In this document: one piece after another, positions 1-64,000 of the stretch | Layout: each line of letters opens with the position of its first letter | How positions within the stretch are numbered: the stretch's first letter is position 1 | Assembly (NCBI GenBank): GCA_965279515.1 | Contig: CBDIID010000003.1 | Span: 3,072,001 to 3,136,000 of the forward strand | Length of the DNA stretch: 64,000 bases | Source: Turneriella sp. | GTDB lineage: Bacteria; Spirochaetota; Leptospiria; Turneriellales; Turneriellaceae | Direction of reading: 5' to 3' | Notes under the pieces: model-generated | Told to the model about the DNA's origin: nothing | What the model saw: only the letters and a program-made list of their open reading frames with translations | Database searches by the model: none | Position numbers and translations under genes: made by a program

Positions 1-324
1 CTCCTGGCCGGTGGGTGCGCTGAGCAATTTCTGGGGGGCGCTGAATACTGTTGCCTGCCTCGCCGCGCGGATGCCCGTCTGTGCGCGGGCCTTGCGTTCG
101 CGCTGGGCAATCGCCAGGCGCTCGTGCTTACGCGTCTGCCGCCGTCTCTGCCGTATAGTGCCGCGGTCAGGGTGTGAGAGTAGCCCGCAGAGTTTCATGA
201 GCTCGATGCGTTGGGTTTCATCAAGGCCCGTCCAGGCAGAGGGGTCACCTGAAAGCAGGCTGAGAATTTCAAGGGTACGCCTCAGTTCTGCGGAGGTAAA
301 ATCTACTTGGGAAATTTCAGACAC
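1..324 (-). CDS. 5' part of a gene running off the left edge; probable N-terminal extension of an SDR-family oxidoreductase
   Basis: Manual translation from GTG 324 gives MSEISQVDF...QTGIRAARQATVFSAP with no stop. The TGIR..R...VF..P stretch resembles the N-terminus of long SDR proteins. Confidence 0.5.
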   Translation of the reverse strand, partial: MSEISQVDFTSAELRRTLEILSLLSGDPSAWTGLDETQRIELMKLCGLLSHPDRGTIRQRRRQTRKHERLAIAQRERKARAQTGIRAARQATVFSAPQKLLSAPTGQE

Positions 325-386
325 TGCGTTTCCGTAGCGGAGAACTTTGTTTCGAGCAGGCCGTAAACCCTGATTTGATACCGGTT

Positions 387-773
387 TCAGGAAATTTTAG
401 GCAAGCCCAGCGCGTCGAAAATGCCGTTCATCAGCGCCTTGCGATCGTATGGTTTCGAGAAGACCCGGCTGGCGCCTTTGGCAATACACTCTTCTTCCGT
501 GACATCGGCGAAACCGGTGAGAAAAATGACCACGGGGATTTTCGGATCAATCTTGCGGATTTTTTCCAGCAGGCTCATGCCGTCGCCGCCTGGCATACGC
601 ATATCAGATAAAACGAGATCGATCTTTTGTTTCAATACCAATTCAAATGCCTCTGCGGCGCTGGCAGCAGATAACGTCTGGAAGCCCTGCCGTTTGAAAT
701 CGAAGACCAGCATCTTACGGATATCTGGCTCATCATCGACGATTAAAATTGTAAATTTTTCTAAACCTTCCAT
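387..773 (-). CDS. Single-domain response regulator (REC)
   Basis: ILIVDD, LSDMRMPGGDG, FLTG and KP motifs; overlaps the kinase stop. Confidence 0.9.
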   Translation of the reverse strand: MEGLEKFTILIVDDEPDIRKMLVFDFKRQGFQTLSAASAAEAFELVLKQKIDLVLSDMRMPGGDGMSLLEKIRKIDPKIPVVIFLTGFADVTEEECIAKGASRVFSKPYDRKALMNGIFDALGLPKIS

Positions 774-2092
774 AAGTCTCCCCGCGGCACCTTCATGCCT
801 GCCTGAATTTCTATTGCCGGTAACCTCAGCACAAAGCAGGTGTTAGCATATCCGGCATCCATCTCTAGTTCACCCTGGTGCTCGTGCACAATTCCCAAAG
901 AAACACTGAGGCCCAGGCCTGTACCGGTTCCTATTTCCTTTGTTGTGAAAAACGGTTCGAAAATTTTCGCGCGCACCGCATCGGCAATACGGGGGCCCGA
1001 ATCGACGACGCGTATTTCGAGCCAGTGATCCTTCTGAGCCACTGCAATCTGCACCCATTTATCCGCTGCATCGGCAATCGCGTCGTAAGCATTTTGCAGT
1101 AAATTTAAGAGAACCTGGGAGATCTGTGTTTCACGGCCAGTGAAAAATAAATTGCCGGGAATTTCATCGATCAACAATTTCACGCCATGGTTTTTGAACC
1201 GTTCCTGGCAAAAACTCACGGTGTTCTCAATCAGCCGGGTGACGTTCACCGGCTGTGGTGCGTCTTTGCTGCTGTCGCGGGAAAAAACCCGAAGCCCTTG
1301 GACAATTTTTGCAATGCGGTCGACCGTTTTTTCGTTCGTCGTTGCCATCTCTCTCACGGCTTCTGCATCGACGGGATGTTCAGCGGCGAGTTCGGCGATC
1401 TGCGAAGACAGGGTCTTAATAATCGCCAGCGGATTATTGATCTCATGGGCGATGCCGCCTGCCATTTCACCCAGCGCCGTCATTTTACTGCTCTGCATTA
1501 ACTGCGCTTTCATCTCGTTCTCTTTTGCAAGGAAACGATTAAACACATGAACCATTTCCACCAGAAGCGATGAGCTCATTGCCATGACGCTCGCAATAAT
1601 GCAGAACTGTACAGGCTCAATTGGCACCGGGGCCATCCAAAAATTCGCGGCGGCAAAATTACTCAGCCAAAAGAGCGTCTGCAAGTACCCGAATATTCTC
1701 CTTTGCGACCAGAAAGTGAAAAAAGTTCCACCGGCAAAATTCATCACCAGATACGCAGGCCAGTAATGCTGAAATGGCCCATCGGTTGCAGAGAAGGCGA
1801 AAAATGTGAGCACACCGTTGAACAAAAACACCCGGAAAACCTCCAGTCGAATACGGTTCTTAACCCGGTTGGACAGCTGTGTCAGTGCGAGATTTACCAA
1901 AACAAAGCAGCTCAGATAAACGAAGGTGATCCAGCTGCTGAGACCCTGAAGAGAGGTCAGCAGCGCCAGCAGAGCCATGGCAACGGAGAAGAGCCCGAAA
2001 CAAAGATCGAGAACTTTCAGGATCTCCTGGTACCCGGCGCTGCGCAGGCCTTCCGCTAATTTTTCTTTTCCGTCTTTTTGTTCACTGCTCAA
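761..2092 (-). CDS. Membrane sensor histidine kinase (NtrB-like)
   Basis: Hydrophobic N-terminus, AHEINNPL H-box, NLLQNA, DSGP, FEPFFTTK, GTGLGLS. Confidence 0.92.
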   Translation of the reverse strand: MSSEQKDGKEKLAEGLRSAGYQEILKVLDLCFGLFSVAMALLALLTSLQGLSSWITFVYLSCFVLVNLALTQLSNRVKNRIRLEVFRVFLFNGVLTFFAFSATDGPFQHYWPAYLVMNFAGGTFFTFWSQRRIFGYLQTLFWLSNFAAANFWMAPVPIEPVQFCIIASVMAMSSSLLVEMVHVFNRFLAKENEMKAQLMQSSKMTALGEMAGGIAHEINNPLAIIKTLSSQIAELAAEHPVDAEAVREMATTNEKTVDRIAKIVQGLRVFSRDSSKDAPQPVNVTRLIENTVSFCQERFKNHGVKLLIDEIPGNLFFTGRETQISQVLLNLLQNAYDAIADAADKWVQIAVAQKDHWLEIRVVDSGPRIADAVRAKIFEPFFTTKEIGTGTGLGLSVSLGIVHEHQGELEMDAGYANTCFVLRLPAIEIQAGMKVPRGDLWKV

Positions 2093-2169
2093 AATAGCGC
2101 ATGCCTTGGAGATAGCTCAGTTTTTGAATAGGGTTAGGCGCCCCGTCAACAAAATCAGAAATTGTCGCG

Positions 2170-2529
2170 ATGAAGCTGAATCCCCTCACGCTCGAAGAGC
2201 AACGCGTCATTATTCACAAAGGCACTGAACGCCCGGGTACGGGTGAATACGAGCACAACAAGGCCGCAGGCACCTATGTCTGCCGGCAGTGCGATGCAGA
2301 GCTCTACCGCAGTGAAGACAAGTTCGAGTCGGGCTGCGGCTGGCCCAGCTTCGACGACGAAATCGCGGGCGCGGTCGAACATGTGCCCGACGCCGATGGC
2401 CGCCGTACCGAAATTGTCTGCGCGGCCTGCGGTGGACATCTGGGCCACGTTTTTAAAGGAGAACGCTTTACAGCCAAGAACACGCGCCATTGTGTGAACT
2501 CCATATCGATGAAATTTATACCGAGGTAA
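2170..2529 (+). CDS. msrB: Peptide-methionine (R)-S-oxide reductase
   Basis: [36 protein letters not shown]. Confidence 0.96.
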
Positions 2530-2532
2530 TTT

Positions 2533-3141
2533 ATGAAAAAATCCCTGTTATTTCTTTTTCCACTTTTGACGGCTTTTGCGGCAGGCGGCGAAGGTTTTAC
2601 GCAAAACCATCTGGGCCTGCTCAAACAATATGCAGGATGCACCTCGGCGGCGGCAGACAAGCTCTGGTGCCGCTTCACAGGTTTTACGGCTGCGGAAAAG
2701 TCTGCCGCGCCGAATCCCGGCGTCTACCTGGGTGTGACAACTTTTGTGCAGACCAATGGCGGCTCGGCTGCGACGCTCGGGAAATTCAGCCGTGTGTCGA
2801 GTCTGGCGGTGCGCAAATCGGGAGCCGAGTCCGTTGCCTTAATTGCAACCATCAATCCGCAGAATGACACCGGTAAGGCAGAAGTCGCGCGTCTCTTACC
2901 CCTCGTGCGTAAACAAATCGAAGGCGGCGCAAAACCTGAAATCAAAGAGCCGGGGCTCTCAGGTTATATCAGCTCACTCCCCGAGCGTGCAAAATACCCG
3001 ATGGTGCAGCACAAGAACGGCTTCACCCTGAACGGCGGCTCGAAGGCCGACCTGCGCCGCGTCGGCGGCGTCTGGGTTTCGATCGAAGTGCCGCAGAAAA
3101 ATCCCGCAGGCATCTGGATCACGGTGTTCGCGGCAAACTAG
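2533..3141 (+). CDS. Hypothetical secreted protein
   Basis: Signal peptide MKKSLLFLFPLLTAFAA; starts 3 nt after msrB. Confidence 0.7.
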   Translation: MKKSLLFLFPLLTAFAAGGEGFTQNHLGLLKQYAGCTSAAADKLWCRFTGFTAAEKSAAPNPGVYLGVTTFVQTNGGSAATLGKFSRVSSLAVRKSGAESVALIATINPQNDTGKAEVARLLPLVRKQIEGGAKPEIKEPGLSGYISSLPERAKYPMVQHKNGFTLNGGSKADLRRVGGVWVSIEVPQKNPAGIWITVFAAN

Positions 3142-3847
3142 CTGCGAACGCGAAACCGGTAAAAGCTTTCAGGTAAGCCTCTTTTTCAAACTCAAATGGC
3201 CCGACGGCTGGGTAAGCGATATCGTCGCCCGGTGCATCGCCCAGATCGGTAACGTCGCCCGTATCGATGACCAGTTTTCCCGATTTCAGATCGTGTAAGA
3301 AGACATAGTCGAATTCATTCTCATGCGCTGCATAGGCCGAAAGCAGCGCATAACTGCGATTCTCTTTCTGCCACAGTTCAAAGACCTTGTTACCCGTGCG
3401 GCTTTTTTCCGAGGACATATACGCCGCGAGCCGGGGTGGGTTGTTGTCAAAATTACGCCAGGTGACACTGTGCGCTTTTTCGACAACCTGCACGGTCACA
3501 TTGCCGCATTCGAGGTCGCCGCACTCGGGGCAGCCATAGAGATGTACCCGCCGCCGCTCATAATATGCCGGCACCCGAAATGTCAGTTCCTGCAGACGGT
3601 TACGCCCCAAATCGAACTGGTCGAATGGGTCGGCCGGCATATTTTTTCCGACGGGGAAATCCGCAAGGCGCACCATGCCTGCCAGATCGCGCAGATCGAT
3701 TTCGAACAAATCGCCCAGCGATTTTCCATTCACAATAAAATCGATGTACTCTGCGGGGCGCCGGTTGCCAGCCATGTCGGTATTTTGGCGTGCCCCGTCA
3801 GGCTGCGTTTCGAGACGGCGCCTCACGGCAAGGGCCAGAGTATCCAT
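3119..3847 (-). CDS. Hypothetical protein with CPECGDLECG motif (start taken at ATG 3847)
   Basis: Long ORF with DFIVNGKSL, YGCPECGDLECG and GPFEF motifs. Confidence 0.65.
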   Translation of the reverse strand: MDTLALAVRRRLETQPDGARQNTDMAGNRRPAEYIDFIVNGKSLGDLFEIDLRDLAGMVRLADFPVGKNMPADPFDQFDLGRNRLQELTFRVPAYYERRRVHLYGCPECGDLECGNVTVQVVEKAHSVTWRNFDNNPPRLAAYMSSEKSRTGNKVFELWQKENRSYALLSAYAAHENEFDYVFLHDLKSGKLVIDTGDVTDLGDAPGDDIAYPAVGPFEFEKEAYLKAFTGFAFAASLPRTP

Positions 3848-3947
3848 ACGCTGGTTTTGCCAATCTTCGCGGCGACGCAATCTTTTTTGCAGAAGGTTAG
3901 GACGAATCGGGCTTGAATGTCTCACGATTATTTAAGAAGCGGTATCT

Positions 3948-4592
3948 ATGCAGAATACAATGCCTATGGCCTCCATGGCCCTTTTCCTTTTATTCTCAAA
4001 TGTCTCCGCCGAAGATGTTCCCGCCGGCGAAGAGCCGCAACGCATCGTCACGAAACGTGCGGTATTCGCCGTCTGGCCGCCGAACGGCGCCTTCTATAAA
4101 GGCGATGTCATCGACGAGAAAGATGGCAAGAGCCTGATCCAGTGGGCACCGGGTAATGGCGGCACGCTCGAGCCGTCTTGGGTAGAAAACGACAATGTCT
4201 TCGGCACGCTCGAAGCTCTGATGCACGAAGGCAAAAAGCCGCGCGAGGTCTATGCGATGTACAGCACGGGTTATTATTATAAAGGTATTGCGATTCTCGA
4301 TCGCGATGACAAGACCCTGGTCTACTGGGCCGATGGCTCGGCACCGATGTGGGTGGCTAAAAAAGATGTCCGACCACGTAAGGGTCATGGGCTCAAAAAA
4401 GATATGATTGCCGACCGCGAACTGACCCCGGCCGAGAAAGCCAAAGCGGCGAAGGCCGACGGGCAATACAAAAAAGACCGCGCGGCACAGTTTATTCCAC
4501 AATGTAAAACCTACAGAACGCAATTGGATTGTATGCGTACCTTCGACCCCTGCACGTGGACGGGATCAGGCTGCAACTACCGCGGTTATTGA
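3948..4592 (+). CDS. Hypothetical secreted protein with two Tudor/SH3-like repeats and a Cys-rich tail
   Basis: Signal peptide; repeated FYKG..I....LIQWA and YYKG..I....LVYWA units; stop overlaps the msrA ATG. Confidence 0.65.
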
Positions 4593-5095
4593 TGAAAAAA
4601 GCAGTACTGGCCGGCGGTTGTTTCTGGGGTCTCGAAGAGCTCATGCGCAGCCAACCCGGCGTGATCGACACCGAATGCGGTTATTGCGGCGGCCCGAATG
4701 AAAATCCCACCTACCGCAACCACGAGGGCCACGCCGAGGCGCTCGAGATCACTTACGATGAAACAAAGACCAGTTTCAGAAATCTGCTGAATTTCTTTTT
4801 CCAGATCCATAACCCGACGACAATGAACCGCCAGGGCAACGACATCGGTAGTTCATACCGCTCGACGATCTTCTACGCAAATGAGGATGAAAAGCGCGAG
4901 GCGCAGGAATTTATCAAAATTGTCGATGCCTCGAAGCGCTGGCCCAAGGTCGTTGTAACGACATTGGAGCCTTTAGGAGCCGAGCACGGCGCCGCCGGTA
5001 AATTCTGGCCCGCCGAAGATTACCACCAGGATTACCTGCAGAAATCACCCAACGGCTATACCTGCCACCGGATTTATTTCAACAGCTACATTTAG
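4592..5095 (+). CDS. msrA: Peptide-methionine (S)-S-oxide reductase
   Basis: [29 protein letters not shown] 4592 in a TGATG overlap. Confidence 0.96.
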
Positions 5096-5117
5096 TCGCT
5101 TGGGGTTGCTTCCGGTT

Positions 5118-6617
5118 TTAGAACAGCAGGTTCATGCTGAGAATATGAATATGCACGGTTTCGGCCGTGGGCAGGTATGCCGCGCCCGGTAGAAACGCAC
5201 CATAAGCATAGAACATCTTCAGGTCTGAAGTAAAATCATAAACCAGTTGCGCATCGAGGCCGTGGCCGACATCGGCCTTGGCGACGATGGCGTTCGGGTC
5301 AGAGATCGCATTGTCGGCGTTTTGCTTCATGTAATAACTATACTTGAGTACTGTCGTGAAGTTGCGTCCCCAGTGAAAATGCATCAGCGGTTTAAACTGG
5401 AAACCAACGCGAAAGACGTGTAGGTTGCTGAGCTTGGGCTTCAGTGCCAGGCCGGCAGAATAATAGCCAAAATAGAAGAAATTCTGGTCGGTACCCGATT
5501 CGTTTTCCTGCGAGGGGTTTGCCGGGTTTGAACCCGTGCCGGCTTTGACCTGCCGCCCCGAGCCGGTCGCATACTGGAAAATCAATCCCGGTTTCAGGAG
5601 CGACTCCGCAAAAGGGATATCATAGTTGAGGTCGAGGGTGACCCCCCATGCGCGGACCGACGCCTTATCGCTGGTATTCGTGAGCGTATTGACTTTGTTG
5701 TACGTGGTGCCGGTCTCAAAAATGCCCTCGGTGAAATAACGCACGCGGGGCGTGGCGATAAATCCCGAGAAGCCCAGGCCGAAGTAGAGCGGGTTAAAAG
5801 TGAATTGCTGCCCGGCTTTGCTGCCTGTGCTGGTATCGGTAACGGCGATGACAGATTGGTTGAGGTCATAGCTGTAAAATGCCAGGGCGTATGCGGATGA
5901 ACCCAGGAATTGGGGAGACTGCACTTCGAGAGAGGTAAAAATCCGTTTTCCGGCATCGGGCAGGTTGGCGTCGATCGTGCGGCCCGGCGTTACATCATAG
6001 ACTCCCTTTTGTGCCACCTGGCCGCTGAAACCGCAGCCGCCGAGAGAAATCGTGCAGCCCGAATACTGGGCTGAGTAAGAGGCCATCGCCGTGATGCGCG
6101 CGAAGCGGAACGTGCCGGTGTATTCGGCGCCGTCGGCAAAGTTCGCAAACAGCAGGCCGCGGCCCGTGCGATAAAATGCACGCCCTGCCGTGAGTTTGTG
6201 GTTGCCGAAATTAAACTCCCCGTTCAACAACTCCATCGCATAGAGCCCTGTCGATGCATCGGTGCCACTGCTGCGCTGGGCGTCTGTCAGCGAATTATTA
6301 TAAGCATAGCTGACACGCCCGCGCAGGTTCAGCACATATTGCTCATTCCACATATAACGGAAGTAAGGCCGGTAATTGCCGAGAAAATAACCCTTTTTGA
6401 GGCTTGCCGAATCACCGATGAACGTGTTCGCTGCCGACAAGCCATACTGGTAAATATGCGGGGCAATATTGCCCTTGCCCGTATCCAGCGGTTTCAGCTC
6501 TTCGAGCGGAACGAGTTCGTTGCGGGCTGCAAAAATAGCTGCCGGGCTTATGGCGGCGAAGAATATTAGTGCTCCGGAAAGCCGGCGCAGGCTTACCCAT
6601 TTCGTTTTTAAAACCAT
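5118..6617 (-). CDS. Outer-membrane beta-barrel, alginate-export-like
   Basis: Signal peptide, alternating aromatic strands, YATGSG and FLPGAAY motifs, C-terminal Phe. Confidence 0.7.
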   Translation of the reverse strand: MVLKTKWVSLRRLSGALIFFAAISPAAIFAARNELVPLEELKPLDTGKGNIAPHIYQYGLSAANTFIGDSASLKKGYFLGNYRPYFRYMWNEQYVLNLRGRVSYAYNNSLTDAQRSSGTDASTGLYAMELLNGEFNFGNHKLTAGRAFYRTGRGLLFANFADGAEYTGTFRFARITAMASYSAQYSGCTISLGGCGFSGQVAQKGVYDVTPGRTIDANLPDAGKRIFTSLEVQSPQFLGSSAYALAFYSYDLNQSVIAVTDTSTGSKAGQQFTFNPLYFGLGFSGFIATPRVRYFTEGIFETGTTYNKVNTLTNTSDKASVRAWGVTLDLNYDIPFAESLLKPGLIFQYATGSGRQVKAGTGSNPANPSQENESGTDQNFFYFGYYSAGLALKPKLSNLHVFRVGFQFKPLMHFHWGRNFTTVLKYSYYMKQNADNAISDPNAIVAKADVGHGLDAQLVYDFTSDLKMFYAYGAFLPGAAYLPTAETVHIHILSMNLLF

Positions 6618-6618
6618 A

Positions 6619-7371
6619 TCAGAGCTTTTCTATCACCAGTACGTCGCGGGCCTTTTCAAAAACATCCTGTGAGATTTTTTCGTAGAGGTGCTGAAAATTC
6701 AAGAAGTCCTCGGGGTTTCCAGAGAAGTTGAGATCGCCGGCGGAGTAACTGCTGGCTTGCTCGCCCGCTGTGGAAAATTGCTGAGAAGTCATCGTCGAGC
6801 CGCCTTCGCGCCTCGCCACTTTATCGGCAGTCACTGTTTCGCCACCGGTAACGCGTGATTTACCACCTTCGGGAACAACACTCTTGCTGCGTGCCCGGTC
6901 GATGATATCCGAAGCGGATTCAAGCATCTTAATCTCGCAGCCCTTGTCGGGCGAATAGCTGATCTCCTGGATGGTGCCGCGCACACCGGCAACGACTGTG
7001 GGTGTACGCACCTGAAAATAATTCCGTTCCGCAGGTTGCTTATAGTGTGCGATCTGGGCGACAACGCGGCCTGTGCGCAATCCCATGACGGTTTGTGTGC
7101 CATATGTACCGGAGCCGTAACTTTCCAGATTCACGTGCGTCAGCGAATGCAACGTCAATTTGCTGCCATTATGGAAGATGATCACTGCCTGGCCGCGCGG
7201 CCCTGTTTCGAGATCGGTGTCTGGTGGCAGGGAAACGCCGATTTTTGCAGCTTTCCATTGCCCCCCCTTCAGCTTGTACTGAACGTTACCGCTCAGGTAT
7301 TCGAATTTTGCCACTGCTTCGGCGTGAAGGCCGGTAGCGAGTAAGAAGAACGGTATAATCAATAATTTCAT
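6619..7371 (-). CDS. FecR-domain periplasmic protein
   Basis: GAGGAG RBS 6 nt before ATG 7371; signal peptide; LETG and VRTPTVVAGVRGT motifs. Confidence 0.82.
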   Translation of the reverse strand: MKLLIIPFFLLATGLHAEAVAKFEYLSGNVQYKLKGGQWKAAKIGVSLPPDTDLETGPRGQAVIIFHNGSKLTLHSLTHVNLESYGSGTYGTQTVMGLRTGRVVAQIAHYKQPAERNYFQVRTPTVVAGVRGTIQEISYSPDKGCEIKMLESASDIIDRARSKSVVPEGGKSRVTGGETVTADKVARREGGSTMTSQQFSTAGEQASSYSAGDLNFSGNPEDFLNFQHLYEKISQDVFEKARDVLVIEKL

Positions 7372-7381
7372 TTGCATCTCC

Positions 7382-7867
7382 TCAATGGTTTGAGCTCCAC
7401 TTTTCTTTTTCTGCCCTATATTCCTCAGCCGCGCCGATGGCGCCGATAAGCTGCTCACCCGAAACGGGATTGTTTTCGCTGTAACGGTATGCGAGAATGC
7501 CGGCCTCTTGCACATCGCGCAGCGCGTAGCGGTTCCACTGCGTCAGGCGAAATAATAATCCCCGACTCACATTGAATCCTTTGAGGATAGCAAAGGCCAG
7601 TGTACCGCGGTCGAGTGCATCGTGGGCTTGCTGGTGTTTGATCAGCCCTTCGCTGCGCGCCTCGGCAAGGCGTTTTGCCTCGTTCGGATATTTCGCGTAA
7701 TCGCCGCGCGTCATCAAAATCAAATCGACGAGATCCTGAACCGTTGCAATGGGGCGTTCCGCGATCTGGCGGTAATGCGCCATCTCATTGTGACTGTCAG
7801 CGGTGATGATGGGCCTGGTGGCAAAAGGTACAAAGGCTAAGAAAAACAATGCGGTATAACGCTTCAT
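7382..7867 (-). CDS. Hypothetical secreted protein
   Basis: Signal peptide; ATGA overlap with the upstream gene; RYALRD and VSGEQL motifs. Confidence 0.65.
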   Translation of the reverse strand: MKRYTALFFLAFVPFATRPIITADSHNEMAHYRQIAERPIATVQDLVDLILMTRGDYAKYPNEAKRLAEARSEGLIKHQQAHDALDRGTLAFAILKGFNVSRGLLFRLTQWNRYALRDVQEAGILAYRYSENNPVSGEQLIGAIGAAEEYRAEKEKWSSNH

Positions 7868-8880
7868 GGCGTGGGCTGTGCTCCGAATACAGTGTAGTTG
7901 AGCCAGAGAGCCGAAGGCGTCCGGTTCGCAAGAATATACATATCCGAGGGTAATCCTGCCCCGGCTGAGGCTGAGAAGACGAGCAAATCACCCGCAGCCT
8001 GGCTGGCCTGAAATGCGGTGGCGCTTGTCAGAAAAAGCTTACTCTGCGTCAGGGTCTCGCCAAAGTTCTTCATCACCGGCCCTGCAGATGTCGCCGTATG
8101 TGCGCGCAGCGTGCCGGCGGTATCGGTCACCAAAAAACCTTCAGCGATGCCGATTGCAGACGCGCGCACAATGCTGATATTGACAGCGGAAGCCATCGCC
8201 GTATTGGTGAGGGTATTTGTCGGGCAGAACGGAATGGCGCTCGTCGAATCATAGCGCGAAATCGGCCCCGAAGCCCCGGCGGTGGAAATCATCAGGCCGG
8301 TCGCGTCGATGCCCAGCATGGTACCGGCATAGCAGTTATAAGCCGCAATGGCGGGCAGCGAGGCGCCGACATTGATCGGCACGGCAGAAACCGGTGAGAC
8401 AGCGCCTGTGGTGCTGATGATGCCAGCCGTATCCTTGACGAAGACGGTGATATTGTTACCACTGGCATTTGCTGCGAGCCGCAGCCGGGTGGAAAAATTT
8501 AACGCCGAAGCGTTTGCGGTGACGGGCTGCGGGGCATTAAATGCCGGCAGCTTTCCGTTATTGGTGTATGCCGAAACAGAAGATGCGATGAAGATATTGT
8601 GGTTAGTGCATGCAACGGAGCAGGTGCGCGTCGAAGCGAAAACCAGCGCCAATGAACCGTTGCTCAGTTGCAATACGATCGGATTATAGTCGTCGTAGCC
8701 AGAAGCGGAAACGGGATTACCGTCGCTCAGCAGAAAACTCGCCTGTGGCAGGGGTGCGGCCTGTTCAGAATTATGCGCGCATGCCCCACCCGCAAGCAAG
8801 GCGGTGAGAAAAGCCGAGGCAAGAATCAGTAATTGCTGATGGTAGGCCCTTGTCATGCCGTATTGTAACTTGTTCTGCAC
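7864..8880 (-). CDS. Hypothetical Ala/Ser-rich exported protein, possible lipoprotein
   Basis: Hydrophobic leader ending LAGGAC; 338 aa ORF. Confidence 0.6.
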   Translation of the reverse strand: MQNKLQYGMTRAYHQQLLILASAFLTALLAGGACAHNSEQAAPLPQASFLLSDGNPVSASGYDDYNPIVLQLSNGSLALVFASTRTCSVACTNHNIFIASSVSAYTNNGKLPAFNAPQPVTANASALNFSTRLRLAANASGNNITVFVKDTAGIISTTGAVSPVSAVPINVGASLPAIAAYNCYAGTMLGIDATGLMISTAGASGPISRYDSTSAIPFCPTNTLTNTAMASAVNISIVRASAIGIAEGFLVTDTAGTLRAHTATSAGPVMKNFGETLTQSKLFLTSATAFQASQAAGDLLVFSASAGAGLPSDMYILANRTPSALWLNYTVFGAQPTP

Positions 8881-8947
8881 AAATTACAATTCGCCACAAT
8901 ACGTGAGAAGGCAAGTATTTATACGTGGTTGGCGAAGATGTTCGGCG

Positions 8948-9370
8948 TTACTTTGTGCATTCCCACGCGGTCTCTTGCCAGTCGGCTTCGCCCTTGTTCT
9001 TCCACTTACCCCGCAGGTTAGTCGGCTTCGGTGTCATGCGTTCTATCGAAACCTTGAATTCAAAACTACCTGAGCCACCCTTTGCCTGTTTCCATGTGCC
9101 GGTAAAAACGTTGTTCTTCACGGTTCCGGTGACGGTCCCCTTTTTATAGATATAGGTTCCGGTCACTTTACCCTTATTGTCGTTCAGGGTCATTTTGCCA
9201 AAATCGCCGCAATCCCATTTGCCGGCAATGCTCTTCGAAAAACCGCCTTGGGGTTTGGCTTCGACCATGCCAGGGGATATGTCTGCGGGTTTCTGCTCCA
9301 TGTCAGCCTGTGCGCCGAGCAGGGAGACGCATGCCATTGTAGTTAAACTGAACATCATTGTTTTTTTCAT
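8948..9370 (-). CDS. Hypothetical secreted beta-rich protein
   Basis: GAGGGG RBS, signal peptide, repeated GKW/GTY/GTW strands. Confidence 0.7.
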   Translation of the reverse strand: MKKTMMFSLTTMACVSLLGAQADMEQKPADISPGMVEAKPQGGFSKSIAGKWDCGDFGKMTLNDNKGKVTGTYIYKKGTVTGTVKNNVFTGTWKQAKGGSGSFEFKVSIERMTPKPTNLRGKWKNKGEADWQETAWECTK

Positions 9371-9417
9371 CCCCCCTCGGTAGAGCCGCGGGGGACCCCG
9401 TCAACCGTATAAAGCAC

Positions 9418-9454
9418 TCAGGTTATACCCCCCATTCGGGTGGGTATAACCTGA
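9418..9454. promoter_or_regulatory. 13-bp perfect inverted repeat in a divergent intergenic region
   Basis: TCAGGTTATACCC (9418-9430) and GGGTATAACCTGA (9442-9454). Confidence 0.6.
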
Positions 9455-9499
9455 AGATTACGCTATGCGAATGCGGAATTTTTCAAACCGTAACTCGTC

Positions 9500-12037
9500 G
9501 TGCAACGCGCCGCCTTACATACCCTTGCCGAGGTCCCTATTGTCACGCAATGGGACTATTTCTGGGACATGCTACCTTACGCAGTTCCGGGATTTATTAC
9601 TTTTACGACTGGCGTCTTTCTCGCCTTAGTCTGTCTTACCCGCTTCTTTCGCGAATCCCGGACGCGGCGTGATTATTTGTACCGCGATGCGGCGATGATG
9701 CTGTTCGGTTTCGGTGTGCTGGGATTAGTATTTGCGATGCGGGCGGTTATCCAGGACGAGGCTTTTCTGCTGCGCTGGAACAACCGGGTGCAGTGGCTCG
9801 CGAGCCTGATCTTTCCCGGTACGCTCGGTTTTGTATACCGGTTTCTGGGTAGCCGTCACAAGGCCCTGCAATATTGGCTCTACGCCGGTTGGGCGTTGGT
9901 GGCTCTATGCTTCGTTACCGGCTTCCTGAATTTGTTTCTGCTCAACGATTGGGCTTATTATCCCTTTGGCAAATATCCGAAAGGGTCGATCTATGCGAAA
10001 ATCTGGATACTGGTCGGCAGCGTTGGTTCTTATTATACATTTTTGCTTCTGCTTCTGAACTGGAAAAATAAAAAGAGCCGCGGCGAGAAAATGATTATCG
10101 CCGGCATCTTCCTGTTAATTCTGCTGACAACTTCGAATGGACCGAGCCAGTTAGGCATTCGTTTTTATCCGTTGGGTGTCTTCAACTTTATCCCGATGTT
10201 TCTCGTGCTCGCGGGCATTCTGCTTTCGGATTTCCTCAGTCTCAATGAATTTCTTTTTGAGCGCAGTGGTCTCTTCTATGCCGTGACATTTTTCATCGCA
10301 CTGATTTTCTTAGCCCTTGCGTTTACCATTGCATTCGGCCTGCAACCGGAGTTCTTTAATCCGGTACGAATATCCCTCTACCTGGTTATGGCCGTGATCT
10401 CGCTCATCGCGATTCTGGTTCTCGCTATTACTATCGCTGGCATCAACCCCCGCAGCCCCGTAAACCAGCTCGCCGCGGCCTTTCTGTTCTCGGTTGGTTT
10501 ACTCGAAGTCATTATGGTGCTCTCGGCGATACGCATGCCGGTACTGTACTTCCAGCGTATTCAGCAGCTGATCTATTTATTTTTCGTATTTGCGCCGGCT
10601 TTGGGGCTCCACGCCATGTACGTCGTCTATGGTCTCAAACCGCCATGGATCGTCTATGCGGTCGATGTGCTGGTTGTGATTTGTTCGATACTGACGCAAA
10701 CACCGTGGTATTATGTGGGTATGTATCAATTCAGTTTCGGGCATTTCGCCGCGGCAGGGCCCGGCGGTGACTTGTTTTCTGCCACAGCTGCGATTGCCAT
10801 CACGCTGGGCATTTGGGTCTGGCTGAAACAGCGTAAGAAAGCCGCAAACAAACAGGCCACTTATATTGTGCTCTCGTTTATTCTCCTGGGCATCCTCATT
10901 ATTACCAGCGTGCCGGCGCTGCAGGGTTTCGACATCTTTCCGCTTTCGGGCATGCTGGCCTTGCCTGCCGGCGTTCTGGCCTATGGCCTTTCAAAGCACG
11001 GGCCTTTGACGATGCAGGGCCGCGCCTTTGCTATCAACCGCCGCATGGCGATCTTTCTTGTGCTCTTTGTCATCGTTGCGTTGCTTCTGGTCTTTGTCAC
11101 ATTACGAGCACAGAGCGAAAGCCGGGCGGGTATCCTCTACGCGCTGTTTCTCGTCATACCGCTGTTTCTTTTCGGCTACCTGATCCTGTTTCTTTTCACC
11201 AAACCGCTGACCATCGACATCGATTCGAGCTTCGACATGCTCGAGCAAGAAAAACAGGTCTCGAACCTGCTTCTGCTCAACATTTTGCCGGCATCGGTTG
11301 CCGAAGAGCTCAAAGAGCAGGGCGAGGTGAAGCCGATTTTTTATGAATCGGCCACTGTGATCTTTACCGATTTTGTCGGCTTTACGCGTACGGCCAGCCA
11401 GATGCAGCCACAAGAACTCATCGAACAGCTGAACCGCATCTTCTATCAATTCGACGCCATTAGCCAACGCTACGGGATCGAGAAAATCAAGACCATCGGC
11501 GATTCATACATGGCGGCCGGCGGCCTGCCGCAAAAAAATACCACGCATGCGCTCGATGTCTGCCTTGCGGCCATGGAACTCAAGCGCATGACGGAACAGA
11601 CACTACAGCTTTTGGCGGAAACCGGCGGAGCATTGTGGGAGCTTCGCATTGGCATACATACCGGGCCCGTGATGGCGGGTGTTGTCGGCCAGCATAAATA
11701 CGCCTATGACATCTTCGGCGACTCGGTCAACATTGCGAGCCGCATGGAAAGTACAGGTACGCCCGGGGAGATCAATATTTCCGAAAGCACCTACAACGAG
11801 GTGCAATATCTGTTTGATTGCGAACACCGGGGCAGGTTGCCGATAAAAAACCGCGGCGAAATCAATATGTATTTTTTGCGCGGGCTCAAGCCCAGGTATG
11901 TAGACGCTAACGGCGTCCCTAACCAGCGTTTCCGCGACATCTATAAGAAATTACAGGTCGGGGCGCGGCTGGTTCCCAGAGGGGCTAAATCGGCGCCCGA
12001 AGAAGATTTTTCGCTAGCGACAGAATCCCCCGCATAA
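9500..12037 (+). CDS. Multi-TM class III adenylate/guanylate cyclase (start may be ATG 9569)
   Basis: LLLNILP, FTDFVGFT, KIKTIGDSYM, RIGIHTG, YDIFGDSVNIASRME. Confidence 0.92.
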   Translation: MQRAALHTLAEVPIVTQWDYFWDMLPYAVPGFITFTTGVFLALVCLTRFFRESRTRRDYLYRDAAMMLFGFGVLGLVFAMRAVIQDEAFLLRWNNRVQWLASLIFPGTLGFVYRFLGSRHKALQYWLYAGWALVALCFVTGFLNLFLLNDWAYYPFGKYPKGSIYAKIWILVGSVGSYYTFLLLLLNWKNKKSRGEKMIIAGIFLLILLTTSNGPSQLGIRFYPLGVFNFIPMFLVLAGILLSDFLSLNEFLFERSGLFYAVTFFIALIFLALAFTIAFGLQPEFFNPVRISLYLVMAVISLIAILVLAITIAGINPRSPVNQLAAAFLFSVGLLEVIMVLSAIRMPVLYFQRIQQLIYLFFVFAPALGLHAMYVVYGLKPPWIVYAVDVLVVICSILTQTPWYYVGMYQFSFGHFAAAGPGGDLFSATAAIAITLGIWVWLKQRKKAANKQATYIVLSFILLGILIITSVPALQGFDIFPLSGMLALPAGVLAYGLSKHGPLTMQGRAFAINRRMAIFLVLFVIVALLLVFVTLRAQSESRAGILYALFLVIPLFLFGYLILFLFTKPLTIDIDSSFDMLEQEKQVSNLLLLNILPASVAEELKEQGEVKPIFYESATVIFTDFVGFTRTASQMQPQELIEQLNRIFYQFDAISQRYGIEKIKTIGDSYMAAGGLPQKNTTHALDVCLAAMELKRMTEQTLQLLAETGGALWELRIGIHTGPVMAGVVGQHKYAYDIFGDSVNIASRMESTGTPGEINISESTYNEVQYLFDCEHRGRLPIKNRGEINMYFLRGLKPRYVDANGVPNQRFRDIYKKLQVGARLVPRGAKSAPEEDFSLATESPA

Positions 12038-13415
12038 GCCCCGCTGCGGTGAGGCAGAAGATGAGCCCGGCGGGTACATACCATGTCCACGCCAGCGGCG
12101 AGAAGATTGCAATAAGCGCCATGCCCGTCGCCGACGCGAGAAATCCCACTAGGGCGGATGCCTGGCCGACACGGCTAAAAGCCAGAATGTAAAGGCCCAC
12201 GATGCCGCCCGCGAGTATCGACGCGAGTTTTAAGGCAATCACCACGACGGGGCTTTTCTGATCGGTGAAGAGTAATGCGATCAGCATAATCGCCGCCGCC
12301 CAGATCAGGGTCAATGCGCGTGAGAGCCTGAGGCGCCTGCGTTCGTCGTTCACGGCGTAGTTCGGAAACAGGTCAAGCAAGGTCGACGAAGCGAGTGAAC
12401 TTAACGTTGCTGAAAGCGTGGATTGGCCCGTCGCAAAGATCGCCGCGAGCACGAGGCCGACGAGACCTGCGGGCAAATGTTTGATGATGAATGTCGGGAA
12501 AATGCTGTCGCTCGAGGCGAAAGGCGCACCCTTGAAAAAAACAAACAGCCAGACGCCGATGATGAGAAAGAGCAGAAATTGCAGGTCGACGAGAATACCG
12601 CTGGTGATCATCGCCTTCTGCGCATCTTTCAGGTTGCGGCAGGCCAGCGATTTCTGCACGATGAGCTGGTCGGTGCCATGCGACGAAACCGCCAGCAGTG
12701 CTCCGCCGATAATACCAGCGATCAGATGAAAGGGCTCCTTAAAGAAGGATGTCCAGCCGTTCGCAAAACCCGATGCGAGAAACTGGAATTTTTCCGCGGG
12801 CGCTGAAGAGAGATCCATGCCGCTTGCCTGCAAAACAAAAACCGCGGCAAATGCGCCGGCGAGATAGACACCCGTTTGGATAAACTCCACCCACATCGCG
12901 GCGCGCACCCCGCCGAAAAAAGTATAGGGCAGCGTGAGTAGCGTAAAGACCAGAATCGATGTGGTGATCGACCAGCCGCTGATGAGCGACAGGGGCAATG
13001 CTGTGGCATAGAGTCTCACACCCGTGCCTAAAAGGCGGGTAATCTGGAAGAGTACAGCCGCAAGGCGCCGCATAGGCACGCTATAGCGGTGCTCGAGAAA
13101 GGCATAGACCGTTTCGATATTGCCTTTGAAGTACGCGGGCAGTAAGACAAAGGCCACGATGATGCGCCCGATGACATAGCCGAAGGCCAGCTGCATGAAG
13201 GTGAGATTACCCGTGTAGGCAAGCCCGGGTATCGAGATGAATGTCAGGCTCGAGGTTTCGGCGGCGACGATCGAAGCGGAGATCACCCACCACGGCAGGG
13301 TGTGTTCGCCCGAAAAAAAATCCGCGGTGCCCTTTTGGCCGCGGCCTGCCACAAAGCCAACAAGCTGCAGCACAGCAAAGTAGCCGATGAGGACCACGAA
13401 GTCGAGTGTGTTCAT
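11985..13415 (-). CDS. Sodium:solute symporter (SSS family)
   Basis: SIVAAETSSLTFISIPG and GTDQLIVQ motifs; many TM segments. Confidence 0.9.
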   Translation of the reverse strand: MNTLDFVVLIGYFAVLQLVGFVAGRGQKGTADFFSGEHTLPWWVISASIVAAETSSLTFISIPGLAYTGNLTFMQLAFGYVIGRIIVAFVLLPAYFKGNIETVYAFLEHRYSVPMRRLAAVLFQITRLLGTGVRLYATALPLSLISGWSITTSILVFTLLTLPYTFFGGVRAAMWVEFIQTGVYLAGAFAAVFVLQASGMDLSSAPAEKFQFLASGFANGWTSFFKEPFHLIAGIIGGALLAVSSHGTDQLIVQKSLACRNLKDAQKAMITSGILVDLQFLLFLIIGVWLFVFFKGAPFASSDSIFPTFIIKHLPAGLVGLVLAAIFATGQSTLSATLSSLASSTLLDLFPNYAVNDERRRLRLSRALTLIWAAAIMLIALLFTDQKSPVVVIALKLASILAGGIVGLYILAFSRVGQASALVGFLASATGMALIAIFSPLAWTWYVPAGLIFCLTAAGLMRGILSLAKNLLRAPI

Positions 13416-14374
13416 GCGGTGGTAATGACGACGTTCCCGATCTTACTGCCAGTCATCACATAGCTATACGCTTCGGCGATTTGTCGCAGCGAATACGTTC
13501 TGTCGATGAGGGGCTTAAACTTTCCCTGTACCAGCAGGTCTGAGATAAAACGGATGCTACGCGGGATATCCGCGGGTACGGGAAATTTAACTTTTTTGCA
13601 CGGGAACAAAGCGGTCAGCAGGGCAAGAAACGGATTCTGGACATAGGGCCCGAGTTCCGAGGAGATGTAGATACCTTTTTCTTTGAGCAGCGGTTTACAT
13701 TTTTTGAAAGTGCTTTTACCGACGGCGTCAAAAACATAGTCAAACTTTTCAGGAATCTTTGTGAAATCTTCGGTTTGATAGTCGATGACGCGCGTAGCTC
13801 CGAGTGAGCGTAGACGCTCCAGATATGCCGTGCCGCAAACCGCCGTGACTTCGAGACCGAGATGGTTTAGAAACTGGACCAAGGCGGAGCCGATACCCCC
13901 CGTTGCGCCGTTAACCAGAACACGCTGGCCTTTTGTCGCCTTGACTTTGGTCAGGAAGTTATAGGCATAATGTGCTGCTTCCAGGCTCGCAACAGCTGTA
14001 ATCAGATCGATGCCCGCTGGCACCTTCGCCACCGCGGCTTTCTCTCCAATCACCATGTACTCAGCCTGTGAAGCTAAACCCTGGTCGTTGAAGCCAAAGA
14101 CTTTATCGCCAACCGCAAACGCAGCGACCTGATCGCCTTTAGCCACCACTTCGCCGGCGAAATCGGTTCCCGGTACGGGCAATTTGGGTTTGAAGAGGCC
14201 GGTAAAAAAACGCATGATGAAGGGTTTGCCGGTCAGTACTGCGGCATCTGTCCTGTTGACGGTTGTTGCCTGTACCCTGACGAGCAGTTGACTTGCCCCT
14301 GGTATTGGTTTTTCGATTTGCCTGACGGTAAGGCAATCGGGGCCGCAGTATTGATCTCTGTACGCAGCTTGCAT
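13412..14374 (-). CDS. NAD(P)-dependent MDR-family oxidoreductase
   Basis: GTDFAGEV, NGATGGIG, VIDY, VFDAVG, PLIDRTY. Confidence 0.9.
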   Translation of the reverse strand: MQAAYRDQYCGPDCLTVRQIEKPIPGASQLLVRVQATTVNRTDAAVLTGKPFIMRFFTGLFKPKLPVPGTDFAGEVVAKGDQVAAFAVGDKVFGFNDQGLASQAEYMVIGEKAAVAKVPAGIDLITAVASLEAAHYAYNFLTKVKATKGQRVLVNGATGGIGSALVQFLNHLGLEVTAVCGTAYLERLRSLGATRVIDYQTEDFTKIPEKFDYVFDAVGKSTFKKCKPLLKEKGIYISSELGPYVQNPFLALLTALFPCKKVKFPVPADIPRSIRFISDLLVQGKFKPLIDRTYSLRQIAEAYSYVMTGSKIGNVVITTA

Positions 14375-14415
14375 AGATTGGATGTGCAAGAGCCGAAGTG
14401 GCGCTGCCGCGCAAC

Positions 14416-16569
14416 CTAAAATCTGATTTCGACGCCGAAATTGGGTAAAATGGGAATCCTAGGTTCGAGAGGTTCGAGGGTGGGGTTAACTCCTTCCTGG
14501 TATGGCCGCGAATAATTAAATACCTGCTGCCCCTGGGGCGCCGAATTGGTCGCATTTACAACTTCGAAATACCATCGCCATGATCCCCAGGAACGAATGC
14601 GTTCCTGACTATAGCGGATACTGATGCGATGGGCAAGAGGGTAGTGTGCCGAACGCGAAGTATCGTAGACCGGATAAAACCCGGAAGAAGTCGATGAATC
14701 CCGTTGCGAATCTTTGATCGGGAAATAGGCGAACCCCGAGTAAATATCCGCTCGTAACGACAAATTATGGATGCCGTGGATGTAACCCGCGACGAGTTTT
14801 ATATTATGCGTTTGGTCGTACTCGCTTAGCTGGTCACGCGTAACACTGCGGCTCAGTGTATAACTCGCCCAACCATAAAAATCGTGCTCCCCTGTACCGT
14901 CACTCGCCTTACGGACTGAAAACTCGGCTCCCATATTCTTGGTCGCATACCGGTTGCCAAACTCAGGTGTATAACTTTGTCCGTAGTAAGCGCCGATTTG
15001 CCGGTAAATATCATTTAAGTATCCCTCGACTTTGAAATCCCAGAGCTTATATTTTTGTAATACTGCAAGACTACGATGCACCGCCTCCTCAGGTTTGAGA
15101 TTGGACGAATTGCTCAGAACTGCGAAACTGGAGGAGTACGTATCGAGATGGGCCATGTTGACCTGGGCAAAAGATTGATACACTCCGCCAGCTGCTTCGA
15201 GCGTCGTTCCCGTGGAAAAATCGTAACCCATGAGCCCGCGCGGTCCGATAGCGAGGTGCCGACTTACGGGCAGATAATCCGCCCTTACCCCTGGGACCAT
15301 TCGCAAAGAGCCAAATTGGAATTTATTCTCAACATAACCAGATGGCACATGATGAACACTATGATTATCATACTGGCGTTTGGGTGTTATGTATCCTTGG
15401 CCAGAAACCAAAACAGAAGAACTATAGTCTAAAAAATTACCCGAAGCGGCCAGGTAATAGAGCGAATATTCCAGTCCCAGATTTAAACGAGCGCTGCCTT
15501 CAAGCCACTGGATAGAAAAGTTGTTCTTGATGCCAGCGAGATTGGGCTGGCTTTTAGCGTAACCGCTAGTATCCGTGGTTTCGTAGTTAAAGCTGCCCCG
15601 ATCTGCGACGAGCGTATTAAAGAGAAGCACATGGTTCTTCATTTTACGCGACGGTTCATAGTCGTAATAGAGGCCCTGAGAGTGAGCAGAGATCTCCCAT
15701 GCAGTGCCCGGTTTGATGTACTTGAGATCTGAATCAAAGTAAGATTCTCCCGAACTGGCGCTGCGCAAGACCTCAACGATGTCGTAGCTTCCCAGCGCGA
15801 GAAAAGTCAGGCCGTGTTCACCCTTTTGATCGAGAACGATCTTGCCCTTTAGCTGATAGTCATAATATTGCGGCAGCGCGATGAAGGTATCGCCCGTAAT
15901 CGCTTTATAGATAGGAGGTATGATGAGCGGCAGATAGCCGACGCGCCCGGCCGTGATCCAGTAACCTTCGGGTCGATTGTCTCCGCCGGGCCATGGTGCT
16001 TTGAGCAGAAAATTCGCGGAAACCAGACCGATGTCGATCACGGCGCCAAACTTGTCGACGTCATCAATCGTCTTAAATTCCAGAACGGCTCCTGTGGCGC
16101 CGCCATAAGTCACTGGAAACGCCGAAGCGTAAACGTTCGCTTCCTTCACGATGTCGTTGTTCAGCACCGAGTGCAATCCGCCGAAATGCTGCGGCCGCGG
16201 AATCGGAATGCCGTCGACAAAAAAACGGTTCGCTTCATTACCTGCGCCGCGTATCACGAGATTGCCGAGCAGTGCGTCGGTGCGGGAAATACCAGCTAGA
16301 CTCGTCAGCGCGTTTAGCGCATCGCCGAACGTCGCCGGCGTGTTTTTTATCTGATCGCCTGTGAGCGTGACCCTGCCGGCGGTCTGTTTATCAGCTTCAC
16401 TTTTAAGAACGACCTTGCGCCCCGTCTTCACGGGCAACTCGTCCGCTGCATCGAGCGCTAAAGCAGCGCTCGCCAACAGGAAAAAATATTTCAGATATCT
16501 GAGATTAATAGAGATAAAAAGCCGCGGCCTTTTTCCGGAACTCTGCCTCTTCTTGCTGGTAGCTTTCAC
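14416..16569 (-). CDS. TonB-dependent receptor (true start probably near 16500)
   Basis: Plug motifs LVIRG, FFVDGIPI, YGGATGAV; YDQTHNIK; C-terminal ILPNFGVEIRF. Confidence 0.85.
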   Translation of the reverse strand: MKATSKKRQSSGKRPRLFISINLRYLKYFFLLASAALALDAADELPVKTGRKVVLKSEADKQTAGRVTLTGDQIKNTPATFGDALNALTSLAGISRTDALLGNLVIRGAGNEANRFFVDGIPIPRPQHFGGLHSVLNNDIVKEANVYASAFPVTYGGATGAVLEFKTIDDVDKFGAVIDIGLVSANFLLKAPWPGGDNRPEGYWITAGRVGYLPLIIPPIYKAITGDTFIALPQYYDYQLKGKIVLDQKGEHGLTFLALGSYDIVEVLRSASSGESYFDSDLKYIKPGTAWEISAHSQGLYYDYEPSRKMKNHVLLFNTLVADRGSFNYETTDTSGYAKSQPNLAGIKNNFSIQWLEGSARLNLGLEYSLYYLAASGNFLDYSSSVLVSGQGYITPKRQYDNHSVHHVPSGYVENKFQFGSLRMVPGVRADYLPVSRHLAIGPRGLMGYDFSTGTTLEAAGGVYQSFAQVNMAHLDTYSSSFAVLSNSSNLKPEEAVHRSLAVLQKYKLWDFKVEGYLNDIYRQIGAYYGQSYTPEFGNRYATKNMGAEFSVRKASDGTGEHDFYGWASYTLSRSVTRDQLSEYDQTHNIKLVAGYIHGIHNLSLRADIYSGFAYFPIKDSQRDSSTSSGFYPVYDTSRSAHYPLAHRISIRYSQERIRSWGSWRWYFEVVNATNSAPQGQQVFNYSRPYQEGVNPTLEPLEPRIPILPNFGVEIRF

Positions 16570-17677
16570 GATAGGTTTCCAGATTTTCAGCGTTTTCGGT
16601 ATTCAGGCGAAAACCGGCCGAGCCGGTTAAGAGGTCGATCGCGAGAACATCGGCGACATATTCGTAGGGCTCGCGCCTCCAGTCAAAGTTTTTCGGCCAA
16701 AGGTCGTGTGCGGTTTTGACCATGGCAAGGCCGGTATAATACGATTCGAAGACGGTTACATCCGTCACATGCACAAACACACCGCCGCAGGCCTGGTCCT
16801 GGAATTTGTGGAATGTCGGCTTAAAATAGAGCGGGCGAAAAAAAACGCCGGGGATAGCCTGCGCATTTAAGGCTGTGGCGTATTGTTTGGGATCGATAAA
16901 CGGCGCGCCGATGATTTCGAATGGGCGTGTGGTACCGCGGCCTTCGGAAATATTGGTTGCTTCAAAAAGGCAGGTGCCGGAATACACAACGGCGGTATCG
17001 ACCGTCGGCATATTCGGTGAAGGCTGCACCCATGTGCCGCCCGTCTCGCCATAAGACATCCCCCTTTGCCAGCCTTCGAGGCGGATAATTTCGAGATCTG
17101 TATTCCATTGTTCTGTGCGGTTAAGCAGCGAGGCGATTTCACCGATTGTCAGCGAATGCCGCACGGCGAGCGGGTAGGCACCGACAAAAGATTCGCAGCC
17201 TTCATGCACGATGCCGCCTTCGACAACCTTACCGCCGAGCGGGTTCGGGCGGTCGCAGACGATTACACGGATGCCGCGTTTTGCCGCTGCCTCGATGCAG
17301 AACGCCATCGTATAGCTGTAAGTGTAATAACGACAGCCAATATCCTGGATATCGACGACGAGCGTATCGATGCCGTCGAGATCAGAGGCGGATGGCCTCA
17401 GTTGTTCTTTGGTCTGGCCGTAAAGGCTGATGGCCTTGAGTCCCGTGAAGCTATCGGTTTCGTGAGCAACGGTAATTTGGTCCTGCTCGGTGCCAAACAT
17501 GCCGTGTTCAGGCGCGAAGATTTTTTCGGGCCTGAAACCCTGCGCCATAAGCGCCTCGAACAGGTATTTGCCGTTCGTCGCAACGGAGCTCTGGTTAACG
17601 AGCAGCGCAAAGCGCCGACCCTTAAGATATTTTCCGGGATCGGCGGTCAGCCGATCGACGCCAAAAGTGACGGACAT
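16505..17677 (-). CDS. DUF1343 / NamZ-like exo-beta-N-acetylmuramidase
   Basis: FAPEHG, DIQDIGCRYYTY, DRPNPLGG, PSPNMPT, SEGRGTTRPFE. Confidence 0.9.
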   Translation of the reverse strand: MSVTFGVDRLTADPGKYLKGRRFALLVNQSSVATNGKYLFEALMAQGFRPEKIFAPEHGMFGTEQDQITVAHETDSFTGLKAISLYGQTKEQLRPSASDLDGIDTLVVDIQDIGCRYYTYSYTMAFCIEAAAKRGIRVIVCDRPNPLGGKVVEGGIVHEGCESFVGAYPLAVRHSLTIGEIASLLNRTEQWNTDLEIIRLEGWQRGMSYGETGGTWVQPSPNMPTVDTAVVYSGTCLFEATNISEGRGTTRPFEIIGAPFIDPKQYATALNAQAIPGVFFRPLYFKPTFHKFQDQACGGVFVHVTDVTVFESYYTGLAMVKTAHDLWPKNFDWRREPYEYVADVLAIDLLTGSAGFRLNTENAENLETYRESYQQEEAEFRKKAAAFYLY

Positions 17678-17690
17678 CGTTCAGCGCTTT

Positions 17691-19142
17691 CTAGCGTCTG
17701 AACATGCCGACGATCAGATTGATCTGGCGCATCACCCATTTTGTGTAAGGAGGGAACAGGTTGCTCGTGACGCTGAATTTGTCCGTGAGCACCGCGCGTT
17801 CGTGTGAAAAGGCGCGAAAGCCGTAAACACCGTGCGAGTTGCCGATGCCGCTGTTGTTCACGCCGCCAAAGGGCAGGTTCGCATGCAGAAAGTGCACAGC
17901 GCTTGTGTTGATGCAGGTACCGCCGGCGCTGGTGTTCCTGAGAATCTGTTCTGTGCGCTTTTTGTTTTTTCCAAAGATATAAAGCGCCAGGGGTTTCGGC
18001 CTGCCATTGATGTCGTCGATCACAGTGGCTACGTCAGAGAACGGAATAATTGGTAAAAGCGGCCCGAAGATTTCAGAATGCATGATGTCCGATTTTTTCG
18101 AAACATTGTCCAGGAGTGTCGGCGCAATAAAATTATCCGCGGCATTCGTTTCGCCGCCGGCTACCACGAGCGCGCCCTTGGCCTTCGCATCATCGAGCAG
18201 GTGTTTGACGCGCTTGAAATGGCGGCCATTGACGATGCGGCAATAGTCGGGATTTTTTTCCTGGACCTGGCCGTTCTCGCCATAGACAGCCGCGATGCGT
18301 TTCTGTGCCTCTTGCACGAATGCGGTTTTGACATCTTCGTGCACATAGAGTAAATCGGGCGCGATGCAGGTTTGCCCGTTGTTGGCGAACTTACTCCACA
18401 TGATATTGCCCGCGGCCTTTTTAATATTGGCGGATTGATCGACGATGACAGGCGATTTGCCGCCGAGCTCGAGCGTCACCGAACTCAGGTTCTTCGCGGC
18501 GGCCGCCATGACGATCTTGCCGACGCCCGGGCTGCCGGTAAAGAAGATGTGATCGAAAGGCAGCTTCAGCAGGTTTGTCGAGACCTTCTCGTCACCCTGG
18601 AATACGGCAACTTCATCAGCAGAAAAAACTTCGCCGACGATTTTTTCCATCAGCTGCGACATGTGTGGTGTAAACTCAGAGGGTTTGATCATCACCGTGT
18701 TGCCGGCGGCGATCGCCGAGACCAGTGGGCCGAATGTGAGATTAAACGGATAGTTCCACGGTGAAATGATGAGGCAGACACCTTTGGGCTCGGAGCGCAC
18801 ATGGGCGACGGTACCAAAGAGCGGCAGTGTCATCGGCGCGGGTTTGGGGCGCATCCATTTTTTCAGGTGTTTTTGCGCATCTTTGATCTCGATGAGCACC
18901 GGGAAAATCTCGGTGAGATCGATTTCAGCTACGGGTTTTTTGAAGTCAGCGTAACCCGCGGCGTAGATATCCTTTGTATGCGCGACGACGGCTTCACGCA
19001 GGCGTTTCAGTTTCTGGATTCTGCTCGCGGCATCAGATGTGCGCAGCGCCAGCGCCTTTTCTCTTTGCTGCGCGAAAATACCCTGCATATCGGGTGCCGC
19101 AGGTTGTTTTTTCGCGGTGGGTTTTTTTGTCTTGGCCTTCAT
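17691..19142 (-). CDS. Aldehyde dehydrogenase (ALDH3 / coniferyl-aldehyde-like)
   Basis: PWNYP, KPSE, FTGS, LELGGKSP, GQTCIAPD, EIFGP. Confidence 0.95.
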   Translation of the reverse strand: MKAKTKKPTAKKQPAAPDMQGIFAQQREKALALRTSDAASRIQKLKRLREAVVAHTKDIYAAGYADFKKPVAEIDLTEIFPVLIEIKDAQKHLKKWMRPKPAPMTLPLFGTVAHVRSEPKGVCLIISPWNYPFNLTFGPLVSAIAAGNTVMIKPSEFTPHMSQLMEKIVGEVFSADEVAVFQGDEKVSTNLLKLPFDHIFFTGSPGVGKIVMAAAAKNLSSVTLELGGKSPVIVDQSANIKKAAGNIMWSKFANNGQTCIAPDLLYVHEDVKTAFVQEAQKRIAAVYGENGQVQEKNPDYCRIVNGRHFKRVKHLLDDAKAKGALVVAGGETNAADNFIAPTLLDNVSKKSDIMHSEIFGPLLPIIPFSDVATVIDDINGRPKPLALYIFGKNKKRTEQILRNTSAGGTCINTSAVHFLHANLPFGGVNNSGIGNSHGVYGFRAFSHERAVLTDKFSVTSNLFPPYTKWVMRQINLIVGMFRR

Positions 19143-19178
19143 AAGCGAGCCTTTGGGCGCCCGCTTCGGCCGTAAAGG

Positions 19179-21689
19179 CTATTTGGACTTCATCACCGTC
19201 ACGCCATCCCAATCCTGCGGTGGTGCCTTTTTGATATAGGCCGTGCAGCGTTCGATGAACATCTCGCCGATCGGGTCTTCAGGGAAGGTCTTTTTGAGTT
19301 CGCTATAAAGGCTGAGCGCCTTTTCGAATTCGCGACCCATGTATGCGTTGAAGGCGCTCTCGGTGAGTTTCTGTGATTTCAGATCGTCCTTGGTCGGTGC
19401 AATATCGGCGTCCGCGGGTAATCCTGCTAGCAGCTGATAGATCTTCACGCCGCGGCTCTTGCCTTTGACGGCAACCACGTCGATCGGCCTGAAGCAGAAT
19501 TGGGATTTCACCTTTTCATACGTGCTTTCACCGACGATGATAGTCGTGCCATAATACTTGTTGATCGCCTCAAGCCGTGAGGCGAGATTCACCGAGTCAC
19601 CGAGCACGGTATAATTCATGCGGTCGCTCGAACCCATATTGCCGACGCTGACATCTCCCGAGCTGATGCCAAAGCGCGTGTAGAGCTCGGGCTTACCGTC
19701 CTTAATCCATTTTTTATTGAGATCGTTGAGCTTTGCGACGCAGAGCAGCGCAGCTTTGCAGCTATGGTATTCTTGCTGGTCGTCAGCGTTCGGAGCGCCC
19801 CAGAAGCTCATGATGGCATCGCCGATATATTTATCAACAGTGCCCTGTTGCTCGAGAATAATCTGCGTCAGATTATCGAGATACTCTGAAATGTGGATCA
19901 GCAGCTCTTCGGTCGTCATGCTCTCCGAAATAGTCGTGAAGCCCGCGATGTCGGTGAACATCATCGTGAGGTGGCGTTTCTCCCCGCCGAGTTCGGCGCC
20001 CTTGCCAGAGGCGATGAGTTGTTTGACCAAGGTGAAAGGAACAAACTTACTGAATGATTTGAGGCCGTGTTTCATGGCGGCGAGTGCATCGGCGATCAGG
20101 GCAATTTCGTAAAAAAATGAACGGTGTCTGACTGATTCATCGATGTCGAGATTCTGAATCCGGTTCATATCCTGCGCAATGAGTTTCAGAGGCGCGAGAA
20201 TGCGGTGCGCCGCGAAAATAATGGCGCCGATCGAGAGTATGAGTATCGCAAGTGAAATCAGCGTCACGTGCAAAATCGTTGTCTTGAGTGCGCCAATGAA
20301 GTCGTTTACGGGTACGAGAATTCCGATCATCCATTCTTTGCCGTAACTATCCGGGAAATCCTGGAAACTCGCAAGGTATTCGTCACCCGTCGCGCTGAAG
20401 CGCACGTTGTATGTGTAATTGATCGAATCCAGAACGTCGTCCACGGTGGGAATAACTTCAGGCGGCAGGTTCGCGTTGAGCGTAATTGTCTTCTGCTCGT
20501 CATTCAGGGTATAGACTTTATCGAATGCCTTACGTGGCTCGGCTTCGAGTTTTTTAACGGCTTTATGGTAGTCCTGGTAGTTGAGTTTCTTCGGAATGTT
20601 TTTGCCGTCGCCCAAGTTGGATTTCTCTTTGTATTTCCGGAATGCGGCCGCCAGCGCGGGATTTCCCACTTCGTCGACCTTGGCGAACCTGCATTTGGGC
20701 GGCGCTTCTTTGACACCGGCTTCATTGCCCGCCTTTTTCTGGCGTGCGAGTTCTTTGGCGGTCTTTTCTTTCTTTTTGGGTTCTTTTGCCGGCGCCGGAG
20801 TTGGTGAAGGTGTTGCCTGCGGTGTAACCTCTGACGACTTTTCTTCGCAGCGCGTGATCTTATCCATATCGGGATACGCGATCACCTGACCTTCCCCATC
20901 GACAATAAAGGCCATGCCGTTTTGCCCGACCGTGAGGCGTGAAGAAATGCCGTCCTTCAGCGAAAGCGCGATGCTTGCCGAAATGACAATTTTGGTCTTG
21001 CCCTGTGCGTCGCGGATAGCCTCCACATTGGCGGTTCCGAATTCACCGTTCTGGTAAATCCGCACATCGGTCCAGGTATTGCCCTTGGCCTTGTCGGCAT
21101 CCATATACCATACCTTCGTGCGCGCGTCATAATTGATTTTCGCCGCAGGAACATCTTCGCGGTCGATCACCTGCATCTTCTTGTTCATATAGAGGTAATA
21201 TTCAACACCGCCGGGGCGATCTACGTAATGCGAGCGAAACGCCACTTCGGGCGGCAGCGGCTTAGCCTTATTGACACTGTATTTGGGCTCGTCGAAAATC
21301 TTGCCCACCATCAGCAACGAGCCCGTATTGTCGCCGGCGCTGATGGCGAAAATTTCACGCTGCGCCCTGAGCTGCCCCGCCATCACTGAAAATAATTTCT
21401 CATAATTGCCGCGCACCGAATTGACTTCTTTGAAACCCCAGGTCGTGGCCGTCACGGTTCGTTTTGCTGTACCCAGGTAGCGCAGCACGTCACGGCGCAT
21501 GCTGCGGTTTGTCGACTTCATCATCTGCCACGCTGATTTGAGCGCGCCATCGGAAGTCTCCACGTAAGTGTAAACAAGGGTAAAGATCGAAGATATGGCG
21601 AGCAGCAACACAACCAAGGTCGTAATAGCCAGCTGCAATTGGCTTTTGCCCCGGGTGAATAATTTAGTGACGTTAAACTCTTCTTTCAT
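19179..21689 (-). CDS. Cache/HAMP-type membrane adenylate/guanylate cyclase
   Basis: Two TM segments around a periplasmic domain; FTDIAGFT, DKYIGDAIM, YTVLGDSVNLASRLE. Confidence 0.92.
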   Translation of the reverse strand: MKEEFNVTKLFTRGKSQLQLAITTLVVLLLAISSIFTLVYTYVETSDGALKSAWQMMKSTNRSMRRDVLRYLGTAKRTVTATTWGFKEVNSVRGNYEKLFSVMAGQLRAQREIFAISAGDNTGSLLMVGKIFDEPKYSVNKAKPLPPEVAFRSHYVDRPGGVEYYLYMNKKMQVIDREDVPAAKINYDARTKVWYMDADKAKGNTWTDVRIYQNGEFGTANVEAIRDAQGKTKIVISASIALSLKDGISSRLTVGQNGMAFIVDGEGQVIAYPDMDKITRCEEKSSEVTPQATPSPTPAPAKEPKKKEKTAKELARQKKAGNEAGVKEAPPKCRFAKVDEVGNPALAAAFRKYKEKSNLGDGKNIPKKLNYQDYHKAVKKLEAEPRKAFDKVYTLNDEQKTITLNANLPPEVIPTVDDVLDSINYTYNVRFSATGDEYLASFQDFPDSYGKEWMIGILVPVNDFIGALKTTILHVTLISLAILILSIGAIIFAAHRILAPLKLIAQDMNRIQNLDIDESVRHRSFFYEIALIADALAAMKHGLKSFSKFVPFTLVKQLIASGKGAELGGEKRHLTMMFTDIAGFTTISESMTTEELLIHISEYLDNLTQIILEQQGTVDKYIGDAIMSFWGAPNADDQQEYHSCKAALLCVAKLNDLNKKWIKDGKPELYTRFGISSGDVSVGNMGSSDRMNYTVLGDSVNLASRLEAINKYYGTTIIVGESTYEKVKSQFCFRPIDVVAVKGKSRGVKIYQLLAGLPADADIAPTKDDLKSQKLTESAFNAYMGREFEKALSLYSELKKTFPEDPIGEMFIERCTAYIKKAPPQDWDGVTVMKSK

Positions 21690-21761
21690 GATTGCCTTGG
21701 CGTGCGCGCCGACTCGCATGAGTCACGGCCATGCGCACCCGTCAAACCATTTTGGCCGCGA

Positions 21762-22511
21762 TCAGCGGCCTAATGCCTGGATCTCGGGGCTGAGGAATTT
21801 GGACCAGTGCCAGGCGTCGATGGCGACGGCGCGGTTCACAGCCGCATAACTTTCAGGTGTGCCGCAATCATACCAGCGGTCTTCGTGGATATACGCGCAG
21901 ACTTTTTTTCCGGCGGCAATGAGGCCCGTGTACCCGGTATAGACGATGCTTGAAGGTTCTGTCTTAAGGTATTGAAAGAGCAACGGCTCAAAGACAGCAA
22001 TGCCGGCATAGAGGTGGTGTCCGCTACTCGCCGGGCTGAAAGTCCGGTTGATATCGGTAATTTCATCGTTTTCACCGATGCTGATCGGGGCAATGTCGTT
22101 CGCCTGCGCGTGCGGCACCGTGACAATTGTCAATGCCGCCTGCCGCGCTTCATGGAACCTGAGCAAACGGGGGATATCCACATCGGCGACAATGTCGGCG
22201 TTCGCCAGCAAAACGGGCGCGTCAGCGATAAAATCTTCGCACCGCTTCACGCCACCACCGGTATCCAAAAGTTCTTTTTCGTGGGAGATCTTCAGTTCCC
22301 AGGGATGCCCGACGCGGTTCAGAATGCGATCGATGCTTTGCGGAAAGTGGTGTGTGTTCACCGCCAGCTTCTTCACGCCCGCGGCATAGAAAAAATTCAG
22401 CGAATACGCAAGCATCGGCAACCCGGCAACGGGCAGCGCCGGCTTCGCCGTCTTGTCCGTTAAAGGTTTTAGGCGCGTGCCACGACCCGCCGCAAGCAGA
22501 AATCCGTTCAT
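21762..22511 (-). CDS. Sugar-1-phosphate nucleotidyltransferase (MurU-like)
   Basis: LAAGRGTRL, KPALPV, LLDTGGG, NAD, WYDCGT; ATG 22511 in a TGATG overlap (alternative start 22517). Confidence 0.85.
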   Translation of the reverse strand: MNGFLLAAGRGTRLKPLTDKTAKPALPVAGLPMLAYSLNFFYAAGVKKLAVNTHHFPQSIDRILNRVGHPWELKISHEKELLDTGGGVKRCEDFIADAPVLLANADIVADVDIPRLLRFHEARQAALTIVTVPHAQANDIAPISIGENDEITDINRTFSPASSGHHLYAGIAVFEPLLFQYLKTEPSSIVYTGYTGLIAAGKKVCAYIHEDRWYDCGTPESYAAVNRAVAIDAWHWSKFLSPEIQALGR

Positions 22512-22924
22512 CACCATTCCCCTGAGTCTTTCCAATTCTGCGTCGGTTTTTTATTCGCGCGTTTCGCCGCCGCTTTCCGTTTTGCCTTGCGCTTGCGGTC
22601 GAGCTTCGCCAGCCGCTTTTTCTTGTGCGCCGGATTTTCTTCGGCGCGCGCGTCGCGTTCACGTTGTTCGAGCTTTTCGCAGAGCATGACGCGCGCCGCA
22701 TAGCGGTTCATGCCCTGGGTGCGGTGCGTGCTGCATTTGATGTCGATGCTGCTGGGCTTATGCGAAAGACGCACGGCCGTCGAAACCTTGTTCACGTTTT
22801 GACCGCCCTTGCCGCCGCTGCGGATAAATGATTCGGTGAGATCGGCTTCCTGAATGCCCAACTTGGCCATACGCGCCGCCAGGGCGGAAATTTTGCCCGC
22901 CGACACAGGTAGGGAGACTGCCAT
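22511..22924 (-). CDS. RF-1-domain peptidyl-tRNA hydrolase (ArfB-like)
   Basis: [17 protein letters not shown] with a basic C-terminal tail. Confidence 0.88.
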
Positions 22925-23040
22925 TTTGAGTGATGTTCGAGCCTTTTGTCAGTCAACGTGTCACGCCGATTTAGCGTGTGTTTTGCCTGAGCCGGTATCC
23001 CGGTTTACGCCATAACTTGCGGCCGGCTGATATCGCCATT

Positions 23041-23244
23041 ATGCCATACGTGAATATTCAAATTACGAAAGGCGCCACGCGCGACCAACGCGAGCAGCTG
23101 GTGCGCGAGGTGACAGATTCTCTGGTGCGCATCCTGAATAAGAAGCCCGACCACACGCATATTGTGATTCAGGAAATCGAAGAAGACCACTGGGGCTTCG
23201 GCGGCATGCTCACCGAAGATTATAAAAAGAAGAACCCGGGTTAA
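23041..23244 (+). CDS. 4-oxalocrotonate tautomerase family protein
   Basis: N-terminal M-P-Y-V-N-I; IVIQEI and WGFGG motifs. Confidence 0.9.
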   Translation: MPYVNIQITKGATRDQREQLVREVTDSLVRILNKKPDHTHIVIQEIEEDHWGFGGMLTEDYKKKNPG

Positions 23245-23256
23245 AGTCGTCAGCAG

Positions 23257-24252
23257 CTATTGCTGCTCGATAAAACTTTCCAGGCGAAAGGTGATCCCCC
23301 GTAGTTTGACATCTTCGCCCGTGATGTCCGCGAGCATCTGCCAGGCTGGCTCCAGATAGGATTCAAAATCGGCGCGGCCGAGGGCCGCCTGCCTGCCGAA
23401 TGTACCCATCGCCTTGACAAGCCGCTGAAAGGCGCTGAGCCGCAGGGCTTCATCAAATTCGGTCCGCGTTTGGCGGTGGATCTCCCGACCGTTTTCAAAG
23501 GCGAAATCCGCAAGCCTGGCACGCAGCGTTTTTTCGATCGGCGCATAGGCATCATAAAGAAGAGAACTGAGATCGTATTGGAAAAGACCAAGGCGGGCAT
23601 CCTGAAAGTCGATGATAAATTGGCGATTTTCGAAGACCATGATATTGCGCGAATGGTAGTCCCGGTGGGTGAAAACCTTGTGCGCCGGCGCTGCGAGCGT
23701 TTCTGCAATGCGGTTAAACTCGCTGCGCATCGGGAATAAATCCGCATCATCAAGCTTAACGCCGTAATAACCCAGAAGCGTATGCTGGATAAAAAACTCG
23801 AATTCCCAGTTCAGCTTGGCGGCGTCAAAACTGAGGCCGAATGCAGGGCAGCGGCCATCAGGGGATAATCGCTGCCAGCGAAACATGTGCTCGATGGCCT
23901 GCTGGTACAGAACCTCTGTCTGCCCGGGATTTTCGCGCAGCATTTGATTGAGGCTGATGTCCCCTAAATCCTGCTGCACCATGACACCTAGACTGGCGTC
24001 TGTGTAGATTATTCCGGGTACTGACACCCCACCCTTTTTAAGGAAGGTTTGGATTTCACCCACTAACGGCATATTGGTGTGTGCGGTTGTGGCATCTTCG
24101 TGGACACCCACGAGTGTTGTGCCGTCGGCCAGCGCCAGTCGGTAGTAGCGCCGAGACGAAGCCTCGGGCACGAGGGGGCGTACTTCTTTCAATGCGGTGG
24201 ACCGCCCGGCGCTTTGGAGCGCTTTGGCAAAAATTTCCCGTGCGTCGTTCAC
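23257..24252 (-). CDS. APH-like phosphotransferase (AmgK-like anomeric sugar kinase); start GTG 24252
   Basis: EASSRRYYR, QDLGD, HRDYHSRNIM, IDFQDA, YDLSSLL, QRLVKAMGTF. Confidence 0.85.
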   Translation of the reverse strand: MNDAREIFAKALQSAGRSTALKEVRPLVPEASSRRYYRLALADGTTLVGVHEDATTAHTNMPLVGEIQTFLKKGGVSVPGIIYTDASLGVMVQQDLGDISLNQMLRENPGQTEVLYQQAIEHMFRWQRLSPDGRCPAFGLSFDAAKLNWEFEFFIQHTLLGYYGVKLDDADLFPMRSEFNRIAETLAAPAHKVFTHRDYHSRNIMVFENRQFIIDFQDARLGLFQYDLSSLLYDAYAPIEKTLRARLADFAFENGREIHRQTRTEFDEALRLSAFQRLVKAMGTFGRQAALGRADFESYLEPAWQMLADITGEDVKLRGITFRLESFIEQQ

Positions 24253-24286
24253 GTAATTGCGCGCGGGAAAAAGCCACGCCCGGTCA

Positions 24287-25429
24287 ATGAATAATACCAC
24301 CTCACGCAACTCCGCCCTCGATCTTTTGCGCGGCCTGACGATTGCGCTGATGATCGTCGTCAACAACCCCGGGGACTGGAAGCAGATGTTTTCCATATTG
24401 CGGCATGCCGAGTGGGATGGCTTTCTGGGGGCCGATATTGTTTTTCCGCTCTTTCTATTTGTCTCAGGCTTTGCGGCGGCGCTCAAGATCGCGAAAATGC
24501 AGCCCGCCGGCCCTCACTGCGCGTCGGCTCTGACGCTGGACGAAGCCGAGCCCAAACCCTACTATCTGCCACTCATGCGCCGCGCGGTGATTCTATTTGC
24601 GATCGGTCTTTTTCTCAACGCCTGGCCGTTCGGGCTTTTGCCAGGTAGTGAGTTTTCGATTTCTCACCTGCGCATTTGGGGTGTATTGCAGCGCATCGCG
24701 GTTTGTGTGCTCATAGGGGGATTGATCCTTTATCAAGTCAAATCGGTTCGTGGTACAATCATCGCCCTTATCGTACTGGCTGTTCTCTATGAAATGGGTA
24801 TGAGGCTTCCTCTCATACAAACCGGCGAAGGAAATTTCGGGCGCAGCTTTGCCCTCGCCGATAATTTTGCGCGCTATGTCGATACCAGCGTCTTGCCGGC
24901 GGCGATGCTCTACAAGGTGAAGAAAATCCCCTTCGACCCCGAGGGGCTCTTTACCACGCTGACGGCTACCATGACTTTCATCGCCGGAGCGCTGTGCTAT
25001 CGTTTGCCGCAGCGGCGGCTGGTACTTGGCCTGGCGCTGATTCTCGCCGGCGCCGCGTTCGCCTGGGTCGAGCCGGTGAATAAGAATCTCTGGACGCTCA
25101 GCTATGTTCTGTTGACAGGCGGTGCGGGCGTCATGCTGCTATCTTTGTTGGAGAGGATTAATTTCGCTGCCAGTGGTTGGCGATCCCGCATCACGGACCC
25201 ATTCATCCGCATGGGCAAAAACCCGCTGGAAATCTATATACTGAGCGGTATAGTGGGTAAAACCCTGGCTTTGACAAAAATGGCTTCTGGATTGAGTTTG
25301 AAGGTCATTCTCTTCAGCTGGATGGCCTTCTTACCGGTTTCAGGCCAAGTTGCGTCGTTTTTATATTCTTTGATTCTGCTGATTGTACTGGCATGGCTGA
25401 CCCGGTTTATGCGGCGCTTATCCGCTTGA
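24287..25429 (+). CDS. HGSNAT/NagX-like membrane acyltransferase
   Basis: LDLLRGLTIALMIVVN, HAEWDG, ADIVFPLFLF, GVLQRI, FDPEG, PVNKNLWT. Confidence 0.88.
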   Translation: MNNTTSRNSALDLLRGLTIALMIVVNNPGDWKQMFSILRHAEWDGFLGADIVFPLFLFVSGFAAALKIAKMQPAGPHCASALTLDEAEPKPYYLPLMRRAVILFAIGLFLNAWPFGLLPGSEFSISHLRIWGVLQRIAVCVLIGGLILYQVKSVRGTIIALIVLAVLYEMGMRLPLIQTGEGNFGRSFALADNFARYVDTSVLPAAMLYKVKKIPFDPEGLFTTLTATMTFIAGALCYRLPQRRLVLGLALILAGAAFAWVEPVNKNLWTLSYVLLTGGAGVMLLSLLERINFAASGWRSRITDPFIRMGKNPLEIYILSGIVGKTLALTKMASGLSLKVILFSWMAFLPVSGQVASFLYSLILLIVLAWLTRFMRRLSA

Positions 25430-25459
25430 CCGGCTCATTCAGCTGGTGCAGTAAGTGCT

Positions 25460-25939
25460 ATGGAAATCCGGAACCTATTAGCGATTGCATTGTTGGTGCT
25501 GACATCAGCAGTCTTTGCCAAAGCCAAATTCATTAACAAGGACACGCTCGAGGTCGTCGCCCAAGGCAAGGCGCAGAAATCCGGTTCGGCGACGCGCGAC
25601 GAGGCGGGTTGCAAAGAGGCGGCGCGCAGCGAAGCGCTACGTATCGCCATCGAGACACTAGTCGACATGAACTGGCCGAATGTCAAGGGCAAGGTTTCGC
25701 GCCAGAAGTACGGGGAAAAAGTTATCCAGACGACAGAGGGCAGCATCAAAGGCGGGCACGTAATCGCCGCGAGCTTTGACGACAGCACCGACCCCGTGAC
25801 GTGTACGGTAACGCTGCGGGTCGAACGCCTGGACCCGGCGGCGACGCACAAACGTGTGATGCAGGCCTTGGACGCCGAGGCCAATAGCAAAAAGGAAATT
25901 CTCGCGACGCCATCGCCGAAAAAAAACGCACCGAAATAA
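25460..25939 (+). CDS. Hypothetical secreted protein
   Basis: Signal peptide ending AVFA. Confidence 0.65.
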   Translation: MEIRNLLAIALLVLTSAVFAKAKFINKDTLEVVAQGKAQKSGSATRDEAGCKEAARSEALRIAIETLVDMNWPNVKGKVSRQKYGEKVIQTTEGSIKGGHVIAASFDDSTDPVTCTVTLRVERLDPAATHKRVMQALDAEANSKKEILATPSPKKNAPK

Positions 25940-25997
25940 TTTGCCCGGCAAATGTGTTCTGCCTTGACGCGCGGTTTTCATCGCCGTACGCGCTGAC

Positions 25998-27908
25998 TTG
26001 AACTACCTCTCCGTAGAAAAACTCAGTAAAAGTTTCGGTGTAAAACCGCTGTTCGAGCAAATCTCCTTTGGCCTCGATGCGGGCGATAAGAAGGCGCTCA
26101 TCGCAAAAAACGGCGCCGGTAAGTCGACGCTCATGCAGGTACTCGTCGGCCGTGAACCGCCAGACGCGGGGCGGGTCATACTCAAAAACGGCATAACCAT
26201 AGCCTACCTCGATCAATCCGACAGCTTAGATGAAGCCATGACGATTCTCGAGACCATCTTCGACCAGTCGCGGCCGATGATGCGCACCCTCGCGCGTTAT
26301 GAAGAGGCGATGATTTCGGGCAAGAATATCGACAATGCCATCGCTGAGGTCGAAGCCGCCAACGCATGGGATTACGAACGCAAAATTAAGGGTATTCTGA
26401 CGCGGCTGGGTATCACGAACCTCACGGCGAAGATTGCCTCGCTTTCGGGCGGCGAGCGCAAGCGTGTGGCGCTGGCGCATACGCTGATCGAAGAAGCCGA
26501 TGTGCTGATTTTGGATGAGCCGACGAACCATCTCGACCTCGATATGATCGAATGGCTCGAGAGTTATTTGCAGCGCGAGAGTATCACGCTGCTTTTGGTA
26601 ACCCACGACCGCTATTTTCTCGAGACGATTTGCGATGAGATTCTCGAACTCGATAACGGACAGCTCTATACCTACCACGGCAACTATTCGAACTTTCTCG
26701 AAAAGAAGGCGGAGCGCGAAGAGAGTGAGCGCAAGTCGATCGACACCGCACAGAACAAGATGCGCCGCGAACTTGAATGGATACGCAAGCAGCCGAAGGC
26801 ACGCACAACGAAGGCAAAATACCGGGTCGATGCTTTCGAAGATTTGAAGGTCGCGGCGACGGCGCGCAAAACAGAAAAACTACAGACGCTCGATACCGAG
26901 ATGACGCGTATCGGCGGCAAAATTCTCGATATCACTAACCTCGGAAAAAGTTTCGGCGAGCGCAAGATCATCGAGGGCTTCGAGTATAAATTCCTTAAGG
27001 GTGACCGTATCGGTGTGATTGGCAAGAATGGCACGGGCAAATCGACCTTTCTGAATCTGGTAACGGGGCTTTTGCAGCCCGATACCGGCAAGGTAGAAAA
27101 GGGAGAGAATACTGTCTTTGGTTATTACCGTCAGGCAGGCCTCGACTTCCGCAAAGACGCCACGATTCTCGAGGTTGTGCGCGATGTCGCCGAGGCGATT
27201 CCGCTGGCTAAAGGCAAGTCGCTGACGGCAGCACAGCTGCTCGAACAGTTCTTATTCCCGCCAAGCACACACCGCCAGCTCGCCACGCGGCTGAGCGGTG
27301 GCGAGAAGCGACGCCTTTATCTTTTAACGATTCTCATGAAGAATCCAAATTTTCTGATTCTCGATGAGCCCACGAATGATCTCGACATCGCGACGATTGA
27401 CGTGCTCGAAGACTATCTGCAGAATTTTCCCGGCTGCCTTTTGGTCGTCTCGCATGACCGCTACTTCATGGATAAACTCACGCAGCATCTCTTCGTGCTG
27501 GATGCCGACTTCAAGGGCTTCTCGGACCAACCGCCGGCCGGCTCGAGCCCTGACGCATCGATGCGCCTGGGGCATATCACCGATTTCAACGGCAATTATT
27601 CCGATTACCTTGCGGTCAAAGAAGCTCAGGAAAAAAGCGAGATCGCTGAGCAGAAAAGCCAGCAAAAATCACGCGAGAAGAAAGAACGTGAAAAGCCGAA
27701 GGGTCCGACAATGTCGCAGATCAAAGAGCGTGAAGGTCTCGAAAAGGAAATCCCGCTATTGGAAGCAAAGCTCGCGAGCCTCACAGCAGAGCTTGCCACG
27801 GCCGGCCTGCCCTTCGAGCGCACTGCGGCTTTGGGGCGCGAGATCGACGCCTTGAATCAGCAAATAGAGTCGAAGACTAACCGCTTTTTGGAGCTTGTCG
27901 AACCCTAA
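25998..27908 (+). CDS. ABC-F family ATPase (Uup-like)
   Basis: Two ABC domains (NGAGKST, LSGGE, LDEPTN), linker PKARTTK, C-terminal coiled coil, no TM segments. Confidence 0.93.
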   Translation: MNYLSVEKLSKSFGVKPLFEQISFGLDAGDKKALIAKNGAGKSTLMQVLVGREPPDAGRVILKNGITIAYLDQSDSLDEAMTILETIFDQSRPMMRTLARYEEAMISGKNIDNAIAEVEAANAWDYERKIKGILTRLGITNLTAKIASLSGGERKRVALAHTLIEEADVLILDEPTNHLDLDMIEWLESYLQRESITLLLVTHDRYFLETICDEILELDNGQLYTYHGNYSNFLEKKAEREESERKSIDTAQNKMRRELEWIRKQPKARTTKAKYRVDAFEDLKVAATARKTEKLQTLDTEMTRIGGKILDITNLGKSFGERKIIEGFEYKFLKGDRIGVIGKNGTGKSTFLNLVTGLLQPDTGKVEKGENTVFGYYRQAGLDFRKDATILEVVRDVAEAIPLAKGKSLTAAQLLEQFLFPPSTHRQLATRLSGGEKRRLYLLTILMKNPNFLILDEPTNDLDIATIDVLEDYLQNFPGCLLVVSHDRYFMDKLTQHLFVLDADFKGFSDQPPAGSSPDASMRLGHITDFNGNYSDYLAVKEAQEKSEIAEQKSQQKSREKKEREKPKGPTMSQIKEREGLEKEIPLLEAKLASLTAELATAGLPFERTAALGREIDALNQQIESKTNRFLELVEP

Positions 27909-27939
27909 GGGTTGACAAGCGCCGCGGCAATGCAGACGG

Positions 27940-28383
27940 ATGTCCATGTGCGGTGCGACCGCTTGTTCTCTTCAAAAAGACCTGGACCAGATCAACGATC
28001 TCGCAGGCTCCCTGCTTTCGCGCGACGGCTATGACCGTTGGAGCCATGGTTCGCCCGAAGAGAAGGCGGCAAATCTCGAAGCGATGGATCGCGAAGATCG
28101 GGAAATCAAGAAGCTCAGGGATAAGCTCACAATTCGAATCCTGGAGCTGCGTGCAACAGACCCTGCGGCGGTGGTCGAATGGGCTTCGGCGCATGAGGCG
28201 CTTTTAACTGACTTCATCAGGGCGAAGAGCGTTGATGCGGAGAAAAACGGTACGGAGATTTACGTCGCGCAGGGCGAGCTTGAGGCATGGGGCAAGCTGA
28301 GAAACGGTGAAGTTTCTACCGTCGATCAAAATGTCTACTACGTGCACTACAATCCGGAATTGTCCCGCTCTTATTTCGGTTGA
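27940..28383 (+). CDS. Hypothetical protein
   Basis: 147 aa ORF filling the gap; TTGACA just upstream at about 27912. Confidence 0.6.
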   Translation: MSMCGATACSLQKDLDQINDLAGSLLSRDGYDRWSHGSPEEKAANLEAMDREDREIKKLRDKLTIRILELRATDPAAVVEWASAHEALLTDFIRAKSVDAEKNGTEIYVAQGELEAWGKLRNGEVSTVDQNVYYVHYNPELSRSYFG

Positions 28384-28418
28384 TGGTAAGCTACCGGAAT
28401 GAAAGACGCCAATGCACC

Positions 28419-28790
28419 ATGCCGGAAATCGATCTCGTTTACGAACAAGACAGATACAACCGCTATGGTGTTATAATCCGCGAAAACGAAATTGTGACTT
28501 ATTGGCTGGGGCCGCGCGATCTCGGTGCGGTGAGCAATTTCAGCATCGGTGCCTTTCTTGAAAATCCGCCAGGCTATATACCGGAAGATGTCGTAAGACA
28601 AGTCGCCGCTATCGTCGCCGGCTGGAGTCCGCCGCAGCAGCAGGGTATCGCTGAAGAACAACGTGCAGAAAGGCAGAAGATGGTATTGCAAAAGGAGCAG
28701 GCGCAACGCGAAGCGAAAGAGGCGCGAGAGACAGAGCAACGTCGAACCTCCATATGGAATTTGCCCGACCCCTGGCGCAAGGCGGATTAA
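28419..28790 (+). CDS. Hypothetical protein with a coiled-coil C-terminus
   Basis: ORF from ATG 28419, in line with flanking + genes. Confidence 0.55.
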   Translation: MPEIDLVYEQDRYNRYGVIIRENEIVTYWLGPRDLGAVSNFSIGAFLENPPGYIPEDVVRQVAAIVAGWSPPQQQGIAEEQRAERQKMVLQKEQAQREAKEARETEQRRTSIWNLPDPWRKAD

Positions 28791-28793
28791 CCC

Positions 28794-30038
28794 TTGCCAA
28801 AACTCATTCCTTATTTTCTCATCACGTTTCTCAACATGGCGGGTTTCGCGCTGATTTTTCCCGTCATGCCCGAGATGCTTGACTACTTTCAGAAAACCGT
28901 ACCCGAATCGGGCCGCTGGCTCGATGCGGCGGCGAACCTGCTTTTTCCCGCGCAGGCGCCGCAGCAAATGCGGCTGGTTTTTCTCGGTGGGCTGATTGCG
29001 CTTGGTTATTCGCTGACCGCTTATTTTGCTTCGCCGCTCTGGGGCCGCTTATCTGACCGCTACGGCCGCCGCCCGATCATCTTTATTTCTACCGCTGGCA
29101 TGCTGGTGGCGACCGCAGTTTGGATCTTCTTTGCGGGGGCCGGTGTGTTGTTTTTTTCGCGGCTTTTTGCCGGTTGTTTTTCAGGCAGTTTGGGTGTGGT
29201 GAGCGCGGCGATTGCCGACGTCAGCAATGAAGAAGAGAAGGCCGAACGTATGGGCTACTTTGGCGCGGCCTTGGGTGCCGGTATGCTTTTGGGGCCAGTG
29301 CTCGGCGGATTGCTTTCGTTGCTCGAACTTCCGCTCTGGCACAAATATTCACACTTGGCCATCGCGACCTGTGTTCTTTATCTTGTGGAGCTCATGCTCA
29401 ACCGGCTTTGGACTCAGGAAACTTTGGAGAACCGGCAGAATGTGCGTAGCCGGCTACGCTTTTTTCCTGCGGTATTCTCACTGCCGGGCCGTGATTTCAA
29501 ATTGCTCTGGGTTATCTATGTTCTCTATTGTATCGTGTTTTCGGCGATTGATTTTGTCATGCCGTACTTTTACCGCCTCGAATTTTCACTCAGCCCTGCG
29601 CGCATAGCCCTGGTCTTTCTGCTAATCGGTTTTGTACTCGTGTTGGGGCAGGCGCTCTTCGCTGGTCCGGCTGTGAAGCGCTGGGGCTACAAACGCGTGC
29701 TTGTGCTGAGCCTTACGGCCATGCCGTTGCCGTTAATCCTCGTGGGATTTACTCCCCCGTATTTTCTTCTTTCACTCTTGGGCATTGTGCCAATTGCCCT
29801 GTGTGGCTCATTCTTCATGCCCGTGGTACCGGGACTCGGCACCACCATCGCGCCGCCCGATCAAAAAGGGTATTATATGGGTATTCTCGACGCGGGGCGC
29901 GCGCTGGCCTTTGCCATTGGGCCTGTCATGGGGGCCTTGCTCTATTTCTTTCTGGGGGCGAAAGCCGGCCTAATCGCTATGGCCGCAGTGATTTTGGTCG
30001 CCGCCTTGATCGCCGCAAGAATCAGGCAGTCTCGTTAA
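28794..30038 (+). CDS. MFS transporter (TetA/DHA1-like)
   Basis: Motif A WGRLSDRYGRRP; GMLLGPVLGG; about 12 TM segments. Confidence 0.9.
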   Translation: MPKLIPYFLITFLNMAGFALIFPVMPEMLDYFQKTVPESGRWLDAAANLLFPAQAPQQMRLVFLGGLIALGYSLTAYFASPLWGRLSDRYGRRPIIFISTAGMLVATAVWIFFAGAGVLFFSRLFAGCFSGSLGVVSAAIADVSNEEEKAERMGYFGAALGAGMLLGPVLGGLLSLLELPLWHKYSHLAIATCVLYLVELMLNRLWTQETLENRQNVRSRLRFFPAVFSLPGRDFKLLWVIYVLYCIVFSAIDFVMPYFYRLEFSLSPARIALVFLLIGFVLVLGQALFAGPAVKRWGYKRVLVLSLTAMPLPLILVGFTPPYFLLSLLGIVPIALCGSFFMPVVPGLGTTIAPPDQKGYYMGILDAGRALAFAIGPVMGALLYFFLGAKAGLIAMAAVILVAALIAARIRQSR

Positions 30039-30088
30039 CATAGCATGTTTCTCCAAGGCGATGCCGCAGGTTATCATTAGCTTGAACC

Positions 30089-31261
30089 ATGCTGTTTTTC
30101 TACGCCAATAGTTTTTTGACCTTGCTGATCGGCAACATGTTTGTCTATGCGATGATCATCTTTTCACGCGCCTCCAGTGGTTCCGATGCGATTGCCGGTT
30201 TTGTCTATGCGGGTAATCTCGTGCCGCCGCTGATTCTGGGGCTCTACGCGGGCACGTTGCTCGATCGTTTCCACCGCAAAACCGTGGTGATGATCGCGCA
30301 GACATCTTTTATTCTGACCGGTACGATCATGATGTGGCTCACGGCAAATCATTCCGCGGTTCTGACCCCGGTTATGCTTATTGGCGTGATGGTTATCAAT
30401 GGCATCGGTTTGAGTTTTATCATTCCCGGCCGCCTCGCCCTGCTCGGAGATCTTGTGCCGGCGGAGAAAATCCCGCAGGAAAGCATGAAGATTCAGATCA
30501 TGATTATGCTTGGCTTTGGTCTGGCGCCCTTTGTCGTCGGTTTTCTGCGCCGGCATTATGAATGGCCCGTGGTCTTCGGCACGATCGCGGTGATCTATGC
30601 GTTGGCTACTCTGCTGCTGATTCCCGTCAAAACAACGGCAGGTAGGCGCGATGCCGCCGAGTCACCGTGGGCGAGCCTCAAGCATGGTCTGCGTTATGTG
30701 CGCAGCCAGCCGATGATTCTGAGTCTACTCGCCGCAACCTATGTCGGGCTTTTTCTTGTAGGGCCGCTGCAGGTGCTCATGCCAGAATTTGCCCGCAGCC
30801 GCTTGCATCTCAACGATGCGGAACGCGGTTCGCTGATGACCCTGCTGGGTGTCGGGCTGCTTTTGGGGGGCGCCTTGGCGCAGTTTCTGGCGCACCGTTT
30901 GCGCCGGGGGCTAATGATCGTTTCGGGCGCGGGGGCTTCAGGGCTGGCAATGTTCTTTATTGCGGATTCGCAAAGCCCGGTTTTCGTGGCTGTGGCGCTT
31001 TGCCTGGCGGGTATCTTTGGTGGCCTGATGAGTACGCTGATACCTGCGGCGTTACAGCAGCATACGGCGGATGCCTCGCGGGGACGCGTCATGAGTATCT
31101 ATAACATCGTTTTCCAGAGCGCTGTGGGGTCGGCGGCCATTGGCCTGTCGCAGCTGTCGCGCGCGACCAATATCAGTTTTGCCATTCAGGCCGGTGGTCT
31201 CATGATCGTGGGCGGTGCCGCGCTGTGTTGGTTATTAAGACCACTGCGCACGCTACGCTGA
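30089..31261 (+). CDS. MFS transporter (DHA3-like)
   Basis: GTLLDRFHRK, LKHGLRYV, RGRVMS. Confidence 0.88.
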   Translation: MLFFYANSFLTLLIGNMFVYAMIIFSRASSGSDAIAGFVYAGNLVPPLILGLYAGTLLDRFHRKTVVMIAQTSFILTGTIMMWLTANHSAVLTPVMLIGVMVINGIGLSFIIPGRLALLGDLVPAEKIPQESMKIQIMIMLGFGLAPFVVGFLRRHYEWPVVFGTIAVIYALATLLLIPVKTTAGRRDAAESPWASLKHGLRYVRSQPMILSLLAATYVGLFLVGPLQVLMPEFARSRLHLNDAERGSLMTLLGVGLLLGGALAQFLAHRLRRGLMIVSGAGASGLAMFFIADSQSPVFVAVALCLAGIFGGLMSTLIPAALQQHTADASRGRVMSIYNIVFQSAVGSAAIGLSQLSRATNISFAIQAGGLMIVGGAALCWLLRPLRTLR

Positions 31262-31316
31262 CCCCGTCGCCGAAACAATTGCATTTACGATGGTGGTATG
31301 AAATTCCCTGTTGTGC

Positions 31317-32207
31317 ATGCTGCGCTGGTCTGCTCTGATTCTTTTGCTTCTGACCGCATCGCTTGCCGCCGATTCACCCGATGCGCAATGCGAGCCCAAT
31401 GCACTGATTGCTAAACCGGATTTTCAGGTTTCGGTGACGTCGGCCTACCGTGCGGCCGAGGGCGGCTATGAAGTTACCGTCAAAAATAACGAAAAATTCC
31501 CCGTCTATCTCGACATGCGCATGACAAAACTCGTGAATCTCACCTCGGCCAAGGGAAAATCTTTTGTTGTGCCGGTCGCCGCAGAAAGCGAAATCGTCGC
31601 CGTGCATCTGCGCGTGAGAAATCCTGCTTTGGCTGCCAATTTTAATTACACGTTCGACACCTATCTCAACGATGTGAAGAATACAAAACACAATCCCAAA
31701 ACCGAATACGAGCTGCCGTTTCAGGCGGGATTTTCGTCGCCGATTCTGCAGGGGTATCGCGGTAAGTTTTCACATAACACCGAAATTAACCTGCATGCGC
31801 TCGATTTTGGTATGCCGCGTGGCACGCCGATTCTCGCCGCGCGCGACGGCATGGTGATTGCCTCACGCAGCGATATGCGCAGCGGTGGGATCGATCCCTC
31901 TTTGTTGAATTCGGTGGATAGCGGCGGCAATCTGGTCATGGTGCTGCATGACGACGGCACTGTGGGTCATTATTACCACATGCGCTGCGGCAGTATTACG
32001 CTGAAGAAGGGCGACGCGGTCAAAGCGGGAGATACGATCGGCCTCGCGGGAGCGACGGGGTATTCACATCCCGATTACCCCCATCTGCATTTCGTTGTGC
32101 GTGTGCCCGATCAAAAGAATCGGTTCGGCCGTAAGACTGTACCCACGCTTTTTCGCACGGGCACAGGTGTGAAACTGTTAAAAGAAGGGGAGAGTTACAA
32201 GAAATGA
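31317..32207 (+). CDS. Secreted M23 family metallopeptidase
   Basis: Signal peptide; ALDF, GTPILAARDG, GNLV, YYHM, PHLHF. Confidence 0.88.
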   Translation: MLRWSALILLLLTASLAADSPDAQCEPNALIAKPDFQVSVTSAYRAAEGGYEVTVKNNEKFPVYLDMRMTKLVNLTSAKGKSFVVPVAAESEIVAVHLRVRNPALAANFNYTFDTYLNDVKNTKHNPKTEYELPFQAGFSSPILQGYRGKFSHNTEINLHALDFGMPRGTPILAARDGMVIASRSDMRSGGIDPSLLNSVDSGGNLVMVLHDDGTVGHYYHMRCGSITLKKGDAVKAGDTIGLAGATGYSHPDYPHLHFVVRVPDQKNRFGRKTVPTLFRTGTGVKLLKEGESYKK

Positions 32208-32212
32208 TCTCT

Positions 32213-34309
32213 TTAATTAAACCAATGCGGCGTTTTTTGCGCCCACTCTGAAGCGGCAAAGTTCTTGTGTAACAGTTGGAAAGCCCTTTTTGAAATCTTG
32301 CCTTTCTCCGGAAAGTCGCAACCATAACGTGTGACTTTCACAAGCCGGTGCAGCGCCTCGGCGAGCCACGGCGCCGTCGGTGTTTTTTCGGCGACTGGAA
32401 AAATGCGCTCGGAGAAAAATACCGCGGCATTGCCCGCGCTCATCAGTTTTTGGTATTCGCCGCGGCCGTCGGCAAAAGCGTATGGCTTGGTAATTTTTGC
32501 CGGATAGAGCTGTGTGAAGAACGTCTCATCGAGGCCGGCATAGATACGGTAGTGATCCCACCCGATATTTTCTTTTTCAGTGCCGCCGAGCTTGCACCAC
32601 CAGTTTTCACGGAACGAGTCGATGGTGTCGGTTGAGCCGTCGCGGCCGTGGTGGCCGGCCACATAGGGCACAAGGCCGGGATTTCTGAGCAGTGTCAGCA
32701 AAGTCTCTTCGTCGGAGCCTTGCTTTTCCAGGGTCTTCGCGATGTTGCGATCGTTAACGATTAGATACGCCGCGAACCTTTTTGCATCCGCCTCAGATTT
32801 GAGGAGTATGCTGCGCACCCAACCCACGCGGGCGATTTCGATCTTACCGGGCTTCGAGAGCGCGGGCGAGGCCATGAGTGCCTCATAGTCTTTGAGCGAG
32901 GCATGCTCGGTGAGATAGCGCGCTGCGTCGCTGTCGAAGCCGAATTCATGCTCAGGTTTCTGGTTGTTGACCACCAGCAATTTGCGTTCGAGAACCGCCG
33001 CGGCCTCGGCCAAATTCTGTGCATAACGCAGCTTCACGGCCTTCAGGGCATTCAGCGAACTTGTGTCGCCGGCTTTTGTGAGTTTTTTCTCCAGGGTCTC
33101 AGCGAGCTTCGCGTCATAGCGCAGCGCGAGGCGGTAAAAGGCGATCGTGGTAAAAGCGGGATGGTCCGCGTCGATGCGCGCGGCATCCGTAAGATAGACA
33201 TCCTTCTTCGGCGAGTCGGCACCGAGTTTCGAAAGCACGGCCACGAGCCAATGCGGTTTTTTCGTCTCGCCATACTTACGTTCGGCCATAGCAAGGGATG
33301 CGGCATCCTGCGCCTGAAAGTTGTAGATCCATTGGGCCAGATCGTTGCCTTCGCTCATCAGCTTCGCCTTGTCGCTGCTGGTATTCGACCATTTGCGCAC
33401 AAGATAGCGGAATTCATGCGCGATCTCGACGGGGTTGCCCGTGGTGAGCTCGGCGATCAGGTTACGTGCATAGGACTTTTCATCACGGCGCGCCGCGAAG
33501 AGTTTTTTCAGTTTCTGGACATTGGCCTTTACATTGGGATTGCTCACGGCGGCGATTGTGGTTTCAAGCAGCTTCTCTATCTCCGCAGGCTTGGGGCCCG
33601 CGCCCGCAGCGAATTCCGTGAAGGCACCGGTCTGGCGCATGCGCGTGCGCACCATCATGTAGCGCGCGACGTCGCGGTGCAGGGAATTGCCTTTTGCGAG
33701 CGCTTCAAAACCCGCATAGGCCTTGTCGTATTCGTCGCGGTAAAAATAAAATGCCGACTGCTGGTAGAGAAAATCATTCTTCACCGCCTGCGGTGCATCC
33801 TTCGCGGGTGGCGTCAGCTGGCCCTTTTTTTCACTGCAGTTGGCGAAAACGACGTCTTGATTCTTGAGCCAGGTTTTGCCGTGGGTTGACTTGGCGCGCG
33901 CCGGCAACAGTTCGCGCGCATAGTGCAGCGCATCGCCGTGGCAGTTGGTCACATAGCGGTATGTGCCCGCGGGTTTATAGGGGGTCACCTTTTCTGCCGC
34001 GGCATCGGGAAAGAACTCTTTGCGCGCTTTGGCCCAGAGCGCCTCTTCATCCACATCGGTTTTTTGCGCTTCCACAAGGGCGATCGCGCGTGCGGGGTAG
34101 CTGGAACCTGAAAGCAGGGGATAGACCAGCGTGAGGTAGTCAGATTTGAAGGTGGCAAGAACAATGCCCGGCTCGCGCATACGCGCAGCATAGCTGCGCG
34201 ACGAACCCTCGGCATCGATCATCGGTGATTTCTCGAAAAAAGGTCCGCAGGGATAGAGGGCTGTGTGTAGCGCGGCGACGACGGCGAGCGTTTTAGCGAA
34301 GGTTTTCAT
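32213..34309 (-). CDS. Large helical exported protein, partner of the DUF3142-like gene
   Basis: Leader followed by CGP; C-terminal AEALH...TRYGC...SKRAFQLLH...WAQKTPHWF. Confidence 0.7.
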   Translation of the reverse strand: MKTFAKTLAVVAALHTALYPCGPFFEKSPMIDAEGSSRSYAARMREPGIVLATFKSDYLTLVYPLLSGSSYPARAIALVEAQKTDVDEEALWAKARKEFFPDAAAEKVTPYKPAGTYRYVTNCHGDALHYARELLPARAKSTHGKTWLKNQDVVFANCSEKKGQLTPPAKDAPQAVKNDFLYQQSAFYFYRDEYDKAYAGFEALAKGNSLHRDVARYMMVRTRMRQTGAFTEFAAGAGPKPAEIEKLLETTIAAVSNPNVKANVQKLKKLFAARRDEKSYARNLIAELTTGNPVEIAHEFRYLVRKWSNTSSDKAKLMSEGNDLAQWIYNFQAQDAASLAMAERKYGETKKPHWLVAVLSKLGADSPKKDVYLTDAARIDADHPAFTTIAFYRLALRYDAKLAETLEKKLTKAGDTSSLNALKAVKLRYAQNLAEAAAVLERKLLVVNNQKPEHEFGFDSDAARYLTEHASLKDYEALMASPALSKPGKIEIARVGWVRSILLKSEADAKRFAAYLIVNDRNIAKTLEKQGSDEETLLTLLRNPGLVPYVAGHHGRDGSTDTIDSFRENWWCKLGGTEKENIGWDHYRIYAGLDETFFTQLYPAKITKPYAFADGRGEYQKLMSAGNAAVFFSERIFPVAEKTPTAPWLAEALHRLVKVTRYGCDFPEKGKISKRAFQLLHKNFAASEWAQKTPHWFN

Positions 34310-34997
34310 GGATGCGGGCGAGCATTTGGGTAACGTCTTCGCGACGCCAAGCACGATTGCTAAAGAGATAGTACGTCTTTGCCTGGGGCAAAATCGGGTA
34401 GATCTCGTAAGTGGCGAGACCCACGGCATTCTGGCAAGGGGAGTCTTGCGGCAGGGCGTGGCGCGCACCACTATTTTTATGCGAAGGGTCGAAAAGCATG
34501 GGGACGACTTCGGCAATGTCCAAGCCCGCGAGCCAGTAGTCGCGGCCGCACCAACTCGCCAGCGCCGTAACAGACAACCGCAGCTTGGGATTTTCCTCTT
34601 TAATGGAGTGTATTAGACTCTTGTAGAATTCGCGCTGCGAATGAAAGACTTCGAAGTCGAGCTGCAAGGCCTCGGCCCCGCTGTTGGTCACGAGTTGCCG
34701 TATGGCATCGAGAATCAGCCGCTGCTGTGGAATTCCATAGCTATGCTGGCGGTGTGCACGCACATGCAGCACGGGCAGGGTGGGATGCCCCCCGGGTAAA
34801 AGGAGCGGTTTTGTGCGCGGCCGGAACACCGGCCTTTTTGCACCCAGATCGATTTCGCCCGCAAAGTAGGCGACGCCGGTTTCGTTACCCAGAAAGCGTA
34901 AATCTTCGGGGCGATCCCATGCCCAGAGATAGATGCGTGGCTCGGCGGCTAAGGCCGAAACCGTAAAAAGCAAGAGGCCGATGCCGCGGCGCATCAT
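34293..34997 (-). CDS. DUF3142-like protein
   Basis: LWAWDRPEDLRFL, LQLDFE, LSVTALASWC, VPMLF. Confidence 0.75.
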   Translation of the reverse strand: MMRRGIGLLLFTVSALAAEPRIYLWAWDRPEDLRFLGNETGVAYFAGEIDLGAKRPVFRPRTKPLLLPGGHPTLPVLHVRAHRQHSYGIPQQRLILDAIRQLVTNSGAEALQLDFEVFHSQREFYKSLIHSIKEENPKLRLSVTALASWCGRDYWLAGLDIAEVVPMLFDPSHKNSGARHALPQDSPCQNAVGLATYEIYPILPQAKTYYLFSNRAWRREDVTQMLARIHENLR

Positions 34998-34999
34998 GG

Positions 35000-36277
35000 T
35001 CAATAGCCGTACTTTTCGCCCCAGAGTTTTTTCAATTGCTCGCGGATTTCGCGTTCGCGGGCGTTATTGCCGGGTTCAAAAAGTTTCGTGCCCATAATCT
35101 TTTCGGGCAGATATTCCTGCGCCGAAAACCCTCCGGCTTGATCGTGTGAGTATTGGTAGTCTTTGCCATAACCGATATCTTTCATGAGCTTGGTCGGCGC
35201 ATTGCGCAGGTGCAGCGGCACGGGCAAATTACCGGTTTCGCGTACCACATTCTGCGCGGTGTTGATCGCCGCATACGAGGCGTTGCTCTTGGGTGAGGTC
35301 GCAAGATAGGTCGCGGCTTGGGACAGAATAATGCGTGCCTCGGGATATCCGATCATATTCACGGCCTGGAAGCAGGTCGTGGCGACGACGAGCGCGGTCG
35401 GGTTGGCATTGCCGATATCTTCAGAGGCCGCAATCACCATGCGCCGCGCGATAAACAGCGCGTCTTCGCCACCCTCGATCATGCGCGCGAGCCAGTAAAC
35501 CGCGCCGTTGGGGTCGCTGCCGCGGATCGACTTAATGAAGGCGGAGATGATGTCGTAGTGGTTGTCGCCCGCCTTGTCATAGAGCACGGGATTTTGCTGC
35601 ACGAGTTCGAGAACTTTCGCGTCGGTGATTTCGATCGGGTCGCCGGCGATGCCATCGATCACGAGCTCAAATACATTGAGCAAACGCCGCGCATCGCCGC
35701 CCGAAAGTCGGAACAGGGCTTCGGTTTCGGCGAGCTCAATTTTCCGCGTTTTGAGAAAGCTGTCCTTTTGCATCGCGGTAGTTAATAACGAGAGTAAATC
35801 CGCCTCATCGAGATTTTTCAGAATGTAGACCTGGCAGCGCGACAAAAGCGCAGAAATCACCTCAAACGAAGGATTTTCCGTTGTGGCGCCGATGAGCGTG
35901 ATCTTGCCGGTCTCAACCGCGCCGAGCAGCGAATCTTGCTGCGCCTTCGAAAAACGGTGGATCTCGTCGATGAACAGCACGGGCTTCTCGGTAAAGAGCC
36001 CGCCGCCCGAGGCCTTCTCGATCACCTCGCGGATATCTTTGACACCCGAGTTGATCGCGCTCAGCGCATAGAAGGGGCGCTTCAGCTCGCCCGCAAGAAT
36101 ATGCGCGAGCGTCGTCTTGCCAACGCCGGGCGGCCCCCAGAGAATAATCGAAGGCAAATTCTTACTCTCAACCGCGCGGCGCAGCACAGCACCCTCGGCG
36201 ACGAGATGTTTCTGCCCGACATAATCGGCCAACGACTTCGGCCGCATCCGTTCGGCGAGGGGAATTGTGGATTTCAT
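35000..36277 (-). CDS. rarA: Replication-associated recombination protein A (AAA+)
   Basis: PLAERMRP, WGPPGVGKTT, DEIHRF, GATTENPSF, SAFIKSIRGSD, ASEDIG. Confidence 0.95.
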   Translation of the reverse strand: MKSTIPLAERMRPKSLADYVGQKHLVAEGAVLRRAVESKNLPSIILWGPPGVGKTTLAHILAGELKRPFYALSAINSGVKDIREVIEKASGGGLFTEKPVLFIDEIHRFSKAQQDSLLGAVETGKITLIGATTENPSFEVISALLSRCQVYILKNLDEADLLSLLTTAMQKDSFLKTRKIELAETEALFRLSGGDARRLLNVFELVIDGIAGDPIEITDAKVLELVQQNPVLYDKAGDNHYDIISAFIKSIRGSDPNGAVYWLARMIEGGEDALFIARRMVIAASEDIGNANPTALVVATTCFQAVNMIGYPEARIILSQAATYLATSPKSNASYAAINTAQNVVRETGNLPVPLHLRNAPTKLMKDIGYGKDYQYSHDQAGGFSAQEYLPEKIMGTKLFEPGNNAREREIREQLKKLWGEKYGY

Positions 36278-36522
36278 TTTGGTGTTGAGAATGACCGTAA
36301 CGGTATTTTCATCTGACCCCTCAAGCTATCTATTGTCAATTTTTCAGGGTTTCTCTCGGTTTTAGGCTGGAAGCCGCTGGGGAATTATGTCGCATTTTGG
36401 GTAATAGCCGATGGCAGAGTCTGTTTTTAGGGCAAATACGATTTGACGTAAGGTTCTCGCGGTTCGGTCGTGGGAAAATGTCGCCGAGTATTCAGGTTAG
36501 CGTGTGCATTAAGGAATTTTTG

Positions 36523-36807
36523 ATGCCACTTGTCAGAGATGTTTTGGTGCTGGGAAAGCAGGCGGCTATTGGGCCCGCTGCGATGAGCAGGGCATTGAAT
36601 TTTTTGCATGCCCGGAAATTTACATTGCTCAGCATCGAGGATGAAGTTATTGAGGGTGTTTTCATCAGGGATACGTTGCTCAAAAAAATTCCAGAACAAA
36701 AGGTGATTAGTCTCATATTGCAGCATGTTAAACCGACGATGCAGGAATCGGAGATTCTTAAGATCGATCTGGATGTAGAACTGCGTATAGAGGATGTATT
36801 CCTGTGA
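36523..36807 (+). CDS. Small hypothetical protein
   Basis: AAGGA RBS before ATG 36523; GTGA overlap with the next gene. Confidence 0.6.
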   Translation: MPLVRDVLVLGKQAAIGPAAMSRALNFLHARKFTLLSIEDEVIEGVFIRDTLLKKIPEQKVISLILQHVKPTMQESEILKIDLDVELRIEDVFL

Positions 36808-37874
36808 CACAAGCAGCGCTTTTGACGGAAGTTAAAAATTGTGTTTGCGTGAAATTGTTTGATCGTGTCGCCGAATGCACTGAGATTGAAGGTGACAGGG
36901 AATCTACACACTTTGTTGTGATGGCCGAGCACGGATTTGATAAAGTCGTCGCGCCTTCTGATTTGCCCCGCTTTCCGAATTTCCGGGTTTTTGCAGATAT
37001 CAAGCCGCGGAGCAAATGGGCCCTGCTGGAAAATTTCGAAGATGTAGAGAAAATCGATCGCTCAGGTTATTGCGGTGTAGTGCATTTTAACAAGAGCCAG
37101 GGGCGCCACGTGCTCTACCGGTTTCTTGATGAGGAAGCGATGTCTGTTGCCGCGCGGGTTGAGAAGAGTTACGAAGATTACCTGGCCTTTCTCGCCCACG
37201 AGTTCCGCAATGTTGCGCATGGAGTTCTGAAAATCAGCGAGGTTAATTTTATGAAATTCAATCCCGCTGAATTTTTGAAGGTCGTGGGCGAAAAAATAAC
37301 GCAACTTACCTCGGTTTACCTTGTACCGGACAGGAAAATGCAGTATGCCTCTGAGGCTTCGTATGCCACGAAGATTTCTTTGGCCCGATTCGTAAGAAAT
37401 GCCCAATTGATTGTGGAGCCGTCCGCAATCGCCGCTGGCGTGAAAATCTCAACCTTTGTTTGCGCAAGGGCGCATGAAAAAATCACGATCTCCGAAACTC
37501 ATCTTCTTCAAGCGCTCGTGAATTTGCTGCTGAACGCGATACGCTATGCCGGTTTTCATGCCAATGTGCACCTTAATGCCCGGCTGGAAACCGATGGGTC
37601 TGGTCTGGAAAGCGTATGCTTCGCCGTTTCGGACGATGGCCCCGGCATTATCGAAGCTGAACGCGAGAAAATATTCGAGAAGAAGTACCGCGGACGCGAG
37701 TCCAGTAGCGTCGCCGGCTCGGGTTTGGGCCTATCTATTGTGCAAGATATGGCGCACAGGGTTGGTGGTGAGTGCGGCGTAAATTCACCCCCTGAGCTGT
37801 ACCTTGTACAACCCGGAAAAGGTGCGGAATTCTGGATTCGTGTACCGTTAGCCCGGGATTTCAAGGTTGCTTAA
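36804..37874 (+). CDS. Soluble sensor histidine kinase
   Basis: AHEFRN H-box, NLLLNAIRY, DDGPGI, GSGLGLSIV; no obvious TM segment. Confidence 0.85.
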   Translation: MTQAALLTEVKNCVCVKLFDRVAECTEIEGDRESTHFVVMAEHGFDKVVAPSDLPRFPNFRVFADIKPRSKWALLENFEDVEKIDRSGYCGVVHFNKSQGRHVLYRFLDEEAMSVAARVEKSYEDYLAFLAHEFRNVAHGVLKISEVNFMKFNPAEFLKVVGEKITQLTSVYLVPDRKMQYASEASYATKISLARFVRNAQLIVEPSAIAAGVKISTFVCARAHEKITISETHLLQALVNLLLNAIRYAGFHANVHLNARLETDGSGLESVCFAVSDDGPGIIEAEREKIFEKKYRGRESSSVAGSGLGLSIVQDMAHRVGGECGVNSPPELYLVQPGKGAEFWIRVPLARDFKVA

Positions 37875-38061
37875 ATCTCTGCAGAACCTCTTCTAATCGC
37901 AGCGTCTGCATGGCGCCGACAGCATTCTCCCAGCGCCCCTCTGCACACAGCCCACTCACACCCGCAGCCTCATACGCCGCCTGCGCGGCAGCAATACAGG
38001 CATCGCGCACCACCGCAGCCAGCTCATCAGGGCTCAACTCTGATCGTAGTTTACCGGGCAT
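37861..38061 (-). CDS. Small conserved hypothetical protein (66 aa) whose start lies inside repeat copy 1
   Basis: MPGKLRSELS...VRDACIAAAQAAYEAAGVSGLCAEGRWE; I recall this motif from a small family often mis-annotated as acetyltransferase; backbone-like high GC. Confidence 0.7.
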   Translation of the reverse strand: MPGKLRSELSPDELAAVVRDACIAAAQAAYEAAGVSGLCAEGRWENAVGAMQTLRLEEVLQRFKQP

Positions 38062-38090
38062 GGGGTAGGGACGCGGGTGGAATCGGCGCG
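38042..38090 (+). repeat. Cassette repeat copy 1
   Basis: GATCGTAGTTTACCGGGCATGGGGTAGGGACGCGGGTGGAATCGGCGCG. Confidence 0.9.
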
Positions 38091-38121
38091 TAAAGATTGT
38101 TAGGGGGAGCCGCATAGATAT

Positions 38122-39048
38122 ATGAAAACACTTCAGATTCATGATTTTTCAAAAATTTTGGATAAATTTGATCGAAAGGATAACATGTCTTCACCAAAGA
38201 TATATGATACTGCAAAAGCTGAAAATTTCAAGAACGAATTCGAAAATTTAGCGAAGACTCTCCAAGCCGATAAATACTGCGTAGTTGGAATCGATATACT
38301 TGGTTATAGTCAATATGAATTTGAAACTCAGGCAATAATTCCACCAGTATTTAAAATACTATTGGATGAGGTCCTCAGACACCTTGTGGGTGCTGAATAT
38401 TTTCTGTTTCATTCTCACACAGAGACTGATCTGCGAAAAAAATTTATTTCTACCGGGGATGGTGGATTCTTGGTTTTGGAAAATCCTCTACAAGGTTTGA
38501 TATGTGCCCTTAAATTTGCCTCGATTCTCCATTTGTTTAATTCTTATAGTTTCTATCCAAGTATGCGCAAGTATTTAGGGGAACTTAAGGTTCGTTATTG
38601 TTTAACCTATAACTCAGTTTTTGAGTTTGAAAGTAACTTCTTTGGATCGGGCCTTATAAACAATGCTCGAATTATGTCACGCGATAAGCTTGACCGCTGT
38701 CTAATGGATAAGGATTCATATACTTGGTTCCTCGAAAAAATAAATGGTCTTGAATCTTTGCAAATATTTGACATGAAAGAAATTTCCGTAAAGCTCGGTA
38801 TTCCGATTCCTAGCCTACCGAAGGGGCCTTTTAGCTACTCAGGAATATTGAACACGCCTTTTGACAAGCCTCGGCTGCGCGCCATAGTGACCCAGAAAAT
38901 CGGATCGGTAAAAGCTAAGGCTCAATTGCTCGACGTATACAACCTGTTCGTCCAAGTATCAACCACTTATCTGGAGGAAACCACTCATGAGCCAGACAAC
39001 TATGTTGTGAATTTAGGAAATCTCAATACGGTCGGTATCGCCGATTGA
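38122..39048 (+). CDS. Soluble class III nucleotide-cyclase-like protein (cassette cargo)
   Basis: VGIDILGYS, STGDGG and FGSGLINNARIM correspond to the cyclase D, GD and G..VN.A.R motifs. Confidence 0.65.
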   Translation: MKTLQIHDFSKILDKFDRKDNMSSPKIYDTAKAENFKNEFENLAKTLQADKYCVVGIDILGYSQYEFETQAIIPPVFKILLDEVLRHLVGAEYFLFHSHTETDLRKKFISTGDGGFLVLENPLQGLICALKFASILHLFNSYSFYPSMRKYLGELKVRYCLTYNSVFEFESNFFGSGLINNARIMSRDKLDRCLMDKDSYTWFLEKINGLESLQIFDMKEISVKLGIPIPSLPKGPFSYSGILNTPFDKPRLRAIVTQKIGSVKAKAQLLDVYNLFVQVSTTYLEETTHEPDNYVVNLGNLNTVGIAD

Positions 39049-39176
39049 TGCAACGTTTGGCGCAACTTTCCAACCATGAAACAGATACGAATATTTTTTT
39101 TGGGATGCTCATTCTAAGCTGCAAAGATTCAAATGAGAACTTAACTACGCCAAAACAAAGTAAAACAAGCAAGCTT

Positions 39177-39201
39177 GCAGGTGGAATTGGCGGGGGAGGG
39201 G
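39177..39201 (+). repeat. Cassette repeat copy 2 (right half only)
   Basis: GCAGGTGGAATTGGCGGGGGAGGGG, identical to the right half of copy 5. Confidence 0.85.
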
Positions 39202-39205
39202 CGAC

Positions 39206-39499
39206 ATGAAATATCAGCTAGTGCTTCAATTTCCCGAGCCAAGGGAAGATCCTTTCGATTTTATTGAGCGCCTTAGCGAAGAGATTGAGGCAAATCTGAA
39301 GCATGTCTCAGATTTTGATGGGCATGATATTGGTCAGGGTGAAATTAATTTTTTCATTCGCACGGATTGGCCTGAAAGAGAATTTGAAAATCTCTTTAAC
39401 CTATTAGATACGAAAGAATTAAGAGCTGGCTATCGAGATTTTGATGAAGACGAGTATAAAAGTTTGTTTCCCCACGGCTCAAAATTTCAAGTTAAATGA
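39206..39499 (+). CDS. Small acidic conserved hypothetical protein (cassette cargo)
   Basis: MKYQLVLQF...DGHDIGQGEINFFI...LRAGYR; the GGAGG RBS lies within the repeat. Confidence 0.8.
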   Translation: MKYQLVLQFPEPREDPFDFIERLSEEIEANLKHVSDFDGHDIGQGEINFFIRTDWPEREFENLFNLLDTKELRAGYRDFDEDEYKSLFPHGSKFQVK

Positions 39500-39549
39500 A
39501 ATAGTCGCAGGGAGGGGGTAGCGTCAGCAATGGCCTGAGATAGACATGT

Positions 39550-39996
39550 ATGGCAAAATATACATATAGCGAGTATCCACCAACCTTAGCCGAGGCCAGC
39601 ATCCCATATGCGGAATTTTTGAAGACGCAAAATTTACCGGGCCAGATAATTTGGGTAAGGCCATCACAAATTTTAATTTGGCGCCGAACCTGTTATGTAA
39701 AGAATCCAGGTAAGAACAGCTCAGAAGTTAACGATTTGTATAAAAATAACTATAAACGCTTTGGAGCACGGGTTGATGGTCTCGGACCTTTAGATAATCA
39801 AGTAGTAGCTCAAATTACAATGCCATTAAATGATCTGACAGCCCAATATCGTCAGGTCGGGACAAGTCACTTAGGCTACAGTATGCTAGTTGAGCCCATT
39901 AGATGCAAAGCTGTGCATTCCAATCTATTCTGGCGCGTTTTGCAGATGCTTGGGGCTCGCCATTGGGAAGAAGAGCCCAACCGCTTGCTGATGTAA
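39550..39996 (+). CDS. Hypothetical protein (cassette cargo)
   Basis: 148 aa AT-rich ORF. Confidence 0.65.
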   Translation: MAKYTYSEYPPTLAEASIPYAEFLKTQNLPGQIIWVRPSQILIWRRTCYVKNPGKNSSEVNDLYKNNYKRFGARVDGLGPLDNQVVAQITMPLNDLTAQYRQVGTSHLGYSMLVEPIRCKAVHSNLFWRVLQMLGARHWEEEPNRLLM

Positions 39997-40057
39997 GATC
40001 GAGGCACGACTACAATCAATACGCGCCAGTAGCGGAGAGCTCACGCAGAGTTTTTCC

Positions 40058-40114
40058 AATCGTAGTTTACCGGCCACCGTGTGTGGGCGCGGGTGGACTG
40101 GCGGGGGGGGGGGG
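40058..40114 (+). repeat. Cassette repeat copy 3, with a G12 tract
   Basis: AATCGTAGTTTACCGGCCACCGTGTGTGGGCGCGGGTGGACTGGC followed by 12 G. Confidence 0.92.
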
Positions 40115-40141
40115 CGAAACCCCCAAGAAAGATAGAACAAC

Positions 40142-40390
40142 ATGAGTGAAATAATTCAAGCCCATCAGTATTCAACTAATAACAGAAAATTAATTGAAAA
40201 TAGCTCACTTTGTGGTTGTTATTATTGTAAAAAAATATATTCAGCGGTAGAAGTTACAGATTACTTAGCGGAAGGCTCTGGTACTGCGCTTTGTCCGAAA
40301 TGCGGTATCGATTCTGTTTTACCTGATAAGAGCGGCTTTCAAATAACAAAGGATTTTTTGAAGTCAATGCATGCGTATTGGTTCTCATAG
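40142..40390 (+). CDS. Small Zn-ribbon-like conserved hypothetical protein (cassette cargo)
   Basis: CGCYYC and TALCPKCGIDSV motifs. Confidence 0.8.
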   Translation: MSEIIQAHQYSTNNRKLIENSSLCGCYYCKKIYSAVEVTDYLAEGSGTALCPKCGIDSVLPDKSGFQITKDFLKSMHAYWFS

Positions 40391-40404
40391 GAATAGGATA
40401 TTCC

Positions 40405-40454
40405 GATCGTGGTTTACCGGCCGCGGGACGTGGGCGCGGGTGGATTGGCGGGGG
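40405..40454 (+). repeat. Cassette repeat copy 4
   Basis: GATCGTGGTTTACCGGCCGCGGGACGTGGGCGCGGGTGGATTGGCGGGGG. Confidence 0.92.
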
Positions 40455-40498
40455 CGTCAGATTCGGCGGCTCAATTCCAGTAACCAGGGAGGTTGGTT

Positions 40499-41344
40499 TT
40501 GTCAGAAAAATACATTCAGAAAAATGACCCAAATTTAGTCCGTGAAGTCGGTATTTGCCGGGATATCCTGGAATCCATGCGACAAAGCGGATTGAAAGAT
40601 TTAGCAATCACCAATGTGGACTTCAATTTTACCTCCGATGATAAAGAAGAGCTGAAGGGTCTACAGGCCGACTTGGCTGCTGAATTCAAATTTAAAGTCG
40701 ATTACCTGAAATCCATCGCAACAATACGTCGCGAATATGAGCTTTCCATAGAAATGCAAGGTGTTATCATCAGCGATGACCTTTTAATTTTTCTCATTGG
40801 CTACCTATTCACGAAAGCCTTGAACCATAACTGCTGTTTCGGTGACTGGGGCGCAAGCGTCTCAGATAAAATCTATGACTTAAAGGTGGCGACGAAGGAT
40901 GCATTACAAGATAAAGGGTATGAGTATTATCATGGACAACGATTTTACCTCGCTTACCAGTCTTTTTATCTAGCCAACTTAAAAAAAGCCACTGCCGAAC
41001 TGGAGTTCAATCTGGGATGCCTTAAGTATGATTATGGTTTTCGGGGTGATGCAACCGACCATTTTACAAATGCCATTACTATAGATCCGAAAAATCTAAC
41101 GCCATATCTCAACCGCGGCGTTGCTTATTACGATATGCAAGAATATGAAAAAGCCATTTCAGACTATCAGATGGCAACGCGCGATGAGCCCAAGAACCCT
41201 AGCCCGTACATCAATTTGGGGAATGCTTATATCAAGCTCGGAAACAAGGACTTGGCAATCCAAAATTATGACAAGGCGATTGCCTTAGGCGCTGAAGATG
41301 GGCCGAAGATTAAGGCCCATGGACTTAGCCAAATTCAGCTTTGA
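40499..41344 (+). CDS. TPR protein with a possible RraB-like N-terminal domain (cassette cargo)
   Basis: GGAGG 6 nt before TTG 40499; VDFNF...FGDWG; TPR motifs YLNRGVAYY and YINLGNAY. Confidence 0.78.
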   Translation: MSEKYIQKNDPNLVREVGICRDILESMRQSGLKDLAITNVDFNFTSDDKEELKGLQADLAAEFKFKVDYLKSIATIRREYELSIEMQGVIISDDLLIFLIGYLFTKALNHNCCFGDWGASVSDKIYDLKVATKDALQDKGYEYYHGQRFYLAYQSFYLANLKKATAELEFNLGCLKYDYGFRGDATDHFTNAITIDPKNLTPYLNRGVAYYDMQEYEKAISDYQMATRDEPKNPSPYINLGNAYIKLGNKDLAIQNYDKAIALGAEDGPKIKAHGLSQIQL

Positions 41345-41904
41345 TGAACTCAATCCGTATTGAAACAAAGAGATTGATCCTACGCACCTGGCAGCGCGAA
41401 GATCTGAGTGATTTCGCGGCTATGAACGCAGATCCCGATGTGATGCGGTTTTTCCCGGCGCCGCTGACGGCAAACGAATCCGGGTTGTTATTTGAAAGAC
41501 TGATTCGCCATTTCGAACTGAAAGGCTTCGGTCTATTTGCGCTTGAACTGAAATCAAGGCCAGGTTTGATTGGATTTACTGGCTTATCAACGGTGACCTT
41601 TACCGCACCGTTTGGCGAAGATATTGAATTAGGGTGGCGCATCATGCGCGAATACCAAGGGAATGGTTATGCAACCGAGGCCGCAAATGCGGCAAAGAAT
41701 TACGGGTTCGATGTATTGGGTCTCAAATCGCTTGTGGCATTTACTGTGCCAACGAACTTGCCATCCCGAAGGGTCATGGAGAAAATCGGCATGGTTCATA
41801 ACCCTGACGATGATTTTGATCACCCGAGAGTCCCTGAGCATCATCCGCTAAGGCGGCATGTGCTGTATAGAGTTGGGGCAACGAGTTCGGCTATTTCGCT
41901 CTGA
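41344..41904 (+). CDS. RimJ/RimL-type GNAT N-acetyltransferase (cassette cargo)
   Basis: IETKRLILR, ELGWR, QGNGYATEAA, NLPSRRVMEKIGM, HVLYR; its TGA lies at the left edge of repeat copy 5. Confidence 0.92.
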   Translation: MNSIRIETKRLILRTWQREDLSDFAAMNADPDVMRFFPAPLTANESGLLFERLIRHFELKGFGLFALELKSRPGLIGFTGLSTVTFTAPFGEDIELGWRIMREYQGNGYATEAANAAKNYGFDVLGLKSLVAFTVPTNLPSRRVMEKIGMVHNPDDDFDHPRVPEHHPLRRHVLYRVGATSSAISL

Positions 41905-41961
41905 TCGTAGTTTACTGGCTACGGGGTGTGGGCGCAGGTGGAATTGGCGGGGGAGGGGGGG
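41903..41961 (+). repeat. Cassette repeat copy 5
   Basis: GATCGTAGTTTACTGGCTACGGGGTGTGGGCGCAGGTGGAATTGGCGGGGGAGGGGGGG. Confidence 0.92.
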
Positions 41962-41980
41962 AAAGCCTCGGGAAGATATT

Positions 41981-42397
41981 TTGAGACTAAATATTCATAC
42001 AGTTTACATTCATTTTGTTGATGGCGTTGAGGCATTTCGGCCAGTCAAAGCTTTGGTTGATTTGCAAGGTTGCTCACAGATATTACCAACTGCAGATTAC
42101 GACCCAACAGATAGGACAGAATTATGGTCTTTCAGACCTGGGGATAAGGTTCTGGTAAGAAATCAAGAATTCGGTAAAGACAAGACGATCGGCGATCTTG
42201 CTTACGCGCCATATAGAGAAGCCGAACAAATAAAGGACCTGAATTGGTTCCTCTATAATTTAGTGTTAGAAAAAATCCAGCTCGGCAAACCGATTCAAGA
42301 ATCTCACGCTGATTTTATTAACCAAATTAGAAACGATTTGGCACAGGGCATTTTTCATTATCCGGTCATCAAGGAAAAGATTCAGGATTTAGGATAG
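41981..42397 (+). CDS. Hypothetical protein (cassette cargo), TTG start inferred
   Basis: AT-rich ORF with FRPVKA and ELWSFRPGDKV motifs. Confidence 0.65.
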   Translation: MRLNIHTVYIHFVDGVEAFRPVKALVDLQGCSQILPTADYDPTDRTELWSFRPGDKVLVRNQEFGKDKTIGDLAYAPYREAEQIKDLNWFLYNLVLEKIQLGKPIQESHADFINQIRNDLAQGIFHYPVIKEKIQDLG

Positions 42398-42463
42398 TAC
42401 CTTGAACCGGGGCCTTAAGATGACAAAAAATGCCGCGATTACTGTGGTGGCTGGCTCCCGCCC

Positions 42464-42516
42464 GATCGTAGTTTACCGGACACGGGATATGGGTGTGGTG
42501 GGATTGGCGGGAGGAG
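42464..42516 (+). repeat. Cassette repeat copy 6
   Basis: GATCGTAGTTTACCGGACACGGGATATGGGTGTGGTGGGATTGGCGGGAGGAG. Confidence 0.88.
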
Positions 42517-42551
42517 CGTTGACCCCCAGCAGCCATACTAGGAGAATATTC

Positions 42552-43079
42552 ATGCAAGAATCAACTGAAGTTAAGATATTAGCTGGTGGTCCGCGAGCAG
42601 CAGTTATTAGCATTTTGACATTGGGCTTACTTGGAATATTCCTAAGATTCGCTTCGAGTAACTTTAATCCTCAAAACGAAATACCAGAAATTATGTTCCG
42701 CATCATTCTTCTTGCGCCATTTGCTTGGCTATTACTTAAACCTTCAAAGATCGCCTATCAAGGTGTTTTAGCCGTATTCGGAGTAAATTTACTGATCAGT
42801 TTAATAATCACCATCCAGGCTCCGACGCCGATAATCATCGTCCCTTTAATAATGCAGACAGTATTAGGCATTTATCTTTTCTCATCTTACGCACAGGCTT
42901 TTAGTACGAAGTCAAAAAATACGGTTAAGCGCATTTATGCGCAGGCCCGGGAGGCTGAATCGAAAAAGCAGTATTTGGAAGCTAAGAATCTATACGCGCA
43001 GGTAGTGACAGAGTATCCTGGCACCTTGGAGGCCGAACTCGCTGCGGAATGTTTGCAACATTTGCCGCCAACCGTTTGA
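42552..43079 (+). CDS. 4-TM membrane protein with a C-terminal TPR-like motif (cassette cargo)
   Basis: AGGAG RBS before ATG 42552; four hydrophobic segments; AKNLYAQVVTEYPGTLEA. Confidence 0.72.
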   Translation: MQESTEVKILAGGPRAAVISILTLGLLGIFLRFASSNFNPQNEIPEIMFRIILLAPFAWLLLKPSKIAYQGVLAVFGVNLLISLIITIQAPTPIIIVPLIMQTVLGIYLFSSYAQAFSTKSKNTVKRIYAQAREAESKKQYLEAKNLYAQVVTEYPGTLEAELAAECLQHLPPTV

Positions 43080-43117
43080 GTCTTCTAAGCTTAATTGGAA
43101 AGATTGCTAACAGAGAA

Positions 43118-43918
43118 ATGAAATTCTTAGTTTTGATAATTCTGATCATAATGCAAGTGCCAGCCTGCTCGAAACCACCTAAAACGGAGCCATTCGAGTG
43201 CAAGTGCTATTACAGATTTAGCTCGAATGACGTGAAACAAGTCCCTTTCGATCCCGACAAGAGTCACTCACTGTACGAAAAGCAAGAGTATGATAAACTT
43301 ATGGATTTGTGTCTTGCGTATGAAAAGCCCAGCCGTGAAGCGATTGGATGGCTCGCCGAAGCTTCCTTTGCGATCGCAGAGATAGGAGCTGGAAATGGGG
43401 TGCCCAATGGTTCACCGGAGATATACCTTGATAGCGCGTCTGATGAAATAGCTCACGATTATAGCCATGCAACAGAACGCCCCGCTCATTATTGGCCCAA
43501 GGAAATACGGTTCCGCTATGGTGCTTTAGCCATTTGCGCAACATCGTGTTATGCAGAGACAACAAACCCTGAGGACGAAAATTATTCTGAATACCAGAAA
43601 AGGCTACTCGTAGTCTTAATACGAACCAAGCAGTATGGTGAAATTCACAATTTCATAAAATCTGCAAAAGCATCGGGCATGTTGAAGAGATTGGATGCAA
43701 CTTTTTTTCTGGACCTTGGTTCTCAATTCATTAAGTTAAGTGACCTTATTGAAGGAGTTCGATACATTAAATTCCTGCATAAACACATTCCACAACAGAA
43801 AAATCAATTAACTTATTGGCGTAAGTTATTCTTATACGCGGCGGAGCATGACCAAAGACTCGGCGTTATGCAAAGAAATCATGCAAAATCAGAAATCGAT
43901 AAAACATTTCCGCAGTAG
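43118..43918 (+). CDS. Hypothetical lipoprotein (cassette cargo)
   Basis: MKFLVLIILIIMQVPA-C leader. Confidence 0.7.
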   Translation: MKFLVLIILIIMQVPACSKPPKTEPFECKCYYRFSSNDVKQVPFDPDKSHSLYEKQEYDKLMDLCLAYEKPSREAIGWLAEASFAIAEIGAGNGVPNGSPEIYLDSASDEIAHDYSHATERPAHYWPKEIRFRYGALAICATSCYAETTNPEDENYSEYQKRLLVVLIRTKQYGEIHNFIKSAKASGMLKRLDATFFLDLGSQFIKLSDLIEGVRYIKFLHKHIPQQKNQLTYWRKLFLYAAEHDQRLGVMQRNHAKSEIDKTFPQ

Positions 43919-43940
43919 CCAATCTGATCGGGCTCGTTTT

Positions 43941-43996
43941 GATCGTAGTTTACTAACCACACGGTATGGGCGCGGGTGGATTGGCGGGGGAGAGGG
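43941..43996 (+). repeat. Cassette repeat copy 7
   Basis: GATCGTAGTTTACTAACCACACGGTATGGGCGCGGGTGGATTGGCGGGGGAGAGGG. Confidence 0.92.
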
Positions 43997-44006
43997 TAAG
44001 ACTCGA

Positions 44007-44420
44007 ATGATAAATCTCCTGAAATTCCTAAAGAGACTTTGGCCAAAGGAGAAAGAACTTTGGACTGAAGAAAAGAGCGAGGCTAAACAATGTCTCCATT
44101 GCGGTCGGCTCGGTTCGGGCTATCGAATAAGCTCCCCCGGTCAACTTGCGGAGACAATATTAATTCTGCAAGAGATGCTTAACGACCAAACGCTATCAGA
44201 GGTGCCAAATCTGAAAGGCATGGTTCAGAAGCACAACAAACCATTTGGCCGCGTGTCTGCACGAGGAAAGTGGGAGGATACGCTTATCTACGATTTCGAA
44301 TGTAAGCACTGCCATGATTTTTTTCATTTGGGAGTAGATACCTACCATGGAGGCGGTGGTAGATTGAAGAGAATAGGTCCAGAAATCCAGTATGATAGAT
44401 ATGGTAATACGCTTGCTTAG
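44007..44420 (+). CDS. Hypothetical protein with two CxxC motifs (cassette cargo)
   Basis: CLHC; FECKHC...LGVDTYHGGGG. Confidence 0.72.
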   Translation: MINLLKFLKRLWPKEKELWTEEKSEAKQCLHCGRLGSGYRISSPGQLAETILILQEMLNDQTLSEVPNLKGMVQKHNKPFGRVSARGKWEDTLIYDFECKHCHDFFHLGVDTYHGGGGRLKRIGPEIQYDRYGNTLA

Positions 44421-44433
44421 AATGCTCATTTAC

Positions 44434-44484
44434 GATCCGGGTTTACCCGGCACGGCGCGTGGGCGCGGGCGGAATTGGCGGGGG
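44434..44484 (+). repeat. Cassette repeat copy 8
   Basis: GATCCGGGTTTACCCGGCACGGCGCGTGGGCGCGGGCGGAATTGGCGGGGG. Confidence 0.9.
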
Positions 44485-44503
44485 AAGCGGAATTACATAA
44501 ACT

Positions 44504-44776
44504 ATGAACCCAAATAAAATGCCGGTTCTGAGTTTTTGGCCGCGCTTCTTTTTGGATTTATTGGCAGCCGTTACGATGACTATTGTTGGTATGTGGGGAA
44601 CATACCTGTTCTCACTTTCTGACTTCTGGCCCTCTCTTCGCCATCCTGGCGGGGGGCAACACAGTGACCTTAGGGATTTAGTTGAAAACCATTACTGGCT
44701 TATAATTTTAATCGGTACAGTCACTCTTACTTATTATCAACAAGCCAGAAGGCGAAAATCAGGTACGCAGAAATAA
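44504..44776 (+). CDS. Small 2-TM membrane protein (cassette cargo)
   Basis: Two hydrophobic segments and a basic tail. Confidence 0.6.
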   Translation: MNPNKMPVLSFWPRFFLDLLAAVTMTIVGMWGTYLFSLSDFWPSLRHPGGGQHSDLRDLVENHYWLIILIGTVTLTYYQQARRRKSGTQK

Positions 44777-44863
44777 TTGTGCAACTTTGATGCATGTAGG
44801 GTGATGTGCCAAGCCTCCCGCACAGTAGCGGTAACCTTGGCCGGGCGCCTAGACCACTTTTTC

Positions 44864-44896
44864 TTGACGATGCGCTTGTTGTACAATAAATTGTAC
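44864..44896 (+). promoter_or_regulatory. sigma70-type promoter and operator of yefM-yoeB
   Basis: TTGACG (44864) - 17 bp - TAAATT (44887); palindromes TTGTACAA (44879-44886) and GTACAA-taaa-TTGTAC (44881-44896). TGTACA is the E. coli yefM operator core. Confidence 0.75.
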
Positions 44897-44899
44897 CTA

Positions 44900-45148
44900 A
44901 TGGAAGCCGTATCTTACAGCGATCTCCGGAAAAATCTCAAGAAGTACATGGATGATGTATACACAGGCCATTATCCCCTGATCATTACGAGAAAAAATGA
45001 TGAGAATGTTGTCATGATTTCTTTAGATGAGTTTAACGCCTTACAAGAAACCAACTATCTCCTGGCATCAGACGCGAATGCAAAACATCTCAAAAAATCT
45101 ATATCACAGCATAAATCCGGCAAGTTGAAACAAATCAAGATTGCTTGA
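44900..45148 (+). CDS. yefM: Phd/YefM antitoxin
   Basis: YSDLRKNLK, PLIITR, VVMISLDEFNALQETNYLL..ANAKHL. Confidence 0.93.
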   Translation: MEAVSYSDLRKNLKKYMDDVYTGHYPLIITRKNDENVVMISLDEFNALQETNYLLASDANAKHLKKSISQHKSGKLKQIKIA

Positions 45149-45405
45149 TGAATGTTTTATTTACGGACGCCGGTTGGCAGGACTACATTTACTGGCAAAC
45201 GGAAGATCGAAAGACTTTAAAGAGAATCAATGATCTTATTAGAGATATCAAACGATCGCCTTATGAAGGCATCGGAAAACCAGAACCGTTGAAGCATCAA
45301 CTACAAGGGTATTGGTCCCGCAGAATTGATCCGGAACATCGGCTTGTTTACCAGGCTGAGGGCAATAAGACACTGATTATCATTGCCTGTCGTTATCATT
45401 ACTAA
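45148..45405 (+). CDS. yoeB: Txe/YoeB toxin
   Basis: WQDYIYWQ, GIGKPEPLK, WSRRID.EHRLVY, CRYHY. Confidence 0.95.
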   Translation: MNVLFTDAGWQDYIYWQTEDRKTLKRINDLIRDIKRSPYEGIGKPEPLKHQLQGYWSRRIDPEHRLVYQAEGNKTLIIIACRYHY

Positions 45406-45449
45406 GTCAGCACTGCGGTCAGCGGCAGCGAGTCGAGGAGTATGGCACC

Positions 45450-45501
45450 AATCGGCATTTCACGGCCACGGGGTGTGAGCGCGGGTGGAATTGGCGGGGG
45501 G
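45450..45501 (+). repeat. Cassette repeat copy 9
   Basis: AATCGGCATTTCACGGCCACGGGGTGTGAGCGCGGGTGGAATTGGCGGGGGG. Confidence 0.88.
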
Positions 45502-45567
45502 ACGTAAATCCAAGAGCTATTTTCCTGAAATATTGCCGCGAGTCTGAAAATAGTCGACATTCCATAC

Positions 45568-45586
45568 GTATATTGTAAACATATAC
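45568..45586. promoter_or_regulatory. Probable brnTA operator
   Basis: GTATAT-N7-ATATAC inverted repeat abutting ATG 45587; TCGACA -35-like box at 45554. Confidence 0.55.
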
Positions 45587-45886
45587 ATGATAATTCCTGA
45601 TTTTGAAGCCGTGGAAGGCTTTGAATGGGGCAAAGGGAATGTAGACAAAAATTATGATAAGTACCAGGTTACAAATCTTGAATGCGAAGAAATTTTCATG
45701 AACGAACCGCTGCTGATATTTTCAGACGATTTGCACTCAAATAACGAAGACCGATACACTGCCTTTGGCAAAACAAACCACTTTCGGTTTCTCGCATTGA
45801 CTTTCATTCTAAGAAAGAACCGAATTCGTGTTGTTTCAGCGCGCGATATGTCAGCGAAGGAGAAAAAGCAATATGAAAACACTTAA
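45587..45886 (+). CDS. BrnT family toxin
   Basis: GFEW..GN..KN, ECEEIF, HS..EDRY..FGKT, IRVVSARDM. Confidence 0.9.
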   Translation: MIIPDFEAVEGFEWGKGNVDKNYDKYQVTNLECEEIFMNEPLLIFSDDLHSNNEDRYTAFGKTNHFRFLALTFILRKNRIRVVSARDMSAKEKKQYENT

Positions 45887-46148
45887 AAAAATGCCCAAAT
45901 TCAAGACTGAGGATGCAGAGAGAGAATTTTGGGCAAAGAACGACTTTACTGACTTTCTGGATTTTTCGAAAGGCATCAAGGCTAAATTTCCCAACCTAAA
46001 ACCTTCGACCCAGACCATTTCGCTGCGATTGCCGGAGTCACTACTGACCGATATCAAAGTTTTAGCGAACAGGCAAGACGTGCCTTACCAGTCCTATATC
46101 AAAATGCTTTTAGCGGAGAAGATTGCGGAAAAGCTTCGTAAGCGATGA
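45873..46148 (+). CDS. BrnA/CopG-like antitoxin
   Basis: PKFKTE..EREFW, ISLRLP, DVPYQSYIK. Confidence 0.9.
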   Translation: MKTLKKMPKFKTEDAEREFWAKNDFTDFLDFSKGIKAKFPNLKPSTQTISLRLPESLLTDIKVLANRQDVPYQSYIKMLLAEKIAEKLRKR

Positions 46149-46191
46149 TTTAGGGCCACAGCATTCACCAATCTCGATCCAATTCGCTTCC

Positions 46192-46223
46192 CATCGTAGT
46201 TTACCAACCTAGGGGCGAAGGCG
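46192..46223 (+). repeat. Cassette repeat copy 10 (decayed, terminal)
   Basis: CATCGTAGTTTACCAACCTAGGGGCGAAGGCG aligns without gaps to the left part of the consensus. Confidence 0.78.
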
Positions 46224-46345
46224 AAGAGGTCGCCATCGCTTTCAAGTGTTCTCCCTTTGTTTTTGACATGCTGCGCGATCAAAAGGGCTTCCGGCCCGCT
46301 CCGTATCTGGCCTCGCGGCAACGTCGAGCTTAACAAACTCATTTC

Positions 46346-47107
46346 CTATGGTTTGCTGAGCTTCCATATCCTGGGTAGTAACTTACCCACCCGCCGGCGG
46401 TATTCGGCATAGGTTGATCCGAAGCTGTGCATCAGCGCGCGTTCCTCAAAATACAAACCGATAAAAATATAAGCGGTCACTGCTGCCGAGAGTAACGCAT
46501 GGCCGGTAGACATGTGGGGAGTCGCCCATAACAGAATCAGTATGCCGAGTTGCATCGGATGCCGTACGTAACGGTAAAGCGCAGGTTGTCGGAACTCGTG
46601 ACCTTGGTCTTGCGCGGATTTGCACCAGCCCGATTGCCGCAAGCCCACGAGAGCAGCATGGTCAATCAGGAAAGTAGACCAAACGGCGAAGATGAGGCCC
46701 AGGGCAAAAAACGAAAAAATCAGCGCTCTGGCCAGAGGCAGCTCTATGTTCCAAAGGATACCGGGCAACGGTTGCCAGAAAACGCAAATGGCGATGAGCA
46801 GCGTGGACGACGCGAATGCGTATACTGAACGCTCAAGCTGTATTGAGAACAATCGCTCAATCCATGTTTTTATTCGAGGGCGTGCTGCGACCGAATGGTG
46901 CAATCCGAAAATCAGGATTAAGGCAAGGTCGACGGCAAGCTGTGAAATCGTGTGGTTTTGCCATCGTGGCGAACGCTGATCAATGCCCAGGGGCCCAAGA
47001 TCCAATAGGAATAAGGCGAACCAGGCAAAGGCAATTAGGAACTCCAAATATGCCAAAGCCCCAAAAAAGCGGACAGCACTTTTGCCAAGTGTCGTTGCAT
47101 CGGACAC
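46346..47107 (-). CDS. Isoprenylcysteine-methyltransferase-like membrane protein (MddA-like)
   Basis: FGLHHSVAAR, ERSVY, LYRYVRHPM.LG, FEERAL, YRRRV. Confidence 0.82.
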   Translation of the reverse strand: MSDATTLGKSAVRFFGALAYLEFLIAFAWFALFLLDLGPLGIDQRSPRWQNHTISQLAVDLALILIFGLHHSVAARPRIKTWIERLFSIQLERSVYAFASSTLLIAICVFWQPLPGILWNIELPLARALIFSFFALGLIFAVWSTFLIDHAALVGLRQSGWCKSAQDQGHEFRQPALYRYVRHPMQLGILILLWATPHMSTGHALLSAAVTAYIFIGLYFEERALMHSFGSTYAEYRRRVGKLLPRIWKLSKP

Positions 47108-47911
47108 TTACTTATCCCTCCAATCAGGCGATTGATTACTTTCTTCCCAACCAGGGACTTCAAGCCAAAGACCCTCGCCGACCGCGACGAGCTCACGATT
47201 CGCATCAAAAACGGCTGAACCTACCAGATTGCGCTTGCCGGTAATTTTTTTTACCCAACCTATCACGATATGCTCCTTACCGATCATGACGGGTCGCAGG
47301 ATTTCCACTTCCAGCTTCGCGAGTACGGCTAATTTCAGCTCGCGGCCTGATAAAGCCGCGATGCCGCCCGGACAATCCAAGGCGGCCCAGATGTACCGCG
47401 CCGCAACCATGCCTTTGCCGTCATCGAGGGATGCGTCGGGAATCCAGGGGCTGGCCACCAGTTTGCCATCACGCCCTGAACCGCAGAAGATCCGCAGGCC
47501 GTCGCCGTCTACCCGCTCAGGACCGCAGACAAAACAACTGGGAAAATAATGGCGCTTAAAGCCTTCATACCCTGCCGACCATTCTCTTGCCTGATTGAAA
47601 TCGGGAGCCTCCGGCAGATCGACGGTTAAATTTCCACTGGAAGGACGCGCTTCGACCACGGGCTTGTCGCCATCGAGCAAGACCACGGAACGCTCCTCAC
47701 GGCGCACGGCTAATGCCGTTTGCAGGGGTGCCGGTGCCTTAACCCTTGCCTCTATCGGCCCCTGGGGATAATCGGTAACCAGTTCGGCGGCAAGACCGCA
47801 AACGTATCCGCCATTGCCGCTCTGGGGCGGGCCGCAAAATCTTTTCGCTACAATCGCCGACTCTGCGGGGCCGCGGGACATCATTGTCGTTTCGTGTTTT
47901 GAGTTTCTCAT
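47108..47911 (-). CDS. Double hotdog-fold thioesterase-like protein
   Basis: RFCGPPQSGNGGY, FPSCFVCG, WAALDCPG. Confidence 0.75.
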   Translation of the reverse strand: MRNSKHETTMMSRGPAESAIVAKRFCGPPQSGNGGYVCGLAAELVTDYPQGPIEARVKAPAPLQTALAVRREERSVVLLDGDKPVVEARPSSGNLTVDLPEAPDFNQAREWSAGYEGFKRHYFPSCFVCGPERVDGDGLRIFCGSGRDGKLVASPWIPDASLDDGKGMVAARYIWAALDCPGGIAALSGRELKLAVLAKLEVEILRPVMIGKEHIVIGWVKKITGKRNLVGSAVFDANRELVAVGEGLWLEVPGWEESNQSPDWRDK

Positions 47912-47980
47912 ACCTTATCAAAAAACAGTTGCCGGAATGTTTTGCCCACGAAAGATCCATTGGAATCAAAGTATTTTTTA

Positions 47981-48454
47981 ATGGCTTCTCCCCGCAAACT
48001 CAAAGAAATTAAAATCGATCGAATTTTAGTGGTTCTTGCGGGGCTGCGCGAAATTGTCATGGAAGAGCTGGCGGATTCATACCGCCGGCTGCATGTCCAT
48101 GACATCAACCCGCCCCATGGTGCCGTTCTTTGCGCCCTGCAAACCAAGCAGCCCACCACGATGCTTGAAATTGCCGGGAAAATATTCCGGGATCAGTCGA
48201 CCGTTACCGCTCTTGTTACGCATTTGACGACGCTGGGTTACGTTAGGGTAATTCAGTCGCCCAAAGACAAACGGAAACGATTCGTCGAATTGACCGATCA
48301 GGGAAAAGAATTGCGCGCCAAAGTTACCAAAGCAGCCCGTAAGATTCAAAGACAGATTTTTGACGGGATTCCATCCCGGGACAGGAAAAAACTGATGGAG
48401 ATGCTCGTGCAGATTGGGCATAACCTGCACAGCCCGCATTTTTCAGAGCAATAA
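47981..48454 (+). CDS. MarR family regulator
   Basis: DQSTVTALV, GYV, DKRKRFVELTDQG; divergent from the two preceding genes. Confidence 0.88.
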   Translation: MASPRKLKEIKIDRILVVLAGLREIVMEELADSYRRLHVHDINPPHGAVLCALQTKQPTTMLEIAGKIFRDQSTVTALVTHLTTLGYVRVIQSPKDKRKRFVELTDQGKELRAKVTKAARKIQRQIFDGIPSRDRKKLMEMLVQIGHNLHSPHFSEQ

Positions 48455-48530
48455 AGTCGCGCCGCGTCCCGGCTCGTATCGGCATTGACAATTTAACGCG
48501 GCCTGAGGGATTTATTTTGGGTCATAGGGG

Positions 48531-49433
48531 ATGATTACGAAAGGCGCCGGATATTATTCGAAAAAGGTCTGTAACAACGTGACTGCGATGCTGGCATACT
48601 GGGATTCAAATCAGTTATGCCGTTTTGCAAATGATGCTTATCTGCATTGGTTCGGCCGTACAGCGGAAGAGATGATCGATAAGATTTATCTGAAAGATCT
48701 GTTGGGGCCGTTATACGAGATGAATCTGCCTTATATTGAAGCGGCTTATAAGGGGCATCCGCAGGTCTTTGAACGCGCGATTACGGCACCGGACGGGAAA
48801 ATCCGGCATAGCATCGCGAGCTACACACCGGATGTGATAAACGGCCGGATTGAGGGTATTATCGTTCATGTCGCCGATGTTACATATCTGAAGGAAATAG
48901 AGCTGGAGCTGAAGCGCTCAAAGGAAAAAGCCGAGAAATTAGCGGCTCACGATTACCTGACCGGGCTTCCCAACAGATTATTTTTGAACGACCGTATTGC
49001 GGGCGCACTCACATATGCAAAAAACCATGGCACATCATTAGCGTTGTGCCTGTTGGATTTAGATTATTTCAAAAAAATCAATGATTCCTACGGCCATTTG
49101 GCTGGTGATGAAGTTTTGAAAGAATCTGCCGCTCGGCTAAAATCCGCGCTGAATTCGGCCGACACCGTTTACCGAATCGGCGGTGACGAGTTTGTGATTG
49201 TCATGGAACAAATCACGGATCCGAATCAAATTCAAGTCACCGCGGAGCGGATATTGGCGCGTTTCAGGCAACCCATGACAATCCTCGGGCAGGAAATCAC
49301 GCTCACGCTGAGCATCGGAACAGCCGTTTGCAAAGGAGCAAAAACCTCTGCTGAGGAATTGTTGCAGAAGGCAGACCACGCACTTTATCAGGCAAAAAGC
49401 CTGGGCAGGAACCGCTACTCCAACAGCGCCTGA
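48531..49433 (+). CDS. PAS-GGDEF diguanylate cyclase
   Basis: FANDAY..WFG PAS domain; HDYLTGLPNR, DLDYFKKIND, RIGGDEF; no RxxD I-site. Confidence 0.92.
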   Translation: MITKGAGYYSKKVCNNVTAMLAYWDSNQLCRFANDAYLHWFGRTAEEMIDKIYLKDLLGPLYEMNLPYIEAAYKGHPQVFERAITAPDGKIRHSIASYTPDVINGRIEGIIVHVADVTYLKEIELELKRSKEKAEKLAAHDYLTGLPNRLFLNDRIAGALTYAKNHGTSLALCLLDLDYFKKINDSYGHLAGDEVLKESAARLKSALNSADTVYRIGGDEFVIVMEQITDPNQIQVTAERILARFRQPMTILGQEITLTLSIGTAVCKGAKTSAEELLQKADHALYQAKSLGRNRYSNSA

Positions 49434-49544
49434 AAAATTGAGCTCAGTTTACAGCGTCTGAGAGACCGGCCGGCATTCTTAGTTCTTGACGGTGTTCATG
49501 GTCCGATCTACGCGACTCCTAAACTTATTTTACCGGGGGAAATT

Positions 49545-49865
49545 ATGAAGAATGTTTTAATGAGCGGCCTTGTCGTAGCCATCATAGGTCTCACGAGTGC
49601 AACTTTCGCCAAATCAAAGGCTAAGAGCAGCAAGAGTTCAAGCAAACAAAGCAGCTCTACTTCGGGCAAACAAAGCACCACCGCCTCAAGTAAACCTAGC
49701 CAGGATGCCGCAGGAAAACAAACCACGGATACTTCGAAAGATAAGCAAAGCCAGAATCACAAGAATAAGAAAACCCATCGCTGCAGACTTCCCGATGGCA
49801 AGATTGATAGCAATAAGAGCCAGCAGGAATGCTTAAAAGCAAACGGCAAGTGGGTTAAATACTAA
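49545..49865 (+). CDS. Secreted Ser/Lys-rich small protein
   Basis: Signal peptide, low-complexity linker, C...C..ANGKW tail. Confidence 0.65.
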   Translation: MKNVLMSGLVVAIIGLTSATFAKSKAKSSKSSSKQSSSTSGKQSTTASSKPSQDAAGKQTTDTSKDKQSQNHKNKKTHRCRLPDGKIDSNKSQQECLKANGKWVKY

Positions 49866-49917
49866 GTTTCCATAATCGGCGCGGTTATCCGCGAAGCGTG
49901 GGCGCCGCCGTGCGTAT

Positions 49918-50556
49918 ATGACCGAATTCTGGGAGGCGAGTTTCCAGGAGAAAAAGGCAATGTGGGGAGAGTTTCCCACAGACGCGGCCATACGCGCCGC
50001 AGAGCTTTTCAAAGCGCGGGCATATAAGAATGTATTGATTCCCGGTATCGGGTACGGTAGAAATGCAAAACCGTTTATCGGGGCCGGCATACCTGTTACA
50101 GGAATCGAAATTTCTGAAACCGCCATAGCTATGGCGCAGGCGGGTTTCGGTTCTGAAATCCGGATTTTTCACGGTTCGGTAGCGGAGATGCCCTTTGAAG
50201 ATAAGCAATACGACAGCATTTTCAGCTTTGCGCTGATTCACCTCTTGAACGAAACAGATCGGCAGAAATTTATTGCGGCCTGTTATAATCACCTCAGGCC
50301 GGGCGGCACCATGATTTTTCTATCGATTGCTGAGAGCGCGCCGATGTTCGGTACCGGGAAGAAAATTACGGATCGCCTCTTTGAAACCATGCCGGGTGTC
50401 AGGTTGTTTTTTTATGATGCACAATCCATAGGCCGTGAATTTGGCGATTATGGGTTAGAGGGCTTTCAGCAGGTTTCAGAACCGGCAAAAAATACACCGA
50501 CTCTACCCGATCTCGATTTTCTCTGGATTGAATGCCGCAAGAAAATCCAGACCTGA
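49918..50556 (+). CDS. Class I SAM-dependent methyltransferase
   Basis: LIPGIGYGRN, GIEIS, LRPGG. Confidence 0.88.
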   Translation: MTEFWEASFQEKKAMWGEFPTDAAIRAAELFKARAYKNVLIPGIGYGRNAKPFIGAGIPVTGIEISETAIAMAQAGFGSEIRIFHGSVAEMPFEDKQYDSIFSFALIHLLNETDRQKFIAACYNHLRPGGTMIFLSIAESAPMFGTGKKITDRLFETMPGVRLFFYDAQSIGREFGDYGLEGFQQVSEPAKNTPTLPDLDFLWIECRKKIQT

Positions 50557-50620
50557 ATTCTCCGTCTGCGGGATTTTTCCTGTACCGTTGATCCGCATTC
50601 ACAGTTGATTCCGGCAGGCG

Positions 50621-50995
50621 ATGGTAAGCACAATAATACATGCCCAAAAAGAATGGGAAGTTATCTTCAATGAGGGCAAAAACTGGCGTATCGGTATCTA
50701 TCGCCCTAAATACCGCGGCGCAGCGGAAATCCATGAACTGGAACAGCACACCTGCCCCGAGTCGTTTCTGCTGCTTGAGGGCGAGCTGACGATGCTCTAT
50801 CGGCAGCCGGACGGCTCGCTGGCGGAAAAACAGCTACGGCCCATGGAGCTGACGACCTTTACCGAGCCGCATGCGGGCTTTTCTCCCGATTTGTCAGGTG
50901 TTGCTTTTGTCGTCGAAAATGCTGCGTTCGAAACTAGTTATACAGATATCCAGACGCAGGCAGTAACGCGAACGGTTCGCGTCGGTCCCGCTTAA
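50621..50995 (+). CDS. Cupin-like hypothetical protein
   Basis: EQHTCPESFLLLEG...H...VVEN. Confidence 0.6.
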   Translation: MVSTIIHAQKEWEVIFNEGKNWRIGIYRPKYRGAAEIHELEQHTCPESFLLLEGELTMLYRQPDGSLAEKQLRPMELTTFTEPHAGFSPDLSGVAFVVENAAFETSYTDIQTQAVTRTVRVGPA

Positions 50996-51044
50996 GATCT
51001 GGTTTTGATTTACGCCGCGTCGTTTGACGCTTTAGCTGGCGGCC

Positions 51045-51407
51045 ATGCATAAAATCCTCATCGTCGATGACAGCCCCACGATTCGGGCCGCTGTCAAAGG
51101 CGCCCTCGCCTATAAAAAGGCAGATGTTCTCGAAGCTGCCACGGCGGTAGAAGCGGTGAAAGTATTCGAGCAAGACAGGCCGGCGCTGATCTTTCTCGAC
51201 ATCAACCTGCCCGCAGCCGATGGTTTTGTCGCACTTAAACGCATCCGCCTGATGGACGCCGCGCATGATACCAAGGTCGTGATGCTGACCGGCGTTACCG
51301 ACAAAGCGACGATACAAAAAGCGATTGAAGAAGGCGCCGACGATTACGTTGCGAAGCCCTTCACACCGGTAGTATTGCGTGATAAGACAGATAAATTTCT
51401 GAAATAA
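51045..51407 (+). CDS. Single-domain response regulator
   Basis: ILIVDD, FLDINLP, MLT, GADDYVAKPF. Confidence 0.9.
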   Translation: MHKILIVDDSPTIRAAVKGALAYKKADVLEAATAVEAVKVFEQDRPALIFLDINLPAADGFVALKRIRLMDAAHDTKVVMLTGVTDKATIQKAIEEGADDYVAKPFTPVVLRDKTDKFLK

Positions 51408-51412
51408 ATCCC

Positions 51413-52429
51413 TTACCGAACAGGTTTACATTCCAGTAAAAAGTCTTCAAAGACCTGCGAGATATAGAGCTTACCGTTATATACAAACGCGCCCGACGCG
51501 GCGCTGATTTCGTCCCCGGCATTGAAGTAGAGCCCGGTCGCCGTTTTCTGCGCGGGGTCAATCCCCACAATATATGACGGCGCCTTATTGTCGGCCGAGC
51601 TTGCGTGCCGGAAAAACTTCCAGTTGCTGGTATGCGACGAAGTCATGAGCTGGTTTTCGAGGCTGAAGAGATTATCGGGGCCCGCGATTTCGGCGATCAG
51701 CTGCTTATTGCCGAGTGTGCCGTCGGTCTCGCGGCTGAACTCATAGACTTTGCCCTCGCGCGTTGCCGAGACATAGACTTTGCTGCCGCGCGTAAGAATA
51801 CCATTTGCCATCGCGATACCTTCGGCCGCAACACGGCAGCTGCCGCCCAGGTTCTGCGTCAGCGAGTTCAGGGTGCAATACGTTATTTTCGATCTTTTGA
51901 GGCCCCAAAAGACTTCCCACAAACTGCCGCGTGAGCCGTGGTCGTTGGTGACGTAGAAGTTGCCGGTTTCGGTGACAGTCAAGTCATTCGGTGAGTTGAT
52001 CAGATCGTCGCGCACCTGGATCATGAACTCCAGCTTATCGTCGTTTATCTTATAGATCAGCACGCTCTGGTCGTTGTCGTTCATCTCAGCGCCGTGGTTG
52101 ACGACGTAGAGAAAGACATCCTGGCCGTTGCGGAAGATGTCGATGCCGTGCGGCGAAAAGAAAACGGCTGGAGGTTCACCCGTGCGTGTGAGCTTTTTGA
52201 CCTGTTTGGATTTCAGGTTGAGAGCGAAAATATCTCCCGCCACTTTCCATCCCCGCCGCTCATGGCTCGAGACAAAGATCGTGGTGTTGCCGCCTTTTTC
52301 GAGCAACGCAAAATCTTCGGCGCCCGGGCCGACGGTGATTTTCTCACACTTATCGTAGCGGTTCCTGATCTCGATCGAAGAGCAGTGCGCGAAGAGCGCG
52401 GCCAGGGCGAACCATGGCAGGCGCCGCAC
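51413..52429 (-). CDS. Paraoxonase/arylesterase-like beta-propeller lipoprotein (GTG 52429)
   Basis: Leader ending FAH-C; GAED, FSPHGI, VVNH, PND, MANGI, PDNL. Confidence 0.82.
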   Translation of the reverse strand: MRRLPWFALAALFAHCSSIEIRNRYDKCEKITVGPGAEDFALLEKGGNTTIFVSSHERRGWKVAGDIFALNLKSKQVKKLTRTGEPPAVFFSPHGIDIFRNGQDVFLYVVNHGAEMNDNDQSVLIYKINDDKLEFMIQVRDDLINSPNDLTVTETGNFYVTNDHGSRGSLWEVFWGLKRSKITYCTLNSLTQNLGGSCRVAAEGIAMANGILTRGSKVYVSATREGKVYEFSRETDGTLGNKQLIAEIAGPDNLFSLENQLMTSSHTSNWKFFRHASSADNKAPSYIVGIDPAQKTATGLYFNAGDEISAASGAFVYNGKLYISQVFEDFLLECKPVR

Positions 52430-52433
52430 GATC

Positions 52434-53075
52434 TCAGAACCGTTCAGCAAGTTTATTACCCAGCGATTCGAGCTGCGCCTTCGCGCCGCTGCGGATATCC
52501 GCCGGCATCTGCTGCGCAATACGCACGATCTTGTCCTGGTTGATCATCGAGTGAGCGATATTGCCGACGATCTTACCGTCGCGCAGCACCTTGATGATTT
52601 CGAGCATGACCTTGTCTTCGAGCAGGTCGGCAAGTTCGCCCAGCTTTCCGTGAAAATTCTTCGCGGCGAGGTCTTTGACGACCTGCGCGACAATGTTTGT
52701 CTCCATCAGGTTGCCGATGCGCGCGGTGCTCTCGGGGCTCGCATAGAGCGCCACCTGGCCCATATAGTCGATGCGCAGCGATTTACCGATCTTCGCCGCC
52801 GCCTTGGGGTCCATGTAAATCACCACCTGTGCGATGATGTACGGTGTCAGGTAGTCGTGCGCAAGTTTGGCGATGATAAAATTGGGGATAAACTGCGTCG
52901 AGACAGCCATGACCTTGAAGACAGGTTTTTGCAGCTCTTCAGTTCTGTGTATGTAGTCGTGTATCTCTTTATGGATTTTCTCGAGCGTGGGCTCGTCGAG
53001 ATTCTTCAGGTACGTGAGATCGCTTTCAGTGACGAGGCTCTCTTTAATTTCTTCAATAACAGATTCTTTGGACAT
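52434..53075 (-). CDS. Hypothetical helical protein
   Basis: AAGGAAGG RBS; operonic spacing. Confidence 0.7.
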   Translation of the reverse strand: MSKESVIEEIKESLVTESDLTYLKNLDEPTLEKIHKEIHDYIHRTEELQKPVFKVMAVSTQFIPNFIIAKLAHDYLTPYIIAQVVIYMDPKAAAKIGKSLRIDYMGQVALYASPESTARIGNLMETNIVAQVVKDLAAKNFHGKLGELADLLEDKVMLEIIKVLRDGKIVGNIAHSMINQDKIVRIAQQMPADIRSGAKAQLESLGNKLAERF

Positions 53076-53085
53076 GTTGCCTTCC

Positions 53086-53937
53086 TTAATATTCGATAAC
53101 AGCCATTGAGGCCGATGTGAGCGGCAGTCGCGATGTCAACGAAAGTTTTGTCATCATCTGTTTACCATTGTACGATTCGAATTTCTTCGCGCCAGAGGCC
53201 TGCGCTACTGCACGCATCTCATCGGGTGTCGCGCCATAGGTGAATTTCTCATTGTAGATGAGGTCCATAAAATACGGCATCGCCATCTGCATGAGGTTCT
53301 TCACCGGGTGCGTCATCGAGTTGTGCCAGTAATCGAAAACCAGGGTGCTGCCCGGGCCGAAATACTGGCCGACGGACTGAATGGTCGAGCGCACGATCTC
53401 TTCGCTGACATACATCGAAACGCCTTCCCACAGCACGAGCGCGGGTTTCTTTTCGAGCCCCGAATGCGTGAAAATTTCGCTGAGAGATTCCTTCATAAAA
53501 TCGACTTCGCAGTAATGCGGTTGCTCCCCCTCGATTCTCTCGTTGCGGAGGTAGAATTTCTTGCGGCGCTGCGTCGCGGGAAAATCAAATTCCCAGATGC
53601 CGTGCTTGATGGAGTCTTTGAGGCGCAGCGAACGCGAGTCGTAGCCCGCCCCGAGCAATACCACCGGCATCTGTGGGCCGAGCTTTCTCACATAGCTGTC
53701 CATGAAGGCATGGCGCAGGGTGATAAAATCAAACAGGCCCAGCGTCGCAGCGTTGACGAAAAAGGAGACAAATTCGGGCAGAATCGACAGGCGGTTGTAG
53801 ATCGCCATATAAAAGTCAGAGAGAAACCGGCCTGCGTATTTATCGTTCAGTAGGCTCTTTTCCCCATAGTAGCTCAGCTCCAGCGCGCGTATCAGGGCCA
53901 CGATTTCGGCCGTGCGGCTGGGCGTATTTTCTAACAT
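53086..53937 (-). CDS. LCM/Omt-type SAM-dependent methyltransferase
   Basis: SRTA...RA, LLGAGYDSR, EFDFP, WEGVSMY. Confidence 0.88.
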   Translation of the reverse strand: MLENTPSRTAEIVALIRALELSYYGEKSLLNDKYAGRFLSDFYMAIYNRLSILPEFVSFFVNAATLGLFDFITLRHAFMDSYVRKLGPQMPVVLLGAGYDSRSLRLKDSIKHGIWEFDFPATQRRKKFYLRNERIEGEQPHYCEVDFMKESLSEIFTHSGLEKKPALVLWEGVSMYVSEEIVRSTIQSVGQYFGPGSTLVFDYWHNSMTHPVKNLMQMAMPYFMDLIYNEKFTYGATPDEMRAVAQASGAKKFESYNGKQMMTKLSLTSRLPLTSASMAVIEY

Positions 53938-53979
53938 GGGCTGATTTTTTGCCGATACTTAAGGCAGGCAAGTACTTTA

Positions 53980-54768
53980 ATGGTGTCGATGTTCTTTAAA
54001 TCTAAAAAGGCGGACAGTTACTCACCGGAAAGCAAGGCCGAGATTCTGGCCAAACTGCTCGAAAAATACCGCAAGGCCGAGGTGCGGTATGGCGCCAAAT
54101 ACTTCGATAAGGCCAAACTCGACGAGCGTATTAACTTCCAGCGCGCCGCGAAGTCTGACTTCCAGCGCTTCATCCTCGATGAGATGAATTTTTTCAAACA
54201 AATGGAAGCCAAGGCCGAAGAAGACGAGGCCAAGCGCAAAAGGCAAGAAGAGGCGGATGCCCGCATGCGCGAAATCATGGAGGCGAACGACGCCCTCATC
54301 GCCCATTACCCCGACGTCTTTTTTCACCCGTTGGCGACGCTGGAATGCCGCCGTATTGTCGGCGCGGTTTCGAACCTGTTTCCCGAAATCGACGACGAAC
54401 TGCGTTATGTCTTCCAGGGCCGTAAGGAATGGGGCGAGATCAAATTTTACCTCTCCGATCTCGAACGTTTTATCTACAAGCCGCCGATGCGTATGACGGC
54501 CTTTCTCGCGCAATACGTCGCGCAGATCCAGAAGTGGGGCGAAGCCGGCCGCGACGACGCCGACCGCAAGTTCCTGCAGACCGCAGCGATGTGCCTGACG
54601 GGGATTACCAACGAACTTAAAACTTCACTCGATGCGTTGATTGATTCCGACAAAGTGAAGGCGTCGGCTACGATTGCCAAACTCGACGCCATCGTCTCAG
54701 ACTTTCGCCTGAGCGACTGGGCCCAGCATGGGCTCGCGCTCAAGGCTCAGAAGAAACTGGGGATTTAG
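53980..54768 (+). CDS. Hypothetical protein
   Basis: 262 aa ORF with backbone-like codon usage. Confidence 0.7.
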   Translation: MVSMFFKSKKADSYSPESKAEILAKLLEKYRKAEVRYGAKYFDKAKLDERINFQRAAKSDFQRFILDEMNFFKQMEAKAEEDEAKRKRQEEADARMREIMEANDALIAHYPDVFFHPLATLECRRIVGAVSNLFPEIDDELRYVFQGRKEWGEIKFYLSDLERFIYKPPMRMTAFLAQYVAQIQKWGEAGRDDADRKFLQTAAMCLTGITNELKTSLDALIDSDKVKASATIAKLDAIVSDFRLSDWAQHGLALKAQKKLGI

Positions 54769-55857
54769 CTACTTCAACGCTTCTTCGAGATTCAGTTCAG
54801 ACATCGCGTCCATGTCCTGGAATTCCAGCGTCACGCGCGTACGGCCACCGCCGAGGTTCGCGCTGTTGGTGACGGTCGCAGAGAACTGCCCGAGGCTCTC
54901 CTGGTGCTTTTGCACACGGAAGAGCACAATCAGCCCCGGCTGAAAGTGACGCAGCAACAGGCGGTCGGCGAGTTCAAGCTGCAGGCTTTTCATATCGATC
55001 TTTTGAACGGGAAGCGGCCGCGGTTCCTCGAGGATTAATCCGACTTTGCGCAGCTGGGTTTCGAGCGCGGTGGCGATTTTTTTCACCGACTGAAAGATCG
55101 AATCTTCCACAAACAGCGGGGTGTTGACCTGGATATACCCGATCGGGAGTTTTTGTTTGTAGAGGATAGGTACCGTCACCTCTCCATGCAAATGTGTCGG
55201 CACCTTGAGGTCGCTCTTTTGTATTTCTGCGAGGTAGGTGTCTTGCGGAAAATATTGGCGCGGGTTGAATGTGGCAGGTGGTTTGGGGCTGTAATAGATA
55301 ATCCGCGGGTTGCGCACGAGGTTTTTAAGGCGTGTGTCACTCGCTTCACCCGAGGCGAGAAAGATTTTATGGTAGGGAACCAGGTTCTTCAGTTCACCGT
55401 CAAAAAAATTCAGCACAAAGCCATTCACTTTTTTGCGGTTCGCTTCGATGACGAAGGCTATCTCTTTGGACGAAGTGAGATTGGTCATGAAAAAAGGCGT
55501 GGAGTTATCGGTCTCTGCGACATCTTTTTTTCCGTCATCGGTAATTTCGAGTGCCTGCGGATGCAAGATTTCCGTCGGGCCGTTGCGCAGCAGAAACTTA
55601 CAGATAGCGACAATGCGCTTCTTGTTGTGGCGTATGAGTACGCGTCGCTCGGTGGGCGAATTCAGAAACTGCGTGCGGATTTTGAGTTCGGGCCCGGTCG
55701 TGAGCAGTGTGTATGAAATGAAGCCAGCGGGGTGCTCGGCATCGTCGACCAGTATCGAACAGGGCTTTTTGCCCATGATCGTGTTCAGAATCTGGTGAAC
55801 CTGCGGTATTTGATTAACGCGAACCATGGTCGACTCTGCAAACTGCGCAGCGGACAC
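54769..55857 (-). CDS. DUF1577-like (GAF/PilZ-like) protein
   Basis: VPILYKQKLPIGYIQV motif and a PilZ-like C-terminus; recognised from memory. Confidence 0.55.
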   Translation of the reverse strand: MSAAQFAESTMVRVNQIPQVHQILNTIMGKKPCSILVDDAEHPAGFISYTLLTTGPELKIRTQFLNSPTERRVLIRHNKKRIVAICKFLLRNGPTEILHPQALEITDDGKKDVAETDNSTPFFMTNLTSSKEIAFVIEANRKKVNGFVLNFFDGELKNLVPYHKIFLASGEASDTRLKNLVRNPRIIYYSPKPPATFNPRQYFPQDTYLAEIQKSDLKVPTHLHGEVTVPILYKQKLPIGYIQVNTPLFVEDSIFQSVKKIATALETQLRKVGLILEEPRPLPVQKIDMKSLQLELADRLLLRHFQPGLIVLFRVQKHQESLGQFSATVTNSANLGGGRTRVTLEFQDMDAMSELNLEEALK

Positions 55858-55963
55858 AGTGAGTCAATAATTTGCGGCCAAAACAATGCAAATTATGGCG
55901 AACACTTGATACTTTCCGAAAGGTATTTACACGCTAACGCCTGCACAGGGAGGCAATCTTTAG

Positions 55964-57238
55964 ATGAAGGGCACGGTCGACGCCAATAACCGCAATTTTA
56001 CCAGCCTCCCCACGTCTGACGAAGTACGCTGGCTACCGGTGACACAACCCGGCGTGCGTGTGGGCGAGTTGCCTGACGGGCGCATGCGCATCAACCTGGG
56101 GCCATCCCACCCCGCGACACACGGCATTCTCGAAAACCATCTCATCTTGAACGGTGAGACTATCGAATCAGTCGAAATCTACACGGGCTATGTGCACCGC
56201 TGTTTTGAAAAACTCGGCGAGCATTACGGATACAACCAGTTCCTGGTCTGCACCGACCGCATGAACTATGTCTCCACGCCGATGAATAACATCGGCTGGA
56301 TTCTCGCCGTTGAGAGTATGATGGGCATTCAGGCTCCGCCGAAAGCACTGGTCGTGCGCATGATTATCTCTGAGCTCTCGCGTATCATCGACCACATCAT
56401 CTGCCTCGGCATTCTCGGCGTCGACCTCGGCGCCTTTGCTTCGTTCCTTTATATGTTCCACAAGCGCGAAGATATCTACCAGATTCTCGAGAAGATGACC
56501 GGCGCGCGCCTCACGAACACCTTCTGCCGCGTCGGCGGTCTTGAAAAAGATATCTATCCCGCATTTGTGGCGGATGTCAAAAAGTTCCTGAAGACTTTTC
56601 CGAAAGTGCTCAAGGAAACCGATACGCTGCTGACCAAGTCGCGCATCTTCTATGATCGCACGAAGGGCGTCGGCAAAATCTCGGGCGAGCGCGCGTTGGC
56701 CTATGGTTTTACCGGCCCCAACCTGCGCGCGGCGGGTGTCGACTATGATGTGCGCGTCTCGAACCCCTACATGTATTACGACCAGGTCGATTTTGACGTG
56801 CCAGTCGGGGACGACGGCAGCGTCTATGATCGCTACCTCGTGCGCCTCGAAGAGATGCGCCAGTCAATGCGTATCATTGAGCAGCTGGTGAATAATATTC
56901 CCGAGGGTGCCTGGCATGCAGATATCCCCCATGCATACCTGCCGGCGAAAGATAAGGTCTATACCTCGATGGAAGATCTCATCTATCACTTCAAAATTAT
57001 CATGCACGGCATTGAAGTGCCGACGGGCGAGCACTACTTCTCGACAGAAGCGGCGAATGGCGAGTTGGGTTTCACGATCGTCTCGCGCGGAAAAAAGAGC
57101 CCGTGGCGCGTACATGTGCGCAGGCCCTGTTTTTGGTATTATCAGGCTTTCCCGGAGATCGTGACGGGTGGCCTCTTGGCCGATGCGATCGCGAACATGA
57201 GTTCGCTGAACGTCATCGCGGGCGAACTGGACTGTTAA
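55964..57238 (+). CDS. nuoD: NADH-quinone oxidoreductase subunit D
   Basis: [41 protein letters not shown]; lacks the NiFe CxxC motifs. Confidence 0.92.
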
Positions 57239-57245
57239 AGACGCG

Positions 57246-57542
57246 ATGACCGCGCTCAATTTTTTGCGCGTTCTGGGTTACCTGGAAGGCATTTCGTTTC
57301 TTCTTCTCATGGGCATTGCCATGCCCCTAAAATATTTCTTCAGCCAACCGATGGCGGTGAGAGTTTTAGGTTCACTGCATGGGTTGCTTTTTGTCGCTTA
57401 TTGCGGTCTGGCGCTGGTGGTTTGTTTTAGGGAAAAGTGGTCCCTGAAACAGTTGATTTTGTGTTGGGTGCTTTCTTGCCTGCCGTTTGGAACATTCTGG
57501 TTTGACCGGAAATATCTCAGGGCAGCCGTAACGCACTCTTAG
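57246..57542 (+). CDS. DUF3817 membrane protein
   Basis: EGISFLLLMGIAMPLKY, HGLLF, LPFGTF. Confidence 0.85.
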   Translation: MTALNFLRVLGYLEGISFLLLMGIAMPLKYFFSQPMAVRVLGSLHGLLFVAYCGLALVVCFREKWSLKQLILCWVLSCLPFGTFWFDRKYLRAAVTHS

Positions 57543-57602
57543 CTTCACGCTTTCGTTTTTGTTATTTTGGCATGAAAAATTCCTATCCGGCGTATAGTTG
57601 CC

Positions 57603-58019
57603 GTGAAGAAACTTATCTTAATAACACTAATCTTATCTATTACCGGGCTTATCTGGTCAAATCAGGAGAAAGCGCAAGGCGCCGAAGTCCGGGCATATCT
57701 GGCGAAATGTAACCGACTTTTAGATAAGCATATCAATGCCCTGTCGGCGGCTGGTGATGCGAAACAAACAGCGTATGCGATGCAAAGTTATGCGAAAGAT
57801 ATGAAGCCAATGGTCCAGGTGAGCCGGGCCATGACAAAAAAGTATCCCCCAACCGCTGGTCAGAATAGAGAGATCCGGGCTGAAATGGCGGATATGAATT
57901 CAAAAGTCATTAAGATGAATGAACTTTTGGATGAAGCCAGGAAAAAATACGGTAAGGATAAACATTTCCAGAATGCGGAAAAGATCCTGGTGAATACCGG
58001 CCTTTTTGGCCGCGCCTGA
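57603..58019 (+). CDS. Hypothetical secreted helical protein
   Basis: Signal peptide. Confidence 0.65.
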   Translation: MKKLILITLILSITGLIWSNQEKAQGAEVRAYLAKCNRLLDKHINALSAAGDAKQTAYAMQSYAKDMKPMVQVSRAMTKKYPPTAGQNREIRAEMADMNSKVIKMNELLDEARKKYGKDKHFQNAEKILVNTGLFGRA

Positions 58020-58035
58020 CTTAACGGTTAATCTG

Positions 58036-58060
58036 AAAAGGGGAGTTGGGCTCCCCTGTT
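58036..58060. terminator. Probable intrinsic terminator between convergent genes
   Basis: AGGGGAG-ttggg-CTCCCCT stem with a short T-run on the - strand. Confidence 0.55.
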
Positions 58061-58074
58061 GTCAGCCGACGGAA

Positions 58075-58305
58075 TTACTTCGCGTTGCAGGCCGCTTTGG
58101 CCGATTCAAAAGTCTGATCTGCCTTTTTCCGGCAATCTTTCTTTTCGGCTCCCTTTAATTTCATGCAAGCTTTGGAATCCGCGCCCTTTTTGCCGCGGGC
58201 TGAAGCCAGGCATTTTTTTGGGTCGGCTTTCGCTTCTGCCGTAACCGACGAAACTGCAAAGATGGTTACCATTGCCAGGATAAGTGAGAGTGAAATTTTT
58301 TTCAT
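58075..58305 (-). CDS. Small secreted Lys/Ala/Cys-rich protein
   Basis: GGAG RBS, signal peptide, four Cys. Confidence 0.7.
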   Translation of the reverse strand: MKKISLSLILAMVTIFAVSSVTAEAKADPKKCLASARGKKGADSKACMKLKGAEKKDCRKKADQTFESAKAACNAK

Positions 58306-58396
58306 GTTGTTCTCCGTTTTGAGGATATCTTGGAAAATACCCTGTGCATGGTACGTTCGGAAGAAATAAACCGGCCGTCGGAAATCCGGCAAAAAG

Positions 58397-59260
58397 TCAC
58401 ATCGAGGCGATGAGATTTTTCAGATCCATTTTTGTTTTCTCTGCACCTTCCCCGATGTAGCGCCGCCCATGCCCCGGGTACACGCGGGAAAAGTCGAAGC
58501 TCAAAAGCCGCTCGTTTGACTTTTTGACCTCTACCCACGAATACCAGCAGGCGTCGCGGAACGAGGTTAATCCCCCCGACCGGCCAGCGGCGAGATGATC
58601 GCCCGTAAAGAGCACTGCATTCTTGTAGAGCAGGCACATGCTGCCGCGCGTGTGCCCGGGCGTTGGTATGATTGTGAGGTCATGCTCCAGGGGGATGGCC
58701 GTATTTGCTGAAACCGGTTTTTCAATACCAAGGGGCATCCGCTCCGCGTCGTGCATGATGCGTTCGGCACCAAAATGCGTGGCAAATTTTTCGTGCCCGG
58801 CGATATCGTCGATGTGGGAAAGAAATATGTAGCGTACGCCGCCCAGTTTTTCGATGCCCTGAATGAGTTTTGGGTAAAAGCGCGGTATATCGATGAGCAC
58901 ATTGCCTTCAGGCCTGCATATGAGATAGCTCGCCGCGCCGAAGGTGTCTTCGTGGGCAAAACCGCAGAAGTAAACATTTTCTTCGAGGGGGATCGGAAAA
59001 GAGGCTAAGACTTCGCCCGAAAGCGGATCCTTTTCCCGCTGCCCGATAGCATGCACGGGACAGGAGTGCAGCGCTTCGAGCGTCAGGCGGCGTTCAGTTT
59101 CGTTTGTTGGTTGCGTGGCAACATAGGCGTGATCCGTCGTATCAGTGAAAAGATTCGGCGCATGTGCATAACAGGTGCCGCAGTCGATGCAGCGGTCATC
59201 GACGAAAACGTTGCCGGGTACATTTTCGGCGAAAATAGCATGGTTCGGATTAAAGGCGAT
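58397..59260 (-). CDS. Ferredoxin + MBL-fold metallo-hydrolase; start codon unresolved
   Basis: The frame stays open upstream of the tracked ORF and encodes ENVPGNVFVDDRCIDCGTC...SCPVHAIG, followed by SHIDDIAGH, PGHTRGS, FTGDH, PGHG. Confidence 0.8.
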   Translation of the reverse strand: MAFNPNHAIFAENVPGNVFVDDRCIDCGTCYAHAPNLFTDTTDHAYVATQPTNETERRLTLEALHSCPVHAIGQREKDPLSGEVLASFPIPLEENVYFCGFAHEDTFGAASYLICRPEGNVLIDIPRFYPKLIQGIEKLGGVRYIFLSHIDDIAGHEKFATHFGAERIMHDAERMPLGIEKPVSANTAIPLEHDLTIIPTPGHTRGSMCLLYKNAVLFTGDHLAAGRSGGLTSFRDACWYSWVEVKKSNERLLSFDFSRVYPGHGRRYIGEGAEKTKMDLKNLIASM

Positions 59261-59282
59261 AGTTAAATTTACGAAATAATCA

Positions 59283-59309
59283 GTAGAGACGCAAAATTTT
59301 GCGTCTCTA
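59283..59309. repeat. GTAG-type REP-like perfect palindrome
   Basis: G-TAGAGACGCAAAATTTTGCGTCTCTA, a 26-bp perfect palindrome 2 nt after the murE stop. Confidence 0.7.
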
Positions 59310-59311
59310 TG

Positions 59312-60853
59312 CTATTTAATCTTCAACGTTCCCATCAGTTTCAACGCCACGTCGCGGTCTGAAAAATGCAGCGTCTTATTGCCGATAATCTGGTAATCCT
59401 CATGGCCCTTGCCGGCAATGACAAGTACCTGCCGCGGCCCTAAAATCTGTAAGCCCGCGCGGATCGCCTTCTCACGGTCGGCGATGACGAGGTAGCGCGC
59501 GGTTTTCAGGCCCTTGCGCATGTCTTCAATAATGTTCTTCGGGTCTTCGCTGCGTGGATTGTCGTTGGTGAGAATACACAGGTCGGCGTGCAGACTGCCG
59601 ATCTCGGCCATTTGCGGCCGCTTCTCTTTGTCGCGGTCGCCGCCGCAGCCGAAGAGGCCGATGACGCGGGCGGGCGTCAGCTCCTGTGCGGTTTCAAGAA
59701 CTTTTGCCAGCGCATCGGGTGAATGTGCATAATCGATGATGATCGTGCGCTGCTCTTTGCCGCGCAGCACCTCGAAGCGGCCGGGTACCGGCTCGACCTG
59801 GTTGATCGCTGCCAGCGCCTCTTCGGTACCGAAACCGAGGCAGAGCAGGGCAAGAAAACTGGCGCTCAGATTCATCAGGTTGAAACGCCCGAGGAGCTTT
59901 GTTTTAATAAAATAACTTTTCTGTGCGAACACCAGTACGCAGCTATAACCATCGAAGGTCGCTTCGACGTCGGTGACGAGTGCGTCGGCAGATTTTTCCC
60001 TGAGGCTGAGTGCTATCACCGGGAAAGTCGGGTTCTGGCTTTTCAGCCAGGCATGCAGCCTTTTGCCATAGTCGTCGTCGATGCAGATAACGGCGCCCTT
60101 CGATGATTCCGCATTCTTGCGCGAGGCGAGCAGCATGTATTCGAACAGGCGACGCTTTGCGCGGTAATACGCGTCCATATTCTTATGGTAATCGAGATGG
60201 TCCTGCGTCAAATTAGTGAAGATGCCAATCTGGAAGTTGATGCCTTCGAGGCGGCCCTGCGCGAGGCCATGCGAGCTCGTTTCAATGCAGGCATAGAGGG
60301 CTTTCTGTTTTTGCCCCTGGTGCAGCATCCCTTGTAGAGCGACCGTGTCTGGCGTCGTCATGCCTGTCTGGGTCTGGTGCCGTGTGACTTCCATGCCCAA
60401 TGTGCCGATATACATCGACGGTTTTTTGAGTTGGTTCAGTGCCTGGTAGATGGAGTGGGCGACGGTCGTCTTGCCGTTCGTGCCCGTAACACCCACCGAT
60501 GCCATGTAGCGCGTGGGTTCGCCGAAGAAGAACGAGATCGTTCTGCCGGCCGCGCGGAGAAAATCGGGCGTAAAAAATATCGGCAGGTTCTTATTGTAGC
60601 GCGCATCGCTGAGAATCTCTTCTTTGTATTCGCGGTCGACAAAAACCGCCACGGCGTGCTTATCGAAGGCATCCCAGATGAAATCCTTGCCTTTGAAGTT
60701 CAGACCGTCATAGGCGAAAAAGGCTGCCCCGCGCTTCACCTCGCGGCTGTCTTGTGTGACGTATTTGATCTCGACGCGGTCTTCGACGCCAAAGGCTTCC
60801 CAGCCGAGAAATTCCCAGATCGCGCGGGTGAAGTCGTTGGCTACGGCTTTCAT
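59312..60853 (-). CDS. murE: UDP-MurNAc-dipeptide--meso-DAP ligase
   Basis: DSR, GVTGTNGKTT, TTPD, ETSSH, NLTQDHLDYH, DYAH, DNPR (DAP-type), AGKGHE. Confidence 0.95.
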   Translation of the reverse strand: MKAVANDFTRAIWEFLGWEAFGVEDRVEIKYVTQDSREVKRGAAFFAYDGLNFKGKDFIWDAFDKHAVAVFVDREYKEEILSDARYNKNLPIFFTPDFLRAAGRTISFFFGEPTRYMASVGVTGTNGKTTVAHSIYQALNQLKKPSMYIGTLGMEVTRHQTQTGMTTPDTVALQGMLHQGQKQKALYACIETSSHGLAQGRLEGINFQIGIFTNLTQDHLDYHKNMDAYYRAKRRLFEYMLLASRKNAESSKGAVICIDDDYGKRLHAWLKSQNPTFPVIALSLREKSADALVTDVEATFDGYSCVLVFAQKSYFIKTKLLGRFNLMNLSASFLALLCLGFGTEEALAAINQVEPVPGRFEVLRGKEQRTIIIDYAHSPDALAKVLETAQELTPARVIGLFGCGGDRDKEKRPQMAEIGSLHADLCILTNDNPRSEDPKNIIEDMRKGLKTARYLVIADREKAIRAGLQILGPRQVLVIAGKGHEDYQIIGNKTLHFSDRDVALKLMGTLKIK

Positions 60854-60919
60854 TCAGGAAACAGGGCATACGCTGCCCCGTTCAGAGTCGCAAATGCCCT
60901 TCGTAGCGAAAACAGAAAA

Positions 60920-62959
60920 TCACAGTAATGCAGCGAATTCGGTCTCGGTCAGCACCTTGACACCCAGTTCTTTGGCTTTTTGCGCCTTGCTGCCGGCGTC
61001 CGCGCCAACCACGACAAAATCGGTCTTTTTGCTGACCGACGACGCCGCGCGCCCGCCCCGGGCCTTGACTTCGGCCTCCGCGCCCTCGCGGGTGAATTTC
61101 AGGAGCGAACCTGTGAAAACAAAGGTTTTGCCTGCGAAATCATCGGAGACCCGGGTGTTTTCCGCCTTAAGGATAACGACGTTGTTTGCCAAAAGTTTCT
61201 TCAAGCGCTGTTGGTTAACTTTGTCGGAGAACCACTGCGAAACGGACTCTGCCGTACCAGGGCCGATTTCGTGGACTGCGGTGAGCTCTTCTTCGCTGGC
61301 GGCGGCCAGGGCTTCGGGCGAAGCGAAGTGTTCGGCCAGGACAGAAGCAATGTGCTCGCCGACATTGGGAATCCCCACCGCGGTGAGAAGTTTTGCGAAC
61401 GGAATCTTACGCCGCGCGTCGATCGATTTGAGAATCTTGCGGGCAAGAATTTCACCCATGCCTTCGAAGGTCATGAGGTCGTCCTGTGTTAATGCGAAGA
61501 GGTCGGCATAGTCTTTGACCTTTTTATTTTTCAGTAGCTTGGCTACCCACTCGGCGCCTAAAAATTCGATGTCGAGGCCATTCTTTGAAACAAAAAATTG
61601 CAAAAATGCTTCATTCATCTCAGGGCAGGCAGGATTCACACAGCGGAAAAATACATCTTCGCGGATGAGTTTTTTGCCGCACGAGGGGCAGGCCGTGACG
61701 AATTTAATCGGCTTGGCTTTTTTCTTACGCTCTGTGGGTTTGGCGGCGACAACCTTGGGTATGACATCGCCCGAGCGCACAACTTCGACCATATCGCCTT
61801 CATGCAGGTCGAGGCGTTCGATTTCATCGGCGTTGTGTAATGACGCGCGCGACACCATGACACCGCCGAGGTTTATGGGCGTCAGCTCCGCGACGGGGGT
61901 GATGACGCCGGTGCGGCCGACCTGGTAAGCGACGCGTTCCAGTTTTGTGACACCCGCGCGCGCAGGAAACTTCAGCGCAATCGCCCAGCGCGGGGCCTTT
62001 GTCGTGGCGCCGAAATTTTCCCATTCGGTGGTGTCGTTGAGTTTGATGACAAGGCCGTCGAGATCGTATTCCAGGGAGGAACGCGTTGCCGTCATCTTAT
62101 CGTAATACTTTTCAATGGTATCGATATCCGCAACGAGATGGTAATCCGAGGTTTTGAAGCCCAGGGCCGGCAGCACTTTTTTCCAGATAGCATCTTGTGT
62201 GCGCATATCTTTAACGAAGCGCTTTTTTGCATCTTTGATTTTCGCGAGAGTATATGGGAAGAATGAAAGATATTTGTCCTTCGCTTCTTTTGAGTCTTGC
62301 TGTCGCAGCGCCCCCGCAGCGGTGTTGCGCGGGTTGGCGAACAGCTTCTTGCCTTCCTTTGCCTGCCTGTCGTTCAGCTTCTGGAAATCTTTAAGCTTGA
62401 TGATAACTTCGCCGCGGATCGTGACGGTATCGGGCGGATTGTCGATCATCAGGCGCAGTGGAATATTCGAAACCGTGCGCACATTGTGCGTGATATCCTC
62501 GCCGATTTCGCCATTGCCCCGCGTCGAACCGACGGTCAGAACACCCTTTTCATAGACAAGGTCGATCGCCAGACCGTCGAATTTGGGTTCCACATGGTAG
62601 ATGGGTTTCGGAATGCCGGCTTTGACAAGGCGGTCATGGAAGGCGCGCAGCTCGGCCACATCCATAGCATTGTCTAAACTCATCATCGGCGGGTCGTGTT
62701 TGACTTCGGCGAAATCTTCGCGCACTTCGCCACCCACCTTGAGCGACGGCGAATCGGGCGTAACCCATTTCGGATTCGGCGCTTCGACTTCCTTGAGAAG
62801 CCGCATGAGATCGTCGTATTCCGCGTCCGAAATCTCGGGCTCGTCGTCGAGGTAATACGCGCGGTTGTGGCGGTAAAGTTCATCGACGAGCGCCTGATAG
62901 TCCTTGCGGGTAAAATCTTTCGCGCCTTTGAAGCTCCCGCTTTTTTTAGCCTTAGCCAT
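60920..62959 (-). CDS. ligA: NAD-dependent DNA ligase
   Basis: EPKFDG, TRGNG, NPRN.AAG, DGLVIK, Zn finger, HhH and BRCT domains. Confidence 0.97.
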   Translation of the reverse strand: MAKAKKSGSFKGAKDFTRKDYQALVDELYRHNRAYYLDDEPEISDAEYDDLMRLLKEVEAPNPKWVTPDSPSLKVGGEVREDFAEVKHDPPMMSLDNAMDVAELRAFHDRLVKAGIPKPIYHVEPKFDGLAIDLVYEKGVLTVGSTRGNGEIGEDITHNVRTVSNIPLRLMIDNPPDTVTIRGEVIIKLKDFQKLNDRQAKEGKKLFANPRNTAAGALRQQDSKEAKDKYLSFFPYTLAKIKDAKKRFVKDMRTQDAIWKKVLPALGFKTSDYHLVADIDTIEKYYDKMTATRSSLEYDLDGLVIKLNDTTEWENFGATTKAPRWAIALKFPARAGVTKLERVAYQVGRTGVITPVAELTPINLGGVMVSRASLHNADEIERLDLHEGDMVEVVRSGDVIPKVVAAKPTERKKKAKPIKFVTACPSCGKKLIREDVFFRCVNPACPEMNEAFLQFFVSKNGLDIEFLGAEWVAKLLKNKKVKDYADLFALTQDDLMTFEGMGEILARKILKSIDARRKIPFAKLLTAVGIPNVGEHIASVLAEHFASPEALAAASEEELTAVHEIGPGTAESVSQWFSDKVNQQRLKKLLANNVVILKAENTRVSDDFAGKTFVFTGSLLKFTREGAEAEVKARGGRAASSVSKKTDFVVVGADAGSKAQKAKELGVKVLTETEFAALL

Positions 62960-63728
62960 GACTCGTTACCTTCCCGGCGCTATAGACATTCACTTCCGAG
63001 CCCTCGGCAAGCAAAACCGAATGCGGTACGCGGCCTTTGAGAAAGCCCCACGGCTCGCCATAGACGGCTTTAAAGTCTATGTCGATCTTGTACTCGCGCA
63101 CCGCAAAGGTGCGCCATGAAGGGTGTTCGACCCGGTATTCGAGAGTCGTCTTGCCCTTTGTGTAGCCGTAGTAGTGTTCAGTGATAAAGTCCTCAAGGCT
63201 GCCGGGTTTGATGGCTTTGGGATGGATATCGGTGGAGCAGGCCAATTTCTGCAATTGCCCCTTTTCCACAAAGGTGTATTCCGCCTTGAGTTTGTCGTCA
63301 GAGACTACCACGCGTTGGGACATCCGCCGTGTCTTATAATGTTCATTAAAAAGGGTATTAGCAACAAGAGTGATGGCATGGCGCGGCACAATTTCGGTGA
63401 TGAAACTAACGCCGCGGCGCAGCTCGCCGTTTACCGACGGAACAGGATGTTCTGAGGTTTGCGCCGGCATGGATGCCGTCGGTGCGCCAACTGTGCGCTT
63501 CAGGTAAAACCGCAGATTAATTTCGGGAAAATTCACGTGCCAGGGAATGCGAAAGCCTTTCACCCGTGTATCGAGAAACTGAAAGGCGACGAGGGATACG
63601 AGGCATTCGCCGTTAAAGATGTCGAGTTCCGTGTGTTCGGGCACCAGCGGGGCGAGCAGTGCGGGGTCGACAGCATAATTGGCCATCAACAGGTTTTTCC
63701 AGCGTGCGGAGAGGAACGGCTTGCCCAT
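62952..63728 (-). CDS. DUF2071/YqjF family protein with an internal insertion
   Basis: FLSARWKNLLMANY, FPEINLRFY, RRGVSFITEIVP, FITEHYYGY, EYRVEHP.W. Confidence 0.88.
   Translation of the reverse strand: MGKPFLSARWKNLLMANYAVDPALLAPLVPEHTELDIFNGECLVSLVAFQFLDTRVKGFRIPWHVNFPEINLRFYLKRTVGAPTASMPAQTSEHPVPSVNGELRRGVSFITEIVPRHAITLVANTLFNEHYKTRRMSQRVVVSDDKLKAEYTFVEKGQLQKLACSTDIHPKAIKPGSLEDFITEHYYGYTKGKTTLEYRVEHPSWRTFAVREYKIDIDFKAVYGEPWGFLKGRVPHSVLLAEGSEVNVYSAGKVTSHG
63433..63483. repeat. Intragenic palindromic element with two GGA-loop hairpins
   Basis: ACCGACGG...CCGTCGGT terminal inverted repeat; GAACA-GGA-TGTTC and CGGCA-TGGA-TGCCG hairpins. Confidence 0.65.
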
Positions 63729-63753
63729 AACGGATGCCGATCACAGACGGCGC

Positions 63754-64000
63754 TTAGAATAAGGCGTAAAGCAAGGCTTCGATTTCTTTGATGTCACCCG
63801 AGTTTTTCGGCAGCACGTATTCTTTCTGGTCGCCTTTTACCGACTTGATGATCAGGGCCGTGCCGCGCTCGCGGTTCGAGGAGATCTTTCTTTTGATCGC
63901 CTTATCCATGCGCGCCAGCAGCTTGTCGAAATTGTCTTTGCTGACGCGCCGCGTTGCCGGTTCGCCGCCGCTGTAGCTGCCCGACTTGGTGGTCTTTTTG
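63754..64000 (-). CDS. 3' end of a hypothetical gene entering from the right edge
   Basis: Manual translation ...SGSYSGGEPATRR...IEALLYALF followed by TAA at 63754-63756. Confidence 0.6.
   Translation of the reverse strand, partial: KKTTKSGSYSGGEPATRRVSKDNFDKLLARMDKAIKRKISSNRERGTALIIKSVKGDQKEYVLPKNSGDIKEIEALLYALF

Follow-up and report, generated by a model that had tools for sequence, protein, structure and literature searches.

A row of divergent gene-start fragments separating cassette-like units in Turneriella sp., with a possible link to an integron-like recombinase

How does the start of a small chromosomal gene come to stand, in partial and divergent copies, between the genes that lie upstream of it? 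The question is raised by a locus of Turneriella sp. (assembly GCA_965279515.1, contig CBDIID010000003.1). All coordinates refer to the window, which is the whole 64,000-nucleotide stretch of DNA that was analyzed (contig positions 3,072,001 to 3,136,000, forward strand). The locus is framed by the following features.

35000..36277, minus strand: rarA/mgsA, downstream of the small gene
37861..38061, minus strand: 66-aa gene of the uncharacterized GLCAEGRWE family, with a likely leaderless start at ATG 38061
38089..38094, minus strand: -35-type box TTTACG, 33 nt before ATG 38061, the spacing being the same in 5 of 8 orthologues
50612..50996, plus strand: conserved gene, the right limit of the variable interval and the small gene's direct upstream neighbor in three relatives (G001, G003 and G006)

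A two-gene insert (36397-37874, plus strand) separates rarA from the small gene here. The earlier note, which was made from the sequence alone, had read the reverse complement of the first repeat copy, ATG CCC GGT AAA CTA CGA TCA, as the start of the 66-aa gene, and this reading was borne out by the open reading frame, the position of the -35-type box, and a match to one homologue, P0001. The minus-strand frame from 38061 to 37861 opens with these seven codons, and its 66-aa product includes GLCAEGRWE. ATG 38061 is the likely start. In 6 of 9 loci, among them the present one, a T[TAG]TAC[GT] box precedes the start by exactly 33 nt; two orthologues carry the box at -38/-39, and in the G003 orthologue the boxed start does not share the core's reading frame. 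Across the genome, TTTAC displays a peak at -33 from the ATG (50 of 3,410 ORFs, other offsets typically having about 5), and TTGAC peaks at -34/-33, with 70 ORFs at -34. The TTTAC peak probably reflects a class of leaderless promoters. When scored with a promoter matrix built without it, the copy 1 promoter ranks at the top of 10,132 TTTAC sites. The residues MPGKLRS, whose conservation had been proposed as a check, are kept in only 1 of 29 close homologues. This is P0001, which shares the first ten residues, MPGKLRSELS, and differs at the C-terminus; two others have related starts. The spacing of the box is thus stronger evidence for ATG 38061 than is the conservation of MPGKLRS. Two other starts were rejected, namely TTG 38037, which has no box at -33, and ATG 38142 (93 aa, one database record), which overlaps the first cargo gene and is needed by no close homologue.

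The 66-aa protein has no match in Pfam or NCBIfam, and for the three helices that it is predicted to form no similar structure was found at E 0.001. The GLCAEGRWE family is widespread, with 867 clusters at 50% identity; some databases label it "acetyltransferase". Of 13 further genomes of the genus, 8 have the small gene; it was found in none of 6 other genera of the family and in none of 400 other genomes of the phylum, a distribution that supports a genus-level backbone gene. It lies directly upstream of rarA in five of the eight relatives having it. In G001, G003 and G006 it adjoins the gene at 50.6 kb, and these loci therefore represent the empty-site alleles that the earlier note had asked for.

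The copies of the gene start in the present locus are as follows.

38040..38101, copy 1: native start of the gene, with codons 1-8, the region upstream of them and the -35 box; without a G-run
39177..39205, copy 2: right half only; 39177-39201 is identical to copy 5 over 25 nt
40000..40125, copy 3: left side homologous in register to gene codons ~8-28
40403..40466, copy 4: full copy, profile match
41901..41970, copy 5: full copy, profile match
42462..42525, copy 6: full copy, profile match
43910..44000, copy 7: left homology to codons ~8-18; overlaps the stop codon of the preceding cargo gene
44432..44495, copy 8: full copy, profile match
45448..45508, copy 9: CGTAAA box preserved exactly, its distance to the GTG 6 nt greater than in copy 1
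46190..46204, copy 10: left block only, 12-15 nt

The full copies are anchored at 38043, 40059, 40406, 41904, 42465, 43942, 44435 and 45451, and the left block of copy 10 at 46193. Pairwise BLAST comparisons between copies reach E values down to 8e-10, and the repeat is far beyond chance. A profile of eight copies matches those eight with 44-52 bits, a score they attain by construction because they built the profile, and the partial copy 10 with 11 bits. A profile search of the 4.9-Mb genome revealed the repeat nowhere else, and the right block has no match outside the array at up to 5 mismatches. Restricted as it is to one locus, the repeat does not display a REP/RAYT-type or other dispersed pattern; there is no Rfam match in 34000-50000 at E 1. 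Two contigs from public runs, which belong to one study that is possibly the assembly's source, cover the whole 15.5 kb with 0 differences, and joints of moving units were not found in contigs from four runs of one study. A tRNA or tmRNA attachment-site repeat, including an origin from the tmRNA end, was rejected, the host tRNA and tmRNA ends being different from the repeat.

At the position of the start codon, copies 3, 6, 7, 8 and 9 have GTG, copy 4 has GCG, copy 5 has GTA, and copy 10 has TAG. The five GTG codons had been recognized earlier; the accompanying view that all five copies run into unrelated sequence did not hold for copies 3 and 7, which stay homologous to the gene in register for ~59 nt and ~33 nt beyond the core, respectively (p ~0.0025 each). 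The left flanks of the remaining six copies are singly not significant. The summed left-flank score against the gene is 42 versus a null of 11.5 ± 6.8, and a banded test of the left flanks gives a sum of 111 versus 75.7 ± 7.1. On the right, copies 2-9 carry a G-run of 4-11 nt, which is absent from copy 1, followed by a decayed -35 box. This box is homologous to the box-plus-spacer of copy 1 (p < 0.0002, or 0.008 in a stricter test), and the homology ends about at the GTT behind the copy 1 box, the p value beyond GTT being 0.5. The G-run shifts the box in copies 2-9 to about -37 to -44. A derivation of copies 2-9 as copy 1 minus 15 nt was rejected in that the flank after the G-run is unlike the copy 1 continuation (p 0.5). 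Taken at the level of the alignments, these comparisons confirm the repeat as the 5' end of the 66-aa gene together with its upstream region, and copies 2-10 are by the same measure shown to be divergent fragments of a region that is intact in copy 1. DNA and protein profiles revealed no further remnants of the small gene in 38100-50600. The repeat unit is longer on the right than first described, extending through the G-run into the decayed -35 box.

The copies are separated by units of 0.3-1.4 kb, each with one to three genes, which are all on the plus strand.

38122..39048, plus strand: first cargo gene, 308 aa; one homologue is named a guanylate-cyclase domain protein
39076..39176, plus strand: apparently a frameshifted lipoprotein-like gene stub, as read from its letters
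39206..39499, plus strand: cargo ORF, 97 aa, no family match
40142..40390, plus strand: cargo ORF, 82 aa, Cys-rich
40493..41904, plus strand: TPR protein (40493-41344) and GNAT acetyltransferase (41341-41904)
41982..42397, plus strand: cargo ORF, no family match; the frame is open from 41858, with TTG 41982 as the probable start
42552..43918, plus strand: membrane protein (42552-43079) and 266-aa protein (43118-43918)
44007..44420, plus strand: cargo ORF, 137 aa, two CxxC motifs
44504..45405, plus strand: 90-aa ORF and a YefM/YoeB toxin-antitoxin pair (44900-45405)
45587..46148, plus strand: BrnT toxin and CopG-type antitoxin

The G+C content of the cargo units is 36-45% versus 53% for the genome, and thus the locus has the short, co-oriented cassettes of foreign composition that are looked for in an integron. 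Homologues of the 308-aa protein, 287-354 aa in length, occur in Leptospira, Bacteroidota and Fibrobacter, and none was found in 13 same-genus genomes. The 82-aa protein has a homologue in only 1 of 33 relatives, in an ordinary-looking context; the 266-aa protein is absent from 13 relatives and the 137-aa protein from 19. The membrane-protein gene has its own TTGAC box 33 nt before its ATG. When copy 2 lost its left half by deletion, the lipoprotein-like stub was probably truncated as well. No recombinase or integrase remnant was found inside the array, and searches with Pfam, NCBIfam and PADLOC revealed no endonuclease family in the cargo, several of whose proteins have no family.

The earlier note had proposed to check whether arrays lie upstream of the gene in other genomes. 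None was observed in the seven relatives tested. Within up to 10 kb upstream, none of the seven has copies of its own gene start, the top scores of 20-28 being at the null level; the present genome, as the positive control, gives nine windows of 44-66. G012 was left out of this test because its contig ends 350 nt upstream. A covariance-model search of 19 same-family genomes yielded only four weak matches to the repeat (E 0.06-0.17), which the sequence profile did not confirm, and three ATCGTAGTTTAC matches in relatives were rejected as chance. The repeat was likewise not found in public collections. An exact pattern matched 104 metagenome and 75 genome stretches once each, none above 14 bits, with ~173 matches expected by chance in the genome collection. 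Viral contigs contain no small-gene homologue and three pattern matches, which are chance, and the best 20 of 46 plasmid records match the YoeB region only. Inspection of the ORFs in the inserts that G011 and G007 carry at this interval revealed neither a recognizable recombinase nor gene-start copies, and a cognate element with an integrase at this site was found neither in the array nor in relatives, only 19 of which were available. No description of such an array was found in the literature searched, most subscription papers lying outside its scope, and the same literature yielded no papers on integrons or leaderless transcription in Turneriella.

The order of the copies along the array is informative. 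The number of differences from a leave-one-out consensus is 4, 4, 4, 7, 8, 9, 7 and 21 for copies 3-10, so that divergence rises from left to right (rho 0.87, p 0.005; without copy 10, rho 0.80, p 0.02), and this left-to-right decay fits entry near copy 1. A tree of the copies, proposed earlier as a way to reveal an age gradient, is star-like with none of five inner branches supported, and neighboring copies are not more alike (Mantel rho 0.09, p 0.28); the gradient is thus evident in the divergence values and not in the branching. Copy 1 differs from every full copy at 10-15 of ~50 positions, and in eight columns it differs where at least 6 of 7 other copies agree. Given these eight columns, today's copy 1 was not the template of copies 2-9. 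Among the copies it alone has the correct promoter spacing, and the ancestral -33 spacing, together with the match to P0001, makes copy 1 look native on both sides of the ATG. The proposal that copy 1 is the active site and copy 10 the oldest accordingly survives in its age gradient and fails in copy 1 as the template; the adjoining copy 2 is half deleted. Similarly, the idea that each acquisition duplicated the gene start is upheld as to the origin of the repeat in the 5' end and upstream region, but the native appearance of copy 1 speaks against its having been supplied by the newest element.

Conservation along the repeat is uneven. In copies 3-9, differences are fewer in the right block than in the middle (8/154 versus 20/91, p 1e-4), and the left block has 9/84 differences (p 0.07). 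The conserved right block suggests some function within the copies, and for that function neither a hairpin nor a cargo-strand promoter was supported.

The genome harbors an integron-like system. There are 152 matches to the profile of a giant attC-like site of ~230 bp, mostly in two large arrays, and neither such a site nor an attC body occurs within the array described here. A search with PF00589 revealed four tyrosine recombinase genes, two of them XerC/D-like and two solo, the nearest being ~183 kb from copy 1. In contig coordinates, the two solo genes occupy 2926093-2927193 and 2781225-2782130. The two solo enzymes presumably lack the IntI-specific insertion. No integron integrase gene adjoins the array. 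The genome also encodes one reverse transcriptase, one Y1 transposase and one large serine recombinase, the last next to a tRNA-Glu gene; Cas1 and IS110 were not found in it. As can be seen from the following feature, copy 1 contains a possible target for such a system.

38087..38101, plus strand: candidate docking site (box, 4 nt and GTT), which resembles the ends of the giant attC-like sites

The GTT of the candidate site faces the cargo strand, beyond the -35 box, and the crossover is presumably positioned between G 38099 and T 38100. On a matrix of 129 giant attC-like ends the site scores 15.1 bits. Such a value does not prove an attI, since attC ends supplied the matrix and it gives only 0.8 to the candidate attI of the largest giant array; moreover, the matched box doubles as the -35 box, so that promoter function accounts for part of the score. 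Outside attC, 51 sites score 15 bits or more in ~9.7 million positions; that value is attained by 1 of 178 TTTAC promoter candidates, and the equivalent position in five array-less relatives scores from -11.7 to 6.6. With regard to the cargo, homologues are flanked by attC at 2 of 7 relative loci and lack attC at the other five; in G011, a yefM/yoeB homologue (79% DNA identity) and a GNAT homologue lie between giant attC-like sites. A possible attC-end remnant occurs only after yoeB (p 0.012, chosen after looking), and a comparison of 13 stop-codon flanks with 114 of the genome's own cassette ends revealed no significant attC-end remnants.

On the basis of these observations, the model that we tentatively prefer, although it may well be wrong, is one in which cassettes ending in a copy of the docking site, similar to delta-attI cassettes, were docked by an integron-like recombinase in trans. 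The segment 38087-38101 would act as an attI- or attG-like double-stranded site cut at G^TT. Such a cut would leave the promoter on the chromosomal side, and copy 1 would thereby stay native. Each unit would consist of one or more genes and, where an attC would otherwise stand, a copy of the docking region, such that new units would enter beside copy 1 and older ones would be pushed to the right. The recombinase would act from a distance as part of the resident integron-like system. Copies 2-9 would derive from an allele other than today's copy 1, with a GTG start and a G-run, so that the assembly of most units likely took place in a related strain or predates a replacement of copy 1. Copies without the GTT would be poor excision sites, by which the row would be stabilized. 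The docking model would explain the presence of gene sequence left of the cut inside each unit. It leaves the stronger conservation of the right block relative to the middle unexplained, and the shared GTG/G-run allele calls for an additional step. Also against it, a delta-attI cassette should keep the GTT, which copies 2-9 lack; the copies other than copy 1 have best scores of -0.1 to -20. That the array is known from one genome only counts against the docking model as well.

The known systems are compared here as they are described in the accessible parts of the papers cited. Delta-attI-type cassettes consist of an ORF with part of the primary site copied behind it, without an attC, and recombine with IntI1 at a G^TT crossover; they are known singly and are rare, in class 1 and 2 integrons next to intI (PMC12901181). 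Like these cassettes, each unit here ends in a fragment homologous to copy 1, which would be the primary site. Unlike them, all units here are so built, the docking region is the start and promoter of a host gene, there is no adjacent integrase, and the GTT is lost. Integron integrases are also described as inserting cassettes at double-stranded chromosomal GWT sites (attG) outside the platform (bioRxiv 10.1101/2022.09.11.507474). Insertion at attG brings the attC along, whereas no attC body is present here, and a row of target copies is not described for attG in the accessible part of that source. The array differs from a conventional integron in that its repeat has ATC/GAT rather than AAC/GTT ends, its fold is not above shuffles, and no integrase adjoins it, and from a CRISPR array in that there is no Cas1 and copy 1 is not identical to any other full copy. 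Since an adjacent integrase and attC are missing and the agreement with delta-attI cassettes is partial, the locus is assigned to neither class, although it is laid out like both. Judged by its sequence organization, the array is real and appears to represent a variant form of the tandem accretion of cassettes at the end of a gene, possibly linked to an integron-like recombinase.

The main rival to the docking model is a tandem accretion of integrative elements, in which an integrase would cut within the first codons, each element would bring a spare start and promoter, and old elements would shrink in a CIME-like manner. We regard this as possible but doubtful. The mechanism itself is known: in the accretion of ICEs, IMEs and CIMEs, including the Dehalococcoides ssrA islands, modules lie between direct repeats of the targeted gene's end, and many lack an integrase (accessible parts of PMC5704250 and PMC3146451). 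Here, too, the modules are separated by direct repeats from an end of the target gene. In contrast to those cases, what is repeated comes from the promoter and 5' end of a gene that is small and dispensable, the modules are only 0.3-1.4 kb with one to three genes, none of them has an integration gene, and copy 1 is native-looking. The presence of GTG or ATG in 6 of the 8 full copies with a -35 remnant behind each is in keeping with accretion, as are the ragged left ends of the copies, which fit erosion, and their left-to-right decay; on the gene strand, the columns that are invariant in all nine copies read AAA-N4-GAT, which could plausibly be a core. However, the ancestral -33 spacing of copy 1, along with ten first residues shared with a homologue from another source, suggests that it was not replaced. 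The G-run moves the box of copies 2-9 out to about -37 to -44 (though two orthologues have theirs at -38/-39), copy 10 has TAG where the original start is expected, no integrase remnant lies in the array, and the units are tightly trimmed.

It is unlikely that the repeat is a portable regulatory module without a dedicated recombinase, moved by homologous recombination between copies in the manner of PeSL cassettes or by a WHO-like displacement of the gene end. The ragged left ends would agree with this as well, and the star-like tree and the near-identical right halves of copies 2 and 5 fit gene conversion. A 50-bp segment at ~80% identity is a poor RecA substrate, however. Of the 9 copies, 8 have TTTAC on the cargo strand, and several cargo starts are preceded by a GGAG-like run. 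As cargo-strand promoters the copies were nonetheless rejected on the basis of the promoter matrix, where they rank at the 57th-87th percentile of TTTAC sites and all fall below the lower quartile of the promoter set, and several cargo genes have their own boxes. PeSL cassettes of T4-type phages are strong promoters with terminator stem-loops within short repeats between small accessory genes (PMC2839356, accessible part); short repeats between small accessory genes are a shared feature, but a cargo-strand promoter and a stem-loop are unsupported here. In the WHO elements at yeast FBA1, divergent fragments of a host gene end pile up with cargo between them, the newest nearest the gene (PMC7282813, accessible part). 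Old, divergent fragments of a host gene end are similarly stacked beside the gene in this locus, with cargo between them. The WHO elements are, by contrast, eukaryotic, concern the 3' end, and carry a homing endonuclease as cargo, and the lack of an endonuclease family among the cargo found here argues against WHO-like displacement.

Very unlikely, in our judgment, is a reading of the repeat as an attC in miniature that folds as a single strand and has GAT where GTT is expected. The left block, ATC-N4-TTTACC, stands behind each cargo stop and is laid out like the giant-site end AAC-N4-TTTACC, and a bulged hairpin with 81% of cells paired can be drawn. Yet its pairing and covariation do not stand out from shuffles, 141 and 109 of which, respectively, do as well among 500; for most single-copy folds z is above -2, and RNAalifold gives -3.4 kcal/mol for a different structure; on these grounds a conserved hairpin in the repeat was rejected. 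In addition, the copies reach into gene coding sequence, unlike an attC. Least probable of all is the alternative, raised in the earlier note, of the small gene as a component of the system; it would belong to the machinery or to the mobile unit, each unit having once held a whole copy. Although copy 3 extends to codon ~28, an 11/12 match to the gene's 3' portion lies left of copy 10 (p 0.02 before correction for nine tests), and the absence of the gene from 400 other genomes of the phylum would mean that this genus acquired it, the profiles revealed no further remnant in 38100-50600, eight orthologous loci carry the gene without any repeat, and the three-helix fold is without a structural match.

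If the accretion of integrative elements is the correct explanation, the locus would be one more tandem accretion at the 5' end of a gene and of modest interest. The docking model can be extended to the proposal that a host promoter whose -35 box resembles a recombinase box became a new attI, giving rise to a satellite array of cassettes that exchanged the 230-bp attC-like site for a copy of the promoter. This is speculative, and we think it rather improbable as a whole. On the question of how attI sites and new cassette arrays originate, the locus supplies a short and defined candidate site, namely 15 bp within a 60-bp promoter, and two candidate enzymes in the same genome. If the proposal is true, a new integron platform would have been born at an ordinary promoter, together with a type of cassette that needs no attC.

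Within the window, at 38072-38101, the conserved right part of the repeat, read on the plus strand, is loosely similar to the adjoining box-plus-GTT motif, the candidate docking site at the end of copy 1. Positioned ∼15 nt upstream of this motif, it loosely resembles a direct repeat in sequence, and as such the putative element is reminiscent of the accessory repeats of attI1 (PMC12901181).

The small 66-aa gene, whose 5' end is repeated in the array, adjoins rarA in five relatives. Here the two are parted by the following insert.

36397-37874, plus strand: two genes, namely a 136-aa open reading frame and a histidine-kinase-type ATPase

Six more genes, missing from the empty alleles and with no repeats among them, occupy positions 46240-50560. 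The SAM methyltransferase encoded at 49918 has a paralogue, 48% identical, within the first giant array listed below (C3:149,208). In the relative G010, the small gene and two neighbors are bracketed by two palindromic elements that are 87% identical to each other.

L219:3301-3488: MITE-like palindromic element, 188 nt
L219:5083-5270: MITE-like palindromic element, 188 nt

Contig C3 of the genome holding the window (G000) carries ∼150 attC-like sites of ∼230 bp each, distributed between two giant cassette arrays and scattered positions.

C3:90.7-170.7 kb: giant cassette array of attC-like sites
C3:3734-3805 kb: giant cassette array of attC-like sites
near C3:170,670, minus strand: candidate attI

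No integrase gene adjoins either giant array. At C3:3,059,300-3,060,400, ∼12 kb ahead of the window, a lone attC-like site occurs together with two genes resembling a toxin-antitoxin pair and with a second site that is only partial.

Both small contigs show internal repetition, with a period of ∼23.5 kb in C1 and ∼6.6 kb in C2. This pattern suggests that they are concatemers or circles assembled beyond their true length. A DNA methyltransferase gene is found on C2.

A literature search revealed no publication on leaderless promoters in Turneriella. Throughout C3, TTGAC/TTTAC boxes peak sharply 33-34 nt upstream of ATG or GTG, and the -10 signal of starts with such boxes is only weak (an A at -10 and a T at -6). 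Taken together, the box spacing and this signal suggest that leaderless promoters form a large class in this genome.

Follow-up and report, generated by a model that had tools for sequence, protein, structure and literature searches.

The window analysed here, the whole stretch of 64,000 nucleotides from Turneriella sp., contains an array of eight low-GC units bounded by a direct repeat of ~58 nt, of which there are nine complete or nearly complete copies and a half copy (Table 1). The repeat reproduces the 5′ end and upstream region of a conserved 66-aa gene, a relation overlooked in the preliminary description of this locus. As a tentative explanation, held with a little less than even confidence, we propose that small circular cassettes without an integrase were inserted one after another, by site-specific Campbell-type recombination, at the 5′ end of that gene and so built up the array. 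The array suggests a candidate undescribed way of stacking gene cassettes.

Table 1. Features of the array and its surroundings (positions in the window).
Feature	Position	Strand	Remarks
rarA (MgsA), left anchor	35000..36277	-	MgsA_C E 2.4e-70; 78-88% aa identity in 4 congeners
1.58-kb insert (136-aa ORF, histidine kinase)	36278..37855		Flanked by 8-nt direct repeat TGAAATCC
Conserved small gene, 66 aa, motif LCAEGRWE	37861..38061	-	Proposed target gene of the array; no Pfam or NCBIfam match
Repeat copy 1	38038..38095	+	Host-left flank, core and right arm (attL-like); contains small-gene ATG, antisense, 38059-38061
Unit 1 ORF, 308 aa	38122..39048	+	No Pfam, NCBIfam, PADLOC or PHROG match
Repeat half copy	39177..39201	+	Right arm only; 25/25 identical to 41934-41958; ATG of next ORF 4 nt on
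Unit 1 ORF, 97 aa	39206..39499	+	
Unit 1 ORF, 148 aa	39550..39996	+	Homologues absent from 150 further genomes of the class
Repeat copy 2	40054..40110	+	Full
Unit 2 ORF, 82 aa, Cys-rich	40142..40390	+	phrog_30788 (unknown function), E 3.4e-21
Repeat copy 3	40401..40457	+	Full
Unit 3 TPR protein, 283 aa	40493..41344	+	TPR_1 E 6.4e-17
Unit 3 GNAT acetyltransferase	41341..41904	+	Acetyltransf_3 E 3.2e-34
Repeat copy 4	41899..41956	+	Full
Unit 4 ORF, 138 aa	41981..42397	+	TTG start chosen 3′ of repeat
Repeat copy 5	42460..42516	+	Full
Unit 5 ORF, 175 aa, membrane-like	42552..43079	+	
Unit 5 ORF, 266 aa	43118..43918	+	
Repeat copy 6	43937..43993	+	Full
Unit 6 ORF, 137 aa	44007..44420	+	
Repeat copy 7	44430..44487	+	Full; variant CCGGGTTTACCCGG
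Unit 7 ORF, 90 aa, membrane-like	44504..44776	+	
Unit 7 yefM-yoeB TA pair	44900..45405 (44900-45148, 45145-45405)	+	PhdYeFM_antitox E 5e-22; YoeB_toxin E 6.8e-39
Repeat copy 8	45446..45503	+	Full; variant core ATCGGCATTTCAC
Unit 8 brnT-brnA TA pair	45587..46148 (45587-45886, 45873-46148)	+	BrnT_toxin E 1.8e-16; CopG_antitoxin E 1e-32
Repeat copy 9	46188..46226	+	Exact 13-nt core, ~20 nt that are less alike, and host-type DNA thereafter (attR-like); E 5e-08; 71% over 34 nt
Conserved 124-aa gene, right anchor	50621..50995	+	Divergent neighbour of the 66-aa gene in congeners G006, G001 and G003

All ten copies listed in the preliminary description are present where it placed them; repeat search gave a 34-nt family of nine copies (38043, 40059, 40406, 41904, 42465, 43942, 44435, 45451 and 46193) and a 51-nt family of eight; the 35-mer given there matched two copies with up to 3 mismatches and had no match in 100 shuffles. 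The alignment, reported as gap-free over the first ~35 nt, in fact stays free of gaps to about column 42, and all nine copies agree in 11 columns, while the copies as a whole are 61-88% identical pairwise and their identical runs are short. Homology begins at most about 4 nt from GATCG in every copy and reaches GGCGGGGG in the eight full copies, and boundaries this sharp and constant favour site-specific insertion, since ragged ends would be expected from illegitimate or homology-anchored joins. Two blocks, ATCG..TTTAC and TGGGCGCGGGTGGAWTTGGCGGGGG, are kept, and the middle between them is variable. This patchy conservation is as expected of predicted protein-binding sites, and it too favours Campbell-type insertion. 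At its two ends the array has half-sites of attL/attR type: host sequence lies on the left in copy 1 and on the right in copy 9. This is the layout that serial Campbell-type insertion would leave.

The 13-nt core of the repeat, ATCGTAGTTTACC, is the antisense of GGT AAA CTA CGA T, codons 3-7 of the 66-aa gene, and the G-rich right arm replaces the upstream region and start codon of that gene. Homologues of the gene, which carries the Atlas automatic name 'putative acetyltransferase' (score 0.93), are found in 8 of 13 congeners; in G007 and G011 it lies directly 5′ of rarA with an ATGA stop/start overlap, and the two genes form an operon in congeners. Since the core is part of the target gene's own sequence and this gene is linked to rarA in congeners, insertion at the 66-aa gene is favoured. 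The distance from rarA to the 124-aa gene is 0.8, 3.8 and 7 kb in three congeners, compared to 14.3 kb here, and because the spacing differs so much, we regard the spot as hypervariable and count this for insertion. The array is absent from the corresponding spot in congeners. Outside the array, at the same hot spot, the 1.58-kb insert parts the 66-aa gene from rarA.

The eight units hold 15 ORFs, all on the same strand, as counted before. Their AT-richness was likewise borne out: without the repeat, unit GC is 0.36-0.46 and heterogeneous among units, against 0.50-0.56 in the flanks, and the island is compositionally foreign. The range of ~0.35-1.5 kb previously given for the units is correct if the half copy is taken as a boundary (347-1498 bp), but not otherwise (347-2016 bp). 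The earlier view of a repeat-delimited, co-oriented array with cassette-type cargo also stands, as the cargo comprises a GNAT acetyltransferase, whose TGA stop codon falls within repeat copy 4 (CTCTGATCG), two TA pairs and small hypotheticals. We count the GC-heterogeneous units with such cargo for the insertion of cassettes. The units contain no genes for phage functions, transfer or replication, so they were never self-mobile, and this also favours the model. The yefM-yoeB pair is 79% identical in nucleotides to a copy in congener G011 that sits exactly between two attC-type sites, and of 75 Leptospiraceae-like genomes, 13 have homologues of the 308-aa protein (30-39% aa identity), which in 4 of 5 contexts examined lie within attC-type arrays. 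The array cargo belongs to the attC cassette pool of the lineage, as one pair is an attC cassette in a congener and attC arrays of Leptospiraceae-like genomes contain the 308-aa gene. The brnT-brnA pair is 75% identical in nucleotides to a G011 copy outside any array.

The repeat itself is not attC, as had been claimed. It has no hairpin on either side, with fold z-scores of ~0 on both sides compared to -5.9 and -3.0 for two real attC-type sites used as controls, and it lacks RYYYAAC/GTTRRRY ends; identity with attC was rejected on these grounds. An attC profile had no match in the array at E≤50, and profile-against-profile comparison of the repeat with the attC family gave no significant likeness (best E 2.7). 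The expectation that neither attC nor CALIN would be found held for the array but not for the genome, where at least 155 attC-type sites (155 profile matches) lie elsewhere, including arrays of 77 and 53 sites.

A repeat profile run with nhmmer (--max, threshold E≤10) over the whole genome of 4,898,536 bases gave exactly nine matches, all in this array (E 1.5e-13 to 5e-08), so that the earlier failure to see the motif elsewhere in the window now extends to the genome. A dispersed REP-like element was rejected because the repeat is absent from the rest of the 4.9 Mb, and its restriction to one locus was counted for site-specific insertion. When the scan included 60 relatives, as had been suggested, the nine array copies remained the only matches, and no second copy or array was found among those relatives. 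Exact pattern searches gave 98 single, scattered matches and no second array in GTDB representatives, no match in JGI metagenomes, and one single match and no array in IMG/VR; 80 metagenomic loci of the small target gene held no copy of repeat or array. Two runs, made from two samples in the same study and perhaps the source data, have single contigs that cover the array stretch without any difference; in four runs, whose contigs were of low depth and probably source data, neither an excision joint nor a variant came to light. The proposal of a working gene-capture system thus found no backing in the genomes and metagenomes searched, in the form of an excision joint, a variant order or a second array.

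Under Campbell-type insertion, each cassette would carry one double-stranded, non-hairpin att site of ~58 bp upstream of its ORFs. The left block of this putative site, YYYY-RATCGTAGTTTACC, would contain the core, which corresponds to the opening codons of the target gene, and its second part would be the G-rich arm of ~40 nt, whose opposite strand would give the gene a substitute upstream region; in 5 of 7 internal full copies, that strand does supply a GTG start for the target gene. Through a crossover within the core, the cassette would come to separate the body of the gene from its previous upstream region, with host-left, core and arm on the gene-proximal side and core and host-right distally, and later insertions at either resulting site would stack cassettes head to tail. 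The cassettes would be drawn from a gene pool common to the attC cassettes of the lineage. The array would be mobile, and perhaps still active, through an enzyme acting in trans, for which two IntI-like tyrosine recombinases without the IntI-specific insert (C3:2781195-2782127 and C3:2926093-2927214) are candidates.

Several observations count against this model. No recombinase gene lies in or adjoins the array, in agreement with the earlier report of no integrase in view, and no canonical IntI was found anywhere in the genome, none scoring above the family cut-off. The suggested association of a recombinase or HUH gene with the repeat was not borne out, as the genome's four tyrosine recombinases, one serine recombinase and one Y1-HUH gene all lie unlinked to the array, and this lack of linkage weighs against Campbell-type insertion. 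Co-occurrence does not single out the 311-aa candidate either, since its orthologues in 7 of 13 congeners are all in genomes without such an array. The core varies among copies (ATCCGGGTTTACC, ATCGGCATTTCAC), and tyrosine recombinases tolerate non-identical cores in the overlap region poorly, so this variation is unfavourable, as is the lack of evident inverted binding sites around the core. Copy 9 has no right arm and no start codon in the frame of the small gene, and it reads TAG GTT where a start codon would be expected if it were the original upstream region of the gene. This counts against the model as well; either copy 9 has decayed or the native start is further downstream (TTG at 38037). 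The searches that yielded neither a further copy nor an excision joint also speak against it.

It is unlikely, in our judgement, that no dedicated enzyme took part, and that cassettes leave as loops and reinsert, or are taken up by transformation, through RecA-dependent homologous exchange between the ~58-bp repeats, possibly stimulated by a G-quadruplex formed by the G-rich arm; G-quadruplexes have a role in recombination in the case of Neisseria pilE. The lack of an array-linked recombinase is consistent with such exchange, as are the four-G-run motif in 6 of 9 repeats (213 such motifs genome-wide) and the substitutions in copy 5, which move the G-runs yet keep them. Shared stretches longer than the 13-nt core, namely 17 nt of the left block in copies 1 and 4 and 25 nt of the arm in the half copy and copy 4, also point this way. 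However, at 61-88% identity and with short identical runs the copies would be a poor RecA substrate, neutral repeats would decay evenly instead of conserving two blocks around a free middle, and homology alone leaves the shared end nucleotide of the units unexplained.

We give similarly little credence to the possibility that the array is a side platform of the integron-like system behind the attC arrays of the genome, and not a separate system, its 58-nt repeats being double-stranded attI-like or secondary sites of a putative non-canonical cassette recombinase of the lineage. The 155 attC-type profile matches, with arrays of 77 and 53, in a genome yet without an IntI above the family cut-off, would fit such a recombinase, as would the cargo held in common with attC cassettes. 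The core contains GTT, the TTTACC within it is similar to the local attC L box (TTTTACC), and ~19 nt after yoeB resemble the start of a G011 attC; in mobile integrons, IntI1 is reported to recombine cassettes with attI-type instead of attC boundaries (PMC12901181). The attC-remnant alignments, however, lack statistical support, and the profile comparisons already described show no significant likeness. The conserved arm lies 3′ of GTT, upstream of the next ORF, which is opposite to the geometry of attI and attC, and neither giant attC array is headed by a repeat copy. Less probable still is a static island in which the repeat serves expression, as a 5′ leader, RBS or promoter element, and was spread with genes by segmental duplication and gene replacement: the arm is always upstream of the next ORF, ending in GGCGGGGGAGG, this end of the half copy at 39177 serves directly as RBS 4 nt before ATG, and no mobility of any kind was seen, but arm-to-start distances run from ~5 to ~85 nt, several ORFs have their own RBS or promoter, a promoter scan was at chance level (15 found, 16.3 expected), and the left block, the end half-sites and the copying of the antisense host gene start are left unexplained.

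Among known systems, IMEX elements and Xer-dependent pdif modules lack an integrase, lie between short sites derived from the chromosome and depend on host enzymes in trans for their recombination. The present array lies ~0.33 Mb from the cumulative GC-skew minimum and at least 2 Mb from the maximum, and hence not at the terminus, in which it differs from these modules, as it does in a core without an 11-6-11 dif-like palindrome. In the tycheposon islands of Prochlorococcus, tandem cargo arrays lie between partial tRNA repeats, so that, as here, partial target-gene repeats delimit stacked cargo modules in a hypervariable island. Tycheposons, however, have their own tyrosine recombinase and use tRNA genes as targets, whereas the array has no recombinase and the 64-kb window no tRNA gene.

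In Streptococcus thermophilus, ICESt1/ICESt3 exemplify how integrative elements and CIMEs (cis-mobilizable elements) accumulate in tandem where a target gene ends; integrase-less units are kept there between att sites and growth occurs by insertion into an existing att site, as in our model (PMC5704250). CIMEs, however, have arisen by decay of ICEs or IMEs and span many kb; a site usually has one or two of them, located at the gene 3′ end beside an integrase-bearing element, whereas the array has eight units of 0.35-2 kb, never with mobility genes, at a gene 5′ end and with no integrase-bearing partner. In the delta-attI cassettes of mobile integrons, a non-hairpin double-stranded site replaces attC and is still recombined, so that these cassettes are delimited much as the units are (PMC12901181). 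Those sites are recognisable attI1/attI2 fragments acted on by IntI1, whereas our repeat is unrelated to any known attI and the genome has no IntI.

Integron arrays, including sedentary chromosomal integrons and CALINs, differ in having an IntI, attI and Pc, and attC sites with R''/L''/L'/R' boxes and a hairpin 3′ of the cassette ORFs, whereas the site here is ~58 bp, non-palindromic and double-stranded, lies 5′ of the ORFs and has a core that is part of a host gene. They nevertheless resemble the array: in both, small cassettes with unrelated accessory genes (TA pairs, GNAT, hypotheticals), most of them promoterless, follow one another head to tail in a common orientation, each with a single recombination site and none with mobility genes, and the array shares its cargo families with real attC cassettes of relatives.

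A repeat search over 36-48 kb of the window returned a single family of nine in-register copies, together with a right-half copy that is identical at 25 of 25 positions to 41934-41958, and thus recovered all ten direct copies listed in the preliminary description. When the assembly (4,898,536 bases in 3 contigs, with the window at C3:3072001-3136000) was searched with a profile of the nine copies, with filters off and E<=10, precisely these nine array copies were returned, with E values from 1.5e-13 to 5e-08. The motif had been noticed nowhere else in the window, and with nine of nine genome matches inside the array it is not scattered genome-wide like a REP; a dispersed REP, BIME or MITE was rejected on this ground and on the missing hairpin. 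The 35-mer given in the preliminary description, allowed up to 3 mismatches, matched two copies and had no match in 100 shuffles. In the MAFFT alignment, 11 of 58 columns are invariant across all nine copies, and the sole gap is a one-base indel in GGA(A)TTGG. Two conserved blocks enclose a free middle; the left block includes the 13-nt core ATCGTAGTTTACC, and the right arm is G-rich. The homology of every copy starts within about 4 nt of GATCG, which gives a sharp left edge, the 3′ end of the repeat reads GGCGGGGG, and three copies have variant cores. By eye, the sequence GCAGGGAGGGGGTAGCG, located 25 nt 5′ of the ATG of the 148-aa ORF, resembles a decayed right arm (compare GCAGGTGGAATTGGCGGGGGAGGGG). 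If this is a further decayed arm, unit 1, which contains the 308-, 97- and 148-aa ORFs, would equal three former units.

The repeats separate 15 ORFs, all on the + strand, into eight units of 347-2016 bp, three of which hold 2-3 ORFs. With the repeat excluded, GC content of the units is 0.36-0.46, compared to 0.50-0.56 in the flanks, so that the array forms a compositional island, and the same-strand, AT-rich character noted for the 15 ORFs is confirmed. Co-oriented, mostly single-gene, promoterless cassettes of unrelated functions are an integron-like trait of the array. Searches with Pfam, NCBIfam, PADLOC and PHROGs assigned the cargo to TPR, GNAT, YefM-YoeB and BrnT-BrnA families, the rest being unknowns. 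No remnants of transfer, replication or phage genes of ICEs, IMEs or prophages were found in the units with Pfam, PADLOC and PHROGs; a prophage or satellite was rejected, phage-side matches being limited to TA and "moron" families. Joining the flanks in silico gave no ORF across the junction, and a host ORF split by the island was likewise discarded. A minus-strand ORF without family match at the right end of the array is probably spurious. In two runs, taken from different samples of one study, a single contig covers the whole stretch without difference, which makes mis-assembly unlikely, with the reservation that these runs may be the source data. At the level of contigs, four low-depth runs of one study, all identical, showed no joints or variants. 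Positions of the features are collected in the table.

Positions of array features and related loci (window numbering, unless contig C3, CBDIID010000003.1, a metagenome contig or Mb is given)
Feature	Position	Strand	Remark
Repeat copies 1 to 9 (starts)	38043, 40059, 40406, 41904, 42465, 43942, 44435, 45451, 46193	+	in register
Right-half copy	39177-39201	+
Core of copy 1	38043-38055		antisense of small-gene codons 3-7
G-quadruplex-type motifs	38056-38077, 40085-40114, 40425-40454, 41949-41972, 42484-42511, 43968-43996	+	in six repeats
Possible decayed right arm	39506-39525		by eye
Small gene (66 aa)	37861-38061	-	homologues in 8 of 13 congeners
Small-gene ATG	38061-38059	-	within copy 1
8-nt direct repeat TGAAATCC	36269-36276 and 37856-37863	-	borders 1.58-kb segment
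Spacer, 90-aa ORF to yefM	44777-44854		unit 7
yefM-yoeB module	44855-45406	+	unit 7
About 19 nt after yoeB	within 45406-45445		unit 7
ORF without family match	46094-46342	-	probably spurious
124-aa gene	50621-50995
Giant attC-type array 1	C3:85798-169949		77 co-oriented sites, profile matches
Giant attC-type array 2	C3:3734370-3804596		53 co-oriented sites, profile matches
Small attC-type clusters and singles	about 1.909, 2.805-2.809, 2.882, 3.059-3.060, 3.497, 3.631-3.634 and 4.812 Mb
Array of another repeat family	L248 metagenome contig, 5254-14418		includes small-gene homologue

In agreement with the preliminary description, the repeat is not an attC site. It lacks RYYYAAC/GTTRRRY ends, and its only GTT, part of GTTTACC, is close to the 5′ end. 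Single-stranded DNA folds of the nine copies plus right flanks (-12 to +68) gave z values of -1.9 to +0.27, and eight left flanks with the core (-110 to +14), folded on the other strand, gave +0.23 to +1.43. In comparison, control attC-type sites from a Leptospiraceae-like genome and from this genome gave z values of -5.89 and -3.03, with none of 200 shuffles as good in either case, and the terminal AAC...GTT boxes were paired in both folds. An attC profile of this genome returned nothing within the array at E<=50. Attribution of the array to attC sites or a CALIN was therefore ruled out by folds and boxes. The repeat core and the attC L box share a short TTTACC box; for descent of the repeat from a local attC, profile-against-profile comparison gave no significant likeness to the attC family (best E 2.7). 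The window contains no tRNA, and 36-48 kb gave no Rfam match at E<=1; on this basis an RNA target, tRNA or otherwise, and a structured RNA were rejected as well. Xer-dependent elements use a dif-like 28-bp site, and their chromosomal forms lie at the terminus. Cumulative GC-skew extremes fall at about 0.30 and 2.78 Mb, the array at 3.11 Mb, and no dif-like dyad was seen by eye in the repeat alignment; a dif/Xer site (IMEX, pdif modules) was rejected on position and shape.

The cargo has relatives in attC-type arrays. Homologues of the 308-aa protein (30-39% aa identity) were found in 16 other genomes among 400 searched in the phylum, 13 of them in a sister family of 75 genomes (f8), which we read as Leptospiraceae-like because three of four f8 genomes tested have the LipL32 family. 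Of five homologue contexts compared, four are long arrays of 170-190-nt repeats at about 1 kb spacing; the repeats have GCATAAC...GTTATGC at their ends and fold into a strong hairpin. No array of this kind is seen in the fifth context, L159. The f8 arrays, at L157 (G053), L158 (G347), L160 (G309) and L161 (G264), have sites spaced about 0.9-1.3 kb, and in G053 the nearest PF00589 match is about 90 kb from the attC-type array. A BrnT homologue also lies within one f8 attC-type array. The yefM-yoeB module has 79, 74, 72 and 71% nucleotide identity to copies in four congeners, and the brnTA module 75% to a copy in one of them, G011. The G011 yefM-yoeB copy sits precisely between two attC-type sites, in an array of 11 sites in 12 kb. 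No attC-type sites were found at the yefM-yoeB loci of G004 and G007, where the module lies, by eye, just 3′ of a chromosomal gene, nor at the G011 brnTA copy.

Massive matches of the G011 repeat in the present genome led us to build the attC profile from its own copies, and this profile gave 155 matches at E<=1e-3. The repeat is about 200-230 nt long with ends CAGACAAC...GTTGTCTG, and it forms two giant arrays as well as small clusters and singles, several of which overlap low-GC islets of the genome; one cluster is 12 kb before the window start. No recombinase domain was found in 21 ORFs selected at both ends of each giant array. Thus, this lineage is rich in attC-type cassettes without a canonical IntI, and the array shares cargo with that pool but has another junction. 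According to a paper of 2013, integrons were known among spirochaetes in the Treponema clade alone (PMC3607928).

Within unit 7 (90-aa ORF and yefM-yoeB), the spacer in front of yefM can be aligned with parts of the G011 attC-type sites that flank yefM-yoeB, and the stretch after yoeB resembles the G011 attC start at 13 of about 19 positions. These may be attC remnants; we make no such claim, because the attC profile is silent in unit 7 at E<=50. Another repeat family was observed in L248, a metagenome contig. Its repeats, made of tandem GTTCAA motifs and the palindrome AACTTCCACGTTTCGGGAATTCTCGAAACGTGGA, recur about every 0.8-1.2 kb over 9 kb, and two of them enclose a small-gene homologue. 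This is a further cassette-like array, in which the target-gene family itself serves as cargo.

Next to the left end of the array, the minus-strand ORF of 66 aa is a real gene. It has homologues in 8 of 13 congeners and 401 relatives among metagenome contigs, has no Pfam or NCBIfam model, and is automatically named "putative acetyltransferase" in the atlas with a high score. In G007 and G011 it lies directly 5′ of rarA on the same strand, its stop overlapping the rarA start, and in G006, G001 and G003 the 124-aa gene divergently adjoins it about 130-150 nt away. The immediate flank genes proved unfit for synteny, since the NnrU/PEMT-like gene was found in none of 13 congeners and the kinase has only paralogue-level matches there (<=30%). 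We therefore anchored the comparison on rarA (78-88% aa identity in four congeners). The distance from rarA to the orthologue of the 124-aa gene is 0.8, 3.8 and 7 kb in three congeners, compared to 14.3 kb here, which marks a hypervariable spot.

The array is tied to the small gene through its core, which in copy 1 is antisense to codons 3-7 (GGT AAA CTA CGA T); with the ATG also inside copy 1, the G-rich right arm corresponds to the upstream region of the small gene. Copy 1 consists of host-left sequence, core and full arm. In copy 9, the core is exact, the next 20 nt or so are less similar (71% over 34 nt), and DNA of host composition follows, with the arm missing. By eye, the minus strand of five of the seven internal full copies shows GTG-NNN-GGT/AGT/GTG-AAA, a possible substitute start.

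Further observations were made at this locus. A 1.58-kb segment, comprising a 136-aa ORF and a histidine kinase, parts the small gene from rarA and is bordered by a direct repeat, TGAAATCC, one copy of which includes the small-gene stop, and the other the final two bases of the rarA start codon. The repeat resembles a target-site duplication, and no terminal inverted repeats were seen at the segment. In G006 (L139; also in L169), two inverted 10-nt core matches, AATCGTAGTT and CGGTAAACTA, lie about 95-150 nt 5′ of the small-gene homologue, between it and the divergent 124-aa gene, and AATCGTAGTT is antisense to the first codons of the latter. They could be a native attB-like site, or chance. 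In G007 (L137), the sequence ATCGGTATTTACCGTCCACGG, coding for WRIGIYRP in the orthologue of the 124-aa gene, matches 17 of the first 21 nt of the repeat (nhmmer E 0.03 in a 7.4-kb search; 0.21 in G011, L135). This match, possibly due to chance, sits at the far edge of the hypervariable spot, and it gave no significant support to an origin of the repeat in the coding sequence of the 124-aa gene.

The reading we favor, tentatively and at somewhat under an even chance, is that the array arose from serial site-specific insertion of circles of the Campbell type. Each circle would carry one site, YYYY-RATCGTAGTTTACC plus the arm, and the common core (O) would lie within the end of the host gene, so that successive insertions would give the layout B-O-P′ ... 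P-O-P′ ... P-O-B′ and the arm would take over the start and upstream region of the target gene. Elements that integrate at a gene end commonly replace the start or upstream region of their target gene. Both the sharp, constant boundaries and the patchy conservation, with two blocks around a free middle, favor a site-specific enzyme, the former over illegitimate or homology-anchored joins; the circle, the crossover point and the enzyme itself we infer. However, no recombinase is linked to the array, the variant cores of three copies count against serial insertion, and copy 9 has TAG GTT where the native start is expected. The last could be explained either by a decayed start or by a native start at TTG 38037.

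The genome encodes four tyrosine recombinases, with PF00589 matches at 1.40, 2.78, 2.93 and 4.83 Mb, against 3.11 Mb for the array. One is XerD (348.7 bits on TIGR02225, cut-off 329.6), and for a second Xer-type protein the best models, XerC and XerD, are both under cut-off (297.5 and 285.7 bits). Proteins of 373 and 311 aa match the integron-integrase model in two pieces, roughly 2-186 and 215-315, and reach 149-161 bits; this split, which all matches in the genome show, indicates that they lack the IntI-specific middle segment. Best whole-protein IntI scores are 148-161 bits (TIGR02249, cut-off 265 bits), so no canonical IntI was found in the genome above this cut-off. No repeat arrays were found beside the recombinases at 2.78 and 2.93 Mb, and housekeeping genes surround the 373-aa and 311-aa genes. 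PF00589 proteins of 373-410 aa in three Leptospiraceae-like genomes may, as matched by size, be counterparts of the 373-aa protein, and 7 of 13 congeners have an orthologue of the 311-aa gene. A large serine recombinase (570 aa, at 0.70 Mb) and a Y1-HUH protein (166 aa, at 2.62 Mb) bring the recombinases of the genome to six. Thus, the earlier remark that no integrase is in view is borne out, with no PF00589 match near the array. The check proposed there, for a recombinase or HUH gene co-occurring with the repeat, singled out none: no tyrosine, serine or Y1-HUH gene of the genome can be tied to the array by position or co-occurrence. A search for a cognate integrase on a neighboring or related element returned none, and in 61 relatives no canonical IntI appeared at E<=1e-40, a weak negative in that the control genomes could not give a signal.

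The missing enzyme would suit homologous exchange between repeats acting alone, which we consider unlikely. A G-quadruplex-prone arm is also consistent with it. Motifs of four runs of at least three G with loops up to 10 nt occur in six of nine repeats, compared to 213 in the whole genome (about 0.22 per 10 kb per strand), and in copy 5 the G-runs are displaced by substitutions yet retained. Against such exchange, the copies are just 61-88% alike in pairwise comparison, and their conservation is patterned. Alternatively, one enzyme could serve both the attC arrays and the 58-nt repeat, the repeat being its attI-like or secondary site. Cargo common to the array and attC cassettes, the TTTACC box and the attC-like stretch after yoeB agree with this idea, and cassettes bounded by attI are reported to be functional with IntI1 (PMC12901181); the two site profiles, however, share no significant likeness, and we regard a shared enzyme as improbable. 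A static expression module is very doubtful, because, although the arm always lies 5′ of an ORF and at times forms its RBS, arm-to-start spacing ranges from about 5 to 85 nt, a promoter scan stayed at chance level, and the left block and end half-sites are left unexplained.

Relatives of the array were sought with several methods. A covariance model of the repeat (R1), run with stricter filters in 60 relatives, 13 of the same genus, returned nothing, and the repeat was absent at E<=1 from 80 metagenomic loci of the target-gene family. The exact right-arm pattern gave 98 single, chance-like matches in unrelated GC-rich taxa among GTDB representatives, with no locus having two, and one single match in IMG/VR; the core plus arm pattern gave none in JGI metagenomes. 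As exact patterns miss diverged copies, these negatives apply to what was searched and are not proof of absence. A narrow literature search, on spirochaete integrons, integrase-less cassette accretion and tycheposons, found no prior account of the repeat or of such an array.

Of the gene-capture system put forward in the preliminary description, what stands is the array itself: it is real and unique, cassette-like but not attC-based, ends in sites of attL/attR type and has a conserved gene as its anchor; a working system with its own enzyme is a further step, which we infer. Serial insertion of circles may also be extended to a second cassette platform beside the attC arrays, in which each cassette would carry, on its 5′ side, an att site that is double-stranded, forms no hairpin and imitates the start and upstream sequence of a host gene, and a trans-acting recombinase without the IntI insert would stack the cassettes at that gene. 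We consider this possible, though on the whole rather unlikely. Should the repeat prove to be a functional recombination site, it would represent a new site/enzyme pair for gene capture, and a natural case for asking how cassettes move between platforms. If the array is a fossil, the cargo of attC cassettes can still be re-packaged behind another kind of junction. IntegronFinder and similar tools would by design miss such arrays.

Integrons are, to our knowledge, the only well-understood bacterial way to file single genes in an ordered, exchangeable array, with IntI and folded attC sites as their defining features. By function, an integron array is the nearest known system: the present array looks like one and has partly the same cargo, and the genome around it contains over 150 attC-type sites and lacks a canonical IntI. 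In contrast to integrons, its site is unfolded, lies 5′ of the cassette ORFs and includes part of the host gene in which the array is anchored, and both IntI and attI are absent. By structure, the nearest is tandem accretion of CIMEs, which lack an integrase and lie at the end of a target gene (PMC5704250). The array resembles such accretion in that its core equals codons of the small gene and half-sites occupy both array ends. It differs from CIMEs in having eight very small units, never with mobility genes, at the 5′ end of a gene, and no integrase-bearing partner.
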